41,761 nt of DNA from the NCBI GenBank assembly GCA_964613435.1, contig CAZTHA010000002.1, positions 1 to 41,761 on the forward strand. The letters are read 5' to 3'. This document shows positions 1 to 41,761 of this stretch, piece by piece. Below the pieces are notes generated by a model. That model was given only the letters and a program-made list of their open reading frames with translations, was not told the DNA's origin and did no database searches. Positions within the stretch are counted from its first letter, which is position 1, and each line of letters starts with the position of its first letter. This stretch comes from an uncultured bacterium (GTDB lineage: Bacteria; Muiribacteriota; Ozemobacteria; Ozemobacterales; Ozemobacteraceae). Position numbers and translations under genes: made by a program.

Positions 1-597
1 GCAAACCGGATGCTTGGACGAGCAGATGATGATTTCTGAGCCTTTTACGGCGGTTCCGCAGTTGGCGCAGTTCATGATGCTGTTTTCATCTATTTTCTCT
101 GCCTGGGTTTCGGACAATACTTTGTCGCTGGCGCTGTAATAAGATGAAAAGTCGAATGTATCTATGGGAAACCTGCTGCCATTTTGACTGGCCCACTTGG
201 CCGCCTCGCCATTGAGGGGGCTTTTCAGGTTATAACTCTGGTAGGAAAGCATTTCGCCGATGCGCACGATGAGATTGGGAAGAGATTCCCCAGCTGCCCA
301 GTGGTCACCGATGCAGATGGCATGGGGAGCAATGTTGGGATGAAATACCGGCGTAAGCATTCGGCACTGGGGTGGTTGACGGGGATAAGAAGCCGAAAGA
401 TAGATTTCGGCAATATGGTTGTTTTTTACCTTAACGGAGCCGTCAGGGTTCATTACCAGGCTGTTGACCAGAAATTCGATCTGATACTTTTCAGGCGGAT
501 GACCGGTGGCAGCTTTGATGTGAATGCGACTTTCCTCATTGAAGGTAGCAACAATTTTTTCGTAGTCTGACTGTAGACGTCGGTGTCTTATACTCAT
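1..597 (-). CDS. Ubiquitin-conjugating enzyme (E2/UBC-fold) homolog with C-terminal Cys-rich zinc module; C-terminus runs off the window
   Basis: Absent from the ORF track because there is no stop inside the window. Hand translation of the minus strand from ATG 597..595 stays open for all 199 codons to base 1: MSIRHRRLQSDYEKIVATF...EIYLSASYPRQPPQCRMLTPVFHPNIAPHAICIGDHWAAGESLPNLIVRIGEMLSYQSYNLKSPLNGEAAKW... UBC landmarks present: N-terminal RLQxDY helix, YPxxPP, HPN triad (334..342) and a Cys 9 residues after the His (Cys95, 313..315). From aa 177, CANCGTAVKGSEIIICSSKHPVC repeats the CxxC-x11/12-C opening of the zinc fingers in the two upstream genes. ATGA overlap with the preceding gene (594..597). 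Confidence 0.85.
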   Translation of the reverse strand, partial: MSIRHRRLQSDYEKIVATFNEESRIHIKAATGHPPEKYQIEFLVNSLVMNPDGSVKVKNNHIAEIYLSASYPRQPPQCRMLTPVFHPNIAPHAICIGDHWAAGESLPNLIVRIGEMLSYQSYNLKSPLNGEAAKWASQNGSRFPIDTFDFSSYYSASDKVLSETQAEKIDENSIMNCANCGTAVKGSEIIICSSKHPVC

Positions 598-1931
598 CGG
601 TTAGGTTCCTTTTCAGCCAGCTGGCCGGCTCCTGAAAGGGCAAGCAGTTCAAGCCATTCTGGTTCGAGCAGCTGGAAAAATTCATCAATTGCAATTGAAA
701 AGTTTAGGCCTTCAGTGGCGGTTTTGGCATATATCCAGGTGTTTACTCCGATCAGGTACCCTTCGAGGTCATAGAGCCCGCCACCGGAATTGCCGTGATT
801 GAGCGGAGTCTGCATCTGAACGACGGTTATTTCTCTTGAACCATGTCGATTTTTGCGCAGGGCAGAAATCACGCCATCGGTGTATGTCCAGTTCAGGCCG
901 ATAGGATTACCGATGGCAAATACTCTTTGTCCCATTGTAAGCGCGCGGCCTTGCTGGTATTTCAGCTGAGGAACGAACCCGTTGGGGGTGCTCACTCTGA
1001 TCAAGGCCAGATCAATTTCATCTGGTGCCAGCCAAACCGGGGTTGCCCCCGTGGTTTCGCCGGAGTAAAAGGTCACTTCGACGTTGCCGGCCTTTGCTTT
1101 CAGCTCTTCAAGAGATTTTACCCGGGTTCCGAGGGTGAGCACATGGGCGTTGGTCAAAATGTAAGTGAAGGCGTCGCGGTTACAAAGGGCTATTCCTGAA
1201 CCCATGCCCATTCTAAAGCCACTGCCGGCTTTGATGTGAACATTTGCCATCAGCGGGCCTTTGATGGCAGGGGCCGCTGTGCGAATTGCTTCGCCAATTT
1301 GTTTCATATCCGGTTTGAATTGTTCGCCCTGTTCGGTTTCGGGGTTCATCAGGGGATAAAGGGTGAGCAACAGAGCGATAATGGCGCTGCCCATTCCGGC
1401 AAAAGACAGAGGCAGGCCTTTACTGGTGCTGTTATTTTGAAAGGTTGCGATTGAAATCGCGCCGACCAGGACTGAAACCAGACAACCGCCAAGAGAAAGC
1501 AGAAAGACTGCCGTCTGGTATTCGGAGACCTTTTCGGTCGAAAAATTGACGAGGCTTACTGCAAGGGTACCCAGGCCGATAACCAGGGCAAAAATCGCCA
1601 GGGGTGACCAGGTCAGCTTTTGTTGCTGCTGAATCTCATCAGCAATGGCCGCGGTACCATATCTGCTGTTGGCCGGAACCTCTTTAAGATTTTCAAGGTC
1701 AGCTTTGGTAATAACGATATCAGCGGAGCCACCGGTAATTGGGGCGGAACTGCCGGCCCGGCAATGATAGCTGCCGCAACCGCATCTTTGCCAGCAGATT
1801 TCGTGGTTCATCGCCCCGCATTTGTGACAAATGTAAGCTGCTTCGCCCTCTTTAAGGGGTTGCAGGCACGATGGGCATGCTGTTCCAGCTCTAAGGCCGT
1901 CTACGATAATTCTGTCTCCGTTTGTGTTCAT
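594..1931 (-). CDS. Membrane protein: N-terminal C4HC3 RING/PHD-like zinc finger, 3 predicted TM helices, C-terminal trypsin-like (S1/Trypsin_2) serine protease
   Basis: 445-aa ORF. Finger at aa 19-57: CPSC-x12-CHKC-x4-H-x2-CW-x2-CGCGSYHC. Hydrophobic segments at about aa 108-130, 140-164 and 173-195. Catalytic triad contexts: LTNAHVL (His263, 1143..1145), DLALIRV (Asp307, 1011..1013), GNSGGGLY (Ser382, 786..788). ATGA overlaps at both ends. Confidence 0.85.
   Translation of the reverse strand: MNTNGDRIIVDGLRAGTACPSCLQPLKEGEAAYICHKCGAMNHEICWQRCGCGSYHCRAGSSAPITGGSADIVITKADLENLKEVPANSRYGTAAIADEIQQQQKLTWSPLAIFALVIGLGTLAVSLVNFSTEKVSEYQTAVFLLSLGGCLVSVLVGAISIATFQNNSTSKGLPLSFAGMGSAIIALLLTLYPLMNPETEQGEQFKPDMKQIGEAIRTAAPAIKGPLMANVHIKAGSGFRMGMGSGIALCNRDAFTYILTNAHVLTLGTRVKSLEELKAKAGNVEVTFYSGETTGATPVWLAPDEIDLALIRVSTPNGFVPQLKYQQGRALTMGQRVFAIGNPIGLNWTYTDGVISALRKNRHGSREITVVQMQTPLNHGNSGGGLYDLEGYLIGVNTWIYAKTATEGLNFSIAIDEFFQLLEPEWLELLALSGAGQLAEKEPNR
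1761..1877 (-). other. C4HC3 cross-brace-type zinc finger (RING/PHD-like, candidate prokaryotic RING) module 1
   Basis: Ligand pattern C19-x2-C22-x12-C35-x2-C38-x4-H43-x2-C46-x3-C50-x-C52-x4-C57, with Trp directly after the 6th ligand. Boundary Cys codons checked on the DNA (gca at 1875..1877 and 1761..1763). Confidence 0.65.
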
Positions 1932-2599
1932 TTGAATACCATCGAATAAAGGATGAAAATTACGGCTATCGCTGCCCAGAGAACCGAAATAGCCATTGCC
2001 GCATAAAAAAGAACTTTCAGGGATGGCGGCAGGCGCTTGGCTCTGAAACTCCAGCTATCGGTAAAAGCTGCGATAAGGTTCAACGGCAGCATGATGAAAA
2101 CGAGGCAGCCGATGGTGCTAAAGACAAATTGGGCAATGACCGCTGTTTTTATTCTTCCGAGTTCTTTTTCGTCATAGATTCGGTCTTGCCACTCGACCTT
2201 GGTCATCGGTCGTTCGGTTGGAAAAGTCGCTTTACATACCTTGCAGACAAGGGCATTTGCGATGATGCTCGAACCGCATTCTGGGCATTTTTTTTCGGCA
2301 GTCCAACCTGGGGTGAAAATATCCTCCGGAACTGCTTCCTTGGCGACAGTGACCGGTGCGGCCGCACAACCGTAGGTGCCGCAACCGCCGATTTCCTGCC
2401 AGCAGTCATGGTGGTAGGGCAAAGAACACTCTGGACAGACGACAATGGTGTCGCTCTGCATTATTCCGGTGCCACAGGTCGAGCAGATTTTGCCGATGTG
2501 TTCAGCAGATGGAGAAACTGGACTAACCTGTACTCTTTTGCCAACGTTTACTGGCCGCTGCATTTTTCCGGTTTTACTGCCAGGTTTGAGGGTGTTCAT
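1928..2599 (-). CDS. Membrane protein: C4HC3 RING/PHD-like zinc finger, a second CxxC..CxxC zinc ribbon, 2 C-terminal TM helices
   Basis: 223-aa ORF. Finger at aa 39-78: CSTC-x12-CPEC-x4-HH-x-CW-x5-CGTYGC, paralogous to the finger in 594..1931. Second ribbon: KCPECGSSIIANALVCKVC. Hydrophobic segments at about aa 150-176 and 190-222. ATGA overlaps at both ends. Confidence 0.8.
   Translation of the reverse strand: MNTLKPGSKTGKMQRPVNVGKRVQVSPVSPSAEHIGKICSTCGTGIMQSDTIVVCPECSLPYHHDCWQEIGGCGTYGCAAAPVTVAKEAVPEDIFTPGWTAEKKCPECGSSIIANALVCKVCKATFPTERPMTKVEWQDRIYDEKELGRIKTAVIAQFVFSTIGCLVFIMLPLNLIAAFTDSWSFRAKRLPPSLKVLFYAAMAISVLWAAIAVIFILYSMVFK
2366..2485 (-). other. C4HC3 cross-brace-type zinc finger (RING/PHD-like) module 2
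   Basis: C39-x2-C42-x12-C55-x2-C58-x4-H63-x2-C66-x6-C73-x4-C78, again with CW after the His. Boundary Cys codons checked (gca 2483..2485, aca 2366..2368). Confidence 0.65.
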
Positions 2600-3696
2600 G
2601 ATCTTTCCTTTTGCTGAAACTCAAGCAGACTTTCGCCAATAATGATGACATCGCCTTTTTCAAGAACTTTTCTGGCGACTCTCTGTGAGTTGACAAAAAC
2701 GCCCTGAGGGCTGTTCTTGTCGATAACCTCAAATTTGCTGCCAACCTGTTTGATTTCAGCGTGATGCGGCTCAACGGCGGGATCTTTGAAAATGTAGACA
2801 TCGCATTTTGGTGAGCTGCCGATTATAGTCGGATTGTGGTAGATTACGAATTGTTTGCCTCTGAGTGGGCCAGTTTTCATGATCAACCAGGCGTCTTTGG
2901 TCAGATTCTCGACCAGTCCGGTAAATACTCCGACCATCAAGCCAATGATACAGAATCCGATCATACGGCTGGTACCGCCAGAGTCAGCAAAGCCGAGCTT
3001 CGTAAGTGAAAAGCCAATTGGGTCAAAAAGCAGTCCGCCGAGGAAACCGCCAAGAAGCCCACCGACCATGCCGTTAAGAAGGAGTTTTTTCGATTTCAGG
3101 GCAATGCCGGGTCCAACCCCCATGCCGGCGCCGACTATTGTCCAGGCCATGGCTCTGGCACTGATCAGAACAAAAAGAATGCCAGGGGTAAGGAAGGCCA
3201 GCGGGTCAGCCGGATTCGGTTGCTCTGAGGGCATATTTCTTAGAAAGAACGGCAGACCAAAAGCCTTGACCAGGTTCATCGCAAAACCGCCAATCATGGT
3301 ACCGACAATCCCCCAGACCAAACCAATGCCGACGCCAATTCCGCCACATCGCATGGCCTTGAGAAAGTTTCGCGACATTATGCCTTCGATCAGGCCAACG
3401 AACAGACCTATCATTGCTGGTACCGCGACGAGCATCATTAAAATGCCGGAGCCCCGTTCTTCAGAAGAACCGGGGGAAGTAATGAAGGGCTCGAACAGTG
3501 CCCAGGCAAGAAAAGCCCCGGCTAGTCCAGCTGCTGCCGTATAAAAAACCGGATTCAACCAGAACGCGGTTTCTACCGGGGCTCTTTCGGCGGGGGTAAG
3601 CTGGCGTCGAGCCGCCTGGTGAGCCATAAGCATGTCTTCCACTTTGGGGTCACGCAGATCTCGTTTGGTTATGACAATGGTTTCTTCTTCTGCCAT
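2596..3696 (-). CDS. Polytopic glycine-zipper-rich membrane protein with C-terminal FHA (phosphothreonine-binding) domain
   Basis: The track ORF 2596..3726 begins at a TTG. An in-frame ATG at 3696 is preceded by GAGAGGAAAAAA (good SD), so 3696 is preferred. About 6 TM segments rich in GxxxG runs (GGIGVGIGLVWGIVGTMIGG, GMVGGLLGGFLGGLL). The C-terminal ~85 aa (2617..2874) read GKQFVIYHNPTIIGSSPKCDVYIFKDPAVEPHHAEIKQVGSKFEVIDKNSPQGVFVNSQRV...GDVIIIGESLLEF, a typical FHA pattern (G-R/S...S..H..I...G.....D..S.NG..VN). Confidence 0.8.
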   Translation of the reverse strand: MAEEETIVITKRDLRDPKVEDMLMAHQAARRQLTPAERAPVETAFWLNPVFYTAAAGLAGAFLAWALFEPFITSPGSSEERGSGILMMLVAVPAMIGLFVGLIEGIMSRNFLKAMRCGGIGVGIGLVWGIVGTMIGGFAMNLVKAFGLPFFLRNMPSEQPNPADPLAFLTPGILFVLISARAMAWTIVGAGMGVGPGIALKSKKLLLNGMVGGLLGGFLGGLLFDPIGFSLTKLGFADSGGTSRMIGFCIIGLMVGVFTGLVENLTKDAWLIMKTGPLRGKQFVIYHNPTIIGSSPKCDVYIFKDPAVEPHHAEIKQVGSKFEVIDKNSPQGVFVNSQRVARKVLEKGDVIIIGESLLEFQQKERS

Positions 3697-3722
3697 TTTT
3701 TTCCTCTCTGCCGGTGGGGCCG

Positions 3723-4994
3723 TCAAAACAGCCAGGGCAACTTCTCTTTCAATCCGGGTTCAAGACGCGGGTCGAGTTCGATTATGTGGCGAATTAAAGC
3801 TTTGGCTTCGCCAAGCCGGTTGATGTCAGGTGGCGATGCCGATAGAGCAACCAGATAGGGGGTAAGTTGCACCAGCAGACTTTGCGCAATCGTTTGCCTG
3901 AGCTGTTTCATCAGTTCTTCAGATTTTTCGGTCGTGCGCAGGGGCTGGTTGGTTACTGATTCAAGGGCACTCTGGACTCTTGTGCGGCGCTCAACAGAAG
4001 AAGAGGCGATTTCGTCGAGACGAATCTGCAGGGCGCTGATTTCAGAACTAAGTTCGGCTGTCGCCGAGGCAAACTCACTTGAATTGGTCATCTGCTGATG
4101 AAAGCCGTCGGAAAAAGCCTGCAATTTCCCCTGCAGTTGTCGAAGCTCTTCGGCGGCGGCGGTGTCTGCGGCCCAGGCGCCCAGCAATTCTCGGGTTTCG
4201 GCTCTGGCGGTTTTGATTATTTGATCGGTCAAAGCTCTTTGCAGCAATGTCGTTGCCAGAGAAAAACCGATTAGAAAGGCCAGTGCCAGAGTAAGGTAAC
4301 GATATGTAGATCCTTCTTCACTGGGCGATTCGAGCTTTTCTGACGTTGGCTGGGCCGGAATCGGTTGTTGTGAATAATTGGCCTGAGCCGGGAATTTTTC
4401 GCGAATCTCTTCGCTGCCAACCGCGCCCTGGGTAAGACGGTGCATTTCTTCGCCGACCCAGCAGCGTGACAAAGCCCGGGTTTTGCCTTCGATCCAGGCG
4501 AACAGGCCTTCTTTGGAATTGATTGGATCGATTACCAGCGCTACTTGAAACGGTTGATTGAAAAAATAGTCCTGGATGAATTTGTCCATGTCGGAGAGGA
4601 AAATTCCGAAACCAGGGTGGGTGTGATACCAGCCGACAATTGCCTTGTTTTTAAACTTGGCTTCCATTTCGGCATGAATGTAATCCCAGGTTTCATGAGT
4701 GAATGCAACCTGTGCGCCTTCGTTTCTGGCATGTTTGCCTCGAATGCTACCGCTGATGACCAGATATTTTCCTGAGTCGTCCTGGCAGGTTGTGCCGACG
4801 AGAATGCCGCAAAGCTCTACTGCCACGGTTTCTTTGGCGTGCTCCTGAAGCTCCTGATAAACTGATTTTTCAATTAAAACTCTTGGTTCATCATTGTTCT
4901 GGCCGGGAAAAGGTTTATTCTTTTTCTCGTGGGCATCGTAGCCTTTTTGAAAATCAAGGCCTTCAACTGCGGGCTGGATGTTTTTCTGAGTCAT
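3723..4994 (-). CDS. JAB/MPN (JAMM) metallopeptidase, candidate Ubl-processing/deconjugating enzyme, with a TM helix and C-terminal coiled-coil region
   Basis: JAMM motif E77 (VAVELCG) plus H141-T-H143-PGFGIFL-S151-DM-D154 (4584..4625, codons checked). TM-like segment YRYLTLALAFLIGFSLATTLL, followed by heptad-like, Q/E/L-rich sequence. Start set at ATG 4994 (AGGAAAGG SD upstream, 4 nt after the E1 stop). The track start at 5045 would overlap E1 by 47 nt. Confidence 0.85.
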   Translation of the reverse strand: MTQKNIQPAVEGLDFQKGYDAHEKKNKPFPGQNNDEPRVLIEKSVYQELQEHAKETVAVELCGILVGTTCQDDSGKYLVISGSIRGKHARNEGAQVAFTHETWDYIHAEMEAKFKNKAIVGWYHTHPGFGIFLSDMDKFIQDYFFNQPFQVALVIDPINSKEGLFAWIEGKTRALSRCWVGEEMHRLTQGAVGSEEIREKFPAQANYSQQPIPAQPTSEKLESPSEEGSTYRYLTLALAFLIGFSLATTLLQRALTDQIIKTARAETRELLGAWAADTAAAEELRQLQGKLQAFSDGFHQQMTNSSEFASATAELSSEISALQIRLDEIASSSVERRTRVQSALESVTNQPLRTTEKSEELMKQLRQTIAQSLLVQLTPYLVALSASPPDINRLGEAKALIRHIIELDPRLEPGLKEKLPWLF

Positions 4995-4998
4995 TGTT

Positions 4999-6213
4999 TC
5001 AGCCTTTCCTCGAGAGGGTACCCAGCAGCTTTTCGCGATCGCCATTGAGCAGCCAGGTTTTCTGGTTTTCGCCGTCTCTGCCTAAAAACACGTCGAATGC
5101 CGGAACTCCCAGTTCGGCGAGAGTCATCTGTTGCCAGGGCTCACTGCCATCGAACTGATGCGCCAGAATTGGGAAACGTGGCTTTTTGCAGTTTGGACAG
5201 ATTGCTGCTGACTCCTTGACGTTGCCGAGCGAGGCATGAAATTCAGTTTCAATATTGCATTCGCTACAGGAAAAGCCGGTGAGAACTTCCTGGCGAAGTT
5301 CAAGAACCGCCGATTCACCGAGATCTTTTCGGATTATCTGCAATGCCTGCGCCAGGGACAATTTATCGGCCTGGGCATCGAGTTCGATGATCGGCAGGTA
5401 ACTTTCATGGGAAAAACAATCGGCTTTGCGCTTGTAACTGATCACATCCTGGTAAAAATTGAGGCCTTCGAAGATGTAGCCCTTGCCGGAAATGACTTCC
5501 ATGCCGTGCAAAAGCTTGATCGCTTCCTGACATTGTATTGCGGCGATAACGCTGGCAATGGTCGGAGTGGTCGGGGTTTTTCCAGACATCATCTCTTCTC
5601 GGGTCAGCAGAGTGCAGGATTTACGCGCATTAAGTATTTTCCAGTCGACTTCGCTCATTGTACACTCATAGCACGGGCCATCAGGAGAAAAGGCTCGCGC
5701 GATACCGCTTAGGCCTTCTATTGCTCCATCTATCCAGGTTTTTCCGCAGCGAAAAGAATTCTGGTTAATGGCCAGGCGTGCTTCACGATTATCGAGTCCG
5801 CCAAGGATAACGTCGGCCCAGAGAAAAGCGCCCAGGCCAAGATCGGTGACTGCGTTCAGGCAAAGAGCTTTGATGTTGATCTCGGGAAGGATGTCTCTGG
5901 CTCTTTCTGCAGCAACTTCTGCTTTTTGCCGGCCACGATCGGCTTCACGAAAAAGAATAGATCGCGACAGGTTTGAAGGCTCTATCTGGTCGAAGTCGAC
6001 GACGAGAATATTTCCGATGCCAACCAGGGCGAAATTCTTGATAATTTCATTGCCAAGGGCCCCGGCGCCAATAACCAGTATTTTGGCGGCACTGAGCTTT
6101 TTTTGGTCCCACCAGCGAATCAGTTCAAAACGTGAAAAACGGTTTTCTTCCTGATTTGGGTCGATGTGCAGGATTTCAGGGGCTTTATCGGAATTATTCT
6201 GGTCTGAATTCAT
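4999..6213 (-). CDS. E1-like adenylating enzyme (ThiF/MoeB/UBA superfamily) with C-terminal zinc-ribbon domain
   Basis: 404 aa. Rossmann GxGxxG VIGAGALGNE (6052..6069), VVDFDQIEPSNLSRS, GGLDNREAR, CYEC zinc pair, and a candidate crossover-loop catalytic Cys200 (RKSCTLL, 5614..5616) ahead of TPTTPT. C-terminal CSECN-x17-CPNC ribbon. ATGA overlap with the Ubl gene. Confidence 0.85.
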   Translation of the reverse strand: MNSDQNNSDKAPEILHIDPNQEENRFSRFELIRWWDQKKLSAAKILVIGAGALGNEIIKNFALVGIGNILVVDFDQIEPSNLSRSILFREADRGRQKAEVAAERARDILPEINIKALCLNAVTDLGLGAFLWADVILGGLDNREARLAINQNSFRCGKTWIDGAIEGLSGIARAFSPDGPCYECTMSEVDWKILNARKSCTLLTREEMMSGKTPTTPTIASVIAAIQCQEAIKLLHGMEVISGKGYIFEGLNFYQDVISYKRKADCFSHESYLPIIELDAQADKLSLAQALQIIRKDLGESAVLELRQEVLTGFSCSECNIETEFHASLGNVKESAAICPNCKKPRFPILAHQFDGSEPWQQMTLAELGVPAFDVFLGRDGENQKTWLLNGDREKLLGTLSRKG

Positions 6214-6488
6214 TCAGCTCTTCCTGCGGTAATTTCAGGCTGAATTCTCAAGATATCGCCGGATTGAACTCCTGCCTGGCGAAAGGTTTCATCGTCAAGA
6301 AGCTGTCTTCCCGAAGCTTTATGATGAAATTTGTAGCTCATCAGCTGGCCATCAGGCGTAAAGCGTGGCAGATTCATCTTGTCGATCAGAAGAATGATTA
6401 TTCGGTTCAGTGCTTCATCATCGGGTAATTCTGCTTTGACTTTTTTGTTACCGGTAGCATCCCAGATTTCTACCATTACTGACCCCAT
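6210..6488 (-). CDS. Ubiquitin-like beta-grasp protein (Ubl) with C-terminal ..ITAG-RAE tail
   Basis: 92 aa, first gene of the operon. SD AAAGGGGA lies 9 nt upstream of ATG 6488. Sequence VEIWDATGNKKVKAELPDDEALNRIIILLIDKMNLP...GRQLLDDETFRQAGVQSGDILRIQPEITAG has ubiquitin-like strand/helix periodicity. Gly89 (6222..6224) is followed by only 3 residues. Assignment rests on size, position before the E1, and pattern. Confidence 0.7.
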   Translation of the reverse strand: MGSVMVEIWDATGNKKVKAELPDDEALNRIIILLIDKMNLPRFTPDGQLMSYKFHHKASGRQLLDDETFRQAGVQSGDILRIQPEITAGRAE

Positions 6489-6550
6489 TGAATATGGTCC
6501 CCTTTTCTATAATTGCAGGTTTGTCGACCTGGTTTTGTAAAAAACATCTA

Positions 6551-6586
6551 AAAAATTGCTCGGTTTGAAAAAAAGTATAAACCCGA
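6551..6586 (-). terminator. Weak candidate intrinsic terminator between the TerB-like gene and the Ubl operon
   Basis: Minus strand reads TCGGGTTT-atactttttttc-AAACCGA, then gcaaTTTTT. The stem is 7 bp with a bulge and is AT-rich. Confidence 0.3.
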
Positions 6587-6670
6587 CCAGAAAATAATTC
6601 AACAAAACAGGATACCACTTCCGGGCGGTTTTTATTGCGGGATCGTAAAAAGATTCTCGGCGCTGTCAGA

Positions 6671-9067
6671 TTAATCTCTTTTTGCGCGCGATTTGAAAAG
6701 ATTTTCTGCCTGTTTTTCCTGCTTAACCTGGTTCTCCACCTTTCGCATCAGCATCTTGAGATCAGTTTTTCCATAGCCGAACTTTCTCGCCAGTTGTTCT
6801 ATGTAATCCTGCTCTTCTGTGGCAATTTCTCCATCGGCAAGAGCCATTCTGATTGCCGATTCCATTAACTTATGAGCTTCTCTAAGGTCTTTGGGGATCG
6901 GTATATGTAGTTCACCCTGTTTTACCGCTTCAATGATTCCGCTTAAAAGTTCTTCCGACATCGAGAAACTCTCGGCAAACTCTCTGATGAGTTTCATTTC
7001 GGCATCGTCGATTTTACCATCGGCAAGCAGCATTTGTGCGGCCATACTGATTAAGTCGCGTCCCGAGCGCATCGTTTCATTGTCGACTTTTTCCCGTTTA
7101 ACTTCTTCGACAACCTTTTTGATCAGCTTTTGTTTGAAAACCTGAACAGATATGTATTCCTGGCTTTCGGGGTTGAGAATTTTTTCGAGAATCCAGTCCG
7201 AACCGTCGTTCAAAAGTGCGTTACAGTAGTTACAGTTTATGGCGAAGCCCGAAGTCATTGGTCCACCACAAAAATGACAGTGGGCACTGCTTAGCGCGTT
7301 GTTTAGATTGGTTTTTTGCCCAGGTTTTCTGACAAAGACAAATACGTCGCGCCTTGGCTTTACGAAACGGTGCAGTTGGGGAATTCGCCCCTGGGCGGTG
7401 CAGCTGACCGGGATTCCACTCCAGACGACGAGCAGATAGATTCTTTCGACGTCTTCTTTAACCATTATTGCCTTGAGGGTTGCCGAGGCAAAAGAGATGT
7501 TTTCAAAAAAAGTGAATTTACCGGTTGAAGAAAACAAAAATTTAAAATTTTCACAACATTTTTCGGTGGCGAATCTCTGAATTGGTTCCATTTTTCTCTG
7601 TTGCTCTGCCAGGCGGATCATCCAGAAGACGACGGCACAACGGTCTTCTATCTGCTGGGTCGTGAATTGTGGGTCCGAACCTTTCAGTTCATTCCAGCCG
7701 GGTATAACTCTGGGATTTGCGTATTCCCACTCGCAGGCCTGAGTGATCTGCGATAAGACCCAGTCGTAATTTCCAGAGCGGATGAAGGAATTGCAGACCG
7801 AACAGATGGTGGCCTGGCCAATCAGGATCGGCGCACCGCAGTTGGGGCAGCTTCCTTCCATCAAGCCTGGTTTATCGAGAGTCTTTGCTGAAGGCTTACG
7901 AACAAAAGACCAGTATTCGCATATTTTCTGCAACTTGTTTTCGGCATTGAGAGTTTCGCCGGTAACGACATCGATAGCTGTTTCAACAGCCTGGGCTCGC
8001 ACCAGAACATGGACCTCGTCAAAAATGTCATCTGAAGCGATGCGGGCAATCTGGGCGGTCTGGATGTCGACCTCGGGGCAGCTGAAGCGAATGCCGGCTT
8101 CCTTTTGCTCGGTGACCCGGCAGCGGAACTGCTCGAAAAGGGCGTCGGAAACCATTGCCTGAATGGTTTCAATTTCGTGACTATAGCAGGCGTGGTGGAT
8201 TTTTTCGAAGGCAACTCGAAATTTGTTCAGAAAGTTTTCTGAGCTGAATCCTGGATCTTTTTTGGTTAATGCCAGCATGGACTGTTGAAGTTCAGCGGGA
8301 CCCTGAATCTCGAGAAGGGATGACAGGGCATAGGAATGGCGATTCGCTGTTATTGGTGACTGCTCTTCTTCTTCGGTTTCAAAATCTCCCTGATTCATTT
8401 TTTTTACTTTGCCCCAACTTTCAGCCAGCGCCTGGATTTCCGGGCCGATTATTTCCCAGAGGTCGCCCTTCAAAATGCTGTGGTTTGGATTGATTCTGCT
8501 TTTCTGGGTTGAACTGAGCCTGGCGAGAACCCTGACTTCGCCCTGAGAATAGCGGCTTCTAAGGGCATGGTTGGCTCTTATGGCGAAAAGATGGCACATG
8601 GGCATCATAAGAAGAAAAATCATTGGCTTTTTGAGGAAATACCAGCTTAAAGCGATCAGTAGCAGGGCAATAAAGCTCAGAACTATACTGCCGATCCTTT
8701 TTTGATGCCAGAGAAAAACCGGAACGAAAAATGCGCAGATTACCAGAATGGACTCAATTGGAGCGATGAAAAAATAGAAAAAGCAAAAAAACAGTGATGC
8801 TCCGTAGACTATATAGACTATCGGCTCGGTTTGCTGGGTAATCCTTAGCACTACCAGAGTTACAATAGCAAAAAAGCAAAAAAACGAAACGTCGGGAGAG
8901 AAGTAGTTGTAATACTGAGCCTGGCCATCTTTTATGCCAAGAAAAGAAAGGGTGGTCGGAGCGATGAAGTCGTCGGTAAGGTCCTGAAAAACGAAAGCCA
9001 TGAAACCTGCAGCCAATAAAATAAGTATAAATACTGCATAAAAAGATTCTTTTTGAATTTTCATCAC
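6671..9067 (-). CDS. Large membrane protein: N-terminal multi-TM region, 2x (Tim44-like domain + CxxC..CxxC zinc ribbon), C-terminal TerB-like domain
   Basis: 798 aa. About 6 hydrophobic helices in the first ~165 aa. Tim44-like stretch: FLNKFRVAFEKIHHACYSHEIETIQAMVSDALFEQFRCRV...ICEYWSFVRKP. Ribbons: CPNCGAPILIGQATICSVC and CHFCGGPMTSGFAINCNYC, each followed by DW(V/I)L. The C-terminus (about 6734..7090) has paired ADG-(K/E)I-x-x-x-E repeats (LLADGKIDDAEMKLIREFAESF, ALADGEIATEEQDYIEQLARKFG) typical of TerB/DjlA-N-like domains. Confidence 0.6.
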   Translation of the reverse strand: MMKIQKESFYAVFILILLAAGFMAFVFQDLTDDFIAPTTLSFLGIKDGQAQYYNYFSPDVSFFCFFAIVTLVVLRITQQTEPIVYIVYGASLFFCFFYFFIAPIESILVICAFFVPVFLWHQKRIGSIVLSFIALLLIALSWYFLKKPMIFLLMMPMCHLFAIRANHALRSRYSQGEVRVLARLSSTQKSRINPNHSILKGDLWEIIGPEIQALAESWGKVKKMNQGDFETEEEEQSPITANRHSYALSSLLEIQGPAELQQSMLALTKKDPGFSSENFLNKFRVAFEKIHHACYSHEIETIQAMVSDALFEQFRCRVTEQKEAGIRFSCPEVDIQTAQIARIASDDIFDEVHVLVRAQAVETAIDVVTGETLNAENKLQKICEYWSFVRKPSAKTLDKPGLMEGSCPNCGAPILIGQATICSVCNSFIRSGNYDWVLSQITQACEWEYANPRVIPGWNELKGSDPQFTTQQIEDRCAVVFWMIRLAEQQRKMEPIQRFATEKCCENFKFLFSSTGKFTFFENISFASATLKAIMVKEDVERIYLLVVWSGIPVSCTAQGRIPQLHRFVKPRRDVFVFVRKPGQKTNLNNALSSAHCHFCGGPMTSGFAINCNYCNALLNDGSDWILEKILNPESQEYISVQVFKQKLIKKVVEEVKREKVDNETMRSGRDLISMAAQMLLADGKIDDAEMKLIREFAESFSMSEELLSGIIEAVKQGELHIPIPKDLREAHKLMESAIRMALADGEIATEEQDYIEQLARKFGYGKTDLKMLMRKVENQVKQEKQAENLFKSRAKRD

Positions 9068-9232
9068 TGTTTGCCTTTTCTGTTAACATGATTACATTAT
9101 TGTTCCGGCAAAGCAATAATATTTAATGCCTTGAAGCGGCGACGAGGCCAGCAGTTAAGACTTTATTGCCGCTTGCATGTTTTTTCGTTCAATAAAGAAG
9201 TCTTGTTAACCGGCAAGGTTGGGTCAGAACGC

Positions 9233-10039
9233 ATGGTTAAAATTAGTGGCGCGAGCACAAGTGGGGTTCCGGGTGGGTTCATATCCATGCCCGGAGCTAC
9301 GTATGTCGGTGATTCAAAATTGCTCGGTTTATGGATTTTTCTCGATGATGTCGCAATTTCACAAGTTCTATTGAAATTTGCCGACAAAAAACCTGTGAGA
9401 ATTTCTTTTAAGGAATTTTCTCGGGTTGTCAGTTTCTTAAAAGATTTCAGTCGCGGTAATTCTTATCAGTTTGAAAGTCTTGCGCCAGATTCGACAAAGA
9501 TTTCAATTGCTCTTCTGGAAAGCAATCGGGTAATGCTGCACTGGGAAGAAGCTCGAATAGTGCTTTTACCCCTGGATTTCATGCTGGCACTGAATGTGTT
9601 GTTTGCTATCGAGAAGAAGCTTGAAAAGATGATTCAACGTCGGAATGAAAGAAAACAACTCCTCAGGCAGGGAAATCTTTTGGAGTTCCTCTACCAGTGG
9701 TCTGGCTTTCTGGTTTATGCGTTTCTGGCTATGGTTGATTTTGGTTTGCTCGTGGCTGTGTTTTTTCATTCCCAATTGGTGACGCCTTTGCTTGGTCTAA
9801 CCATCTTTCTTGGGGTGTGGCTGTTCATATTTCAGCCGGAGTGGTCGTTTCGTTTGGTGCCGGCTATCAAAAGCTATCTCAACGAAGAATTGCTCGCCGA
9901 TATTTCCCATTTGAAAAGTTCGCAAAAAAACGTTGGAATTGTAATCATGCTGATTTTGCTGCTGGTTTTTTACATTTATTTCGGCTGGGAATTTGTCAGC
10001 ATGGTTATCAGCTTTTTCAAGGGTAGTCAGTCCCTTTGA
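9233..10039 (+). CDS. Hypothetical membrane protein (soluble N-terminal half, 3-4 C-terminal TM helices)
   Basis: Long ORF. The track start is TTG 9131; the first ATG, at 9233, is preferred. Hydrophobic segments in the C-terminal half. No recognisable motif. Confidence 0.55.
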   Translation: MVKISGASTSGVPGGFISMPGATYVGDSKLLGLWIFLDDVAISQVLLKFADKKPVRISFKEFSRVVSFLKDFSRGNSYQFESLAPDSTKISIALLESNRVMLHWEEARIVLLPLDFMLALNVLFAIEKKLEKMIQRRNERKQLLRQGNLLEFLYQWSGFLVYAFLAMVDFGLLVAVFFHSQLVTPLLGLTIFLGVWLFIFQPEWSFRLVPAIKSYLNEELLADISHLKSSQKNVGIVIMLILLLVFYIYFGWEFVSMVISFFKGSQSL

Positions 10040-10074
10040 ACGATTTTGCCGGCAAGTTCAGCATTTAAAAACGT

Positions 10075-11013
10075 TCATTTTTTTGCTTCTGTGGCTTCGA
10101 AAAGGTATGTTGCCGGTGACTTTGCCATTAAAACCGGGCGCATGACCATCAATCCTTTGACTGTTTTGTGATTACGCATGTAATCATAAAAATCCTGGTC
10201 GACAATGCGGTTGAGTTTTAAGGAGGCATGGCGAAACCAGCTTTTCTGACCTTTTTGGATGAAAAAGCCCATGTGGGTTACGTCCAGGCCTTCTTTGTCG
10301 GTTACCAGAGCCAGAATGTCACCGGATTCTGGAGTGAATTCCTTTTCAAGAACCTTGGCGATCGGAAAATACCACATAATCTGCGGATCTTTGGCGATCA
10401 TGAACCGATCTTCCACATAGAATGTTCGATTTTGCTTCACTCGATTCAAAAAAAGAACTCTTCTGACGGCAAGCTTGTGACTTCTTGCAATGTTGATCAG
10501 ATACCCTTTTTGCTCATTTGCATCTGCCCATTGGGAGGTGAAATGGTTGCGCAGATGGTTCAGCAGGACGCTTCCGTTTGCCGAATACATGATGTCGACG
10601 AGATGGGCAAGAAAGCCAGTCTGATATTCAGGGTTTTCGGCGCTTGCTATTGCAAGAACATGCTCGACATAGGTCATACAATCGAGAAATTTTAAGTTGG
10701 TGCGTAAATAGTCGACCGTAAGCGGATTTTCATTCTCTGCTTCCTTTTTTTCGACCTTTTTGTGTTTCTGCTTGTTGATGCGGGCTCTGGTCTCGGGCCG
10801 ATATTTTCTGCCGAGCAGGTATCCGGAAATAAATTCTACTCGTCTTGGTGCCGGTAATTTTTGCGACATACCGATCAGGCGTTCTATTTCTTTTTTATCA
10901 TCAAAATTTTTCAGCCTGATTTTGTTGACGGCTATTTCTTCTGCAAAAGCAAAATTGCTCAGAACATTGCAGAGAACGATAAGCAATACTATTTTTGTGA
11001 TGCTGAAATTCAT
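10075..11013 (-). CDS. Secreted hypothetical protein, possibly DUF1460-like (amidase/NlpC-like fold)
   Basis: 312 aa with signal peptide MNFSITKIVLLIVLCNVLSNFAFA. The LDCMTYVEHVLA-type Cys motif and overall size recall the DUF1460 family. The family assignment is from memory only. Confidence 0.4.
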   Translation of the reverse strand: MNFSITKIVLLIVLCNVLSNFAFAEEIAVNKIRLKNFDDKKEIERLIGMSQKLPAPRRVEFISGYLLGRKYRPETRARINKQKHKKVEKKEAENENPLTVDYLRTNLKFLDCMTYVEHVLAIASAENPEYQTGFLAHLVDIMYSANGSVLLNHLRNHFTSQWADANEQKGYLINIARSHKLAVRRVLFLNRVKQNRTFYVEDRFMIAKDPQIMWYFPIAKVLEKEFTPESGDILALVTDKEGLDVTHMGFFIQKGQKSWFRHASLKLNRIVDQDFYDYMRNHKTVKGLMVMRPVLMAKSPATYLFEATEAKK

Positions 11014-11207
11014 TTTTGCCTCGTTTTTTCTTTTCAGGTTACTTTTTTTCGCGACAAACTTTCAACCATAAAAAGAACGGTGGGCTTTGGTCGGGGCAAG
11101 AGCGGGTTGCAGCATTATTCCAGCTGTGATAACATATAAATCAATCACTCAAAAAATTGTGGGTAGCTGTCGATGTTAGTCACGAATTAAAGATAAGGAA
11201 ACCAGCA

Positions 11208-11357
11208 ATGGACAATTACGAACAAAACGAAAACAACGAAAATCAAAACGAGCCACAGCCACCAAAATTTGACCCAGCTGCAGAAACCAAGCAAAAAATC
11301 ATTTTCTTCATCGTTGCAATGATTGTTTTGGTGGCAATGAAATTCCTGGCCGGCTGA
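11208..11357 (+). CDS. Small single-pass membrane protein with N/E/Q-rich acidic N-terminus
   Basis: ATG 11208 preceded by AAGGAA. MDNYEQNENNENQNEPQPPKF... followed by the TM segment IIFFIVAMIVLVAMKFLAG. Short ORF, so coding status is uncertain. Confidence 0.4.
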   Translation: MDNYEQNENNENQNEPQPPKFDPAAETKQKIIFFIVAMIVLVAMKFLAG

Positions 11358-11469
11358 TTCTTTCGGATAGAACTGTTTTTTTTGCAGGTTGCTTTTGCAT
11401 TTCTGGAATCTCTTGATTGCATGTGTTAAACTTTCCCTGATACTGCATAAATAAATCAGGAGGTTCGAG

Positions 11470-13746
11470 ATGCCCGTAGTTGGCAAATCAGTTCCCAGAA
11501 AAGATGCATGGGATAAAGTGCAAGGCAAGGCACGTTACATAGATGATTACAGTTTTTCCGACATTCTTTATGCGACGACGGTTCGTTCTCCTTATGCATA
11601 CGCAAAGCTGAATGGAATAGAAACCGCCGAGGCAGCAAAAATGCCTGGGGTAAAAGCCGTAATTACGCATGCAGATGTGCCCGGCAAAAATGCTGTACCT
11701 TTGGTGTTTGAAGATGAGCCTTTTTTGGCTCAGGATTACCTGCGGTTTCATGGCGAGCCGGTTGCTCTGGTAGTTGCCGATTCTTACGAAGAGGCACTTG
11801 CCGCCGCTGAAAAGGTAAAAATCTCTGCAGAGCCTCTCAAACCGGTTTTGAGCATTCGTGAGGCGATTGCCGATAATTCTACCAAAATCTATAAAGAAGA
11901 CAATTGCTTCAGTCGCTATACTGTAAAAAAAGGCGATGCCGAATCAGCGATGAAGGGGGCGAAACATGTTTTTGAACGTGAGTATGAAACTCCCTATCAG
12001 GAACATGCATATCTCGAGACCAACGGTGTTATTGCCGTGCCCGGTCTCGAAGAATCTATGACCGTTTATGGGACTATGCAGTGCCCGTTCTATGTACACG
12101 ATGCGGTTGCTCAGGCGATTGGTGTCGATCGCAACAAGGTGCGGGTCGTGCAAACAACTACCGGTGGCGGTTTCGGTGGCAAGGAAGATTTTCCTTCTGT
12201 CGTTGCCGGTCAGGCCGCTATTTTGGCAAAAATTCTCGAAAAACCGGTGAAGCTGGTTTATAAACGCGAAGAAGACATTATTGCCAGTTCAAAAAGGCAT
12301 CCTGGTTTGATCAAAATGAAAATCGGGACCGATGAAAAAGGCAAGATCGTTGCCGCAATCATCGACTACTATGTCGATGGCGGTGCCTATTCGACCCTTA
12401 CTCCCATCGTCCTTTGGCGTGGCACCGTGCACGCTCTGGGGCCCTATGAGTGCGCCGACATTCTGATCAAGTCTTACGGAATTGCGACTAACAAGGTTCC
12501 TTGTGGCGCTTATCGCGGTTTTGGTTCGCCCCAGGTTATTTTTGCCGGGGAATCCATTGTGGATGAGATTGCCTGCGAATTGGGAATTGATCCGCTTGAA
12601 ATTAGACGTTTGAATGGTTATAAGGTCGGTTCGAGCACTGCGACGAGTCAGATTATCGACCAGTCATGTGGCTTGCTCGAAACAATCGATAAGGCTGCCG
12701 ACAAGGCAGAATGGAAGAGCAAATGGCAGGCTCCCGGGAAGAAATCGGGCGATATTCGCACCGGTATCGGCATTTCGACCGTTTATTACGGTGTTGGCCT
12801 CGGTGCCGGCGGTAAACATCTCGACCGGGTCGGAACCAGTATGACGATCATGAAAGACGGCTCGGTTCACTGTGCTATTGGCAACGTCGAAATGGGTCAG
12901 GGCGCCCGAACGGTTCTGGCGCAAATCGCTGCCGATGCTCTCGGCGCACCCTACGAACTGGTAAATGTTGTTGAAACCGACACCAGTCTTGTCCCGGATT
13001 CGGGTCCGACAGTTGCAAGCCGTACAACTTTCATGTCCGGAAATTCGCTGATGGTTGCAGCTGCTGAGCTGCGTCCGCGCCTGTTGCATGTCGCAAAAGA
13101 CATGCTTGGTGAGGCCCGGGAAGAAGACGTCGAATTGATTGACGGCTGGGCTTTTTCCAGAAAGAATCCTGGTGGACAAAAGATCCATTTTAAGGAACTT
13201 TGTGAGAAGCTATATGCTTATCGTTTGATGCCAAGTGCTTTCGGATGGTATGTTGCTCCCGATTCCTCTTATGACAAGGATACCGGGCAAGGTAATGCCT
13301 ACTTCGTCTACAGCTATTGCACAAATATTGCTGAGGTCGAAGTCGACATGGAAACCGGCGAATTCCAGGTTAAGCGGATCACCTGTGCCCATGATATGGG
13401 TAAGGCAATCAATCCGCAGCAGGTCGAAGGGCAAATTGAAGGCGGCACCCTGCAGGGAATGGGCTACGCAATTATGGAAGAAATCAGGCACGATGCTGAT
13501 GGCCGCATGATGAACAATGCTTTTGCCACCTACATTTTGCCGACAACGGAAGATACGCCGGTTATCGATCCGATAATCGTCGAGCATGCCTATGATCGCG
13601 GCCCATACGGAGCAAAAGGGTTTGGCGAAGTGCCGTTGATGGGTATTGCGCCGGCAATTGCCAATGCGGTCTACAATGCCACCGGAAAAAGAATTCGCAT
13701 TTTGCCAATCAAACCCGAGAAAATTCTTGGGCTCGACCAACCCTGA
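11470..13746 (+). CDS. Xanthine dehydrogenase/aldehyde oxidase family molybdopterin-binding (large) subunit
   Basis: 758 aa with SD CAGGAGG upstream. N-terminal a/b-hammerhead pattern (VGKSVPRKDAWDKVQGKARYIDD, HGEPVALVVA), QCPF, GGGFGGKE, GAYRGFG, EMGQG and a C-terminal AKGFGE motif, all hallmarks of the family. Confidence 0.85.
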   Translation: MPVVGKSVPRKDAWDKVQGKARYIDDYSFSDILYATTVRSPYAYAKLNGIETAEAAKMPGVKAVITHADVPGKNAVPLVFEDEPFLAQDYLRFHGEPVALVVADSYEEALAAAEKVKISAEPLKPVLSIREAIADNSTKIYKEDNCFSRYTVKKGDAESAMKGAKHVFEREYETPYQEHAYLETNGVIAVPGLEESMTVYGTMQCPFYVHDAVAQAIGVDRNKVRVVQTTTGGGFGGKEDFPSVVAGQAAILAKILEKPVKLVYKREEDIIASSKRHPGLIKMKIGTDEKGKIVAAIIDYYVDGGAYSTLTPIVLWRGTVHALGPYECADILIKSYGIATNKVPCGAYRGFGSPQVIFAGESIVDEIACELGIDPLEIRRLNGYKVGSSTATSQIIDQSCGLLETIDKAADKAEWKSKWQAPGKKSGDIRTGIGISTVYYGVGLGAGGKHLDRVGTSMTIMKDGSVHCAIGNVEMGQGARTVLAQIAADALGAPYELVNVVETDTSLVPDSGPTVASRTTFMSGNSLMVAAAELRPRLLHVAKDMLGEAREEDVELIDGWAFSRKNPGGQKIHFKELCEKLYAYRLMPSAFGWYVAPDSSYDKDTGQGNAYFVYSYCTNIAEVEVDMETGEFQVKRITCAHDMGKAINPQQVEGQIEGGTLQGMGYAIMEEIRHDADGRMMNNAFATYILPTTEDTPVIDPIIVEHAYDRGPYGAKGFGEVPLMGIAPAIANAVYNATGKRIRILPIKPEKILGLDQP

Positions 13747-13819
13747 TTTTACCTTGTAAGTTCGCAGGGTTTGTATTATTCTTACTGCGAAGGTACAATA
13801 AAGAAAATCTGGAGAGAGT

Positions 13820-15019
13820 ATGACCGAACCAAGGCAGATCGAATGGAATCGCGTTGCCGCACTTGTGGCGACAATTGCGGTGCTGTTCTTTTTTACCAGG
13901 TCGGCACCATTTCCGGCAACCACATACTGGGAACTGATGCTGGCACGAGATTTCGATTTAAGTATCGGAGCGGTTTTCCTGCCCGAAACCATGGCTCTCG
14001 ATATCGTGAATTCTTCGGCCTCGCTGCTGGGCCTGAAGGCGGTCTATCACATAGCATACTTTCTTCTAAGCTGTGTGTTGTGTGTTTGGGTTTTCAAAAA
14101 CCGTGAAATATTGCCGGGGCTGATTGCCCTGGCGATTTTCGCGCTGTCAATGCAGAGTTTTCTAAGTTTGCGAATGCTTTTGCAGCTGATTTTTGTGATC
14201 GGTTTGCTGACTATTCTCGAAAATGACCGACTCAAAGGTCATTTTGGGATTGTTTTGATTCCGATCACTGCGGCTGCCAGTGCATTAACTCTTAATAGCT
14301 GGTTGATGCTGGTGTTAATCGCCTGCCACGCTATTTTTAACAAAAATTACAATCTTAGTCTGATCATTTGTGGTTTGCTGGGAGTTCTTTTTTTTCCGGA
14401 GGGCGCAGCAGAAGCGGTTAATCCGAATTCAGTGCTGGCCTGGCAATTTTTCCCCGCTTCAGATCTGAAGGTTATGTATCTGCTGGCCGGTATTTTTTTG
14501 CTGGTAAACCTGATAACGCTTGGGCGCCTGACCTATGAAGATTTCCCCAATCTGGTATTTTATGCGATTGCCGGGTTTATGGCCTTGATGAACCCCGGCA
14601 GTATTCCTCTTTTCATTATGATTGGTGTGGTCATGATTCTCAAAAGTTTTTCAGATCTGGAACCGATGACCCTGAATATGCATTTGGCCGGAATAGTTGT
14701 TTTGACCGCGATCATTCATCTGTTTCTTTTTGTTAATCCTTTTGGAATGAAGCTGAATCCTGCGGTCAGAGGACAGATCGGCAAGAATCTTTCCCAAATT
14801 CTCGATGGCTATACCGATGAACAGGAACTGATGAATCACGAACTTGGCGAAATTGCCTGGAAAGGTATGATCAGGCTGCAGGCCGAAGATTTGCAGGCGG
14901 TTTCCAGATTTAAGAAGTGGCGTTTGGTCAGGCTTGGTAACGGTGAATTCGAGATTCAGCCAAAATTGGCTCAGCTGCAGACCGCGGCCCCTGAGGTTTC
15001 TGCGCCCGACCAGATCTGA
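13820..15019 (+). CDS. Hypothetical polytopic inner-membrane protein (about 9 or more TM helices)
   Basis: 399-aa ORF, strongly hydrophobic throughout, with a soluble C-terminal ~70 aa. No recognisable motif. Confidence 0.6.
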   Translation: MTEPRQIEWNRVAALVATIAVLFFFTRSAPFPATTYWELMLARDFDLSIGAVFLPETMALDIVNSSASLLGLKAVYHIAYFLLSCVLCVWVFKNREILPGLIALAIFALSMQSFLSLRMLLQLIFVIGLLTILENDRLKGHFGIVLIPITAAASALTLNSWLMLVLIACHAIFNKNYNLSLIICGLLGVLFFPEGAAEAVNPNSVLAWQFFPASDLKVMYLLAGIFLLVNLITLGRLTYEDFPNLVFYAIAGFMALMNPGSIPLFIMIGVVMILKSFSDLEPMTLNMHLAGIVVLTAIIHLFLFVNPFGMKLNPAVRGQIGKNLSQILDGYTDEQELMNHELGEIAWKGMIRLQAEDLQAVSRFKKWRLVRLGNGEFEIQPKLAQLQTAAPEVSAPDQI

Positions 15020-15279
15020 TAAACAGTTTCAGGTGCTTTTACCCCGCCTGATTTGCCCAAAAAACCAGCTAAACCGAAGAATGTTACATTCTGTTGCACC
15101 TGCGAAATTCTATATAAGCAGCAGATCTTCAACTAATGATTTTGCCTGAGCAAAAAGGCGCTGGCTGGGCCGGGCAAAGTGTCGACAAAATACCGGGCAA
15201 GTCACATAAAAGTCGCATTAAAGTCTCAGTAAAAGAAGGTGGCAAATTCGTGAGAAAAAGACCAGAAGCGCTTTATCTG

Positions 15280-15320
15280 AAAAAAAAGGAGCCTTCCCTT
15301 TACGGGAAAGCCCCCTTTTC
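15280..15320. terminator. Candidate bidirectional intrinsic terminator between convergent genes
   Basis: An A8 run, then an imperfect hairpin GGAGCCTTCCC-tttac-GGGAAAGCCCC, then CTTTT. On the minus strand the hairpin is followed by T8, just downstream of the PLD gene stop. Confidence 0.45.
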
Positions 15321-15333
15321 GATTGGTGTCAGA

Positions 15334-16860
15334 TTAGATCAAAGGTCGCAGCCACTGCAGTTTGCGCATAATGTTCATTTTCTTGACCACTTTTTCATTT
15401 ACGTGGTCTTCGGGGCCGTATGCTTTGATGATGCGGCCATCTTTATCGAGTTCAATGCGGTATTCGATTACTTTTTTCATATCCTGTTCGAGAATTCTTA
15501 AACGGACTCTGGTAGCAAAGCTCTTGTCGAGAACGGCGGCAACAACTTCCGAGTTGATGTCTTCGCTCAATGGATCCATGTTATAAGAGCCGATAACAGT
15601 GATGAGGCTGTCGAAAACGAAAGTCTTTGAATGAAGTCTTTCGTTCTGGCTGGGAGCTACCATTATTCTTGAGCCAGGCATGGTTTTGAGGATTCTTTTC
15701 CAGTCATTCATCAAAAAGGCTTGCGGGAAGAGTGAATCGGTTGAATCGGCGCTGTTGGTGTGGAAAATTATTTTGACGCCGCGGGCTGCAGCTCTTTTGA
15801 GGGCTGCTTCAGCTTCTTCGGTGATTACCAGATAAGGGTTCTGGATGATAATTTCATTGCGACAGGCATCGATCATCTTGATCAGGTTCGGGGTAATACC
15901 GTTCAGCGCGCCGATGCGTGAATGTTTGTCGAGAATTTTGACCGGCATGGGTCTTTCGCCTCTAAAGAGCTGATAGCCAGAATAAGAAGAAATGTTTTTG
16001 TAGCGGCTGATTTCTTCGTTCATTTCTGTCAGGATTTTTGCCAACTTGCCAGACAGTTTGCTTTGATCAGGCTTGTAGAGACCACGGCCCTGCATGTAAC
16101 GTGACATTACACGATAGGCCAGATCAACACTGGCCAGCTGATCTTTGATATTGATTTTGTCTGCTTTTACCACCGAATTCTTGAGGTGGTTCCATTCGTC
16201 GTTGAAAGCTTTCTGCAGCTGGGTGGCAACGTGCTTGCCCTGCATGAGAATGTCGGTGTCTCGGTAGACTATGTCATTTTCGCCATTCTGGGCATAGTAA
16301 TCTGCACCAATGTTGCGGCCGCCGATGATCGATGTAAAGCTGTCGGTAATGATAATTTTGTCGTGATTCGAAGCGGCAACCTTTTTAAGATCGCTGAAAA
16401 TTCCGGAAAGAGATTTGCGAACCGAGTTATATAATTTGATCTGAACGTTGGGAAATGCTGCCAGTTCTTCGATTTTGTCAGGCATTTTGCTCATATAAGG
16501 CATTCGATAAACACGGCCGTCGATCATCAAGCGAATTCTTACGCCGCTTCTCGCCTTTTTGAGCAGCAAACCGATGAAAGCCTGTCCAAACATGTCTTTG
16601 TCGACGATGTAATAGGTGCAGTCAATGCTGTCTTTGGCGTCCTCGATCATTTTCCAGCGGCAATACCAGGCATCGTCGTTGTTGGGAACAAAACGAACTC
16701 TGGTTAAATCGCGGCTGTTAACGTTAATACTGTTAAAAATTTCGCTCAGGCTACGGTTGTCGGGAACTGGTCTGTAAGCGGCCCAGCTTGAGGAAACAAA
16801 CATGAGCATTGCAATCACGAGAGCTATCGATCTATAAAAAACTTTCATAGCTTTCTCCAA
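15334..16860 (-). CDS. Secreted phospholipase D superfamily protein with two HKD motifs
   Basis: 508 aa with signal peptide (VFYRSIALVIAMLMFVSSSWA). HKD motif 1: NHDKIIITDSFTSIIGGRNI. HKD motif 2: LHSKTFVFDSLITVIGSYNM (HxKx4Dx6G(G/S)xN). Confidence 0.85.
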   Translation of the reverse strand: MEKAMKVFYRSIALVIAMLMFVSSSWAAYRPVPDNRSLSEIFNSINVNSRDLTRVRFVPNNDDAWYCRWKMIEDAKDSIDCTYYIVDKDMFGQAFIGLLLKKARSGVRIRLMIDGRVYRMPYMSKMPDKIEELAAFPNVQIKLYNSVRKSLSGIFSDLKKVAASNHDKIIITDSFTSIIGGRNIGADYYAQNGENDIVYRDTDILMQGKHVATQLQKAFNDEWNHLKNSVVKADKINIKDQLASVDLAYRVMSRYMQGRGLYKPDQSKLSGKLAKILTEMNEEISRYKNISSYSGYQLFRGERPMPVKILDKHSRIGALNGITPNLIKMIDACRNEIIIQNPYLVITEEAEAALKRAAARGVKIIFHTNSADSTDSLFPQAFLMNDWKRILKTMPGSRIMVAPSQNERLHSKTFVFDSLITVIGSYNMDPLSEDINSEVVAAVLDKSFATRVRLRILEQDMKKVIEYRIELDKDGRIIKAYGPEDHVNEKVVKKMNIMRKLQWLRPLI

Positions 16861-16984
16861 AAGGTAATTTATTCAATTTTAGGCATTAGTAAAAGATTCG
16901 TCAAGGTACATCGGTATATAAATGAAGAAGTGGAAAAGAAAATGGAAATCTGAATGATCTACGGATTCCTTTAACTATGAACAG

Positions 16985-17013
16985 TTGCACTAATCGAGCT
17001 GTCGGCTTATAAT
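16985..17013 (+). promoter_or_regulatory. Sigma70-like promoter candidate for the lipoprotein gene
   Basis: TTGCAC (16985..16990), a 17-nt spacer, then TATAAT (17008..17013), about 34 nt upstream of ATG 17047. Confidence 0.45.
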
Positions 17014-17046
17014 TCATCGAAATTGAAAGGTAAAAGGACGCTGTCG

Positions 17047-17562
17047 ATGTTGAACAATGGGTTCGTTAAATTGCTGATTGTTGCAATGCTGATGATTTCG
17101 GCAGGTTGCCAAAGTTTGCAGGCCGATAAGCTACGCTATGATTTTCCCGCGAATCTACAGATTTCTTTCTCGGAAAAAGTAATCGAGGATGGTAACAAAT
17201 ACCGTCTTTCAGTCGTTTTTTCGAGCCTGGTCGGTGAATTGAAGAACATTGAAGTATATTTTTCAAGCTCACCGGACTTGAAAGTTATCAGCAATACCGC
17301 GGTTTTGCCATTGCTTGTAGAGGGTGAAAGCCGCAAAGCCAGGATTCTGGCTGTGAAAACCGCTGTGCCGGCCGGTGATATGGGAACATGGGTTAAGGTG
17401 GGTATCAGGTATTTGCCAGATTATTCAGCAGTCAGAAACCGGATTTCTGATCTTGCGGTTTATCCAGACCCGGTTCAGCGCCAGCGATTGCTTGATATTT
17501 TGCAGCGCAATGAGCTAAAAAAAGAGCGATATCACCAGACTGCCCGTCGTTTTATCAGGTGA
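17047..17562 (+). CDS. Hypothetical lipoprotein
   Basis: ATG 17047 with AAGGA 9 nt upstream (the track start 17023 is TTG). Lipobox LMISAGC. No other motif. Confidence 0.6.
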   Translation: MLNNGFVKLLIVAMLMISAGCQSLQADKLRYDFPANLQISFSEKVIEDGNKYRLSVVFSSLVGELKNIEVYFSSSPDLKVISNTAVLPLLVEGESRKARILAVKTAVPAGDMGTWVKVGIRYLPDYSAVRNRISDLAVYPDPVQRQRLLDILQRNELKKERYHQTARRFIR

Positions 17563-17606
17563 GCGGAGTTTTCGGCTCTCACTCAACGAGTTTTTAAGAG
17601 GCTATA

Positions 17607-19703
17607 ATGAGAATAATACAGGTAGTCAACGCGCTGACATTTGGCGGTGCTCAGGTCATAATTCTCGATCTCGCCAAAAAGTTGCTTGATGAGGGGCACG
17701 CTGTCGAGGTGCTGGCCTTCCGAGACGGTCCAATTGGAAAAAAACTGCGTGATGCTGGTTGCCCAACCCATATTCTCGGCGAAAGCATGCTCGATTTTCT
17801 TGCTTTTCAGCGCTTTAATCGTATCGTAAAGGATTTCAAGCCCGATATCATTCATTCACATCTTTTTCGGGCCACTTTCTGGTCGAGAATGGTGCGAATG
17901 TTCAACCCGCAGGTTTACCTGATAACCTCGGTACATGGGCGGGAGTCGGATTTTTTTCATGCTTGCGAACGCATTACCGCAGGAATTTCCGATTATATTA
18001 CCTTTCCAAGTGAATATTTGCGGCAATGGTATCTGAAGAATATTCGCAAGTTGCCCAGAACGCGAACTGGGGTCATATATCCTGGAGTGGACATTGTTTC
18101 TGAGATTTCTGCTGACGAATTTACCGACCAATACCCGTTGCCGGTTGTTGGTACCTTGTCGAGGCTCCACCCGGTAAAGGGCGTAGATCTGCTGATTCGT
18201 GCCGCCGCCAAGCTCAAACAAAGAGAGATAGACTTCGAGCTGCTGATCGGTGGTGATGGTCGCCAGAGATCTGAGTTGACACAGCTTGCTGAAAATTTGA
18301 ATATTGCTGAACGCTGCCGGTTTGTCGGCGAGATAGATGATGTTAAGGGCTTTTTGAGCCGGTTTAGTATTTTTGTGGCCGCTTCGCGGCAGGAGGCTTT
18401 CGGCATTCATGTCTGCGAGGCTATGGAAAGAGGGATTCCCGTGGTTGCTGCTCGCATCGATGGCCTGGTCGAGCTGATTGAACACGAGTCCACTGGGTTG
18501 TTGTTCGAGTCCGGCAATGCTGATTCGCTTGCAGATGAACTTGAAAGGCTCATCAAAGATCCGGCTTTGCAAAATTCACTTGCGTTAGCGGCAAGAAACA
18601 AAGTGATTGCAACTTTTAACCGCCGGATCGCTATTGAAAAGCATTTAAAGCTTTATTCTTCGCTGGCCTACCGTCCGCGTCATCTGCACTTTATCATCTC
18701 TTCAGGAGAACTTGGTGGCGGCGAAAGACTGGCTCTAAGTCTTGTTAGAGGGTTTCAGCAAAGAGGCTGGCTGGTTAGCGCAACTTGTTGCGGACAGCCA
18801 CTGACAGACGAATTGCGCGCTTCCGGAATTGAATATTCAAGCTCTGGTTTGCGGCTGGCAGGGTTTTTCTTTGCCCTGCGATCGTTTTTCGATCTTATTC
18901 GTAAAAGGCCTGATTTAATCAGTTCGCACCTTAACAAGGCCAGCTTGTTTGCCGGTGTGTTAGGCAAAATTCTCCGTATTCCGGTTATTTCTCACGTTCA
19001 TGGTCTGAATCGCCGGCTTTATTATACGGGTAGCAGTCACCTCATTGCTGTTTCTGAGGCGGTAAGACAGCATCTGCTCGCTCAAGGCGTCACTGCTGAA
19101 AAAATTACCGTTATTAAAAACGCCGTGCCTTTCAATGCGGCTCAGAATATCAGAGCTCCCGGCGATCCAATTAAAATAGCCGTAATCGCCAAACTGCACC
19201 GAAATAAGGGCCATGAATGGGCGTTAAGAGCTCTTTTACAAAACTCTGCAGCATTGCCAAATTTCGAATTGCATATCCTGGGAGATGGGCCTGAACGAAA
19301 GAATTTGAAAAGAATCTGTGACGAGTTGGACAAAAAACGTCAGGTTCACTTTTATGGTTTCATAAAAGATGTGCGCCCGCATCTTGAAAAGATCGATCTG
19401 GCGTTGCTGCCTTCGCTTGGCGAAGGAATTCCACTAAGTCTGCTTGAAGCGATGAGTTTGGGAATCCCGGTTGTGGCCACCAAAGTGGGCGGTATCCCGG
19501 AAATAGTTGAAGAAGATCGCAATGGGCTGCTTGTGCCGCCAAACGACACCGAGGCTTTGATCGGTGCAATTTCCAGAGCGACGGATCTCATCAATTATCA
19601 GCGACTGAGCCGCGGCGCGCTGGAAAAATTCTCTGAGTTAAACGATTTCGAAGAAATGGTTGAAGAAACGGCATCGGTTTTTGCTGAATTGTGCAGTAAA
19701 TGA
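17607..19703 (+). CDS. Fused tandem glycosyltransferase (two GT-B/GT4-like modules in one 698-aa protein)
   Basis: Two copies of the GT4 C-terminal signature: EAFGIHVCEAMERGIPVVAARIDGLVELIEHESTGLL (first half) and EGIPLSLLEAMSLGIPVVATKVGGIPEIVEEDRNGLLVPPND (second half). Each follows an N-terminal GGAQ/GGGER-type Rossmann start. Confidence 0.8.
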   Translation: MRIIQVVNALTFGGAQVIILDLAKKLLDEGHAVEVLAFRDGPIGKKLRDAGCPTHILGESMLDFLAFQRFNRIVKDFKPDIIHSHLFRATFWSRMVRMFNPQVYLITSVHGRESDFFHACERITAGISDYITFPSEYLRQWYLKNIRKLPRTRTGVIYPGVDIVSEISADEFTDQYPLPVVGTLSRLHPVKGVDLLIRAAAKLKQREIDFELLIGGDGRQRSELTQLAENLNIAERCRFVGEIDDVKGFLSRFSIFVAASRQEAFGIHVCEAMERGIPVVAARIDGLVELIEHESTGLLFESGNADSLADELERLIKDPALQNSLALAARNKVIATFNRRIAIEKHLKLYSSLAYRPRHLHFIISSGELGGGERLALSLVRGFQQRGWLVSATCCGQPLTDELRASGIEYSSSGLRLAGFFFALRSFFDLIRKRPDLISSHLNKASLFAGVLGKILRIPVISHVHGLNRRLYYTGSSHLIAVSEAVRQHLLAQGVTAEKITVIKNAVPFNAAQNIRAPGDPIKIAVIAKLHRNKGHEWALRALLQNSAALPNFELHILGDGPERKNLKRICDELDKKRQVHFYGFIKDVRPHLEKIDLALLPSLGEGIPLSLLEAMSLGIPVVATKVGGIPEIVEEDRNGLLVPPNDTEALIGAISRATDLINYQRLSRGALEKFSELNDFEEMVEETASVFAELCSK

Positions 19704-20758
19704 AGAAACAGCAGATTTTCTTTCTCGCGCCGGCTAACTACAGAAGCCTTTCTCAGCGTCATCAGGCTTTTGCCAATCTACTCGCTTTGGCCGGCTATCG
19801 GGTAATTTATGTTAATCCCATTGCCAGTAATGGTTTTGTTGTAAATTTTCACAAGGAAAAGGCGAATCTTACCGTGCTGGATTTGCGGTTGCCTTTCAGA
19901 GCGGCCAATTTTCCATGGTTACAGCGAGTTGTCGCCCAAATCTGCTGGAAAATTTTAAAGCGAAAATTTAAAATCGGTTGGCGGCAGATTCTTTGGGTCG
20001 CCGACCCGGCGATGGCCATGCTGGTTCTACATCAGTGGAACATGGTCGTTTATGATCGCTGTGACCTGCATGGCTTTTTTCCCGGGCAGAAAAAGTCTGC
20101 CTGGAAATCTTACGAACAGCTTCTTTTTCATAAGGCCGATCTGATTTTTGCCAGCCACCAGGCTCTTCTCGATGGCATCCCGCCGGAGTGTTCAGGCAAG
20201 GCTCATCTTGTCGGCAATGCCTGTAATGCAGAAATCGATTGTCGCAAATCATCAGGCCGTTTGGCAGGAGCTAATCGGCCGATAAAGGCCGTTTCTGCCG
20301 GGGCTCATTTCGAGTGGGTCGATTGTCGCTGGTTAAAAATGCTGGCCAAAAATCCTGCTATCGAATTGCATATTGCTGGAGTGGGCCGGGGCAAAGATTT
20401 TGAAGCCCTCGTAGGTATGCCTCAGGTTCATTTTCATGGCAAGCTATCCCAGCAACAGCTTTTTGATCTTTATTACCGCTGCGATGTCGGCCTTATCCCG
20501 TTCAAAGAGCTTGAGTTGACCGTTGCGGTCGATCCGATAAAGGCTTATGAATTTGCGGCAGCTGGTTTGCGCGTCTGGAGCACTCCAGTCCCCGGCATTT
20601 CCGGACATGAGCTTGTCGATTTCCGTCTTGAATCGGAAGCCGATGCTAATGCGGCGATCGAATCTTTTTCTTTGCCGGCAGATGACCGCCGGGTTGCCAG
20701 ATGGCCAGAAAGATTGCAGACAATTCTTGACAGAATGGGGCGATTGCAGTCAGATTAA
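19700..20758 (+). CDS. Putative glycosyltransferase-like protein (GT-B-like)
   Basis: 352 aa with a 4-nt overlap with the upstream GT. N-terminal IFFLAPANYRSLSQRHQAFANLLALAGYRVIYVNP and C-terminal HFHGKLSQQQLFDLYYRCDVGLIPF resemble GT-B enzymes. Weak assignment. Confidence 0.45.
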   Translation: MKKQQIFFLAPANYRSLSQRHQAFANLLALAGYRVIYVNPIASNGFVVNFHKEKANLTVLDLRLPFRAANFPWLQRVVAQICWKILKRKFKIGWRQILWVADPAMAMLVLHQWNMVVYDRCDLHGFFPGQKKSAWKSYEQLLFHKADLIFASHQALLDGIPPECSGKAHLVGNACNAEIDCRKSSGRLAGANRPIKAVSAGAHFEWVDCRWLKMLAKNPAIELHIAGVGRGKDFEALVGMPQVHFHGKLSQQQLFDLYYRCDVGLIPFKELELTVAVDPIKAYEFAAAGLRVWSTPVPGISGHELVDFRLESEADANAAIESFSLPADDRRVARWPERLQTILDRMGRLQSD

Positions 20759-20761
20759 ACT

Positions 20762-21718
20762 ATGCAAATTTTACTAACCGGCTTTTTTGGCGAAGCAAAT
20801 ATGGGCGACGAAACCATTCTCAGGGCGATCAGAGCCAATCTTGAGAAGAAGCATGAGCTTTGGCTGACCTGTGGGCGCCATCCCTCCATTTCCGGGCCAA
20901 AGATGCTGAACCGAAAAGGTCTTCTGGCTTGGCCCGATTACCTTAGAGCTCTCAATGAATGTGAACAGGTCGTTTTTTCCGGCGGCATTCTTCAGGACTG
21001 GAGCTTTGAAGGCATTACCTTTTTCGCTCTGCGAATACTTGCAGCTTCGATTTTCAAGGCTGAACCATCGCTTTGGGGTGCGGGAATTGGCCCAATCAGA
21101 CGCCTGGCCGCAAAGCGCATAACCCAAAAAGCGCTTGGCCGGGTAAAGACGGCCTGGTTAAGAGATCAGGCTTCTTTGGGCCTTTTCGACCAACTGGCAA
21201 ATGTTTCCGGAAAACTCGGTGCCGATTGGAGCTGGTTTTTTCCGGTAAGTCCTACCAGGCAGGCTTTTGCCAATGCACCGATAGGTATAAATCTGCGTCC
21301 ATGGGAGTTTTCCGAGTGGCGACCGGCGGTAGAGGCGCAAAGCAGGCATGTTGATCGCCATGTTATCGGCATTCCCGCCCGTCCCGGTGATAAAAAGATA
21401 ATCAAGCAGCTGTTTCCGGCTGCCACAATAATGCTTCCCGAAACATTCGAAGGGGCCTCAGAAATCTGTCAAAACCTGAGTTATGGTATAGCCATGCGCT
21501 ATCACCTTGCTTTGGCGATGTTGCGGGCATCTTTGCCGGTTAAACTGGTCGCTTATGATGAAAAGGTGGCGAATCTGGCCCGTGAGGCCGGAGTCGCTCT
21601 TCTGGAAGATAGTCCGGTATCAGGCTTCAGGCAGGCTGGGCCCGATTTCTTTTCTGGCAACCGGAAGCGTTTTGACGACATGCTTCTGGCCTTCAAAGAA
21701 CACTTCAAAATTGTATGA
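20762..21718 (+). CDS. Polysaccharide pyruvyl transferase family protein (CsaB-like)
   Basis: The N-terminus MQILLTGFFGEANMGDETILRAI matches the characteristic start of CsaB-type pyruvyl transferases, and GGILQD follows. 318 aa. Confidence 0.65.
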   Translation: MQILLTGFFGEANMGDETILRAIRANLEKKHELWLTCGRHPSISGPKMLNRKGLLAWPDYLRALNECEQVVFSGGILQDWSFEGITFFALRILAASIFKAEPSLWGAGIGPIRRLAAKRITQKALGRVKTAWLRDQASLGLFDQLANVSGKLGADWSWFFPVSPTRQAFANAPIGINLRPWEFSEWRPAVEAQSRHVDRHVIGIPARPGDKKIIKQLFPAATIMLPETFEGASEICQNLSYGIAMRYHLALAMLRASLPVKLVAYDEKVANLAREAGVALLEDSPVSGFRQAGPDFFSGNRKRFDDMLLAFKEHFKIV

Positions 21719-22731
21719 ATTATCTGCTGCGGTTTCTCGAATATATCTATCTTGCGATTACTACCTGCGATCGAATGTTCTTCAGGGTTTTTCCGTTTCT
21801 TGTTTACAGGCCTGAAGCTAAGGTCATTTCCATCGGCAATTTGAGCATGGGAGGCACCGGGAAAACGCCGGTGCTTTTTGAAATTTTGCGCGAATATCTT
21901 GAAAACAGGCCGGCGGAAAAAGTTTGTGTTATCAGCCGTGGCTATCGCAGCCCATGGGAAAACAGTTTCTATTATCTGCATGGTTCTGGACCGCACCCAC
22001 CGGAACTTACCGATGAAGCGCTGCTGTTCAATCAGCATTTCGAGAAGGTGCCTTTACTGCTTGGGAAAAGGCGCGACCGATCCGCCAGGTTCGCCGAGCG
22101 CAAGCTGCAACCCCGGTTGCTGCTACTCGATGACGGATTTCAGTATCGCCGGCTTAAAAAAGACTTTGAGATTCTGCTGTGGGACAGCCACATGCAGCCC
22201 GCCGAAGCCGAACTGATTCCTCGGGGCAAGCTTCGCGAACCGGTTTCACGGCTTATTGAGGCCGACGCTATTCTGCTGACCCGATGTGAGTCCGCTTCAG
22301 CTGCCCAGATTGACTTCTGGCAAAATTGGCTGGCCCAGCGTGCTCACGGGGTTAAGATTGTGCCAATGCAGACCCTGTGTGAAGGTCTTTTTGACCTTTA
22401 TGGCCAAAGAATAATTGAAATGCCCAGTGAGGTTATCGCCATGTCAGCGATCGGCCGCCCTGCCAGTTTTTATCAGCAATTGGAGCTAATCGGCTTGAAG
22501 GTTGTGCATCGGGTAGAGTTTCGTGATCACCATCGTTTTAACGAAAAAGAACTTGAAAAACTTGCGGCTTTACACCGCCAGAGCGGGTTGCCGGTTGTCT
22601 GTACCGAAAAGGACCGGGTAAAAATTTCCACCGAAACGGCCATGGCACTCGGTCTTTTAACAATGCGGATCCGGGTTTTGCCCTGTTCCGGCCGGTCATT
22701 GATTTCAGAGCTTGATTTGCCCATTTCTTAG
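21715..22731 (+). CDS. lpxK: Tetraacyldisaccharide 4'-kinase
   Basis: P-loop GNLSMGGTGKTP, ISRGY and LDDGFQ motifs. 338 aa, with a 4-nt overlap with the upstream gene. Confidence 0.85.
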   Translation: MNYLLRFLEYIYLAITTCDRMFFRVFPFLVYRPEAKVISIGNLSMGGTGKTPVLFEILREYLENRPAEKVCVISRGYRSPWENSFYYLHGSGPHPPELTDEALLFNQHFEKVPLLLGKRRDRSARFAERKLQPRLLLLDDGFQYRRLKKDFEILLWDSHMQPAEAELIPRGKLREPVSRLIEADAILLTRCESASAAQIDFWQNWLAQRAHGVKIVPMQTLCEGLFDLYGQRIIEMPSEVIAMSAIGRPASFYQQLELIGLKVVHRVEFRDHHRFNEKELEKLAALHRQSGLPVVCTEKDRVKISTETAMALGLLTMRIRVLPCSGRSLISELDLPIS

Positions 22732-22901
22732 ATCGAGAGTGCCATCTTCTAATTTCTTTAGACGCTTTCCTCAATTGGAAAATGGCAAACTCGCGCTCTA
22801 TGAGACTCGCATCTTGAAGGACGCTTAACTCGGCTTGCCAATTCCTTAATGTCGTTTTCTGATGAAGCTTTACCCTGTCATAAAAATGAAAATACAGGCT
22901 T

Positions 22902-23516
22902 TTATGGTTCTTCTGGATTCGGGTTGTCGTTTGGGCCGGTTTGGGGCTCGATCTGCTCCGGTTCGACCCGGGCGTAAGGCAGGATCAGTCTTGCCGAAGC
23001 ATAACCCAGAAGTGCGCCGATCAGCCAACCGGCAAAAACATCCAGTGGGAAGTGTACCCCGCAGTATATTCGTGAATAACCGATAAGAAACGCCAGTAGA
23101 ACGAAGGGCAGTCCGATTTTCAGACCGACGAAAAAGAGTATGGTTGCAGCGAAGGCGGCGGTGTTTGCCGCATGATTTGACGGGAAAGACTTGCTTGATT
23201 TTGCCGGTAACAACAGGCGGCATTTAAAACTTTCTGATTGCTCGATCGAGCATGGCCGCAATCTTCCGACCGATTTTTTGATTATTCGCGCACAGATCAA
23301 GTCTGAAAGCCCTACAGAAACAAGTAGCGCCAGGGCGAGCAGTCGCATTTTACGGTTTCCGGCAATGATCAGATATAGCCATGACAGAATGATGATCGGT
23401 ACCCAGGTTTTCGCATTGGTGATGAATGGCATGAACCAGTCAAGAAAATGAAAGGTCCAGGCGCCATTGAGCAGCATGAACAATTGTTGGTCAAAATTGA
23501 TTAAAGCATCGAGCAT
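22902..23516 (-). CDS. PAP2-family (type 2 phosphatidic acid phosphatase) membrane phosphatase
   Basis: Tripartite PAP2 motif: KKSVGRLRP ... SFPSNH ... SRIYCGVHFPLD. Multiple TM helices. Confidence 0.8.
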   Translation of the reverse strand: MLDALINFDQQLFMLLNGAWTFHFLDWFMPFITNAKTWVPIIILSWLYLIIAGNRKMRLLALALLVSVGLSDLICARIIKKSVGRLRPCSIEQSESFKCRLLLPAKSSKSFPSNHAANTAAFAATILFFVGLKIGLPFVLLAFLIGYSRIYCGVHFPLDVFAGWLIGALLGYASARLILPYARVEPEQIEPQTGPNDNPNPEEP

Positions 23517-23587
23517 TGATTAAATGGTTCACTTTTGATTTGAATTGTTTTTTTATGACGTGCGGAAAAGTTACGGTGTTTGCCGAC

Positions 23588-24934
23588 TCAGTCTTCGTGA
23601 TAGCGTGTTTCAAGGTTGTCGAAGCGGGCAAATTTGTCGAAGAACGCCAGTTCACAAGAGCCAACCGGACCGTTTCTCTGTTTGGCAATGATTACTTCGC
23701 CCTTGCCAAGGCTTTCTTCCTTCTTTGTGTAGTAGTAGTCGCGATAGAGAAACATTACTACGTCGGCATCCTGTTCGATCGCCCCGGATTCACGAAGGTC
23801 TGAGAGCATCGGACGTTTGTCGGTCCGGCTTTCAACCGCGCGTGAAAGCTGCGAAAGGCAGATGACCGGAATGTTCAATTCACGAGCCAGACCCTTGAGA
23901 CTACGGGAAATAGCCGAAACTTCCTGCTGGCGACTTTCGGGCTTATCTGAGCCGGACCAGTTGATCAGCTGAAGATAGTCGATGATGATCATGCCGATTT
24001 TGTCCTGTGCGTAAGCGCGTCGGGCCTTGGAACGAATTTCAAGCAGGCTGGCATTGGCGGTGTCATCGATTAGAATCGGGGTGTCTTGAAGGACTCCGGC
24101 GGTGAGGGAAAGCTTGCCCCAGTCTTCGTCGCCAAGATAGCCTCTGCGGATTTTCGAGCCGTCGATTCTGGCTTCTGAACATAGCAATCGCGAAACCAGT
24201 TGCATGTGCGACATTTCCAGACTGAACAGCATTACCGGAACTCGGCCGTGGTAGGCGGCGTATTGGGCGATGTTCAGACAGAAAGCCGTTTTTCCCATTG
24301 ATGGGCGGGCGGCGAGAATAATCAGATCGGATTTCTGGAAGCCGGCGGTATATTCGTCGACTGCGGTAAAGCCGCTGGGAACGCCGGTTACTGCCTGTTT
24401 GTTGGCGTAAAGTTGTTCAAGATAGTTGAAAGTTGGCGCAACCAGATCCTTAACTTTCAGGTAAGGCTTGGTGACTTTAAATTTGCTCAGCTGCAGGATT
24501 TTTTGTTCGGCGGAATCGATGAGCAGTTCGGCCTGAGATTGAGGATCGTAGGCGCTGGTAGAAAGCTCACCGGAAAGTGAAATCAAGCGGCGCAGCATCG
24601 CTTTTTCCTTGACGATGCGGGCGTAATGCTCGGCATTGCGCGAAGTTGGCACGACGTTCAGCAGCTGAGAAAGATAGGTAACTCCGCCGACTTCGCTGAG
24701 CTTTTCCTTGCTGCGCAATTCTTCCTGGAGGGTTATCAGGTCGCAGGGTTTCTGATTGTTGTAAAGATCGATCAGTGCCTGAAAAATATGGCGATGGGCT
24801 GATTGATAAAAATCTTCAGCTTCAGTTATTTCGAGAGCGACGACCACAGCATCTTCGCTGAGCATCATCGAGCCAAGCAGGCTCTGTTCTGCTTCAAGAC
24901 TGTGTGGGGGCACTTTTTGAAAAAATTCTGACAC
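23588..24934 (-). CDS. dnaB: Replicative DNA helicase
   Basis: 448 aa: PPHSLEAEQSLLGSMM, Walker A GARPSMGKTAF, IIDYLQL, SQLSR, RNGP. GTG start with a GGAGG SD. Confidence 0.95.
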   Translation of the reverse strand: MSEFFQKVPPHSLEAEQSLLGSMMLSEDAVVVALEITEAEDFYQSAHRHIFQALIDLYNNQKPCDLITLQEELRSKEKLSEVGGVTYLSQLLNVVPTSRNAEHYARIVKEKAMLRRLISLSGELSTSAYDPQSQAELLIDSAEQKILQLSKFKVTKPYLKVKDLVAPTFNYLEQLYANKQAVTGVPSGFTAVDEYTAGFQKSDLIILAARPSMGKTAFCLNIAQYAAYHGRVPVMLFSLEMSHMQLVSRLLCSEARIDGSKIRRGYLGDEDWGKLSLTAGVLQDTPILIDDTANASLLEIRSKARRAYAQDKIGMIIIDYLQLINWSGSDKPESRQQEVSAISRSLKGLARELNIPVICLSQLSRAVESRTDKRPMLSDLRESGAIEQDADVVMFLYRDYYYTKKEESLGKGEVIIAKQRNGPVGSCELAFFDKFARFDNLETRYHED

Positions 24935-24949
24935 GATTCCTCCAATGCG

Positions 24950-24994
24950 GGCTTAAACAAAGTGTAGTGAACGGTAATCAACCGCTCACTACAC
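24950..24994 (-). terminator. Intrinsic terminator/attenuator candidate between rplI and dnaB
   Basis: 13-bp stem with one mismatch (24962..24974 GTGTAGTGAACGG / 24982..24994 CCGCTCACTACAC) and a 7-nt loop. On the minus strand it is followed by TTTGTTT. Confidence 0.5.
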
Positions 24995-25019
24995 CTGAAT
25001 TACAAACACACGAAAAAGC

Positions 25020-25475
25020 TTACTGTTCTACTTCTTCGGGAACGACAACAACTTTGAGCTGGGCTTTCACTTCGCCGGTAAAGCGAATGGTGATCGGATG
25101 TTCGCCAACTTCTTTGATGTGATCGGCGACGACCAGTTTCTTGTCGATATCAAGGCCGGCCTGGCGCTTGATTTCTTCAGAGAGTTCCTGGCTGGTTACT
25201 GAACCGAAAAGGCGGCCCTTATCACCGGATTTTTTGGTGATCTTGAGCAGCATACCTTCAAGTTTGCCGGCCATATCTTCGAAAGCTTTTCTTTCGCGCA
25301 TGGCCTGGTTTTCCCAGGATGTTTTCATCAGGTCGAGGTGTTTTTTGGCGCCTTCAGAAGCAGGTATCGCGAAATTTCTCGGGAAAAGGTAATTGCGGGC
25401 ATAGCCTTCGGTGACCTTGATGATCTGGCCCTTTCTACCTACCCGGGGAACATTGTTTATCATGAGAACTTCCAT
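25020..25475 (-). CDS. rplI: 50S ribosomal protein L9
   Basis: MEVLMINNVPRVGRKGQIIKVTEGYARNYLFPRNFAIPAS, the canonical L9 N-terminal domain. 151 aa. Confidence 0.95.
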   Translation of the reverse strand: MEVLMINNVPRVGRKGQIIKVTEGYARNYLFPRNFAIPASEGAKKHLDLMKTSWENQAMRERKAFEDMAGKLEGMLLKITKKSGDKGRLFGSVTSQELSEEIKRQAGLDIDKKLVVADHIKEVGEHPITIRFTGEVKAQLKVVVVPEEVEQ

Positions 25476-25503
25476 TATCTTCCTCCTGAAATTTTCTCAA
25501 TGG

Positions 25504-26505
25504 TCAAAAATCATCGTCGGAATCTTCCGATGATGGAAAAAGCGCTGGTTTCGGGGTGCGAAAGTCGGCCCAGACATCGATAATGCCCAGCCAGACAACC
25601 GCTTGTGTCAGCATCAGCGCGAGACATGACAGGCTCACTCTTGCAAATGAGCTTATCTGATATTTGTTGAACATGAAGAAAAGCAGCGACATGCCGGCGA
25701 TAAAATAGACAATTTTGCCTATTGCCAGACAGTTCGCGCCGATTGCTTTGAGCAGACCCGCTGCCGGGATTCCTTCAACATTGGCAATCACATGAAACAA
25801 CAACCAGCCGGCAATGAACAGCCAGACCAGGTTCCAGTCAAAACGCCATGAGGCAAAGGTCGGAAGCGAGGGCAGCTGATAACCGAATTTCGGTGCCAGC
25901 TGAATTGCGGCGATGTAAATGATGCTCAGTGAAATAAGGTGCCAGACGAAAATGAAGGTAACCGGAACCAGCAGTTTAAGAAAAGCAAAGGTTTCTTTAA
26001 CGGCTTCGCGCATAACTTCGATGCTTTCAGGCGTTGCTTCATCATTCTCCTGCAACTTTTGCAGCTGTTGTTCCACCAAGGCTGTCTGTTCGGCAAACTG
26101 TTTTTCAACCGGCAACAGCTCATCATGATTGAGACCGGTCGCTACAGCCCAGGCGGCTGATGAAAACAGGGTGGCGCCCAGCAAGGTTAGCCCGACCGCT
26201 TTGAGTGGTGAGCAACCGAACTTGACCGCCGCCGAAAGAATGGCGGCCGGAACGAACAGCATCGGAATCAAAAGTGCTGCCAGCGAAACATCACCAACCA
26301 GTCCGGCGATGGCCACAGTTAAGGCTGAATACAGCACGAACCATGTTCCACCCCAGGCCAGCAGTATCAGAAACGCAGGCAGACCGGCAAAAGACAACAG
26401 AATTGCGCCAAAAACCGGCATTTGGGTTGAGGCAATTAGCCCGACTATGGTCAGAAAGACCATTAAAGCCAGGATAAAAGTTCTGTTGCCGATGCTTCCG
26501 ATCAT
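25504..26505 (-). CDS. DUF2232/YybS-like polytopic membrane protein
   Basis: 333-aa multi-TM ORF sitting between rpsR and rplI, the conserved position of yybS-like genes. The family call is by synteny and topology. Confidence 0.55.
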   Translation of the reverse strand: MIGSIGNRTFILALMVFLTIVGLIASTQMPVFGAILLSFAGLPAFLILLAWGGTWFVLYSALTVAIAGLVGDVSLAALLIPMLFVPAAILSAAVKFGCSPLKAVGLTLLGATLFSSAAWAVATGLNHDELLPVEKQFAEQTALVEQQLQKLQENDEATPESIEVMREAVKETFAFLKLLVPVTFIFVWHLISLSIIYIAAIQLAPKFGYQLPSLPTFASWRFDWNLVWLFIAGWLLFHVIANVEGIPAAGLLKAIGANCLAIGKIVYFIAGMSLLFFMFNKYQISSFARVSLSCLALMLTQAVVWLGIIDVWADFRTPKPALFPSSEDSDDDF

Positions 26506-26544
26506 TTATTCAAGAGCACTTTCTGCAATTCTTCAAAATTGCGA

Positions 26545-26772
26545 TCAGACGTTGGCGAATGGCAGCAGGGCCATATTGCGGGCGCGTTTGATAGCAGTGG
26601 TGAGATGCTTCTGGTGAGCGGTGCAGGTGCCGGTAGATCTGCGGCTGATGATCTTGCCGCGATCGTTGATATATCTTCTCAGGCGGGAGATATCTTTGTA
26701 GTCAATAAATTCAACTTTATCTTTGCAGAAATGACATACTTTTCTATGTCTCTGTCTTCTAAATTCAGCCAT
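26545..26772 (-). CDS. rpsR: 30S ribosomal protein S18
   Basis: 75 aa: [60 protein letters not shown]. Confidence 0.95.
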
Positions 26773-26805
26773 TTTTTTCCTCCAGTTAAAATCAATGGAT
26801 CAGGT

Positions 26806-27231
26806 TTAGAATGGAACCTGATCGTCGTCGTTGGCATCGGCATAAGATGAGCCGAAATCGCCGGCAAAGGAGTCTGAGTTGTCTTCCTGGGCATCTGAAC
26901 GACCACCAAGGAACTGAACATTGTCAGCTACGATTTCAGTGACGGTTCTTTTCTGGCCATCCTGGGTTTCGTAGCTGCGATTCTGCAGTCTGCCTTCAAC
27001 CAGCACCGGTCTGCCTTTGCTGAGATATTTCTGGCAATTCTCACCGGATTTGCCCCAGACGATGATGTTAAAATAGTTGGTTTCCTTTTTAAAATCGCCG
27101 TCGCTGCCTTTAAAGCTGCGATTAACCGCAATGCTGAAATTGGCAACTGAAGTACCCTGAGCGGTATGCCTCAGTTCGGGGTCACGGGTGAGATTTCCCA
27201 TGAGAAAAACTTTGTTGAGATTTACAGCCAT
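26806..27231 (-). CDS. ssb: Single-stranded DNA-binding protein
   Basis: MAVNLNKVFLMGNLTRDPELRHT... OB fold, an acidic tail, and a terminal DDDQVPF motif. Confidence 0.95.
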   Translation of the reverse strand: MAVNLNKVFLMGNLTRDPELRHTAQGTSVANFSIAVNRSFKGSDGDFKKETNYFNIIVWGKSGENCQKYLSKGRPVLVEGRLQNRSYETQDGQKRTVTEIVADNVQFLGGRSDAQEDNSDSFAGDFGSSYADANDDDQVPF

Positions 27232-27243
27232 GGTCGTTACCGA

Positions 27244-27531
27244 TTACTTGTGACGACTGGTGGTCATGAACCGAAGAATTGTCTGATTGATCAGATAAGT
27301 TCTTTCAAGTTCTTTGAGGGATTCAGGAGTTGCCTGAAAATTCACATGGACATAATTGCCTTCTGTGTGCTTTTCAACTGGGTAGGCCAGAACTCGCTTG
27401 CCCCATTTGTCGATCTTTTCGATCTGTCCACCATTTTTGGTGATGGCGGTTTCAACTTTGCCGATCAGCGTTCCAAGAGCTTCCTCGTCAATGTTGCCTT
27501 CAGTAAAGAACAATGTTTCGTAAGGTTTCAC
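27244..27531 (-). CDS. rpsF: 30S ribosomal protein S6
   Basis: The track ORF extends to 27612, but the S6 homology begins at (V)KPYETLFF. GTG at 27531 has a GGGAGG SD about 8 nt upstream. Confidence 0.9.
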   Translation of the reverse strand: MKPYETLFFTEGNIDEEALGTLIGKVETAITKNGGQIEKIDKWGKRVLAYPVEKHTEGNYVHVNFQATPESLKELERTYLINQTILRFMTTSRHK

Positions 27532-27706
27532 TGTGAAAACCTCCCTTCGGATAAATGTTACAGCCCTTATCACTTTTGGATAAGAGCAGGGACGTACCCC
27601 GCAGGATAGCACGCTTTTAAGGTAAAATCAATCTTTATTGCGCGCAATTTTCATTCGCGATCGTTCATTAAAGCAGAGAGTTTGCAAGACATTGCCTTCA
27701 ACATTG

Positions 27707-27715
27707 TGATATAAT
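27707..27715 (+). promoter_or_regulatory. Extended -10 promoter element (TGaTATAAT) upstream of the BMC-like gene
   Basis: TG at 27707..27708 and TATAAT at 27710..27715, 31 nt before ATG 27746. No well-spaced -35. Bracketed by a 9-bp inverted repeat (27679..27687 / 27717..27725). Confidence 0.4.
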
Positions 27716-27745
27716 ATTGCAAACTAACACCAGGATATCAAATCG

Positions 27746-28099
27746 ATGAACAATATGAATAGAAATCGCGCAATTGGAGTGAGTATGCGCCTGGTTAAAC
27801 GCCCATCCAAGGGCTTTTGGGGCATTCTCGAACATCGCCGGGTCGATAGCGCCCATTTTGAAAAGTATGCTTCTCCACCGGATGCGGTTGGCCTGATCCA
27901 GGGCCCGGTAGCTGCAATTCTGGCCGCTTCGGATATTGCTGAAAAGTCTGCTGCAGTACAGGTAGCTGAAATTCGCGGGGTTTGTCCCACACACATGACC
28001 GTTATCGCAGTTTATGGCGACACTTCTGCGGTTGAGGCGGCCTTGCGCGCAGTCTCTGAAGAACTGTGCAATACCCTTTTTGATGATCATGAATACTGA
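27746..28099 (+). CDS. BMC-domain-like protein (EutS/PduU-type, circularly permuted shell protein homolog)
   Basis: 117 aa. AVGLIQGPVAAILAASDIAEKSAAVQVAEIRG....VIAVYGDTSAVEAALRAVSEEL aligns by eye with the core of PduU/EutS ([52 protein letters not shown]). From memory, not searched. Confidence 0.5.
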   Translation: MNNMNRNRAIGVSMRLVKRPSKGFWGILEHRRVDSAHFEKYASPPDAVGLIQGPVAAILAASDIAEKSAAVQVAEIRGVCPTHMTVIAVYGDTSAVEAALRAVSEELCNTLFDDHEY

Positions 28100-28604
28100 A
28101 ATAGACAATTACATAGAATTCAAAGTTATCGGTCGCGTTCACTCAAGATTCACCGAACAGAAGGGGACGCCGATTCAGGGGCGAATGGCTCCAGAAGAAA
28201 CTGCTGAAATAGAAATTTTCAGCGATTATGTCGACGGAATCAAAGACCTCGATGGTTTCAGCCATATTTACGTTTTTTTCAAGTTCGATAGAAAGCTGGA
28301 AAAGAAACTGTTGGTAAAGCCATATCTCGATACGAACGAACGTGGCGTTTTTGCGACCCGTTCACCCTTGCGCCCCAATCCGCTTGGAATGACTATCGTC
28401 AAGCTTGAGCGGGTTGAGGGAAATCATCTCTACATCAGTGGCGTGGATATTCTCAACAACACCCCGGTAATTGATTTGAAGCCGTATATTCCTGATTTTG
28501 ACTTCTTTCAGCCGGATAAAATCGGTTGGTATGCAGCCAATAAAGCCAGAGCCGAAAAAGTGCTTGCCGATGATCGTTTCGAACACCGTCCGGAGCAAAA
28601 ATAA
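28089..28604 (+). CDS. trmO: tRNA (N6-threonylcarbamoyladenosine(37)-N6)-methyltransferase TrmO (TsaA/YaeB family)
   Basis: FKVIGRVHSRFTEQKGTPIQG..., FSHIYVFFKFD, RSPLRPNPLGMTIVKLERVEGNHLYISGVDILNNTPVIDLKPYIP. Start moved to ATG 28089 (track start 28014), overlapping the upstream gene by 11 nt. Confidence 0.85.
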   Translation: MNTEIDNYIEFKVIGRVHSRFTEQKGTPIQGRMAPEETAEIEIFSDYVDGIKDLDGFSHIYVFFKFDRKLEKKLLVKPYLDTNERGVFATRSPLRPNPLGMTIVKLERVEGNHLYISGVDILNNTPVIDLKPYIPDFDFFQPDKIGWYAANKARAEKVLADDRFEHRPEQK

Positions 28605-28606
28605 TC

Positions 28607-29122
28607 ATGAATTACAGTGAAAAGGTTCTCGACCATTTTAACAATCCCAGAAACACTGGGCATATCGACGATTACCACGGTATTGGCAAAATAGGTGACC
28701 CTGAATGCGGCGATTTCGTTGAAGTTACCATCAAGATTTCCGACGACAATCAGATTGTGGAAATGGTTCGATATCGCATTAAAGGGTGCCCGGCAGCTAT
28801 TGCTACCAGTAGCGTCACTGCTGAACTCGCTGAAGGCATGACGGTCGAGCTGGCGTTAAAGTTGTCTGACAACGATATTGTCGAAGCCCTCGATGGCCTG
28901 CCGGAAAATAAGGTACATTGTTCTCTGCTTGCGGTTAGGGGTTTGCAGCTTGCCATTCAGGATGCAATTCTCAAGCGCCTGTTTCGTAAAGCCGGAATAG
29001 TTAAATCCGACAGCGAATTTGAGAAGCTCAAGGCCGAAGGCAAGTTGAACCAGTATTTGGGCGGCTGTAGCGAAGATATTAATCATGATTGCGACGGCAG
29101 TTGCGAGGCGACCAGGAATTGA
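28607..29122 (+). CDS. NifU/IscU-like Fe-S cluster scaffold (N-terminal-domain type) with Cys-rich C-terminal tail
   Basis: YSEKVLDHFNNPRNTG, GDPECGDFVEV, IKGCPAAIATSS, VHCSLLA: the three conserved scaffold Cys contexts. Extra tail GGCSEDINHDCDGSCEA. Confidence 0.8.
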   Translation: MNYSEKVLDHFNNPRNTGHIDDYHGIGKIGDPECGDFVEVTIKISDDNQIVEMVRYRIKGCPAAIATSSVTAELAEGMTVELALKLSDNDIVEALDGLPENKVHCSLLAVRGLQLAIQDAILKRLFRKAGIVKSDSEFEKLKAEGKLNQYLGGCSEDINHDCDGSCEATRN

Positions 29123-30057
29123 CCAACTCCGACAAAGGTTTCTGGTCTGCTGCTGAGGCCTATTCATGGCTGCTGGTTACTTTCGGTACATTGCTTTCGG
29201 CGTTTGGTTACGCCATTTTCATCTTGCCTTTGCACCTTTTTGAGGGTGGGGTAACCGGCCTGGGTATCATCATTGCCAAACTGTTGGGCAACGCTTTTTT
29301 TGCGGGAAAAATGCCGCCGGTTGTCGGCCTTGTTTCATGGGGCCTGACCATAATTCTTTTTGCGATCGCAGTCCGGATACTCGGTCGTTCCTTCGGGGCG
29401 AAGTCGGTTTATTCGACAACCCTTCTTTATTTTTCAATGGATATCATCCTCTGGTTGCTGCAAAAATCCGGATATGCCGAAAAAATCCGGGAGGTTCTGG
29501 GTCATGAGCTTTTGGTTGCGGCAATTTACGGAGCAATGATGATTGGGGCCGGCATGGCAATTGTGTTCAATCAGGGGGCAGCCACCGGCGGAGCAGATGC
29601 TTTGGCGCAGATGGTACGTAAGCTACGACAAATTCCGGTTGGAAAAACAATTTTGGCCATGGATGTGGTTGTGTTGTCACTTGGCTTTTTTACTTTCGCT
29701 GATGCCATGACCGGTTTTAAAACGATGATGTACTCTTTTATATTCGTTTTTATTCAGGCAAAAACGCTTGACGCGGTGCTTAACGGCTTCAGTGCCAATA
29801 ATCTGGTCACGATAATTACCGAGAAGCCGGAAGAGATCAAGCAGGCGGTTTTTGCTGAAATTCCTCGAGGCATGACGGTTTACCAGGGACAGGGCGGCTA
29901 TACCGGAGTTTGCAAAACAACTATTTCGACCGTTGTCTCCAAAAAACAGATGCCGGCATTGCGAAAACTTGTTGCCGAGACCGATCCTGATTCGTTCGTG
30001 ATTGTTCAGGAAACAGAACAGGTTTACGGTAACGGTTTCGAACGCCTGCCAAATTAG
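29089..30057 (+). CDS. YitT-family membrane protein with C-terminal DUF2179 domain
   Basis: Five or more TM helices, then IITEKPEEIKQAVFAEIPRGMTVYQGQGGYTG...VVSKKQMPALRKLVAETDPDSFVIV. The start is uncertain: TTG 29089 or TTG 29101, with no in-frame ATG before the first TM helix. Confidence 0.7.
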   Translation: MRRQLRGDQELTNSDKGFWSAAEAYSWLLVTFGTLLSAFGYAIFILPLHLFEGGVTGLGIIIAKLLGNAFFAGKMPPVVGLVSWGLTIILFAIAVRILGRSFGAKSVYSTTLLYFSMDIILWLLQKSGYAEKIREVLGHELLVAAIYGAMMIGAGMAIVFNQGAATGGADALAQMVRKLRQIPVGKTILAMDVVVLSLGFFTFADAMTGFKTMMYSFIFVFIQAKTLDAVLNGFSANNLVTIITEKPEEIKQAVFAEIPRGMTVYQGQGGYTGVCKTTISTVVSKKQMPALRKLVAETDPDSFVIVQETEQVYGNGFERLPN

Positions 30058-30082
30058 CTCTTATTCAATCGTTATAGATTTC

Positions 30083-32779
30083 TCAATTGAACTGGCGTTG
30101 CAAAAATTTGGCCGCTTCTACGGCAGGAATAACGCTGAATGAAATGCCGACGCAACAAAGAAGTTGCTGAGCATTAAGAGCCGATACCCCAAAGAGGTTT
30201 TGCATAAAGGGAAGGTATATGGCTGCCATTTGCAGGGTCAGGGCGAGAAATACTGCTCCAACAAGTGTCGGATTCGCCAGGATGCCGACGCTTATCAGTG
30301 ATTTTTCGTAGCTGCGGCAGTTGAAAATGTTGAACAACTGGAAAAATACTACGGTACAGAAGGCCATGCTGTTACCTAGCGTTTCTCCTCCTGCCTGTGT
30401 GCCGATCTTGTGTGCGTAAAGAGTGCCGGCGCACATCAGCGTTGATACGACTGCGACCTGAGTCAGCATCGTTTTTGACAATAAGGCTTCATCAGGTTTT
30501 CGTGGAGGCTTTTCCATTTCGTCGCCTTCAGCCGGGTCGACACCCAGAGCGATTGAAGTCGTGCCGTCGGTTACCAGATTGACCCAAAGAATCTGTACTG
30601 CCCTGAGAGGTGCGGCAAGACCGAATAGCGAGGCAACCAGAAAAATCAGCACTTCTCCGACGTTGGTTGAAACCAGAAAGCCTATGGCCTTGCGAAGATT
30701 GTTGAAAATTATCCGGCCTTCTTCAACCGCGGCAACGATTGAAGCAAAGTTATCATTCACCAAAACCATTCCGGCGGCTTCGCGGGCAACATCTGTGCCG
30801 GTGCGCCCCATCGCCACGCCGATGTCGGCCCGGGTTAAGGCCGGCGCATCGTTTACACCGTCGCCGGTCATGCTGACAATATGCCCGTGCGATTGTAACG
30901 CCTGAATTATTCTCATTTTATCTTCTGGAGATGTGCGTGCATAGACGGCAATTTTCAGAACTTTCTCTCGCAATTCCTGATCTGAAAGCCGTGCCAGGTC
31001 GCTTCCAGTTATTGACTCCATTCCATCTTCATAAAGCCCGACCTGTCCGCCGACAGCCAGGGCGGTGGTCTGGTGATCGCCAGTGATCATGACTACTCGG
31101 ATTCCCGCTTTGCGGCATTTTGTAACTGCCTCTATCGCTTCCGGGCGCGGCAGGTCGATCATGCCGACAATTCCAAGAAGGGTGTAGCCGGCTTGATCAC
31201 TGCCTACAAAAGCCTCGGGTTGGGTTCGTTCATCTAAACGGCGCTCGGCGAAAGCAATTACTCTTAAAGCCGAAGAAGCATACTCATGATTCATCTGGCT
31301 GAATCGCTTTTTGTCTATCTCGGTAATCTCGCGAACTGTTTGACCGTCGAGGATATGTGTACAGCGGCTCAAGACTGCTTCAAAAGAGCCTTTTAAGTGG
31401 GCTTTCAAGCCTTCCGGATGCTCATTTACGGTGGCCATGAATTTGATTTTGCTGTCGAAAGGTAATTCGGCTTTTCTTGGCTCCTTTTCACGCAGTTCCA
31501 GTAATTCAGCCTGTACTTTCCCGGCCAGGGTCAGCATCGCCCCTTCGGTGGCGTCACCAATCATTCTCCAATCGCCATCTTCTTTTTTTAGAGTTGCATT
31601 GTTACATAAAACGGCGGTTTTAACGAGGCTTTCTAGAGCTTTTTCGTCGGATTTACCATCATCATCGGCTATTATAGTGCCCTCTGGTCTGTAACCCTCG
31701 CCGGTCACCTGAAAAGTCTGTTGGGATGTGCAGATTCTGGTGATTACCATCTCATTTCTGGTCAGGGTTCCCGTTTTGTCGGTACAAACTACGGTTGCCG
31801 AACCAAGGGTTTCGACCGTCGGCAGTTTGCGGATGAGTGCCTGGTGCCGGGCCATTCTTCTTACCCCAACCGCGAGAACCAGAGTGATTATTACTGGCAA
31901 GCCCTCCGGGATCGCTGAAACTGCAATTGCTATAGCGTTTAGTAATACTTCTTCGAACTCCTGCTTCCAGACCAGGTGACTTGAAACGAAAATGATGGCA
32001 CATATAGCCAGAATTGCCTTGATAACCTGATGGCTGAAGGTTTCGATTTTTTTCTGCAGTGGGGTCAAAATTTCGTCTGCTGATTGAACCAATCCGGCAA
32101 TTTTACCAAGTTCTGTGGCCATCCCGGTGCTGGTAACAAGTATCTCTGCTCTTCCGGCAGTAACATGGGTTCCCATGAAAACCATGTTGGTTTTGTCGGC
32201 AATTCCAGAAGGCTGATCGAGTGGTTCCGGATTTTTCGGCGCAGCAACCGTTTCTCCGGTAAAAATGGATTCCTCAACCTGCAGCCTTACTGCAGAGAGA
32301 ATTCTTGCGTCGGCAGGAACCCTATCGCCTTCTTCGAGAACTATTATGTCACCGGGAACGATTTTACCAGCTTCTGTTTCGCCGATTTTGCCATCGCGGC
32401 GAACCCGGCAGGTCGGAGCGCTCATGCCTTTTATGTTGTTTATGGCCCGCTCAGCTTTTCTTTCCTGATGAAAACCGATAGCCGAGTTGACCAGTAAAAC
32501 GGTCAAAATGATGAAAACATCTTTGAAATGACCCATGTAACCGGTGACGATTGCGGCGAGAAGAAGAATGTAAATCAGTGGGCTGGCGAATTGTCTGGCC
32601 AGAAGAATGTACCAGGGGGTTGGTTTGCCTTTGGCTATTTCATTGATGCCGAACTCAACCAGTCTTTGCTGATATTGTTCATTGCTGAGGCCATTCTCAG
32701 TTACAGAAAACCCTGTAAGCGCCTGTTCGCAGGTTTGAGTCGACCAGTCCTGTTTTGTAGCATCGCTGATGTTTTTCAT
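30083..32779 (-). CDS. Cation-transporting P-type ATPase (P2-type, Ca2+/Mg2+-like)
   Basis: 898 aa: TGES/TGET (IFTGET), PEGLP, CTDKTGTLT phosphorylation site, MITGD, TGDGVNDAPAL. Confidence 0.9.
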   Translation of the reverse strand: MKNISDATKQDWSTQTCEQALTGFSVTENGLSNEQYQQRLVEFGINEIAKGKPTPWYILLARQFASPLIYILLLAAIVTGYMGHFKDVFIILTVLLVNSAIGFHQERKAERAINNIKGMSAPTCRVRRDGKIGETEAGKIVPGDIIVLEEGDRVPADARILSAVRLQVEESIFTGETVAAPKNPEPLDQPSGIADKTNMVFMGTHVTAGRAEILVTSTGMATELGKIAGLVQSADEILTPLQKKIETFSHQVIKAILAICAIIFVSSHLVWKQEFEEVLLNAIAIAVSAIPEGLPVIITLVLAVGVRRMARHQALIRKLPTVETLGSATVVCTDKTGTLTRNEMVITRICTSQQTFQVTGEGYRPEGTIIADDDGKSDEKALESLVKTAVLCNNATLKKEDGDWRMIGDATEGAMLTLAGKVQAELLELREKEPRKAELPFDSKIKFMATVNEHPEGLKAHLKGSFEAVLSRCTHILDGQTVREITEIDKKRFSQMNHEYASSALRVIAFAERRLDERTQPEAFVGSDQAGYTLLGIVGMIDLPRPEAIEAVTKCRKAGIRVVMITGDHQTTALAVGGQVGLYEDGMESITGSDLARLSDQELREKVLKIAVYARTSPEDKMRIIQALQSHGHIVSMTGDGVNDAPALTRADIGVAMGRTGTDVAREAAGMVLVNDNFASIVAAVEEGRIIFNNLRKAIGFLVSTNVGEVLIFLVASLFGLAAPLRAVQILWVNLVTDGTTSIALGVDPAEGDEMEKPPRKPDEALLSKTMLTQVAVVSTLMCAGTLYAHKIGTQAGGETLGNSMAFCTVVFFQLFNIFNCRSYEKSLISVGILANPTLVGAVFLALTLQMAAIYLPFMQNLFGVSALNAQQLLCCVGISFSVIPAVEAAKFLQRQFN

Positions 32780-32967
32780 TTTTCGTCTCCAGGCTGAGAT
32801 TTAAGTGTTTGTTTTAATTCTGGTTTGATTCAAAGAGTTGGCGGGGGGTAAAATCTTTTTTCTTCATGACTGAGAGAATGATCCGTTATAGCGAATTTTG
32901 ACAAAACCACCTTCTTGATGGCTGTAACACCATAACAGATTATAAGGTTGTCTTTAGGTTGTCAAAC

Positions 32968-35214
32968 CTAGAATTGAAGGTCAAAGCCTGCTGAAACATA
33001 ACGGGGTTCCTGGGGCGCATTGCTTAAACCAACGCCCCCTTCGGCAAAGCCCGGATGATAATATCGATGATCGAAAAGATTGCGAACATTGATAAATATG
33101 GAATGAGAAGCTTTTGAACCTGAGTTTAGGCGGTATCTGACGAATAGATTTGCAATTACGAAAGGTGAATTTGAAAGCTGCATGCCCGAGGCATCTTTAT
33201 ATTGCAAATAGCTTTTTCCCTGGTAAATAAACCTGGGCGAAACCGTCAGCCGGTTTCGGTCGAAAGTTAATCCTGCGTGGGCGGAGGTTCGCGACGAATA
33301 TGGCAGGGGTTCTCCGGCAACGTCGCCATTGGAAAAAGCCAGTGCGGCGAAATATTTCAACCTGAAGTTCTGGTGAAAGCTCAGCCCGTCAAAGCGTATC
33401 GAACCGCCATAAGCTGTGGCTTCACCGCGGTTGGTCCAGTGCGCTAACGTGTCGACCGGTTTTCCTTTGAAGGTTCCCGGGCCGAGAATGGCCATCTGGT
33501 GCAGATTGCTAATGTCTGAACGGTAAGCGTTCAGGGTAAAACGTTTCTTGTCATCGATTTTTAAACTAACTTCGGCCTGCATCGATCTGACCTTTTCTGG
33601 TTTCAACTCGGGGTTTGCTACATGCAGGTAATAGCTTTTTACGTCGCCGGGATTGTTTGGATCGGGGGCGAAAGAGCCGTAGTGGGCATAGGTTTTATCT
33701 GGTGGCGGTGCGAGAAAGGCTGTGCCGTAAAGAAGTTTTACGTTGGTTTTTTCATTTGGCCTGACAACGATTCCCAGTCGTGGATTGAAAGATGTGCCGT
33801 AATGGCTGTTTTTATCATATCTTGCGCCGAGAATTATCTGACATTTGCGGTTGGAGTTGGTCTGCAATTGCGCGTATCCACCAAAGTTTTCGTAGTTGAT
33901 TTTATATGTCTCAAGCGGAATACCCTGAGGTAATAGTGCACCAAGATTTGAACCAGGATAAATGTGGCCCTGTGACTCGATTGGTACATCACGATTGTAA
34001 GGGCTGGAAAGGTCTGCGGTTCTGGGCATTGAGTCGTGTTGCTGATAGGTTAGGCCGAGAGTCAGGATTTTATTACGGCTGGTTCTAAGTGTCAGGCGCT
34101 CCTCAATTGAAGTGCTGCGGTCGCGAGCGTATTTGTAACCAGGTTGATATCCGGAAAAATTGTTTACCAGGTTGGTTGCCGGGTCGACTTCGTAGAAATG
34201 ATGCGAAATCTGGCTTTGCAGATTCCAGCGGTTGGAGGGCCCGGAAAGGCGATGAATGCCGTAGATCGTGTTGTAATGAGTCTCAAACACCGCTGAACGA
34301 TCGTAAATCGTGAAATCAGGCAGAACCCCGGTCGACGAAGAGTGGCTTTCGCTTATCCGAATCATGCCCAGTTCAAATCTTTTGTGATTGAATCTGGCTT
34401 GAATGAAACGGGAATTTTCTTCAACGCTGAAAGGCCGGAAATTTGTCTTGCTTTCTGCGTTGCTTCCCGGAAAATTCAACATTCTGCCGGATTGAAACTG
34501 ATTGTTGTACCAAGCGAACTCTTTTGGATAAAATTTTGGCAGATTGGGGCCATCTGAAGAAATGTCGTGAAAAGTGAGCGAAAAGCCTGGATTACTGGTT
34601 GAGTTTCCTTTTAAAAGCCCTTTGATTTCGGAGTTGAAAGTCAGCGACAAATTGTTGGTTGAGAAGGAACCTGTTTCAAGGTGCACTTCGCTGTTTTTCG
34701 AGGTGTGGCCATTATGGGTTACGATGTTGATCAGGCCACTGAAAACGTCGGCACCGTAAATTGAAGACATTGGACCAAAGATGATTTCCACTCTTTGGGC
34801 ATTCTGAAGCGAGAATTGGCGACCAAGAGAATAAAGGTTGCCGGTGATTGGAGTGACGCGGATTCCGTCTACCATGATCTGCATGCGCTCGACTCCACTG
34901 ATGCCCATGACCGTGAGATAGTTGTTATGACCGGTATCGACTCTTCGGTTTACCTCGATTTGCGGAACGTCTTCAAGCAGATCAAGCAGATTGGTATAGC
35001 CTCGTTCTCTAATTGTTTCCGAAGAAAACACGATTGCCGAAGCCGGGGAGTCGGAGGGTTTTTCGCTGATGGTGCTTGCTGCAACAATTGGTATTTCAAG
35101 AAGCTCTTCCAGGCTCAATTCAAAAACATCCGGCCTGGTTTTGGCAAGAGTTCTCGGCGGCAAAATGCCCCAAAATATGGCGGTTAGGATCAGAATGAAT
35201 CGAAATAGATTCAT
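32968..35214 (-). CDS. TonB-dependent outer-membrane receptor
   Basis: Signal peptide from ATG 35214 (MNLFRFILILTAIFWGILPPRTLA). Plug-domain motifs (RGYTNLLDLLEDVPQIEV, MVDGIRV, QRVEIIFGPMSSIYGADVFSGLINIVT). Long beta-barrel ending in the terminal ..AGFDLQF. Confidence 0.85.
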   Translation of the reverse strand: MNLFRFILILTAIFWGILPPRTLAKTRPDVFELSLEELLEIPIVAASTISEKPSDSPASAIVFSSETIRERGYTNLLDLLEDVPQIEVNRRVDTGHNNYLTVMGISGVERMQIMVDGIRVTPITGNLYSLGRQFSLQNAQRVEIIFGPMSSIYGADVFSGLINIVTHNGHTSKNSEVHLETGSFSTNNLSLTFNSEIKGLLKGNSTSNPGFSLTFHDISSDGPNLPKFYPKEFAWYNNQFQSGRMLNFPGSNAESKTNFRPFSVEENSRFIQARFNHKRFELGMIRISESHSSSTGVLPDFTIYDRSAVFETHYNTIYGIHRLSGPSNRWNLQSQISHHFYEVDPATNLVNNFSGYQPGYKYARDRSTSIEERLTLRTSRNKILTLGLTYQQHDSMPRTADLSSPYNRDVPIESQGHIYPGSNLGALLPQGIPLETYKINYENFGGYAQLQTNSNRKCQIILGARYDKNSHYGTSFNPRLGIVVRPNEKTNVKLLYGTAFLAPPPDKTYAHYGSFAPDPNNPGDVKSYYLHVANPELKPEKVRSMQAEVSLKIDDKKRFTLNAYRSDISNLHQMAILGPGTFKGKPVDTLAHWTNRGEATAYGGSIRFDGLSFHQNFRLKYFAALAFSNGDVAGEPLPYSSRTSAHAGLTFDRNRLTVSPRFIYQGKSYLQYKDASGMQLSNSPFVIANLFVRYRLNSGSKASHSIFINVRNLFDHRYYHPGFAEGGVGLSNAPQEPRYVSAGFDLQF

Positions 35215-35525
35215 TTTTCGAAGGGCAAAAAAGGACAAAGACAAACAAAGCGAACCAGTTCTTTTGTCTGGCATTTTACTACTCTCTCGGTTTTTATTTT
35301 ACTTCAAGTATCTTGAGCTATTTTCTTATATTCCGGGTTTCATTGTCAATAAAATGGGCTGTTTATTATTATTTGTATTCTTTCAGAGTCGGTCAGATGT
35401 TTTTAAACGCCTGCTTCAGCTAATGTTGAAGTTTTCCCTTCGGGTCATTGTGGTGTAGGGATATGAGTAAAAAACGGCCTTTGGGACCCCACATCGTTAG
35501 AATTGGTAGAATAAAGCAAATTTTT

Positions 35526-35554
35526 TTGACGCTTCGAGAAATTTTCCTTAGAAT
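35526..35554 (+). promoter_or_regulatory. Sigma70-like promoter candidate
   Basis: TTGACG (35526..35531), a 17-nt spacer, then TAGAAT (35549..35554), 31 nt upstream of ATG 35586. Confidence 0.4.
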
Positions 35555-35585
35555 TATATGGTAAAATCAAAATTTGGGGGAATAT

Positions 35586-36191
35586 ATGCGAAAATTCAGG
35601 CTTTTTTTGGTCGTTGTTTTGCTTTTAGGTTTTGTTTCTGCCGTCCAAGCTGCTACCTATGGTTATCTTGTTGTGCGCGGCAAGAATCTTGATCAGATAA
35701 ACCGTGAAATCGACACGATTGAAAGACTTATTAAAACATGGAATAATGGCGAATTGCTGTACAAACATACCGTTGTTTCGGGAGGAGCTTTTTTCTTCAA
35801 AAAAGTTACTTCAACTCTCTTCTTTGCCGGCAGCCAGAAGGAGATTTCGACATTTTTGACTTCAGGACCCTATGAAGGCGACTACCTGCGCGATGTTGTG
35901 GTTAAATTCGATTATCGCAGCATGGTTTCAAACAGTGCTTTCGACGGCGATATCAGCACCAGTTTTACCAGAAAATTCACCAATATCCGCAATGCACTGG
36001 TAACGATCCAGGACAAGAGTTCAGATGTTCTTTGGTCCGATCTTCCCAAGACCAAGTTGAAAAAGCATCTGGTCAACGGCTCTTTGATCGACCCGGTTGT
36101 CAGTATCAGCTTTTATAGTGTTCAGGTGCTTGAAGAAAACCGCCTTTTTGGTATTTCTTTCACCACTTCTGGTGCTGTTCCGGAAAAATAG
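35586..36191 (+). CDS. Hypothetical secreted protein
   Basis: ATG 35586 after a GGGGG SD. Signal peptide MRKFRLFLVVVLLLGFVSAVQA. No recognised domain. Confidence 0.6.
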   Translation: MRKFRLFLVVVLLLGFVSAVQAATYGYLVVRGKNLDQINREIDTIERLIKTWNNGELLYKHTVVSGGAFFFKKVTSTLFFAGSQKEISTFLTSGPYEGDYLRDVVVKFDYRSMVSNSAFDGDISTSFTRKFTNIRNALVTIQDKSSDVLWSDLPKTKLKKHLVNGSLIDPVVSISFYSVQVLEENRLFGISFTTSGAVPEK

Positions 36192-36203
36192 CCTTTGTCA
36201 GAG

Positions 36204-36264
36204 AAAAGGGGCTGTCCCACAGGCTTGTTTTTACAAGTTGGCTCCTATGGGACAGCCTTTTTTT
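36204..36264. terminator. Bidirectional intrinsic terminator between convergent genes
   Basis: Perfect 10-bp arms GGCTGTCCCA (36210..36219) and TGGGACAGCC (36248..36257), with an inner CTTGT/ACAAG hairpin. Flanked by an A-run on the left and T7 on the right. Confidence 0.6.
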
Positions 36265-37024
36265 ACGGTTGCTTTTTCAGCCAATAACTGCTCCCATCGG
36301 CTTTACGATCAATAAATCCATATTCGATCAAGTAGCGTCTTAGCATGACATAATCGTCATAAATTTCTTTCAAAATCTCGTTTACCTCTTTTTCATCGTA
36401 CAGTCGGCCGGCCTGAAAGCGATCTGAAATGTGTCGCAACACTACAAGTTTGCTTTTTTCTTTGACGGCAAAAGTTTGCAGTCTTCCATCGAGACCTTCT
36501 GGAAAGAGTTTTTTGAGAATTTTCTCATTTTCTTCGGAAGTGATTTTGTAACGATCATCGATCATTGTTGCTGTTTCATGGGGCTTGATGAATCTGGGCG
36601 GCTGATTTTCACGCATTCGCAGCAGTTGCATGATTGCCAGGAAAATTTTTGCCTGTTTTTCCTTTTCCTTAAGGGAGAAACGGTGATTTCTAACCGTAGA
36701 AATACTACCGATTTTCAACTTTTGCTGGATCTGCTGGTCGGTCAAACCCTGGTAAAAAAGATGTAACAGCTGAGCCTGGTGCTCTGAAAGACCGTTTTCT
36801 TTCTTGTCCAGACCGACAAGCCAGGTGAATGATGAACTATGCTTATTTTCAATGTGAAGCCTGACAAAACGTCGGGCATCGTAAAGCTGGTCATCTTCAT
36901 TGAATATGCGACCCTTTTCGAAAGTTCGGTCACAGATCAGGCATTGAAAGTATTCTTCGTTTTCGCAAAAACCATTTTTAAGATCTTCGAGTTCGATGTT
37001 GTTCATGTCTTTGTCGTTTTTCAT
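36263..37024 (-). CDS. Transcriptional regulator: N-terminal C2H2-like zinc finger, LuxR/GerE-type HTH, C-terminal DUF2087
   Basis: CLICDRTF...RLHIENKH (CxxC..HxxxxH). LSEHQAQLLHLFYQGLTDQQIQQKLKIGSISTVRNHRFSLKEK (HTH). The C-terminal KSKLVVLRHISDRFQAGRLYDEKEVNEILKEIYDDYVMLRRYLIEYGFIDR matches the DUF2087 pattern. Confidence 0.6.
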   Translation of the reverse strand: MKNDKDMNNIELEDLKNGFCENEEYFQCLICDRTFEKGRIFNEDDQLYDARRFVRLHIENKHSSSFTWLVGLDKKENGLSEHQAQLLHLFYQGLTDQQIQQKLKIGSISTVRNHRFSLKEKEKQAKIFLAIMQLLRMRENQPPRFIKPHETATMIDDRYKITSEENEKILKKLFPEGLDGRLQTFAVKEKSKLVVLRHISDRFQAGRLYDEKEVNEILKEIYDDYVMLRRYLIEYGFIDRKADGSSYWLKKQP

Positions 37025-37311
37025 AGATAAAAATCCTTTTTGTTTATTTATATTATAGATAATATCGTCAAAAATCTATTTTGTAAAGAGTTTTTTTATT
37101 TCCAGGCGAAGGTAACTCTTTGTTGTAAAAAAAGTTAGGCCGTTCTGTAAAAAAATTTTTCGGCGGGGCGCTACTTCATGCTATCTGACGATATTTTGTG
37201 TTGCCTCTAAGGCGGTGAGAAATTGATAGTTTTCATCTTTTGCCAGTCAAATTGAGGCTGCGGCACATAAATTGCTTTATCAACAGAAGAATTGTACCGG
37301 GAGGAATGTCG

Positions 37312-37902
37312 ATGGCAAATTTTAAGAAATTATTGGTGTTTTGTTTAATTCTTTTATCAAGTGTATCCTTGCATGCGGTCCAGCCTGAAGATGGTTCGAA
37401 ACTGGCCGTTGTCGATTCGGGAAGACTTCTGACTATGCTTGGGCAGAAATATAAAATTGCTGCGTTGGTGATGGATGATTATCGGTTGGCGATTAAAAAG
37501 ATGCCGATCGTCAAGGGCCAGGAAAAGGCAACTGAAGAAAGAATCAATAATACCCTCGAAGAGATTCTTGCCTTTTACTCAACCCAGTTGATTCGCCCCC
37601 TGATGATCGAAATCAATCGTCTCGTGGCCGAAAAAAAGTTTCTGGCCATAGTCAACAAGGCTTCATTCAAACTCGAAAATGTGTTGCTGCAAGGGGTCGA
37701 ATCAAGAGCCGGCGCAGTTCCTCCCAAAAGAAACCCTGCTCTGGAACAGCTTGAAAAGCCATTTGGCAATGGTGTCTACTTTTCTGAATATCAGGCGGTT
37801 GAAGTGACCGATGCGCTGCTGCCGCTAATTGAAAAACATCTGCAGACCACTCCTCTGGTACGTTATTCCGTTCAAACGCCGGCAAAGGAGAAGAAAGAAT
37901 GA
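37312..37902 (+). CDS. Secreted Skp/OmpH-like periplasmic chaperone candidate
   Basis: ATG 37312 after GGGAGGA. Signal peptide MANFKKLLVFCLILLSSVSLHA. KLAVVDSGRLLTMLGQKYKIA and KKFLAIVNKASF resemble the two ends of Skp (KIAVV... / ..DLVVD.NAV). Weak assignment. Confidence 0.4.
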   Translation: MANFKKLLVFCLILLSSVSLHAVQPEDGSKLAVVDSGRLLTMLGQKYKIAALVMDDYRLAIKKMPIVKGQEKATEERINNTLEEILAFYSTQLIRPLMIEINRLVAEKKFLAIVNKASFKLENVLLQGVESRAGAVPPKRNPALEQLEKPFGNGVYFSEYQAVEVTDALLPLIEKHLQTTPLVRYSVQTPAKEKKE

Positions 37903-40900
37903 AAAGAATCAATCTGCTGAAATTCCAGTGGTTCTCTTCTTTACTGATGTTCGTTGCCGTTCTTCTGACAGCAGGTTCCGCCCAGGCTTTCGACAACAGC
38001 TTTGAAAGAATTATCAATGTAATTCCCGACACCGGAAATATGAACGAGCCGGTTGCTGCCAACCGAAAATTCTCGGCGCAATTTACCGTTGAGCTGGCTA
38101 CCTCGACCGTGGAGATCTACAAGTCGCCGCAAAACGCTTCCGGTACGCCGCAGACGATATACGTAAAAGCCTTTATTTCCTGGCGAAACGATAGTAATTT
38201 CGTTCAGGCGTTTTCCGGATCCTTTACTCCGGTTAATAACGATATTCTTACCTCATCCAAGACCTTCAGCTTCTCTATTCAAAACCCGACAACCTGGGGT
38301 AATCCAGCTCGATTGGTCGTTCTGGCCAGATATCAGAGTACGCCTCCCGGATCACCGTTTTCTTTCAATGGCCGTGGCGACGTCTGGAACAACACGATCA
38401 GCATGCCTCCTCCTGCCGCTGACGTCAGCCTTGGTGGCGGTAGCACCTATTATGAATCTTTGGACTCATTTACCGGTTCTATCGGCGAAGCACTGCCGAA
38501 TGGAACGGTCAGAATCAATTTTGATGTCGGCGTAAAGATTTTTATCAACCCTCTGGGCGGCGCTTATGATCCTACAAGAGAAGGCGTCAGAGTCTGGGTC
38601 GATACAAGTGGCGGTACAAATCCGACAACCAAGATTTACGAAGAAGCAAAGCTTGCCGGGGCATGGTGGGCAGCTCAGGGCTATCCTTCATTGCCTTTCG
38701 TTTTGCCGTTCAATGGTTCATATGTTTTTCCGAACAATACTCCCGGGGTTATTGTCGGAGGGGTCGGCCTGAGCTGGCCTCCATATCCAAGCCTTGGTGC
38801 CAACACCACCTGGGGACAACAGAACACCTATACCTGGCGTCTGCCGCCGCGTGGCGTGAATATTTCCGTTCCCAGCATCGTTTTTGAATCGGTCAGTAAT
38901 AATTACACGGCGAGCGCCTTGCTGAGAAGTCTGCAGATCAATTCCCGTATTACGGGTTATAAATGGGTCTGGGGCGATGGCTCCAGTAGTGGAATAATAG
39001 ATTCCGGACAATCTAGCTCTTCTATTAACAAGACCTACAATACACCGGGAGTTTACAACGCCAAGTGCGTTATTCACTATCAGAACTCCGATTCTTACGC
39101 AACGACTCTCGAGGTGCCTTTTACCGTCGAAGTAAAACCTTTGCCGAGAATTTTCCCGCCGAACCAGATCGTCATTCGCGAGCCGGTGAACGGCAATGTC
39201 GTGCTGTTTCCCGGTGAAGATGTAAACTGTAATTATCAGGCAGAAGGCCAGACTCAGCTTGTCTGCCAGCAGAACAAGGAAAACGACTATTATCTTTATT
39301 ACCGATTCTTTGAAAACCCGTCTTTGACCACTTATGTGCAGTCAAGCTATCTGCCCAAGGCCCAGGAATCACAAGCGGTGCCCCATAAGTTTACTTCTCT
39401 CGGTGAGAAAAAAGTGGAATTGTGGGTTCGCTACCGGAAAGCCGAGATTCAGGCCGGCAATCTGGCTAATGTCGCTGCCAACAACGCTGACGGATATTTT
39501 CATTCCCGCTTGCGGAGCAGGACGGTTACGGTTGAATCTCAGACGGTGCTCGAGGGAGATGCCCAACAACGCATAACTTTTTCTGTTTCAAAGGCATGGG
39601 TTCCTGCAGAAACTGATTATATCGCGCAAAAGAGCCTGACAGTGAGCGCTCAGAGTGCCACAATCGATTTTACCGGTTCAGCTGAAATCTTTTATGCCTG
39701 TCGCGATGAAAACTCAAACGTAGCACTTGACCAGAAATCTGGCGTTCGGCCGGGTTCGGTTCAATATCGCTGGAAAATTCTCACCCCTGATAATCAGGAT
39801 GCCTGTGTCGCAGGCATGGCGACGGTAAATCAGCCCTATCTTCTAAACTGGCAGACATTGTCAGGAACTTCCAATACCATCGCGCCGATATCGGTGACTT
39901 TCAGGGTGCCATTTGGAACGACGGTCAATCCTGATCGTTTTTATCGGGTCGTCCTTGAAGGAAAATACAAGGAATTGGCCTGGAAACCAGTTTATTCTTC
40001 AAGTGATCCCTCTAAAATAGTAAATTGGGAAGACAGTCTGGTATACGAAAACAATAATCTCGTGCGTGAAATCGTTGTCGATTCGTCTGACAGCTGCTCT
40101 TCTCCAAATGATTTCCGCGATTGCTCGACTGGAAATACTGCTCCACCACTGAACAAAGAAGGCACTGATCTTCTGTTCGACGGCTCGATGATGGTTCGGG
40201 TCAAGATCCTCGATCTGATTCCGGCAAGATTCAGCCTGATTTCTGTTCCACAGAACCCGACCACCGGCGATCCTCTTGCTGACCCGGAAATACGGGTTCA
40301 GGTTACTGATAACAACCCTGATGCACTGCTCAATTTGCTTGAAATCAAGTATCGGCGATTTGATCAGCAGAGTTATGGAATGTCCTCAGAACTGGCGGCA
40401 GAATTGCCCGCCGGAGGCATGGCTGCAGCAGTTCAGCGACAGCAGACTGCGAGTTTGACTTACTCGACCGTTGCTTCGGCTGATTTCTCAAGAACTTTCC
40501 CAATTGGCACTCTTGATGAGGCTGGTGCCGATTCTAGCGTAGTGGCTTTTTACAACAATTCGAACGGATGGCTGCCGGAGGCATACGCAGTGACGATGGC
40601 TCAGCCTTTCGATGGCAAGCTTCCCTATACCGTTGTGGCTCATATAGATGATGGGATGAACTACTTTATCGAGTCTGATCCCCTCGAACTTGCGGTTGTT
40701 GATAATGACGCCCCGGAACTTAATCTTACTTTCATCAACAGTCGTGACAACAGTACCCGAACCTTTTCGGTCGCCGGTGGCTATAACGACCAACCAGCTG
40801 ACCCGGCCAAGGTCAATCTGACCTCGAGATTTAATGATACCCAGACTTATATCGAAGATGTAGATGACATTCTGCCGGCCAATGCCGGGCAGCGGTTCGA

Positions 40901-41246
40901 ATTTGCTGATGATCAGATTTTTACCGGCATTGCACATCAGCGATTCTTGTGTAATATTGATATCATTGACAATGTAAAACCTTCTGCATCGATCGAACTG
41001 AGTCTGAATCTTGAAGAATCCAATCAGAGTCGGCAGGTTAGCGTTTCTTTGAACGAACAGACCGCGGGAAAATTCAAAGGTAGTCGCCCAGAATACCTTT
41101 TCTACATGAGCCCGACCGATCTGCGTCGTTTGACGGTCGACGTCACCGATGGCGCCGGGAACCAGCATGGAATCGATTTGCCGCTCAAGATTCTGCCTCC
41201 AGGCCAGACAGAAATAAGGGTTTTGCAGCAGAATAACAAAAACTGA
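37899..41246 (+). CDS. Very large secreted protein with at least one PKD-like Ig-fold domain
   Basis: 1115 aa. ATGA overlap with the Skp-like gene. Signal peptide ..LLMFVAVLLTAGSAQA. PKD signature WVWGDGSSSG...YNTPGVYNAKCVIHY at about 38890..39135. The remainder has no recognisable motif. Confidence 0.7.
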   Translation: MKRINLLKFQWFSSLLMFVAVLLTAGSAQAFDNSFERIINVIPDTGNMNEPVAANRKFSAQFTVELATSTVEIYKSPQNASGTPQTIYVKAFISWRNDSNFVQAFSGSFTPVNNDILTSSKTFSFSIQNPTTWGNPARLVVLARYQSTPPGSPFSFNGRGDVWNNTISMPPPAADVSLGGGSTYYESLDSFTGSIGEALPNGTVRINFDVGVKIFINPLGGAYDPTREGVRVWVDTSGGTNPTTKIYEEAKLAGAWWAAQGYPSLPFVLPFNGSYVFPNNTPGVIVGGVGLSWPPYPSLGANTTWGQQNTYTWRLPPRGVNISVPSIVFESVSNNYTASALLRSLQINSRITGYKWVWGDGSSSGIIDSGQSSSSINKTYNTPGVYNAKCVIHYQNSDSYATTLEVPFTVEVKPLPRIFPPNQIVIREPVNGNVVLFPGEDVNCNYQAEGQTQLVCQQNKENDYYLYYRFFENPSLTTYVQSSYLPKAQESQAVPHKFTSLGEKKVELWVRYRKAEIQAGNLANVAANNADGYFHSRLRSRTVTVESQTVLEGDAQQRITFSVSKAWVPAETDYIAQKSLTVSAQSATIDFTGSAEIFYACRDENSNVALDQKSGVRPGSVQYRWKILTPDNQDACVAGMATVNQPYLLNWQTLSGTSNTIAPISVTFRVPFGTTVNPDRFYRVVLEGKYKELAWKPVYSSSDPSKIVNWEDSLVYENNNLVREIVVDSSDSCSSPNDFRDCSTGNTAPPLNKEGTDLLFDGSMMVRVKILDLIPARFSLISVPQNPTTGDPLADPEIRVQVTDNNPDALLNLLEIKYRRFDQQSYGMSSELAAELPAGGMAAAVQRQQTASLTYSTVASADFSRTFPIGTLDEAGADSSVVAFYNNSNGWLPEAYAVTMAQPFDGKLPYTVVAHIDDGMNYFIESDPLELAVVDNDAPELNLTFINSRDNSTRTFSVAGGYNDQPADPAKVNLTSRFNDTQTYIEDVDDILPANAGQRFEFADDQIFTGIAHQRFLCNIDIIDNVKPSASIELSLNLEESNQSRQVSVSLNEQTAGKFKGSRPEYLFYMSPTDLRRLTVDVTDGAGNQHGIDLPLKILPPGQTEIRVLQQNNKN

Positions 41247-41259
41247 TGCGGTGGTGTTG

Positions 41260-41761
41260 ATGAAAAAAGGATATTCGCTGATTGAGATAATGGTCGCAAC
41301 GCTTATTCTGGCGGCTGCGATCATTCCTATCAGCGCTTTGATTACCCAGGATACCGGCAATTCCATGGTTCTTGCCAATTCGATCTTTGCTCAGCAAAAG
41401 GCGCGTTTGATTCTCGATACCCTTCTGGATCAGGTTGATTTTGACGAGCTGCAACCAGGCTTGCCGGCTTCTTTAACCGGCGATTCGGCGACCAGATTCG
41501 GTCAGCAGCTTTTCCCCGGCAACGCTGGAAACAGTTCGCAACAGTTTTGTGAAGGTATTTTTGAAAACAAAGGCTGGAAATTTCAGGTAACGCTTCAGGT
41601 CAAAGAAATTCCGGATGCTCAGATCGGATTTTCGGCCTATCGGAATCCGGATGTTTTTGCAACCTGGAGTGACCCGGCCAGCCAGCCACAGAGCCTTGTG
41701 CAAAAAGCCGCCCTTGAAGAGAGTGGCGGTAACCCTTCGTATATGCAGGTGCATACGCCCA
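41260..41761 (+). CDS. Type IV pilin-like/T2SS pseudopilin (prepilin N-terminal cleavage/methylation domain); 3' end off window
   Basis: Not in the ORF track because it runs off the window. Hand translation from ATG 41260 is open to the end: MKKG/YSLIEIMVATLILAAAIIPISALI..., i.e. a short basic leader, Gly-1, aromatic +1, Glu+5 and a hydrophobic helix. Confidence 0.8.
   Translation, partial: MKKGYSLIEIMVATLILAAAIIPISALITQDTGNSMVLANSIFAQQKARLILDTLLDQVDFDELQPGLPASLTGDSATRFGQQLFPGNAGNSSQQFCEGIFENKGWKFQVTLQVKEIPDAQIGFSAYRNPDVFATWSDPASQPQSLVQKAALEESGGNPSYMQVHTP

Follow-up and report, generated by a model that had tools for sequence, protein, structure and literature searches.

A probable membrane-associated ubiquitin-like conjugation operon with RING-type, FHA and HtrA-like protease components on a bacterial chromosome

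Bacterial operons in which E1, E2, Ubl and JAB genes accompany a RING-type E3 were predicted by Burroughs, Iyer and Aravind (Mol Biosyst 2011), whose class is described here through papers that cite it (PMC4197634, PMC10557695, PMC5654768). No characterisation of this RING/E1/E2/JAB/Ubl class in bacteria was found in the searchable literature. An archaeal operon, that of Caldiarchaeum subterraneum, encodes ubiquitin, E1, E2, a small RING finger protein and Rpn11, and in vitro reconstitution of it has been achieved (PMC5654768). Bacterial E1, E2, Ubl and JAB-type deubiquitinase chemistry is also seen in Bil (BilABCD), Bub and CBASS Cap2/Cap3, the core gene sets of which include no RING E3 in their published descriptions. 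Membrane-bound E3s are a feature of ERAD (Hrd1 and Doa10, with Ubc6 and Ubc7) and of the MARCH RING-CH proteins, where cytosolic fingers, in the RING-CH case with the ligand order C4HC3, recruit soluble E2~Ub to the membrane.

The window is the whole 41,761-nucleotide stretch of DNA that was analysed. Taking domains, motifs, folds and synteny together, positions 1 to 6488 of its minus strand very likely hold most of a chromosomal, membrane-associated Ubl conjugation operon, with the gene order Ubl, E1, JAMM peptidase, FHA protein, RING, RING-3TM-protease and E2 (Table 1). An ORF check recovered all seven minus-strand reading frames where the initial annotation had placed them, and the packing it described is exact: four ATGA overlaps (6210-6213, 2596-2599, 1928-1931 and 594-597), a 4-nt gap between E1 and JAB, taking the ATG at 4994, and a 26-nt gap between JAB and FHA, taking the ATG at 3696. 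Gene calls on related contigs give identical starts for the JAB (423 aa) and FHA (366 aa) proteins. All seven products match Pfam families, six of them above the gathering threshold (GA), and the catalytic motifs of the E1, JAB, protease, RING and E2 are kept in at least 90% of 43-132 orthologous sequences. That four of the proteins have TM helices agrees with hydropathy, which gives TM-like hydrophobic segments in the RING-protease (three), RING (two), FHA (about six) and JAB (one) proteins; the topology comes from K/R counts and a crude scan of hydropathy rather than from a trained predictor. The E2 is incomplete, the contig end cutting the product at residue 199 of 295, and in close relatives the operon runs on past the E2 to a third Prok-RING_1 (TM-RING) gene and a gene for a DUF2752 membrane protein. 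The description of a seven-gene operon is thus a label for the window and not for the system. Upstream, the intergenic region probably contains the operon's promoter and ribosome-binding site. Promoter-like hexamers at 6602-6574 and 6669-6642 and a terminator-like hairpin at 6629-6614 are consensus matches only, and an AAAGGGG motif lies 5' of the Ubl ATG at 6488.

Table 1. Features of the operon and its upstream region, with the principal profile matches.
Feature	Position	Strand	Match or remark
Upstream intergenic region	6489..6670	-	182-nt gap after upstream gene
Ubl precursor, 92 aa, beta-grasp (predicted)	6210..6488	-	Pfam YukD 34.4 bits (GA 27)
E1 activating enzyme, 404 aa	4999..6213	-	Pfam ThiF 171.5 bits, 2.1e-50
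JAMM/JAB metallopeptidase, 423 aa	3723..4994	-	Pfam JAB 40.8 bits, 2.2e-10; Prok-JAB 8.8e-8
Polytopic membrane FHA protein, 366 aa	2596..3696	-	Pfam FHA 52.5 bits, 6.9e-14; Yop-YscD_cpl 2.3e-12
Membrane RING, 223 aa	1928..2599	-	Pfam Prok-RING_1 47.6 bits, above GA 29.1
RING-3TM-protease fusion, 445 aa	594..1931	-	Pfam Trypsin_2 85.1 bits, 1.1e-23
E2 conjugating enzyme, N-terminal 199 of ~295 aa	1..597	-	Pfam UQ_con 44.2 bits (GA 27)

The operon belongs to a known class, that in which Prok-RING_1 C4HC3 fingers stand beside E1, E2, JAB and a YukD-like Ubl. As far as the citing papers describe the 2011 class (Pfam PF14446), the two have in common the RING family, matched above threshold here and with TM helices C-terminal to the finger, and the partners E1, HPN-type E2, JAB and YukD-like Ubl; Planctomycetes and Acidobacteria, named in one citing paper (PMC4197634), are phyla common to both. 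The C4HC3 ligand order has also been noted for prokaryotic RINGs (PMC11354881). Possible points of difference from the 2011 class are the membrane protein with FHA, the RING-3TM-HtrA fusion, the DUF2752 gene, the invariant EITAG end of the Ubl and the occurrence in Riflebacteria. The novelty implied by the initial annotation is not supported, since the 2011 class is cited in the literature and Pfam Prok-RING_1 already matches the RINGs. Its statement that no such system had been reconstituted fails for the archaeal Ub/E1/E2/RING/Rpn11 operon (PMC5654768), so that it can hold at most for bacteria.

With the Caldiarchaeum operon the locus shares a tailed Ubl precursor, a single-chain E1, a UBC E2, a RING E3 and a JAMM peptidase. 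The archaeal proteins, however, are described without membrane anchors, FHA or protease partners, whereas four of the proteins here are membrane-anchored; the archaeal RING is C3H2C3 (RING-H2), in contrast to C4HC3 fingers in two or three paralogues, and its ubiquitin ends in Gly-Gly rather than Ala-Gly. Among the bacterial systems, Bub resembles this operon in having a dedicated serine protease, BubE (PMC11601596), and differs from it in having DUF6527; the contrast drawn in the initial annotation, with characterised bacterial Ubl systems devoid of protease partners, is inaccurate for Bub. The E2 of Bil has a CEHH motif (PMC11354881) and that of this operon HPN, while CBASS Cap2 is an E1-E2 fusion and E1 and E2 are separate genes here. 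PADLOC gave a weak domain-level match to BilD (4e-8) and none to the other components. Bil and CBASS are defence systems, whereas this operon shows no defence context. The likeness to ERAD and MARCH, as far as it is shown, lies at the level of domains. No Cdc48 or proteasome partner is encoded in the operon, and the bacterial system has in addition the FHA protein and a RING to which an HtrA-like protease, predicted to be extracytoplasmic, is fused.

The Ubl is the most conserved component of the operon. Its AlphaFold2 model (pLDDT 89.7) has ubiquitin, Caldiarchaeum ubiquitin (6fj7, 6fno), NEDD8 and SUMO as top Foldseek matches, with a target TM-score of ~0.8, consistent with a ubiquitin-like fold. 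The C-terminal EITAG (more fully QPEITAG) is invariant in ~48 loci and is followed either by a stop or by a variable short tail, here the three residues RAE, and the mature C-terminus is predicted to be Gly89. A comparable pattern of C-terminus plus removable tail is seen in the archaeal pro-ubiquitin that is processed by Rpn11 (PMC5654768). For the E2, which consists of a UBC core with HPN and Cys95 and the beginning of a Cys-rich CxxC tail, full-length orthologues are 295 aa long and 95% identical. The model of an orthologue (pLDDT 81) matched eukaryotic UBCs with a Foldseek probability of 1.00, Ubc13, UbcH5, Ube2K and Rad6 being the top matches, which points to a UBC fold; a non-UBC or non-beta-grasp fold was seen for neither model. 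FHPNIAPHAxCxGDHW is conserved in 79 E2 orthologues and Cys95 is invariant in an alignment of 18 sequences. Identity across phyla is 60-71% for the Ubl and 45-57% for the E2, and by this comparison both proteins appear to be slowly evolving.

The E1 comprises a ThiF/UBA adenylation domain, Cys200 and a four-Cys C-terminal domain. Among PDB sequences it matches eukaryotic UBA7, UBA1 and UBA3 best (~1e-24), ahead of ThiF and MoeB; no ubiquitin-fold domain was detected at its C-terminus (hhalign probability 2.7%). GAGALGNE, DNREAR, CYEC and SC(200) are kept in at least 90% of 43 orthologues, and GxGxxG is among the conserved catalytic motifs. The two cysteines named at the outset as sites for mutation, Cys200 (E1) and Cys95 (E2), are each retained by at least 90% of the orthologues that were compared. 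In the JAMM protein an N-terminal JAB domain is followed by a TM helix (~233-252) and a helical C-terminal domain of ~170 aa. The catalytic motif E...HxHx7Sx2D is kept in at least 90% of the orthologues compared, with E60 and GWYHxHPxFGxFLSxxD conserved in 51, and a single TM segment is present in 34 of 39; the K/R counts of its flanks are uninformative on orientation.

The FHA protein has about six TM segments and then, at its C-terminus, the FHA (phosphothreonine-binding) domain, and its gene was found at the corresponding position in 62 loci. The membrane RING protein, a candidate E3, has an N-terminal C4HC3 Prok-RING_1 finger with all eight metal ligands invariant in the alignment, a zinc ribbon and two C-terminal TM helices. 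The finger's profile matches PHD and RING-H2 E3 structures (EL5, Pirh2, Arkadia), and with matches of both kinds a RING would be indistinguishable from a PHD-like finger by sequence alone. In the fusion protein an N-terminal C4HC3 finger, scoring below the Prok-RING_1 threshold (23.4 bits, 5.9e-5, GA 29.1), is followed by three TM helices and, at the C-terminus, by a serine protease domain of HtrA/DegS type that has no PDZ. This domain is closest to the periplasmic proteases HtrA, DegP and DegS; the match to NCBIfam degP_htrA_DO (3e-32) is below the model's cut-off, and the His, Asp, Ser triad is conserved in 72 orthologues. The K/R pattern around the three TM segments between RING and protease (N-flank 3.0, loop 1 0.3, loop 2 2.0) fits a predicted topology with the finger in and the protease out.

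An E2 of this kind was found in 204 species genomes among 185,579. The order Ubl-E1-JAB-FHA-RING(s)-RING/protease-E2 is kept in 44 of 52 species loci, these being the species genomes with at least 7 kb of upstream flank, and spans at least seven phyla: Riflebacteria, Planctomycetota, Verrucomicrobiota, Sumerlaeota, Hydrogenedentes, Acidobacteriota and Myxococcota. Hence the gene set is kept as a neighbourhood in relatives, and the membrane-anchored set of Ubl, E1, JAB, FHA, two RINGs, protease and E2 originally put forward is supported by profiles, conserved residues, structure prediction and synteny. In some genomes RING/protease-E2-DUF2752 is all that is present, and no gene for Ubl, E1 or JAB lies within 10 kb of it; there the module may act in another way or be split across loci.

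We propose that the membrane-anchored JAMM peptidase would trim the three-residue tail of the Ubl, exposing Gly89, and would also undo conjugates. The E1 would adenylate Gly89 and hold the Ubl as a thioester on Cys200, from where it would be handed on to Cys95 of the E2. E2~Ubl may then be docked at the inner membrane by the cytoplasmic RING fingers of the two or three paralogous membrane proteins, which would promote transfer of the Ubl to lysines of membrane-located proteins. The polytopic FHA protein could make the process depend on threonine phosphorylation, whether it brings in phosphorylated targets or regulates the complex. The HtrA-like domain of the fusion would lie on the periplasmic side and its finger in the cytoplasm, and one polypeptide would thus couple cytoplasmic tagging to periplasmic proteolysis. 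Such a chromosomal system, working at the cytoplasmic membrane, most likely serves the regulated turnover or the quality control of membrane and envelope proteins rather than defence against phages. This is the weakest step of the interpretation, and the case for a housekeeping role is circumstantial.

An anti-phage or conflict system of the Bil, Bub or CBASS Cap2/Cap3 kind, in which the Ubl would be conjugated upon infection to invader proteins or a host effector and the protease would be the effector, seems unlikely. The characterised bacterial E1/E2/Ubl/JAB operons do act in phage defence (PMC10557695, PMC11601603), and Aravind and colleagues have described prokaryotic E2/E3/JAB operons as mobile, R-M-like conflict systems (PMC3417536). 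The spread of the present operon is sporadic, its G+C is slightly above that of its surroundings, and the protease domain has weak PADLOC matches to the RT-Protease and LmuA models. PADLOC, however, gave no match for the E2, RING, Ubl or FHA proteins and matched the E1 and JAB at generic domain level only. No relative was found in 2.9 million viral contigs, and plasmid records gave only two weak matches (31-32% identity over 39-49% of the query), the phyla concerned being poorly sampled in both. No defence or mobility genes adjoin the operon in the window or at loci L002, L005 and L006, its neighbours in the window being the housekeeping genes for DnaB, LpxK, a TonB-dependent receptor and a P-type ATPase. 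Defence systems are usually fast to diversify, whereas the Ubl, E2 and E1 are unusually conserved across phyla and the gene order is rigid.

It is far less probable that the Ubl does not modify proteins at all, and has instead a non-protein acceptor such as a membrane lipid (cf. Atg8-PE) or acts as a non-covalent YukD/EsaB-like adaptor, the E1 and E2 then serving another purpose. Pfam and NCBI do put the Ubl in the YukD/EsaB family, no member of which is known to be conjugated; its C-terminus is Ala-Gly and not Gly-Gly, and machinery that is wholly membrane-bound would suit a lipid acceptor. Against this, the neighbourhoods examined contained no type VII secretion genes, and the invariant Gly with removable tails, E1 Cys, E2 HPN-Cys, RING fingers and JAMM isopeptidase form a signature of protein conjugation, which the archaeal counterpart carries out in vitro (PMC5654768). 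That the E1 and Ubl are a sulfur-carrier or cofactor pair of ThiF/ThiS or MoeB/MoaD type among unrelated neighbours is extremely improbable: the E1 does match NCBIfam models for ThiF and MoeB (1e-36 to 1e-30), in every case below the cut-off, but it is nearer to eukaryotic UBA enzymes, the cluster has no thiamine or molybdopterin synthesis genes, and the reading is contradicted by conserved synteny, the E2, RING, JAB, FHA and protease genes being translationally coupled to the E1 and co-conserved with it in those 44 of 52 genomes.

All seven minus-strand genes that the initial annotation had described were recovered, from a six-frame ORF list together with the reading frame that leaves the left edge of the window. 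The four ATGA stop/start overlaps are exact, and the two spacers of 4 nt and 26 nt are correct when the JAB and FHA genes begin at the ATG codons listed, the same starts being picked by gene callers on related public contigs. The operon members E1, E2, JAB and YukD-like Ubl are all present and translationally coupled in the window.

Genes of the operon in the window, with the evidence for each
Feature	Position	Strand	Evidence
Ubl ORF	6210-6488	minus	six-frame ORF list; Pfam YukD 34.4 bits
E1 ORF	4999-6213	minus	six-frame ORF list; Pfam ThiF 171.5 bits
JAB ORF	3723-5045, ATG start at 4994	minus	JAB/Prok-JAB 40.8 bits; 423 aa
FHA protein ORF	2596-3726, ATG start at 3696	minus	FHA 52.5 bits; 366 aa
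RING ORF, 223 aa	1928-2599	minus	Prok-RING_1 47.6 bits (gathering threshold 29.1)
RING-protease ORF	594-1931	minus	Trypsin_2 85.1 bits; Prok-RING_1 23.4 bits, short of its gathering threshold (29.1)
E2 reading frame	from 597 off the left window end	minus	UQ_con 44.2 bits

While the seven genes stand, they do not make up the whole system: the contig ends inside the E2 gene, relatives have further genes beyond it, and the operon is incomplete in the window. Orthologues of the E2 that are 77-95% identical to it are 295 aa long and extend into a Cys-rich tail of repeated CxxC. An exact-protein look-up of the window returned a single 5-kb contig, which likewise ends inside the E2. The genes downstream of the E2 were read from an orthologous contig (L002/L007, E2 95% identical), on which two more genes come after the E2, the first for a third Prok-RING_1 membrane protein (30.3 bits) and the second for a small DUF2752 membrane protein (49.4 bits; L007 5254-5742, plus strand) with a CPGCG motif. 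The gene caller used on the public contig overlooked the DUF2752 gene, predicting a 74-aa gene on the other strand instead. Of the 80 related loci, 42 have a DUF2752 gene on the same strand as the E2, mostly directly downstream of it, with the Riflebacteria placing the gene after the third RING gene, and its product is a conserved additional partner of the operon.

Orthologues from the 80 related loci were aligned, and a residue was called conserved when kept in at least 90% of the sequences. By this measure the E1 retains the nucleotide-binding GAGALGNE, DNREAR, a CxxC zinc site and Cys200, the JAB retains the JAMM motif E...GWYHxHPxFGxFLSxxD and the protease its His, Asp and Ser triad. The E2 retains FHPNIAPHAxCxGDHW, which holds both the HPN motif and Cys95, with His86-Pro-Asn and Cys95 invariant, as in classical UBC-fold E2s, whose catalytic Cys lies about 8-10 residues after HPN. 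The fingers are of the C4HC3 type, the order noted for prokaryotic RINGs in a review (PMC11354881), and across 27 sequences sampled from 130 distinct fingers all eight RING ligands are invariant. In sequence the E1 is nearer to the eukaryotic UBA7, UBA1 and UBA3 (~1e-24) than to ThiF/MoeB (~1e-19 to 1e-17), and the closest solved relatives of the E2 are the eukaryotic Ubc13 and Rad6. The profile of the RING finger matches PHD fingers as well as the RING-H2 E3s EL5, Pirh2 and Arkadia; these matches fit a predicted binuclear treble-clef finger and do not by themselves separate RING from PHD. Canonical eukaryote-type E1s recruit the E2 through a ubiquitin-fold domain at the C-terminus; for this domain, a PDB profile search with the C-terminus of the window E1 gave, apart from zinc-ribbon noise, nothing significant, and its alignment to the Ubl profile with hhalign reached a probability of 2.7%. 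None of the NCBIfam models passed its own cut-off against the operon products. From the catalytic residues (Cys200 in the E1; HPN and Cys95 in the E2) and the logic of an exposed glycine on the modifier, an E1-E2-RING Ubl cascade is predicted.

The fold assignments that had been made for the E2 and the Ubl survived structure prediction. The AlphaFold2 model of a full-length E2 orthologue (mean pLDDT 81) matches eukaryotic UBC enzymes, with a Foldseek probability of 1.00 and a target TM-score of ~0.6 to Ubc13, UbcH5 and Ube2K. For the Ubl, the model (pLDDT 89.7) is a single beta-grasp with the order beta-beta-alpha-beta-beta, and Foldseek ranks ubiquitin, Caldiarchaeum ubiquitin, NEDD8 and SUMO highest, with a target TM-score of ~0.8. 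The C-terminal tail of the E2, of ~120 aa (window 1-100, minus strand; residues 175-295 of the E2 sequence P0001), has at least 10 conserved CxxC pairs. Pfam has no match for it, and the model folds it into repeated beta-hairpins at pLDDT > 90. Since the E2s of the Planctomycetia group match the UBC core only, the tail is apparently absent there. An unannotated stretch of a Haloferax plasmid is 32% identical to the tail alone.

The C-terminus of the Ubl, ...LR[IL]QPEITAG, is invariant across ~48 loci of distant phyla, including Gly89, and after EITAG the reading frame either stops at once or runs on into a short tail of variable sequence, which in the window is RAE. This is the pattern of a precursor that would be trimmed to a C-terminal glycine. 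Such trimming has been shown experimentally for the Caldiarchaeum pro-ubiquitin with an Rpn11 homologue (PMC5654768), although the archaeal protein ends in Gly-Gly and the window Ubl in Ala-Gly. The Ubl is also the most constrained component of the operon, being 60-71% identical to the window protein in other phyla, compared with 45-57% for the E2, 44-54% for the E1 and 26-41% for the RING, protease, JAB and FHA proteins. The ligases are among the least constrained, a gradient similar to that of the eukaryotic system. Clustering at 90% identity divides the Ubl family in a large protein collection into 1,855 clusters, and its named members are called 'EsaB/YukD family protein'. The abstract of the 2011 study by Burroughs and colleagues reportedly proposed that YukD-like Ubls are conjugated by systems of this type.

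A pattern scan with one genome per species located the E2 in at least 204 species genomes. In 52 loci the sequence reaches 7 kb or more upstream of the E2, and 44 of these have the order Ubl-E1-JAB-TM/FHA-(RING)-RING-RING/TM/protease-E2, confirming that the gene set is conserved as a neighbourhood; a Victivallales locus with E2 and RING genes was left out of this count because its upstream flank is too short. The organisms with this order are Riflebacteria, where the window lineage is placed by its best E2 matches (Ozemobacteraceae), many Planctomycetota, among them Brocadiia, together with Verrucomicrobiota, Sumerlaeota, Hydrogenedentes, Acidobacteriota (with Holophagaceae) and Myxococcota (Kofleriaceae, Haliangium). 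Carriers of the operon in the census include Gimesia, Planctomyces and Haliangium genomes. The usual number of RING-finger genes is two or three per locus. Double-zinc-ribbon membrane proteins without a recognisable RING finger recur in 32 loci (for example L024 2319-3392 and L050 3741-4448); in the Planctomycetota their genes lie directly upstream of the Ubl or separate the FHA gene from the RING genes. In one Planctomycetota genome and in some Riflebacteria the locus has RING/protease-E2-DUF2752 alone (loci L005 3663-6284, L022 and L006 8065-11401, the last with extra RINGs beside it), with no Ubl, E1 or JAB within 10 kb. In these, either the system is split across loci or the sub-module works alone.

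Hydropathy scanning revealed TM-like segments in four of the proteins. The FHA protein has about six ahead of its FHA domain and the JAB has one following the JAB domain. Two are found at the C-terminal end of the 223-aa RING protein and three between the finger and the protease of the RING-protease fusion, in both cases likewise in orthologues. Bacterial members of Prok-RING_1 have TM helices C-terminal to the RING finger. In the fusion K+R counts average 3.0 ahead of TM1, 0.3 within loop 1 and 2.0 within loop 2, which fits a putative cytoplasmic N-terminus, and the protease domain is most like those of the extracytoplasmic HtrA, DegP and DegS, here without a PDZ domain. Together, the three TM segments, the K/R pattern and the likeness to HtrA, DegP and DegS would give a cytoplasmic finger and a periplasmic protease. 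On this reasoning the ~170-aa helical domain that follows the single TM segment of the JAB would also be periplasmic, the K/R data not settling its side.

The biochemical reading of the genes as a Ubl-E1-E2-JAB-RING operon is well supported by domains, catalytic residues, folds and synteny. In the mechanism that we propose the JAMM peptidase would trim the Ubl, and the E1 would activate Gly89, carry the Ubl on Cys200 and hand it to Cys95 of the E2. The cytoplasmic fingers of the membrane RING proteins may then dock the E2~Ubl and steer it to proteins located at the membrane, with the FHA protein coupling tagging to Ser/Thr phosphorylation and the RING-protease fusion joining tagging and proteolysis on opposite sides of the membrane. 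A conflict or phage-defence system, the view of such operons held by Aravind and colleagues (PMC3417536), remains a live rival for what this chemistry would serve. No PADLOC model, however, matches the E2, RING, Ubl or FHA proteins, no relative was found in a viral-contig collection, and plasmid records gave two matches only, both weak and partial. In addition, the neighbours of the operon in the window are housekeeping genes, the core proteins evolve slowly and the gene order is rigid. For these reasons a resident system for the turnover or signalling of membrane and envelope proteins is favoured over phage defence, on what is circumstantial evidence. A more specific form of the resident role, which we put forward tentatively and think rather unlikely, is a two-sided membrane-protein machine in which RING tagging in the cytoplasm, gated by the FHA domain through phosphothreonine, would be matched by HtrA-like cutting of the same or a coupled substrate in the periplasm. 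This would be a prokaryotic analogue in function of ERAD or of regulated membrane-protein turnover, with a modifier under ubiquitin-like constraint, and if true it would also be the first case of a bacterial E1-E2-RING E3 cascade that serves housekeeping instead of defence.

Identity with one of the known bacterial Ubl systems was considered and rejected. The Ubl and E2 are unmatched by the BilABCD models, a weak domain-level match to BilD (4.2e-8, PADLOC) being the only one, and whereas Bil has a two-domain ISG15-like Ubl and an E2 with CEHH, the window has a single beta-grasp and an E2 with HPN. Bub has the DUF6527 (BubE) protease in contrast to the trypsin/HtrA type seen here, and no DUF6527 was matched by Pfam in the seven operon products or in the product of the upstream gene. 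In type II CBASS, Cap2 is an E1-E2 fusion encoded next to a CD-NTase; in the window E1 and E2 are separate genes, and no CD-NTase was found among the Pfam-scanned ORFs. PADLOC gave no system-level match, only generic domain-level ones to E1/E1-E2 (including BilD), JAB and protease models. A type VII secretion locus was rejected, as no EssC/FtsK-type ATPase or WXG100 genes were found in the window or the related loci, and a sulfur-carrier role was likewise rejected on gene context.

The window has the finger family, the C-terminal TM helices and the E1/E2/JAB/YukD-like Ubl neighbourhood of the Prok-RING_1 operon type. Papers citing Burroughs, Iyer and Aravind (2011) credit them with prokaryotic RING E3s in E1/E2/JAB/Ubl operons, and carriers named for such operons include Actinobacteria, Planctomycetes and Acidobacteria (PMC4197634). 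The novelty claimed in the initial annotation was therefore overstated: according to those citing papers the kind was predicted in 2011, and the window operon is a Riflebacteria case of it. The annotation's statement that known bacterial Ubl systems have no protease partners also fails, as it overlooked BubE (PMC11601596). Beyond the prediction, in so far as it is represented by the citing papers, we add a phylum-wide census, the third RING and DUF2752 genes and the EITAG site, together with the conservation gradient and the model of a finger inside and a protease outside. One survey holds that a complete Ub toolkit is missing from every bacterial genome (PMC4327156), which the census contradicts. 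An archaeal Ub/E1/E2/RING/Rpn11 operon has been reconstituted (PMC5654768); literature searches found no paper characterising a bacterial version, the searchable papers calling it 'uncharacterized' or 'rare'. If the chemistry proposed here is right, a full membrane-anchored bacterial E1-E2-RING E3 Ubl cascade exists in at least 204 species genomes of many phyla. The operon is a well-defined and widely conserved target for a first reconstitution of a bacterial RING E3, for which the census yields constructs and candidate organisms through the gene order, the extra partners, the EITAG processing site and the topology model. Reconstitution would give the first bacterial RING E3 mechanism and a test of how RING-dependent ubiquitination arose, and might reveal a new mode of membrane-protein control that combines Ser/Thr phosphorylation, Ubl tagging and periplasmic proteolysis.

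Three independent assemblies break within the operon, the window and contig L001 ending in the E2 and the 69.5-kb MAG contig L002 starting in the JAB gene, which may point to strain variation or to a repeat that misleads the assembly programs. A 7.9-kb Logan contig (L003 1-7861; SRR28385527_148486) is a circular permutation of the operon in which the E2/third-RING end is joined to the TerB-end-Ubl-E1 start, its ends overlapping by ~440 bp in window coordinates (5235 versus 5672). A tandem duplication would account for this contig, as would an excised circle or an artefact of assembly.

Directly upstream of the operon (window 6671-9067, minus strand) is a gene for a 798-aa protein of unusual architecture, with 5-6 N-terminal TM segments, a Tim44-like domain (1.5e-20), two zinc ribbons and a C-terminal TerB domain (5e-10). 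It was considered as an eighth member and left out of the system because no counterpart of it precedes the Ubl in other lineages. Further along, window 17607-19703 (plus strand) encodes a 698-aa protein with two tandem GT4-type glycosyltransferase modules, followed by more glycosyltransferase, pyruvyl-transferase and LpxK genes in what looks like an envelope polysaccharide or LPS cluster. As both LpxK and a TonB-dependent receptor are encoded in the window, the organism is diderm.

Follow-up and report, generated by a model that had tools for sequence, protein, structure and literature searches.

The minus strand at the left edge of the window, the 41,761-nucleotide stretch of DNA analysed here, very probably encodes at positions 597..1 a predicted catalytically competent, eukaryote-type UBC E2 that serves for conjugation in a conserved bacterial ubiquitin-like (Ubl) system associated with the membrane. 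Gene content, motifs, fold and conservation are the observed basis of this reading, and from them we infer every biochemical step. The E2 gene closes the in-window part of a conserved bacterial Ubl operon. Its family is already recognised and annotated in public databases, where close homologues carry the NCBI and JGI names "ubiquitin-conjugating enzyme E2" or "ubiquitin-protein ligase". Human-E2-like matches in Riflebacteria were noted in a 2024 review (PMC11354881), and according to an evolutionary survey no analysed bacterial genome has a complete ubiquitin toolkit (PMC4327156). No experimental work or biochemistry on this E2 family was found in the literature searched. The parts most worth following are the unannotated zinc-repeat tail of the E2 and the RING-HtrA fusion encoded beside it.

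The E2 reading frame at the window edge

Translation of 597..1 gave 199 sense codons free of stops, and the peptide contained RLQSDYEKI, YPRQPP, VFHPNIAPHAICIGDHW, LIVRIGEMLSY, PLNGEAAKW and CANCG-x11-C. Both the open frame and the motifs quoted in the first-pass annotation were thus reproduced. That annotation had also stated that the gene was missing from the ORF track and that the 128-aa ORF shown there on the plus strand was its antisense, and this proved correct. The E2 is absent from the track because the ORF tool skips any frame left open at the end of the source, and ORF tracks in this way lose genes that cross a window edge. The features of this region are as follows.

1..597, minus strand: N-terminal 199 codons of the E2, leaving the window at its left edge (Pfam, PDB phmmer, AlphaFold/Foldseek and dN/dS)
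184..570, plus strand: 128-aa ORF with a TTG start, an antisense shadow of the E2 and not a gene; the opposite strand has the Pfam match and the low dN/dS
Residues ~1-160 of the E2, minus strand: UBC core
342..334, minus strand: HPN motif, H86-P87-N88
315..313, minus strand: predicted catalytic Cys95, by alignment to known E2 active sites
69..1, minus strand: putative zinc-tail ligands 1-5 (C177, C180, C192, H196 and C199), the only five in the window

The start ATG at 597 shares an ATGA junction with the TGA of the upstream 445-aa gene, which is a typical coupled junction. The dN/dS of the E2, measured against an 87%-identical orthologue (locus L002), was 0.026, and that of the neighboring RING-protease gene was 0.027. 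The E2 value shows that the minus strand codes and that the gene is strongly constrained.

The window holds the first two thirds of an E2 of ~295 aa, with the last 96 codons lying beyond the left edge. A homology search returned 3931 homologues at E <= 1e-3, with full-length relatives of ~295 aa, and the best 120 of the 3931 all carry a precomputed PF00179 match (120/120). Two cluster members of the closest match, P0001, have the same first 199 residues as the window (P0271 and P0273). The 13.2-kb locus that carries P0273, L012, is 95.3% identical in DNA to window positions 1..10596, is collinear with them and continues ~1.8 kb further. In L012, the nearest relative, the E2 is intact at 295 aa and then ends in a stop codon; the gene is intact at the same length in L002 and in five cluster members. 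The first-pass annotation had held that a frameshift or an early stop in the leftward extension would make the gene a pseudogene, and L012 contains neither. The next gene after the E2 in L012 encodes a membrane protein of 275 aa that has a Prok-RING_1 finger (a near-identical copy in L002 scores 30.3 bits against a Pfam cut-off of 29.1), and a 152-aa DUF2752 protein follows it.

The window does end within the gene, and two other assemblies, L001 among them, break inside it too, as would be expected of a truncated or decaying pseudogene or of eukaryotic contamination. As to the rest of the gene, the exact 445-aa upstream protein led to a 4988-bp contig that stops even earlier within the E2, and an exact 42-mer from the first bases of the window had no match among the genome contigs scanned. 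These readings are opposed by the dN/dS, by the intact 295-aa copies in L012, L002 and the five cluster members, by the ATGA overlap with the bacterial RING-HtrA gene, by bacterial flanking genes and by homologues in many bacterial MAGs. Constraint, intact orthologues and bacterial context effectively refute a pseudogene or a contaminant, and we consider either extremely improbable.

The UBC core and its eukaryotic relatives

In Pfam, the E2 exceeded the gathering score of UQ_con (PF00179), scoring 44.2 bits where 27 are required, with E = 1.9e-11 and an alignment that covers positions 29-132 of the 140 in the model. A phmmer search of the PDB returned 259 distinct chains at E <= 10, with a best E of 4e-8, and all 60 of the 60 listed were eukaryotic E2s. 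In these alignments, H86-P87-N88 and C95 fell onto the HPN motif and catalytic cysteine of Ubc13 and Rad6/UBE2B. The pattern [FY]HPN-x6-C is kept in 120/120 of the best homologues. Across 37 diverse homologues, the invariant residues are R7, L8, Y71-P72-R73, P76, Q77, C78, H86-P87-N88, H92, C95, D98, W100 and those of an SPL-G-AA-W helix. The placement of Cys95 beside HPN in the predicted active site is supported by these alignments.

An AlphaFold2 model was available for P0001, which is 95% identical to the window fragment, and its mean pLDDT was 81.8. It has a helix at residues 3-18, a sheet of four to five strands and helices at 106-118, 130-138 and 151-157, which together make up the full UBC layout. 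At E <= 1e-3, Foldseek matched the model to 77 PDB chains; the 50 of these that were listed were all eukaryotic E2s (50/50). The fold prediction against UBC structures that the first-pass annotation had proposed therefore returned the UBC layout and eukaryotic E2 matches. Overlay on the eukaryotic enzymes was moderate (TM 0.45-0.62 among the matches listed), and pLDDT fell below 50 at residues 96-99 and 123-128, beside the active site. Because of these two features, the model does not fix the geometry of the cleft.

Pfam, the PDB alignment and Foldseek all agree with the earlier claim of a genuine UBC-fold E2 with HPN and Cys95. The word "canonical" used for it was right in part, since the HPN motif and the cysteine align but the two loops that flank Cys95 are shorter than those of the eukaryotic enzymes. 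The spacing from Asn to Cys is 6 residues versus 7, and that from Cys to Trp is 4 versus 7. Retention of HPN had also been singled out as notable. The motif is indeed retained and is invariant in the family, but this is less surprising because public databases already annotate the family as E2.

The best sequence and fold matches are eukaryotic class-I/II E2s (Ubc13/UBE2N, Rad6/UBE2A/B, UBE2K and Ubc9). With these enzymes the bacterial protein shares YPxxPP, HPN, the catalytic Cys, a conserved Trp and an SPLN-x-EAA helix, and its Ser126 lies at the position of Rad6 Ser120. Identity to them is only 16-23%, however, and the bacterial family differs in an additional cysteine, Cys78, which is invariant, as are His92, Asp98 and His99. 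The UBA domain of UBE2K has no relation to the tail that follows the core.

The operon and its comparison with known systems

The first-pass annotation had mentioned fingers in the two genes upstream of the E2. By Pfam and gene content, these are RING-finger genes, and the E2 sits with them in a ubiquitin-like operon. All five components of the prokaryotic Ubl operon class (Ubl, ThiF E1, UBC E2, JAB and Prok-RING) are present and co-directional within 1..6488 (5/5). Upstream of the E2, the genes are as follows.

594..1931, minus strand: 445-aa RING-protease with a Prok-RING_1-like C4HC3 finger, three transmembrane (TM) helices (aa 110-191) and an HtrA/DegS-like trypsin domain (Pfam, NCBIfam, hydropathy)
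1928..2599, minus strand: 223-aa protein with a Prok-RING_1 finger, an additional zinc ribbon and, at the C-terminus, two TM helices (PF14446, E = 1.6e-12, 47.6 bits vs 29.1)
2596..3696, minus strand: FHA membrane protein with ~6 TM helices and a C-terminal FHA domain (Pfam FHA, 6.9e-14)
3723..4994, minus strand: JAB/JAMM metallopeptidase with one TM helix and a coiled-coil C-terminal region (JAB 2.2e-10, Prok-JAB 8.8e-8)
4999..6213, minus strand: 404-aa ThiF-type E1 with a GAGALGNE nucleotide loop and CxxC pairs (Pfam ThiF, 2.1e-50)
6210..6488, minus strand: 92-aa YukD-like beta-grasp Ubl precursor ending ...LRIQPEITAG-RAE (Pfam YukD, 3.8e-8, 34.4 bits vs 27)
6671..9067, minus strand: 798-aa membrane protein, ~5 TM helices, Tim44-like, with zinc ribbons and TerB (Tim44 1.5e-20, TerB 5.3e-10)

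TM helices were predicted in four operon proteins by a simple hydropathy scan, and the topology rests on that scan. The 445-aa RING-protease adjoins the E2 in every locus examined. It matches Trypsin_2 (1.1e-23) and Prok-RING_1 (5.9e-5) in Pfam and DegP/HtrA in NCBIfam, and it has the TNAHV, DLALI and GNSGG motifs that supply the His, the Asp and GNSGG. The 223-aa protein is a candidate membrane-anchored E3, judging from its finger and hydropathy. The RING fingers have a common C4HC3 pattern, C-x2-C-x12-C-x2-C-x4-H-x2-C-x6-C-x4-C, with a conserved Trp. The FHA protein is 366 aa by the gene calls in L001, L002 and L012 (its longest ORF runs to 3726), and the JAB peptidase is 423 aa as called in relatives (longest ORF to 5045), with an intact JAMM motif, HTHP-x7-S-x2-D. 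The GxGxxG motif of the E1 is intact, and the best solved relatives of the protein are the eukaryotic UBA7 (1.8e-24 by PDB phmmer), UBA1 and UBA3 rather than ThiF/MoeB. In four distant loci the Ubl C-terminus reads ...QPEITAG(G) plus 3-20 variable residues. Because ITAG(G) precedes a short variable tail, the Ubl is taken to be a precursor that needs trimming. The 798-aa Tim44/TerB protein lies directly upstream of the operon, is co-directional with it and is syntenic in L012, and L007 has a zinc-ribbon TM protein in its place; it is possibly an accessory gene of the operon. The rest of the window is housekeeping in content (DnaB, a xanthine-dehydrogenase-like molybdoenzyme, glycosyltransferases, a P-type ATPase and a TonB-dependent receptor).

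The Ubl, E1, JAB, FHA, RING, RING-trypsin and E2 genes occur together in the window, in L012, in the planctomycete genomes L007 and L008 and in locus L010 from a JGI metagenome, and the gene order is the same in the latter four. RING-trypsin, E2 and DUF2752 are also grouped in the riflebacterial locus L009. The operon is conserved in Riflebacteria and Planctomycetota, and the family is widespread there and in related lineages. Victivallales and other lineages also supply close relatives of the E2.

Both PMC4197634 and PMC5654768 credit Burroughs, Iyer and Aravind (Mol Biosyst 2011) with the prokaryotic E1-E2-RING-JAB-Ubl operons. With Burroughs et al. 2011 as their source, they place related, uncharacterised operons in Actinobacteria, Planctomycetes and Acidobacteria. 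The phyletic range overlaps with that found here, Planctomycetes being named in PMC4197634. The gene set is also the same, with a YukD-like Ubl, a ThiF E1, a eukaryote-type HPN E2, Prok-RING_1 and JAB, and the Pfam family PF14446 (Prok-RING_1) is part of that context. The abstract of the 2011 paper reportedly mentions YukD-like Ubls and oxyanion-hole residues in the E2s.

The cascade of Caldiarchaeum subterraneum is the closest experimental analogue for how the E2 might be expected to work. Its Ub-E1-E2-small-RING-Rpn11 operon has been used to reconstitute ubiquitylation in vitro (Hennell James et al. 2017, PMC5654768). Both clusters contain separate genes for an E1, an HPN-Cys E2, a RING E3 and a JAB/Rpn11 protein. 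The archaeal system uses true ubiquitin and soluble proteins, whereas the bacterial one has a YukD-like Ubl and most of its partners are predicted to be membrane-anchored. The bacterial operon also has two to three RING proteins, including the protease fusion, and its E2 bears a zinc-repeat tail of ~120 aa.

On this model, the JAB peptidase would trim the Ubl precursor and expose ...ITAG, and the ThiF-type E1 would adenylate the Ubl and then bind it as a thioester. Transthiolation would pass the Ubl to Cys95 of the E2, the presumed thioester acceptor, with HPN as the oxyanion motif. The membrane-anchored Prok-RING_1 proteins may act as E3s that dock the charged E2 (E2~Ubl) at the inner membrane, where RING-stimulated transfer would place the Ubl on lysines of membrane-proximal targets. 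One of these putative E3s is predicted to be joined through three TM helices to the HtrA-like protease, which may be periplasmic. The FHA protein, as a predicted binder of phospho-Thr, may aid the choice of target, the tail probably lets the E2 dock on a partner or substrate, and the JAB peptidase could reverse the mark.

Another possible explanation is that the operon serves in anti-phage defence, as Bil, Bub and CBASS type II do, with the E2 tagging phage or host proteins during infection. The experimentally characterised bacterial E1-E2-JAB-Ubl operons so far all act against phage. Like the E2 described here, BilB (Bil), the E2 domain of Cap2 (CBASS type II) and BubB (Bub) have the UBC fold and share an operon with an E1, a Ubl and a JAB protein. 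Some PADLOC models also responded: the trypsin domain weakly matched the retron-protease and LmuA models, and the ThiF core of the E1 matched the E1-E2 and BilD models. PADLOC had no match, however, for the Ubl, the FHA protein or the 223-aa RING protein, and none for the E2 against models that included BilB, Cap2 and Bub. The E2s themselves differ as well. BilB has a CEHH motif instead of HPN (PMC11354881), and BubB has a catalytic Ser and forms oxyester intermediates (PMC11601596), in contrast to the HPN and Cys of the present enzyme. BubB and the Cap2 E2 domain lack C-terminal helices (PMC11601596), which are present in this E2 model, and Cap2 is an E2-E1 fusion whereas the E2 and E1 here are separate genes. 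The housekeeping neighborhood (DnaB, the xanthine-dehydrogenase-like enzyme, the P-type ATPase and the TonB-dependent receptor), the retention of the operon across whole phyla and the membrane anchoring of nearly all its parts likewise argue against defence, which we regard as unlikely.

The bacterial Ubl systems studied to date (Bil, Bub and CBASS Cap2) use diverged E2s, and among bacteria the present family comes closest to the eukaryotic and archaeal logic of E1, HPN-Cys E2 and RING E3. A tractable member could reveal RING-stimulated transfer outside eukaryotes and archaea, as well as the role of a membrane-embedded Ubl system in bacteria.

The cysteine-rich tail

In the full-length proteins, the tail contains 28 invariant or near-invariant Cys and His residues in ~120 residues. 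The repeat consists of 15-residue units, C-x2-C-x3/4-C-x2-[CH]-x3/4. By ligand count, these residues would be enough for about seven zincs, or approximately one zinc per 17 residues. An Fe-S motif was considered and set aside, as the spacing is not CxxCxxCxxxC. Modelled alone, the tail gave a pLDDT of 95 and a pTM of 0.79, and its short hairpins followed one another in a chain that shows a two-fold repeat.

The first-pass annotation had likened the tail to the fingers encoded by the two upstream genes and had raised the possibility of an E2-E3 fusion. In such a hybrid, of which UBE2O and BIRC6 are examples, a RING-like tail would enable the E2 to act as a ligase or to select substrates by itself. 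The spacing of the first module, C-x2-C-x11-C-x3-H-x2-C-x2-C-x3-C-x2-C, fits a generic C3HC4 RING loosely, except for a short last loop. The modelled secondary structure, with a hairpin knuckle and ligands at a helix start, would be compatible with a treble clef, and the weak profile matches of the tail (FYVE, PHD, TFIIH p44 and RBR) were all to cross-braced binuclear fingers. The searches themselves pointed elsewhere. Pfam gave no family for the tail, RING, B-box or other, even at E <= 10, and NCBIfam gave no match. The PDB profile search returned nothing significant, its best match being a FYVE domain at E = 0.014. Aligned with hhalign to the operon's own Prok-RING_1 alignment, the tail reached a probability of 9.9% over 16 columns, covering the first CxxC knuckle only. 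Foldseek on the tail model found no PDB match, RING included, at E <= 1e-3; its best match was to tandem LIM domains (E = 4.5e-3, TM ~0.28-0.38, rmsd ~9 A). On these five comparisons, the reading of the tail as a known domain was rejected.

A profile search of 1.84 billion representatives found the tail repeat in 626 clusters. Many of these are not E2s; they include a VWA protein and YqhG-like proteins whose genes directly follow those of SNF2 helicases. Since the tail matches no known domain and its repeat occurs in unrelated proteins, it is a generic, unannotated zinc-repeat module. The likeness to the upstream fingers was thus not upheld, in view of the hhalign and Pfam results. The E2-E3 fusion fared no better, with no RING match by Pfam, hhalign or Foldseek and the same repeat in proteins outside ubiquitin systems. 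The operon, moreover, already has two to three bona fide Prok-RING_1 proteins. Taken together, we consider the hybrid quite unlikely, although the first module may yet have a RING-like cross-brace.

As modelled, the tail is most likely a rigid rod that serves as a docking or scaffold module rather than as a RING E3. It resembles the tandem LIM domains of LMO2, Isl1 and Lhx3 in being an elongated rod of consecutive small zinc modules, but its ligand density is approximately twice that of LIM and there is no match between their sequence profiles. A bolder proposal is that this undescribed zinc rod is the receptor of the E2 for substrates or partners and that the operon forms a membrane-spanning, ERAD-like machine, coupling a periplasmic HtrA-type protease to cytoplasmic Ubl tagging. 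We hold this proposal to be rather unlikely. If true, it would amount to a bacterial system with all three ligase tiers acting on membrane proteins.

The repeat number of the tail varies by whole 15-aa units. One homologue has an additional unit and others have the first half only, and some longer E2s with multiplied arrays were found among the 626 clusters.

Invariant residues and tail expansion in the E2 family

In addition to the HPN triad and Cys95, the E2 family has a second invariant cysteine, C78. Three further residues, His92, Asp98, and His99, are invariant on either side of the catalytic cysteine.

Window 364-366, 322-324, and 301-306, minus strand: C78, H92, and D98-H99 of the E2, invariant in the family

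By our own alignment, the position of C78 is occupied by Val67 in UbcH5. The loops that hold the positions of His92, Asp98, and His99 are longer in eukaryotic E2s than in this family.

In P0121 (645 aa), P0123, P0126, and P0128, all E2s of the same family, the entire zinc module is present in two to four tandem copies spaced by Pro/Ala-rich linkers. Since some members have several copies, the tail of the E2 is an expandable array.

The zinc repeat outside the E2s

No model in Pfam or NCBIfam covers the 15-residue Cys/His repeat. The same repeat array as in the E2 tail makes up the C-terminal half of proteins of 660-770 aa, some of which have a YqhG-like N-terminal domain.

L013:8001-10316; L014 and L015:8001-9989; L016:5120-7108: proteins with the 15-residue Cys/His repeat array

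In unrelated bacteria, their genes directly follow those of SNF2-family helicases. Some of these hosts resemble spore formers, since a gene for a small acid-soluble spore protein (SASP) lies near the repeat-array gene.

Operon boundaries and gene starts

In L012, a contig from a 95%-identical relative, the operon extends beyond the position matching the left edge of the window.

L012:10951-12253, immediately beyond window base 1 on its left side: two membrane proteins, one of 275 aa (the third of the Prok-RING_1 type) and one of 152 aa (DUF2752)

The DUF2752 gene also follows the E2 in the planctomycete locus L008 and the riflebacterial locus L009. At the other end, a Tim44/TerB gene lies directly upstream of the Ubl.

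Window 6671-9067, minus strand: 798-aa Tim44/TerB protein

This protein combines about five TM helices and two CxxC zinc ribbons with a Tim44-like domain and, at its C-terminus, a TerB domain. Its gene is in synteny in L012, and in planctomycete loci the same position is taken by a TM protein with a zinc ribbon.

Within the operon, the longest JAB ORF (440 aa; window 3723-5045, minus strand) has a 47-nt overlap with the E1 stop (E1, window 4999-6213, minus strand). The gene calls of relatives start JAB at a later ATG, window 4994, which gives 423 aa, and make the FHA protein 366 aa rather than 376 aa.

A permuted contig and other loci

The operon is in circularly permuted order in L003 (Logan SRR28385527_148486; bases 2-5238 and 6457-7861), which is 87% identical. 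Its genes run from the E1 C-terminus through the E2, about 1.2 kb of unique sequence, the end of the Tim44/TerB gene (last ~136 aa), and the Ubl to the E1 N-terminus, and the E1 gap between the two ends is only ~437 nt. A tandem duplication, a circle of ~8.3 kb, or an assembly-graph loop could explain this order. The 4988-bp contig L001 likewise breaks off within E1 and within E2.

Elsewhere in the window, two further genes were identified.

Window 15334-16860: PLD-like protein, near the 698-aa glycosyltransferase
Window 17607-19703, plus strand: double GT4 glycosyltransferase, 698 aa

The glycosyltransferase has an additional Pfam match, at E = 8.4e-22, to GT4-conflict (family 4 glycosyltransferase in conflict systems).

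Follow-up and report, generated by a model that had tools for sequence, protein, structure and literature searches.

A predicted three-pass membrane protein joining a RING-type finger to an HtrA-like protease domain in a bacterial ubiquitin-like conjugation operon

Can a single bacterial protein hold a ubiquitin-ligase-type finger on one face of the inner membrane and a protease on the other, and does it tie the two activities together? The question is raised by a gene in a 41,761-nucleotide stretch of DNA from an uncultured bacterium of the Ozemobacteraceae (hereafter the window). A sequence-only reading had proposed that its product consists of a RING-like finger (aa 19–57), three transmembrane (TM) helices and a His263/Asp307/Ser382 protease, and that it links envelope proteolysis to the cytoplasmic conjugation of a ubiquitin-like protein (Ubl). 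The gene lies at positions 594..1931 on the minus strand, a strand that this reading had left unnamed, and encodes 445 amino acids from ATG to stop, an assignment that agrees with Pfam matches, homologues and an AF2 model of the whole protein (mean pLDDT 88.5). A homologue search found the same RING-TM-protease architecture in about 100 proteins, so that neither a chance open reading frame nor a chance juxtaposition of domains can account for it. A search of the NCBIfam profiles returned no specific family for this protein, nor for the second RING protein encoded beside it.

The E1, E2 and Ubl with which the finger had been supposed to work are encoded next to it, in an operon of which the RING-3TM-protease gene is the sixth. 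All genes are on the minus strand, and their order is a YukD-like Ubl of 92 aa (6210..6488, identified by profile search), an E1 of the ThiF family of adenylating enzymes (404 aa, 4999..6213, E 2e-50), a JAB/MPN peptidase (3723..5045), a six-TM protein of 376 aa with a C-terminal FHA domain (2596..3726), a second Prok-RING_1 protein of 223 aa (1928..2599), the RING-3TM-protease and an E2 of the UQ_con family with an HPN...Cys motif (1..597), which is cut by the start of the window. The Ubl ends in ...ITAG-RAE, and its orthologue in a related locus (L004) ends exactly in ...ITAG; a full-length E2 orthologue (in L001) has 295 aa and a Cys-rich tail. Profile searches and TM scans predict for the JAB protein a single TM helix (aa 250–269) followed by a C-terminal region of about 170 residues outside the cytoplasm, and for the FHA protein its six helices. 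The JAB layout of one TM helix and a C-terminal tail is found likewise in L003 and L004, three lineages altogether, while the sequence of this ectodomain is poorly conserved outside Riflebacteria. The second Prok-RING_1 protein possesses a finger and a zinc ribbon and, by TM scan, two TM helices at its C-terminus, and its Pfam score of 47.6 bits is over the cut-off.

The start codon of the E2 gene overlaps the stop codon of the protease gene (ATGA), and a 4-nt start/stop overlap of this kind is found at all examined junctions (with TTGA between JAB and FHA) except that of E1 and JAB, whose called ORFs have 47 nt in common. To judge by these junctions, the operon is translationally coupled. The gene order recurs in Riflebacteria, in many Planctomycetota and in a few other phyla, with matches in 232 species genomes, and it is kept in L001, L003 and L004 and across 80 genome loci wherever the flanking sequence suffices; in these related loci, the RING-3TM-protease gene always directly precedes the E2 gene with overlapping codons. 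A DUF2752 membrane protein comes next after the operon in relatives. A 798-aa Tim44-like/TerB membrane protein encoded upstream was considered as a further partner and rejected, as it is absent from 80 of 80 related loci.

The finger (aa 19–57, 1761..1877, minus strand) is of the C4HC3 binuclear Prok-RING_1 type, as assigned from its ligands, paralogy and fold, and is predicted to be cytoplasmic. Its ligands are spaced C19-x2-C22-x12-C35-x2-C38-x4-H43-x2-C46-x5-C52-x4-C57, and all eight are invariant in 71–72 full-length homologues; they and an aromatic residue at position 47, directly after ligand 6, are kept in 72/72 sequences. The Pfam Prok-RING_1 model (PF14446) matches aa 16–51 with an E-value of 5.9e-5 and 23.4 bits, under its 29.1-bit cut-off, and precomputed hits show that many homologues of the protein carry PF14446. 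The finger is also paralogous to the Prok-RING_1 finger of the neighbouring gene (35% identity, E 2e-7). In its C4HC3 arrangement and its long final spacer, the finger agrees with prokaryotic RINGs as the literature describes them (PMC11354881).

An AF2 model of aa 1–105 (pLDDT 82.7) superposes on the RINGs of ZNRF1, RNF13, RNF12 and RNF38 with an rmsd of 1.4–2.1 Å over about 45 residues, at non-significant E-values. C1 domains superpose on it equally well, all with E-values of at least 0.04 (0.04–0.4), and structure searches with the isolated finger do not separate the two folds. The C1 neighbours, the sub-threshold Pfam score and the presence in the operon of a better-scoring RING protein could suit a generic C1-like or treble-clef binuclear finger, one that docks partners or the membrane rather than acting as an E3, in which case the protein would be no more than a membrane-tethered HtrA-like protease carried along in the operon. 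I consider this improbable, given the complete retention of the eight ligands and the aromatic residue, the clear paralogy to the adjacent finger, the homologues that pass PF14446, the constant position of the gene before that of the E2 and the match to the published C4HC3 description.

Beyond the finger, the linker carries a conserved motif, IVITKADL (aa 72–79, 1695..1718, minus strand), of the form [LI]x[ILV][TS]xx[ED][LVI], with Thr or Ser in 79 of 81 sequences and Glu or Asp in 78 of 81. The N-terminus of the TM-FHA protein carries the same motif. A T-x-x-D/E ligand for the operon's FHA domain, bound through phospho-Thr, is one possible explanation. Ser replaces Thr in 17 of the 81 sequences, and the motif leads into a short helix of the AF2 model (residues 76–80, beginning directly after T75), a position at the helix N-terminus that fits a capping box.

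Three TM helices are predicted by hydrophobicity and AF2, namely TM1 (aa 110–131, 1539..1604), TM2 (aa 139–166, 1434..1517) and TM3 (aa 173–195, 1347..1415, supported in addition by loop charge), all on the minus strand. The hydrophobic segments (106–132, 138–166 and 172–197) and three confident AF2 helices thus bear out the number first proposed. TM3 is equivalent to the N-terminal anchor of DegS: alignments to the DegS models of NCBIfam begin at aa 181–200, and TM3 and protease are collinear with DegS. The loop preceding TM3 is basic and includes a conserved G172. Across the family, K/R residues average 2.73 in this TM2–TM3 loop and D/E residues 0.24, and its net charge is positive in 70 of 71 homologues; the TM1–TM2 loop holds a mean of 0.41 K/R, and the 25 residues after TM3 average 2.75 K/R against 4.37 D/E, with a net negative charge in 48 of 71. 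Taken by itself the window protein is indecisive (about 2 K/R inside against 3 outside), the signal being clear only family-wide.

A RING-protease fusion would have its simplest functional logic if the protease were cytoplasmic: it would complete the pathway, in place of a proteasome, by degrading Ubl-tagged proteins that the RING recruits. In distant homologues of the DUF4190 type, TM1 and TM2 form one hydrophobic stretch of about 35 residues, which can be read as a single helix and would make the TM count even. That reading puts the following basic loop outside, contrary to the positive-inside rule, and in the window protein and its clade the helices are three separate ones, of which TM1 and TM2 are parted by a polar loop. 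The net-positive TM2–TM3 loop and the acidic flank after TM3 oppose it further, as do the HtrA-family neighbours of the protease and the closest proteases outside the family, which carry signal peptides; both of these point outside. A natural fusion (P0034) also fits an external protease. It joins TM2–TM6 of the TM-FHA protein (E 1e-16) to a basic loop, one TM helix and a protease; the FHA end of the TM domain should be cytoplasmic, and one further TM helix then brings the protease outside. The P0034 locus is decayed, and this protein may be non-functional. Overall, a cytoplasmic protease seems very improbable.

The opposite placement, with the finger in the cytoplasm and the protease outside it, is the most likely one according to the sequence statistics and models, with every in-silico line pointing the same way. 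E1, E2 and Ubl show no TM segment in a hydrophobicity scan. A cascade that depends on ATP and thioesters would be expected in the cytoplasm, and if these three proteins are indeed there, the finger has to lie on that side to meet them. Other Prok-RING_1 proteins, such as RING-1TM-SPOR/SH3_3 and RING-1TM-repeat domain proteins, are consistent with this orientation. LpxK and a TonB-dependent receptor are encoded in the window and mark the host as a diderm. The earlier proposal that the protease lies opposite the finger is thus supported in silico by the AF2 helices, the positive-inside statistics, the HtrA neighbours, the out-groups with signal peptides and P0034. I hold the architecture and topology as a whole, finger inside, three TM helices and protease outside, with high confidence.

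The protease domain (aa 220–420, 672..1274, minus strand) is classified by profile and structure as a PDZ-less serine protease of the HtrA type (S1C-like), predicted to be extracytoplasmic. It matches Pfam Trypsin_2 over aa 244–396 (E 1.1e-23), and the triad that had been read from the sequence is sound: H263 (codon 1143–1145), D307 (1011–1013) and S382 (786–788), with codons checked on the minus strand, are invariant in 81 sequences, together with the motif G380-N-S-G-G-G385. By sequence, the GNSGG oxyanion-hole motif is present around the nucleophile. By sequence and by structure it is closest to DegP, DegQ, DegS, Deg1, AlgW and HtrA1, and the top Foldseek matches all belong to the HtrA family, with a TM-score of up to 0.84 to DegS-deltaPDZ. 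On these sequence and model comparisons, the ancestry of the protease is extracytoplasmic.

The description of the domain as DegS/HtrA-like therefore stands for the protease fold and fails for strict family membership. No PDZ domain was found in the 445-aa protein at E ≤ 0.1, its end lying about 25 residues past the protease domain, and none was reported in the operon partners of the window and related loci; nor does the protease carry another obvious regulatory domain. It scores 112 bits against the NCBIfam Do family (TIGR02037, cut-off 416) and 75 bits against DegS (cut-off 423), far under both curated thresholds. Lacking a PDZ domain, it is not a true HtrA.

What would such a protein do? 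The explanation that I favour is that it is a three-pass inner-membrane protein, with finger and linker in the cytoplasm and a PDZ-less HtrA-type protease in the periplasm, and would be an obligate subunit of a membrane-embedded Ubl-conjugation operon. On the inner face, the finger, as a putative E3, would recruit the E2~Ubl thioester and direct Ubl transfer to membrane proteins. On the outer face, the protease domain, probably oligomeric by analogy with other HtrA domains, would cleave exposed polypeptide; candidate substrates are the parts of these membrane clients that protrude outside, or else the JAB ectodomain. Ubl tagging inside and proteolysis outside would then be tied together in a single chain. 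As a whole I judge this explanation somewhat probable, a compromise between the high confidence in its architecture and topology and the lower standing of the coupling: a link of envelope proteolysis to Ubl conjugation is deduced from the fusion, and functional coupling of finger and protease across the membrane is tentative and less likely than not.

A true transmembrane transducer, in which the periplasmic HtrA-like domain, by binding clients, by oligomerising or by cutting the JAB ectodomain, controls RING-dependent Ubl conjugation in the cytoplasm, is more doubtful still. A similarly doubtful proposal is that the periplasmic protease is primarily a sensor or switch, DegS-like and working from the outside in: on binding misfolded or foreign envelope proteins, or on cutting the JAB ectodomain, its oligomeric state would change, the RING would be switched on or the JAB off, and envelope stress or attack would yield a surge of Ubl conjugates. 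The proposal is favoured by the established role of HtrA proteases in sensing stress, by the topology evidence given above, by the single TM helix and ectodomain of the JAB deconjugating enzyme in three lineages, and by the receptor-like look of other Prok-RING_1 proteins with envelope-binding ectodomains (SPOR, SH3_3). It is weakened by the lack of a PDZ or other peptide-sensing domain in the protein, by the poor conservation of the JAB ectodomain beyond Riflebacteria, and by the hypothetical character of allostery across three TM helices. It also overlaps with the explanation that I favour, differing only in direction and purpose.

The operon is a member of a kind predicted before. Burroughs, Iyer and Aravind are said to have introduced Prok-RING_1 in 2011 and to have predicted operons with E1, E2, RING, JAB and YukD-like Ubl genes in Planctomycetes. 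The window operon shares with these the finger family, the YukD-like Ubl, the ThiF-type E1, the HPN...Cys E2, the JAB peptidase and membrane-anchored RINGs, and differs from the planctomycete ones in its Riflebacteria-like host. JGI annotates homologues of the protein (P0071) as 'Trypsin-like peptidase / DUF4190 / Prokaryotic RING finger family 1'. The RING-3TM-protease family is thus not new, and the earlier remark that such a link had not been described is doubtful, the finger being PF14446, the operons being attributed to the 2011 study and homologues being annotated. A literature search on Prok-RING/PF14446 systems and Planctomycetes found no experimental study of the operon.

With DegS, DegP, DegQ, AlgW and Deg1, the protein shares the protease fold, the His-Asp-Ser order, the GNSGG motif and the predicted extracytoplasmic location. 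It differs from DegS in the missing PDZ domain, the two extra TM helices and the cytoplasmic zinc finger, and no sigma-E/RseA-type partners accompany it. MarP (Rv3671c) combines a multi-TM anchor with a periplasmic PDZ-less S1 protease, and the window protein resembles it in its polytopic N-terminal anchor followed by a PDZ-less chymotrypsin-fold protease. However, the match to the MarP model is weak (32 bits against a 250-bit cut-off), and MarP has neither a RING finger nor a Ubl operon.

Among eukaryotic proteins, the PA-TM-RING family (RNF13, GRAIL, RMR1) and the mitochondrial MUL1 likewise comprise a non-cytosolic domain, a membrane span and a cytosolic RING, a likeness that is by analogy only; the structure search with the finger also returned the RINGs of RNF13 and RMR1, at non-significant E-values. 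In these proteins the RING is C-terminal, so that the order is reversed, and the outer domain of the PA-TM-RING proteins is a non-catalytic PA domain, whereas that of the window protein is a predicted protease. MUL1 is reported to sense stress in the intermembrane space and to signal through its cytosolic RING (PMC6994496).

The E1/E2/JAB/Ubl enzymology also resembles that of the bacterial Bil, Bub and CBASS (Cap2/Cap3) systems, which have no RING and no membrane-embedded components of the window operon's kind. Bub works by way of oxyesters and with a Ser-His protease of the DUF6527 type (PMC11601596); the E2 of the window keeps HPN...Cys, and the BubE protease is a different one. PADLOC gave weak domain-level matches to the E1, JAB and protease of the window operon and called no system. 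With chemistry and components also differing, identity with Bub, Bil or CBASS was rejected.

The operon is among the most eukaryote-like of bacterial ubiquitin-type systems, combining RING fingers and a JAB peptidase with a separate E1, a canonical Cys-E2 and a Ubl that ends in Gly. Planctomycetes in culture carry it, Aeoliella straminimaris and Planctomicrobium piriforme among them, and it is thus open to experiment. If the predicted topology is true, the system would be part of the inner membrane and expose catalytic domains on either side of it, which suggests that it serves envelope proteins, in their surveillance, turnover or signalling, and not the degradation of soluble ones. Should the transducer also prove true, the protein would be a receptor-like bacterial E3 that reports envelope damage or attack by ubiquitin-like modification, a prokaryotic counterpart of PA-TM-RING- or MUL1-type signalling. 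The operon also bears on the possible origin of membrane-bound E3 ligases, such as those of ERAD and the receptor-like RINGs.

The reading frame at 594..1931 on the minus strand runs from ATG to stop and encodes a 445-residue protein (hereafter referred to as the RING-protease). Pfam places Trypsin_2 over residues 244-396 (E 1.1e-23), with Trypsin also matched (E 9e-13), and PF14446 (Prok-RING_1) at residues 16-51 with a sub-threshold 23.4 bits, the family cut-off being 29.1 bits. The zinc ligands are spaced C19-x2-C22-x12-C35-x2-C38-x4-H43-x2-C46-x5-C52-x4-C57, and Kyte-Doolittle and charge-free-run scans place hydrophobic segments at 106-132, 138-166 and 172-197. Together with the homologue alignments, this bears out the sequence-only reading that a finger, three transmembrane (TM) helices and a His/Asp/Ser protease share one ORF, and a codon check found all of its residue numbers for this protein to be right.

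A search of a 5.8-billion-protein collection returned ∼100 proteins of like layout. The closest named homologues, from Candidatus Rifleibacterium amylolyticum and Ozemobacteraceae, are 56-68% identical, and those from Planctomycetes, annotated Prok-RING_1 + DUF4190 + Trypsin_2, are more remote (28-34% identity). Alignments of 71-81 homologues show no variation at the eight zinc ligands, at H263, D307 and S382 or within GNSGGG, and an aromatic residue directly follows ligand 6 in 72/72 sequences. The finger is 35% identical over 52 residues (E 2e-7) to that of the adjacent gene, which clears the Prok-RING_1 cut-off at 47.6 bits, and the two fingers are paralogues. With the N-terminal 200 residues alone as query, 145 clusters were returned from 1.84 billion representatives, nearly all with the C4HC3 pattern; of the 141 clusters new to this search, 44 also carry the protease motifs at full length. 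The same search found four further Prok-RING_1-headed membrane proteins (P0230, P0179, P0257 and P0219), whose layouts include RING-1TM-SPOR+SH3_3, RING-1TM-beta-repeat domain, RING-zinc ribbons-1TM-ectodomain and RING-multiTM-FHA; this variety suggests a broader class of receptor-like bacterial RING proteins.

An AF2 model of the RING-protease, built from an 81-sequence alignment (mean pLDDT 88.5), shows helices at 110-131, 139-166 and 173-195 and, beyond them, a protease domain rich in beta structure. The top Foldseek matches in the PDB are all HtrA-family proteases (DegP, DegQ, DegS, Deg1, AlgW and HtrA1), with E-values of ∼1e-14 and TM-scores of up to 0.84, normalised to DegS-deltaPDZ, and phmmer against PDB sequences gave the same outcome. 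A Pfam search for a PDZ domain in the protein found none, and it scores well below the curated HtrA/DegS/DegP family cut-offs. The earlier description of a DegS/HtrA-like protease therefore stands for the domain, which is of HtrA type, and not for strict membership of the family. The finger, modeled in isolation (residues 1-105, pLDDT 82.7), superposes on the RINGs of ZNRF1, RNF13, RNF12, RNF38 and RMR1 with an rmsd of 1.4-2.1 Å over ∼45 residues, and equally well on C1 domains, all with non-significant E-values. The model predicts a binuclear treble clef for it, and what justifies the label 'RING' is its family and its context, not its structure. The C4HC3 order with a long last-pair spacer agrees with the published description of prokaryotic RINGs (PMC11354881).

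An odd number of helices had been taken to put the protease across the membrane from the finger, and six independent lines agree on this location; the predicted topology (finger inside, protease outside) is well supported in silico. Firstly, the RING-protease and its clade possess three separate helices and a polar TM1-TM2 loop. Secondly, across 71 homologues the short TM2-TM3 loop averages 2.73 K/R and 0.24 D/E, with a net positive charge in 70/71; the mean for the TM1-TM2 loop is 0.41 K/R, and the 25 residues past TM3 are acidic (2.75 K/R vs 4.37 D/E). Under the positive-inside rule, these statistics place the TM2-TM3 loop and the N-terminus in the cytoplasm and the protease outside; the K/R count of the window protein by itself is indecisive, and the weight is carried by the family pattern. 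Thirdly, DegS models align with the RING-protease from TM3 on, and TM3 plus protease thus mirrors the DegS anchor and periplasmic protease. Fourthly, the nearest non-family proteases start with a signal peptide. Fifthly, P0034 (L005, 9001-10401) is a natural fusion of TM2-TM6 of the TM-FHA protein (E 1e-16), a basic loop, and one more TM and a protease, which correspond to the last TM and the protease of the RING-protease; since the matching end of the parent TM-FHA protein carries the cytoplasmic FHA domain, the single added span places the protease outside. This locus, where a 99-residue E2 remnant comes next and which adjoins lgt and lspA, resembles an operon in decay or one that has been remodelled, and P0034 is therefore modest evidence. 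Finally, other Prok-RING_1 proteins consist of a finger, a single TM and then periplasmic-type domains, e.g. SPOR + SH3_3.

The E1, E2 and Ubl possess no TM segments. The window encodes LpxK (21715-22731, plus strand), a TonB-dependent receptor (32968-35274, minus strand) and a glycosyltransferase run (17607-22731, plus strand); the first two imply an outer membrane and a periplasm, and the gene content indicates a diderm host with LPS. One caveat comes from distant DUF4190-type homologues, where TM1 and TM2 are fused into a ∼35-residue hydrophobic stretch with a GIPLFG turn. Read as one helix, this stretch would give an even count, and would also put the very basic next loop outside. The main alternative, a cytoplasmic, 'proteasome-like' protease, goes against the topology evidence and is disfavoured relative to a protease outside.

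The RING-protease gene is the sixth of a minus-strand operon, encoding a YukD-like Ubl ending in ...ITAG-RAE (6488-6210), a ThiF-type E1 (6213-4999), a JAB/MPN peptidase (5045-3723), a six-TM protein with a terminal FHA domain (TM-FHA, 3726-2596), a Prok-RING_1 + zinc ribbon + 2-TM protein (2599-1928), the RING-3TM-protease (1931-594) and an E2 with an HPN...Cys signature, which starts at 597 and is cut by the window start (1-597). The gene junctions examined are 4-nt start/stop overlaps, ATGA (TTGA at JAB/FHA), except E1/JAB, where the called ORFs share 47 nt. The Ubl ends in ...PEITAG then RAE in the window, has a longer tail in L003 and stops exactly at ...ITAG in L004 (4505-4765), both distant metagenomic contigs; these variants imply a mature Ala-Gly terminus, presumably exposed by the JAB peptidase. 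The latter has one TM (residues 250-269) and a C-terminal helical region of ∼170 residues, which should be periplasmic as a predicted ectodomain; two distant lineages share this layout, and the tail sequence is not conserved. The motif IVITK(A/R)DL is common to the cytoplasmic linker of the RING-protease (1695-1718, minus strand) and the TM-FHA N-terminus (residues 17-24, ~3655-3678, minus strand), with T/S kept in 79/81 homologues and E/D at +3 in 78/81; possible readings are a capping box for a helix, a docking motif that both proteins share and a pThr-x-x-D ligand of the operon's own FHA domain. A full-length E2 orthologue in Rifleibacterium (L001 11341-12228, 295 residues) has a ∼100-residue C-terminal tail dense in CxxC pairs, a probable multi-zinc module.

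The same gene order was found in Rifleibacterium (L001), L003, L004 and 80 genome loci, judged where the contig was long enough, and a DUF2752 membrane protein usually lies 3' of E2 in relatives. Matches occur in 232 species-level genomes, mainly Planctomycetota and Riflebacteria, and also Victivallales, Sumerlaeota and Anaerolineales. The RING-protease, whose HtrA-type catalytic domain is intact, is always encoded together with a complete set for attaching the Ubl and removing it, and most of its partners are membrane proteins. In L003, a Planctomycete-type contig, an IS66-family transposase (7354-8532) sits inside the operon between the two RING genes, and the FHA domain is called as a short separate ORF. 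Just upstream of the window operon, a 798-residue Tim44-like/TerB protein (6671-9067, minus strand) possesses N-terminal TM helices, a Tim44-like domain, zinc ribbons and two TerB-like regions; its gene was found at 0/80 related loci, and it is therefore probably unrelated.

PF14446 reportedly stems from the 2011 work of Burroughs, Iyer and Aravind, and the family's description is reported to mention TM helices in bacterial versions. A passage in PMC4197634 credits Planctomycetes E1/E2/RING/JAB/Ubl operons to these authors' 2011 paper, calling them uncharacterised. A homologue, P0071, is annotated by JGI with all three domains. The RING-protease thus belongs to an already catalogued kind, here in a Riflebacteria-like host, and the suggestion that such a link had not been described was overstated. 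In the searchable literature, neither an experimental study of the operon nor an explicit treatment of the finger-inside/protease-outside arrangement was found. Bub, Bil and CBASS differ from the window operon, and eukaryotic PA-TM-RING ligases and MUL1 offer functional analogies only.

At the inner face, the finger would act as E3, or work with an E3, for the neighbouring E2~Ubl, while at the outer face the protease would act, probably as an oligomer. The link between the two could lie in membrane clients that they have in common, or in a cut made in the JAB ectodomain. Such functional coupling of envelope proteolysis with Ubl conjugation is proposed and unproven; the RING-protease may be an outside-in sensor, or a two-faced disposal unit. 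The arrangement provides a clear, testable prediction on a strikingly eukaryote-like bacterial Ubl system.

Follow-up and report, generated by a model that had tools for sequence, protein, structure and literature searches.

Prok-RING_1 zinc-finger membrane proteins in a predicted ubiquitin-like conjugation operon of an uncultured Ozemobacteraceae bacterium

Genes and features of the operon

The window examined here, i.e. the whole stretch of 41,761 nucleotides of contig CAZTHA010000002.1 from an uncultured member of the Ozemobacteraceae, begins with a group of minus-strand genes (Table 1). In the order of transcription, these encode a ubiquitin-like protein (Ubl), an E1, a JAB peptidase, a membrane protein with an FHA domain, two zinc-finger membrane proteins referred to below as P2 and P1, and an E2. 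ATGA start/stop overlaps were found at the junctions E2/P1, P1/P2, and P2/FHA, and the entire set forms a translationally coupled operon. The promoter-like site upstream of the Ubl gene is the probable operon start. Relatives of the JAB protein align from about residue 14-30, and the true start of this gene is probably the ATG at 4994.

Table 1. Predicted genes, domains, and other features at the locus
Feature	Position	Strand	Basis
E2 (UBC-type), N-terminal 199 aa only, gene cut by window start	1..597	-	Pfam UQ_con, 44.2 bits
First CxxC motifs of the Cys-rich tail of E2	about 1-60
P1: Prok-RING_1 finger, 3 TM, and trypsin/HtrA-like serine protease, 445 aa	594..1931	-	same architecture in orthologues of 17 loci
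P1 protease domain (Trypsin_2), aa ~240-420	672..1214	-	Pfam, 85.1 bits
P1 TM segments, three hydrophobic: aa 110-128, 141-159, 173-191	1359..1604	-	Kyte-Doolittle scan
P1 finger: C19,C22 / C35,C38 / H43,C46 / C52,C57; W47 after C46	1761..1877	-	motif, orthologue alignment
P2: Prok-RING_1 finger, C4 zinc ribbon, and 2-TM hairpin, 223 aa	1928..2599	-	Pfam PF14446, 47.6 bits
P2 TM hairpin, aa ~150-222 (segments ~150-183, ~193-222)	1934..2152	-	hydrophobicity scan
P2 second zinc ribbon: C105,C108,C119,C122 (invariant)	2234..2287	-	weak DZR/Zn_ribbon_3 matches, alignment
P2 finger: C39,C42 / C55,C58 / H63,C66 / C73,C78, with W67	2366..2485	-	motif, orthologue alignment, AF2, Foldseek
Six-TM membrane protein with C-terminal FHA (phosphothreonine-binding) domain	2596..3726	-	Pfam FHA, 52.5 bits; TM scan; syntenic in all loci
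JAB/MPN+ metallopeptidase, JAMM motif HTHPGFGIFLSDMD, 1 TM, C-terminal coiled-coil	3723..5045	-	Pfam JAB, 40.8 bits
E1, ThiF-fold adenylating enzyme with C-terminal Zn-containing extension	4999..6213	-	Pfam ThiF, 171.5 bits
YukD-like ubiquitin-like protein	6210..6488	-	Pfam YukD, 34.4 bits
Promoter-like site TTGAAT-17-TATACT, upstream of the Ubl gene	6574..6602	-	consensus scan only
Terminator-like hairpin, with a promoter-like site just after it	6614-6629		consensus scan

In 17 loci of Candidatus Riflebacteria, at 40-95% identity, the genes are arranged identically, as Ubl-E1-JAB-FHA-P2-P1-E2-RING3-DUF2752; the operon belongs to the core chromosome and is vertically conserved. An upstream 798-aa Tim44-like/TerB protein was rejected as a member of the system, as it is not syntenic in relatives. 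The open reading frame at 184-570 on the plus strand, which is antisense to E2, was rejected as a gene. The anti-phage models of PADLOC (Bil, CBASS Cap2/Cap3) gave only weak, generic matches to the E1 and JAB domains and matched none of the fingers, E2, Ubl, or FHA. Searches with PADLOC and NCBIfam returned no system-level or equivalog name for the fingers, E2, or Ubl.

In comparisons with the PDB, both E1 and E2 were nearer to eukaryotic UBA1/UBA7 and Ubc13/UBE2A than to ThiF/MoeB. The best matches of E1 were UBA7, UBA1, and UBA3 (E 1.8e-24, versus 5e-19 for ThiF), and those of E2 were Ubc13 and UBE2A/B (E 4e-8). The UBC-type assignment of E2 is based on a UQ_con (PF00179) score above the cut-off of 27 bits and on the motif HPNIAPHAIC, where HPN is followed 7-8 residues on by the catalytic Cys, here Cys95. 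Together with the ATGA overlap with P1, this confirms the co-operonic E2 reported in the first-pass annotation. The same annotation had suspected a further finger on E2 itself, which did not hold up: full-length orthologues (295 aa, loci L001-L017) indicate that the tail of E2 contains no C4HC3 finger but 11 CxxC motifs arrayed over 125 aa. The actual third Prok-RING_1 finger, as seen in the loci of relatives, is encoded by a separate gene located after E2, past the window edge. The C-terminus of Ubl reads ...LRIQPEITAG followed by an RAE tail, described as removable. Among 11 orthologues, the ...EITAG end is invariant, while the three-residue tail is optional.

The protease domain of P1 carries the catalytic residues H263, D307, and S382. 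It is matched by DegP/HtrA subfamily models of NCBIfam below their cut-off, and no PDZ domain was detected in P1. The number of TM segments is odd, so the protease should lie across the membrane from the finger; the topology suggested by the hydrophobicity scan probably puts it in the periplasm. The finger-bearing N-termini of both P1 and P2 are predicted to lie at the cytoplasmic side of the inner membrane. In P2, the second zinc ribbon is preceded by an invariant GW motif.

Ligands and family assignment of the fingers

The N-termini of P1 and P2 share the sequence pattern C-x2-C-x12-C-x2-C-x4-H-x2-C-W...G-C-x4-C, and the two eight-ligand sites, 1761-1877 and 2366-2485, were reproduced exactly as first annotated. 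With the full ligand spacing of C-x2-C-x12-C-x2-C-x4-H-x2-C-x5/6-C-x4-C, each finger comprises about 40 residues and eight ligands in C4HC3 order. The last ligand pair, G-C-x4-C, follows only 5-6 residues past ligand 6. When the six-ligand pattern was relaxed and the whole window was scanned in six frames, these two sites were the only matches. The six-ligand core with fixed spacing occurs twice in the six-frame translation of the window, against a chance expectation of 5e-5, and did not occur in any of 2000 residue shuffles.

The two fingers are 35% identical to each other (BLASTP, E 2e-7). Their eight ligands show no variation among orthologues down to 44% identity, and the same is true for W67 of P2. 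In a set of 21 fingers drawn from the three paralogue groups, the ligands are likewise invariant, and 98 distant members of Prok-RING_1 keep them with few exceptions. The fingers of P1 and P2 are real and conserved. The additional Cys of P1 (C50), initially bracketed as a possible ninth ligand, is replaced by Q, N, D, K, H, or G in orthologues; since this position is not conserved, C50 is not a ligand.

Comparison with the Prok-RING families of Pfam, as advised in the first-pass annotation, assigned both fingers to Prok-RING_1 (PF14446; gathering score 29.1 bits). P2 exceeds this cut-off both as a whole protein (Table 1) and as an isolated finger (50.4 bits), and all 28 of its 28 homologues carry the domain. 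P1 alone scores 23.4 bits, i.e. under the gathering score. Every P1-type orthologue, however, matches PF14446 at E<=0.01, and the profiles of the P1 and P2 groups match each other with a probability of 98.3% (E 1.5e-14). The model was matched by 21/21 fingers of the three paralogue groups as well as by 98/98 best hits of 4829 related clusters, and one homologue is named 'RING finger protein' by NCBI. The P1-type and third-RING sequences were taken from genome loci and not from a protein-index search. When P1 residues 1-236 and a 56-aa finger alignment were compared with an index of 5.8 billion proteins, no match at E<=0.001 was obtained; a TM-rich query and a short one, respectively, are weak at such an index size.

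Bacterial versions of Prok-RING_1 have TM helices C-terminal to the finger; three such helices are present in P1 and two in P2. The neighbourhood of Ubl, E1, E2, and JAB associated with the family is present as well and is syntenic in the 17 loci, although some Prok-RING_1 proteins elsewhere (locus L019) have no ubiquitin-system neighbours. Thus, by profile match, domain layout, and gene context, P1 and P2 are assigned to a family already known from bacteria, whose RING-like fingers are anchored to the membrane. This agrees with the initial description of two paralogous C4HC3 fingers, binuclear and at the N-termini of membrane proteins, as candidate RING-type E3s, which corresponds to the definition of Prok-RING_1. 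The family has been in Pfam since 2011, defined as RING-type and with the same predicted E3 role. In that year, Burroughs, Iyer, and Aravind reportedly described C4HC3 fingers with TM helices near a YukD-like Ubl, E1, HPN-type E2, and JAB, and predicted an E3 role for them.

Fold and possible role of the fingers

AF2 models of the P2 and P1 fingers reached pLDDT values of 83.8 and 79.9, respectively. The beta-beta-alpha core of both was modelled at pLDDT ~90 (in P1, across ligands 1-6), with ligands 5/6 at the start of the helix, as in RING and PHD domains. The last ligand pair was modelled poorly, with pLDDT dropping from 74 to 44, and no solved RING has such a pair so close to ligand 6. The best Foldseek matches, all of them weak (E 0.1-1, none <=0.001), were PHD fingers, some of them peptide-bound, and RING-H2 domains solved with E2 or E2~Ub (including RNF13, RNF12, RNF38, RNF165, and ZNRF1); for P1, C1 domains were matched as well. 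At the sequence level, the profile of the fingers matched PHD and RING-H2 chains in the PDB, and ligands 1-6 aligned one-to-one. These predictions match the fingers to the RING/PHD class of binuclear treble clefs. The predicted folds match the treble clefs of PHD, RING-H2, and C1 domains and not pairs of independent zinc ribbons, the outcome that the first-pass annotation had named as contrary to its reading.

The reading we favour, with a probability of about 0.6, is that P1 and P2 belong to a trio of Prok-RING_1 paralogues in a chromosomal Ubl-conjugation system associated with the inner membrane, where the fingers would bind E2~Ubl and promote transfer of Ubl. The E3 activity implied is that suggested by the family and the gene context. 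The three fingers probably serve as distinct substrate or adaptor arms of one E2.

The alternative that survives best, although it is unlikely, is that the fingers are PHD-like, peptide-binding adaptors and not E2 activators. They would tether Ubl, the Cys-rich tail of E2, or substrate tails to the membrane, and E2 would transfer Ubl with no catalytic E3, as in the E3-less Bil and CBASS-Cap2 systems. PHD fingers are readers and not E3s, and the spacing C-x2-C-x12-C-x2-C-x4-H-x2-C is exactly PHD-type. The Pfam PHD model (PF00628) was matched by 14/21 and 30/98 fingers versus 3 for zf-RING_2, and PHD together with C1 models match the fingers more often than classical RING models do. Peptide-bound PHD fingers also lead the Foldseek list, and the E2-contact positions follow the canonical pattern only loosely: C1+2 is occupied by Thr, Ile, Ser, or Ala, and the Trp is located at C6+1, not C6+4. 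However, the PHD-defining last pair W-x-C-x2-C is missing; the P2 finger scores 19.2 bits against the PHD model, under the gathering score of 24, with ligands 1-6 alone aligning; and the RING-H2 domains with E2~Ub match structurally equally well. Strict adjacency to E2 and translational coupling in every genome, as well as the curation of Prok-RING_1 as RING, also argue for a role with E2.

It is improbable that the fingers take no direct part in Ubl transfer. They would in that case bind membranes or lipids as C1 domains do, or would have a purely structural role as zinc modules in organizing a membrane complex, for instance through regulation of the P1 protease. The occurrence of C1 domains among the P1 Foldseek matches, the proximity of the finger domain to the membrane, and the family members that lack ubiquitin-system neighbours are consistent with such a role. 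The models C1_1 and C1_2 matched 10/21 and 36/98 members, but with scores under the cut-off. Also, the N-terminal His that is the first ligand of C1 domains is missing, about 50-70 residues separate the finger from TM1, and the linkage to E2 is conserved. Least probable are two independent zinc ribbons or knuckles with no interleaved cross-brace, for which the compressed, poorly modelled last pair could speak, but which are at odds with the beta-beta-alpha structure, the place of ligands 5/6, the one-to-one pairing of ligands 1-6, and the absence of any zinc-ribbon pair from the top 50 Foldseek matches.

If P1 and P2 act as E2-binding fingers, the pathway may be envisaged as follows. The JAB peptidase would remove the RAE tail and expose the ...EITAG end of Ubl, which would be adenylated by E1 and then handed over as a thioester to Cys95 of E2. 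The membrane-tethered fingers would bind E2~Ubl, and Ubl would be moved onto lysines of nearby proteins. Candidate targets are membrane proteins, phosphoproteins held by FHA, or subunits of the system itself, and the mark could be reversed by JAB. Since its HtrA-like protease lies beyond three TM segments and is probably periplasmic, P1 may link cytoplasmic Ubl tagging to envelope proteolysis.

A bolder proposal, which we offer tentatively and consider doubtful, is that the operon represents a vertically inherited bacterial analogue of ER-associated ubiquitination. It would combine three inner-membrane RING-like E3s, one eukaryote-type E2, fusion of the P1 finger, through the membrane, to an HtrA-type protease in the periplasm, and phosphothreonine gating via FHA, with tagging coupled to envelope proteolysis. 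If so, it would be a transmembrane RING-protease device for signalling or quality control of which no counterpart has been described, and the first E1-E2-RING cascade native to bacteria that is amenable to reconstitution.

Comparison with known systems

Compared with Prok-RING_1 as described in Pfam, the fingers have the same domain by HMM, the same TM layout, and the same neighbourhood, and nothing essential differs. The particulars of the Riflebacteria operon are the three paralogues, one of them fused via 3 TM to an HtrA-like protease, together with the 6TM-FHA and DUF2752 proteins. The present analysis thus re-identifies a known family with the same predicted role. The fingers lie in an operon with all components for ubiquitin-like tagging, which makes it a good illustration of a predicted system and not a discovery. 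We know of no endogenous bacterial RING E3 that has been reconstituted. Because three membrane RING-like fingers occur here together with a JAMM peptidase, a Ubl predicted to be processed, and an E1 and E2 of eukaryotic likeness, the operon offers a compact test bed for studying the origin of RING-dependent ubiquitination and the role of such a system at the bacterial membrane.

The resemblance to eukaryotic MARCH and Doa10/TEB4 ligases, proposed in the first-pass annotation, extends to the layout: in both cases, TM helices come after a C4HC3 finger at the cytosolic N-terminus, and the partner at the membrane, here a predicted one, is a UBC-type E2. It does not extend to the finger itself, because the spacing is PHD-like and none of the 21 fingers matched RINGv (PF12906) at E<=0.01. 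RING-CH fingers have the spacing C-x2-C-x(10-45)-C-x-C-x7-H-x2-C-x(11-25)-C-x2-C with a distant last pair, whereas the fingers examined here have C-x2-C-x4-H and G-C-x4-C close to ligand 6. Judged by these patterns, the relation to RING-CH ligases is one of analogy, not membership. With PHD fingers, they share ligands 1-6, identical in order and spacing, and the best PDB matches in sequence and structure. They differ from them in the lack of the last pair and its Trp, the score under the cut-off, the bacterial origin, the membrane anchoring, and the link to E2.

The operon-encoded small RING finger protein (srfp) of Caldiarchaeum subterraneum is a proven E3, whose operon comprises Ub, E1, E2, and Rpn11 and in which the Ubl tail is cut by a JAMM peptidase (PMC5654768). 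Both systems represent operon-encoded prokaryotic Ubl-E1-E2-RING-JAMM cascades with an E2 of eukaryotic type; in the Riflebacteria, tail trimming is proposed from the sequence. The biochemically proven srfp is a soluble RING-H2 (C3H2C3) protein with the canonical Ile, Trp, and linchpin Arg (PMC5654768). The Riflebacteria fingers, in contrast, are C4HC3 fingers with PHD-like spacing, membrane-anchored and triplicated, and their E3 role is predicted.

Bil, Bub, and CBASS-Cap2 are likewise bacterial operons with E1, E2, Ubl, and a JAB-type peptidase. To our knowledge, these bacterial ubiquitin-like pathways, the ones studied to date, operate with no RING E3. They are systems of defence islands, while the Riflebacteria operon is a vertically conserved part of the core chromosome.

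The two fingers and their ligands

The proteins P1 and P2 each carry an N-terminal finger, which reads C19-PS-C22-x12-C35-HK-C38-x4-H43-EI-C46-W-QR-C50-G-C52-x4-C57 in P1 and C39-ST-C42-x12-C55-PE-C58-x4-H63-HD-C66-W-x6-C73-x4-C78 in P2. The outermost ligands (first/last) lie at nt 1877/1761 and 2485/2366, respectively, exactly where the first-pass annotation had placed two eight-ligand patterns (1761-1877 and 2366-2485). The TM helices that it had described after the fingers were found as hydrophobic segments, of which P1 has three and P2 has two. No other match to a relaxed six-ligand pattern was detected in the six reading frames of the window. From composition, 5e-5 occurrences of the fixed-spacing core would be expected, and 0/2000 shuffles contained it.

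All 28 homologues of P2 in the database were pre-annotated with Pfam family Prok-RING_1 (PF14446); those with named sources came from Candidatus Riflebacteria/Ozemobacteraceae, and one was labelled 'RING finger protein'. Among 19 aligned P2-type sequences (44-80% identity), no variation was seen at the eight ligands, at W67, or at the four Cys of a second C4 ribbon (C105, C108, C119, and C122). Orthologues of P1 and a third paralogue group, RING3, were retrieved from 14 Riflebacteria genome loci and three metagenome loci. The pattern common to all three groups is C-x2-C-x12-C-x2-C-x4-H-x2-C-[WFY]-x3/4-G-C-x4-C. Cys50 of P1 was rejected as a ligand, since this position varies among P1-type orthologues. 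The proposed paralogy of the two fingers was corroborated by their alignment (35% identity, E 2e-7) and by comparison of the family profiles (98.3% probability, E 1.5e-14).

Family membership and predicted fold

In the Pfam comparison suggested by the first-pass annotation, Prok-RING_1 was matched by P2 with 47.6 bits (cut-off 29.1) and by P1 with 23.4 bits, which is below this cut-off. At E<=0.01, PF14446 was matched by 21/21 fingers of the three groups and RINGv by none of them; weaker secondary matches were to PHD (14/21) and C1 (10/21), and classical RING models were seldom matched. A finger-profile search of 1.84 billion representatives identified 4829 clusters at E<=1e-3; 2-4 tandem finger copies were present in many of these clusters. 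PF14446 was present in all of the best 98 clusters checked, often alongside zinc ribbons or DUF4190. Judged by these scores and profile matches, P1 and P2 are members of a large, previously curated family.

AlphaFold2 models of the P2 and P1 fingers (pLDDT 83.8 and 79.9) share a beta-beta-alpha core (pLDDT about 90) spanning ligands 1-6, beyond which the region of the last ligand pair is poorly defined. Foldseek matches in the PDB were limited to PHD fingers, RING-H2 domains, and some C1 domains, with probabilities of 0.8-0.99 and E-values of 0.1-1, as is usual for 60-residue domains. The RING-H2 matches included RNF126, RNF24, EL5, and Arkadia, as well as RNF13, RNF12, RNF38, RNF165, and ZNRF1, which were solved with E2 or E2~Ub. 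Ligands 1-6 of the finger sequence profile also align with PHD and RING-H2 chains. The models, structural matches, and profile alignment place both predicted folds in the binuclear treble-clef class; two independent ribbons, the scenario that would speak against a RING-type fold, found no support among the Foldseek matches. The compressed last pair, G-C-x4-C, is a peculiarity of Prok-RING_1.

The suggested likeness to MARCH/Doa10 ligases holds for the layout but not for the spacing, which is C3-x2-C4-x4-H5 instead of the C-x-C-x7-H of RING-CH; RINGv, as noted, was never matched. This PHD-type spacing and the Pfam match pattern are the grounds for the main rival explanation, that the fingers are PHD-like adaptors without E2 activation. 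A prokaryotic RING encoded in an operon, the archaeal srfp of C. subterraneum, is a true E3, with activity dependent on Ile, Trp, and a linchpin Arg (PMC5654768). These positions are only loosely similar here (Thr/Ile/Val/Ser at C1+2, Trp at C6+1), while a counterpart of the linchpin, Arg/Gln past the last Cys, occurs in P1-type fingers only.

The operon and its ubiquitin-like components

Features of the ubiquitin-like operon
Feature	Position	Strand	Remarks
YukD-like Ubl	6210-6488	minus	
E1	4999-6213	minus	ThiF 171.5 bits; best PDB matches UBA7/UBA1/UBA3
JAB, one TM, coiled coil	3723-5045	minus	intact JAMM motif
Six-TM protein	2596-3726	minus	FHA domain at C-terminus
P2	1928-2599	minus	223 aa
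P1	594-1931	minus	445 aa
UBC-type E2, cut by window start	1-597	minus	UQ_con 44.2 bits, HPNIAPHAIC
E2 Cys-rich tail	1-60 (start of tail); L004 (syntenic locus):4000-4377	minus in window	

The operon reads Ubl, E1, JAB, six-TM-FHA, P2, P1, E2, with ATGA start/stop overlaps at E2/P1, P1/P2, and P2/FHA; upstream of the Ubl gene, a terminator-like site is followed by one resembling a promoter. The order Ubl-E1-JAB-FHA-P2-P1-E2-RING3-DUF2752 is unchanged in every sufficiently long locus (40-95% protein identity). The co-operonic E2 claimed earlier was confirmed by its domain match, motif, and overlap with P1; it is closest to Ubc13/UBE2A/B. Eukaryote-like E2s in Candidatus Riflebacteria were noted in a 2024 review (PMC11354881).

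The third finger thought to reside on E2 is instead a C-terminal tail about 125 aa long (26 Cys, 6 His, 11 CxxC motifs 4-8 residues apart), present in all orthologues and without a match in the Pfam search. This tail could bind 6-7 Zn and dock the three RING proteins. The genuine third finger is encoded by the separate RING3 gene outside the window.

The Ubl ends in invariant ...LRIQPEITAG (C-terminal residues at 6210-6221, minus), followed, depending on species, by a stop codon or three variable residues (RAE in the window; KTP, TTP, KAA, or RLP). By its sequence, this ending has the hallmark of a modifier in which a peptidase exposes the C-terminal Gly, and C-terminal processing is predicted from it; the conjugating end would be Ala-Gly rather than Gly-Gly.

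A single-sequence PDB search with E1 gave E 1.8e-24 for the adenylation domains of eukaryotic UBA7/UBA1/UBA3 versus 5e-19 for ThiF/MoeB, which are thus the more distant matches. Its C-terminal extension (about 140 aa, containing CSEC...CPNC) is possibly a UFD-like E2-presenting domain. The JAB start is ambiguous (4994-5045, minus): the longest ORF (ATG 5045) overlaps E1 by 47 nt, and ATG 4994 lies 4 nt past the E1 stop, in agreement with the alignment start of relatives. A 128-aa ORF antisense to E2 (184-570, plus) is almost certainly spurious.

Proposed function and genomic surroundings

With family, ligand conservation, predicted fold class, E2/JAB/protease catalytic motifs, and operon linkage established here, the following pathway is proposed. 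The Ubl would be matured by JAB and activated by E1, which would charge Cys95 of E2. Membrane-tethered fingers would recruit E2~Ubl and promote transfer onto lysines of membrane-proximal targets. The FHA domain may bind targets or regulators phospho-dependently, JAB would likewise deconjugate, and P1 would provide a link to an extracytoplasmic protease. That three fingers accompany a single E2 points to distinct substrate arms or to a hetero-oligomer.

The earlier core interpretation, candidate membrane RING-type E3s, thus stands as a prediction, yet it is a rediscovery, since a 2011 paper by Burroughs, Iyer and Aravind reportedly described the Prok-RING_1 family and predicted for it an E3 role alongside YukD-like Ubl, E1, E2, and JAB. 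What remains of value is the RING-3TM-protease fusion, together with the fact that no bacterial E1-E2-RING cascade is known to have been reconstituted.

P1 possesses a complete trypsin/HtrA-like catalytic triad C-terminal to its third TM. Given the odd TM count, this protease is presumably located across the membrane from the cytoplasmic finger, in the periplasm. The LpxK and TonB-dependent receptor encoded in the window indicate a diderm. The operon is flanked by housekeeping genes, and PADLOC recognised no defence system. Region 9131-41761 is core chromosome with no mobile or defence island seen; besides LpxK and the receptor, it encodes an AmiA-like amidase, a xanthine-dehydrogenase-type molybdoenzyme, a cardiolipin-synthase-like PLD, a double GT4 glycosyltransferase, DnaB, ribosomal protein L9, TrmO, NifU, and a P-type ATPase. 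Directly upstream of the operon, a 798-aa protein (6671-9067, minus) starts with five TM helices and also has a Tim44-like domain, a pair of CxxC...CxxC zinc ribbons, and a TerB domain at its C-terminus. Its gene is non-syntenic in related genomes; a PAP2 gene takes that place in syntenic locus L001.

In all relatives, the gene after E2 is RING3 (L004:4707-5252, L001:12883-13569). Its product frequently bears an additional zinc ribbon at the N-terminus, together with a Pro-rich linker, another ribbon, and a TM. DUF2752 comes next, and some genomes then contain more RING3 or zf-ChsH2-TM genes. Some Prok-RING_1 proteins elsewhere contain four tandem fingers (locus L019:8001-10478; proteins P0029, P0030). 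One of these (825 aa) is fused to a WD40 propeller, with a Tubulin_2 gene nearby and no ubiquitin-system genes within 8 kb (L019). In a different lineage, locus L021 (183-5924) encodes M48 peptidase, JAB, Prok-RING_1+ankyrin, JAB, Prok-RING_1+CD225, and DUF2752; the association of finger, JAB, DUF2752, and membrane peptidase is therefore not confined to the Riflebacteria operon.
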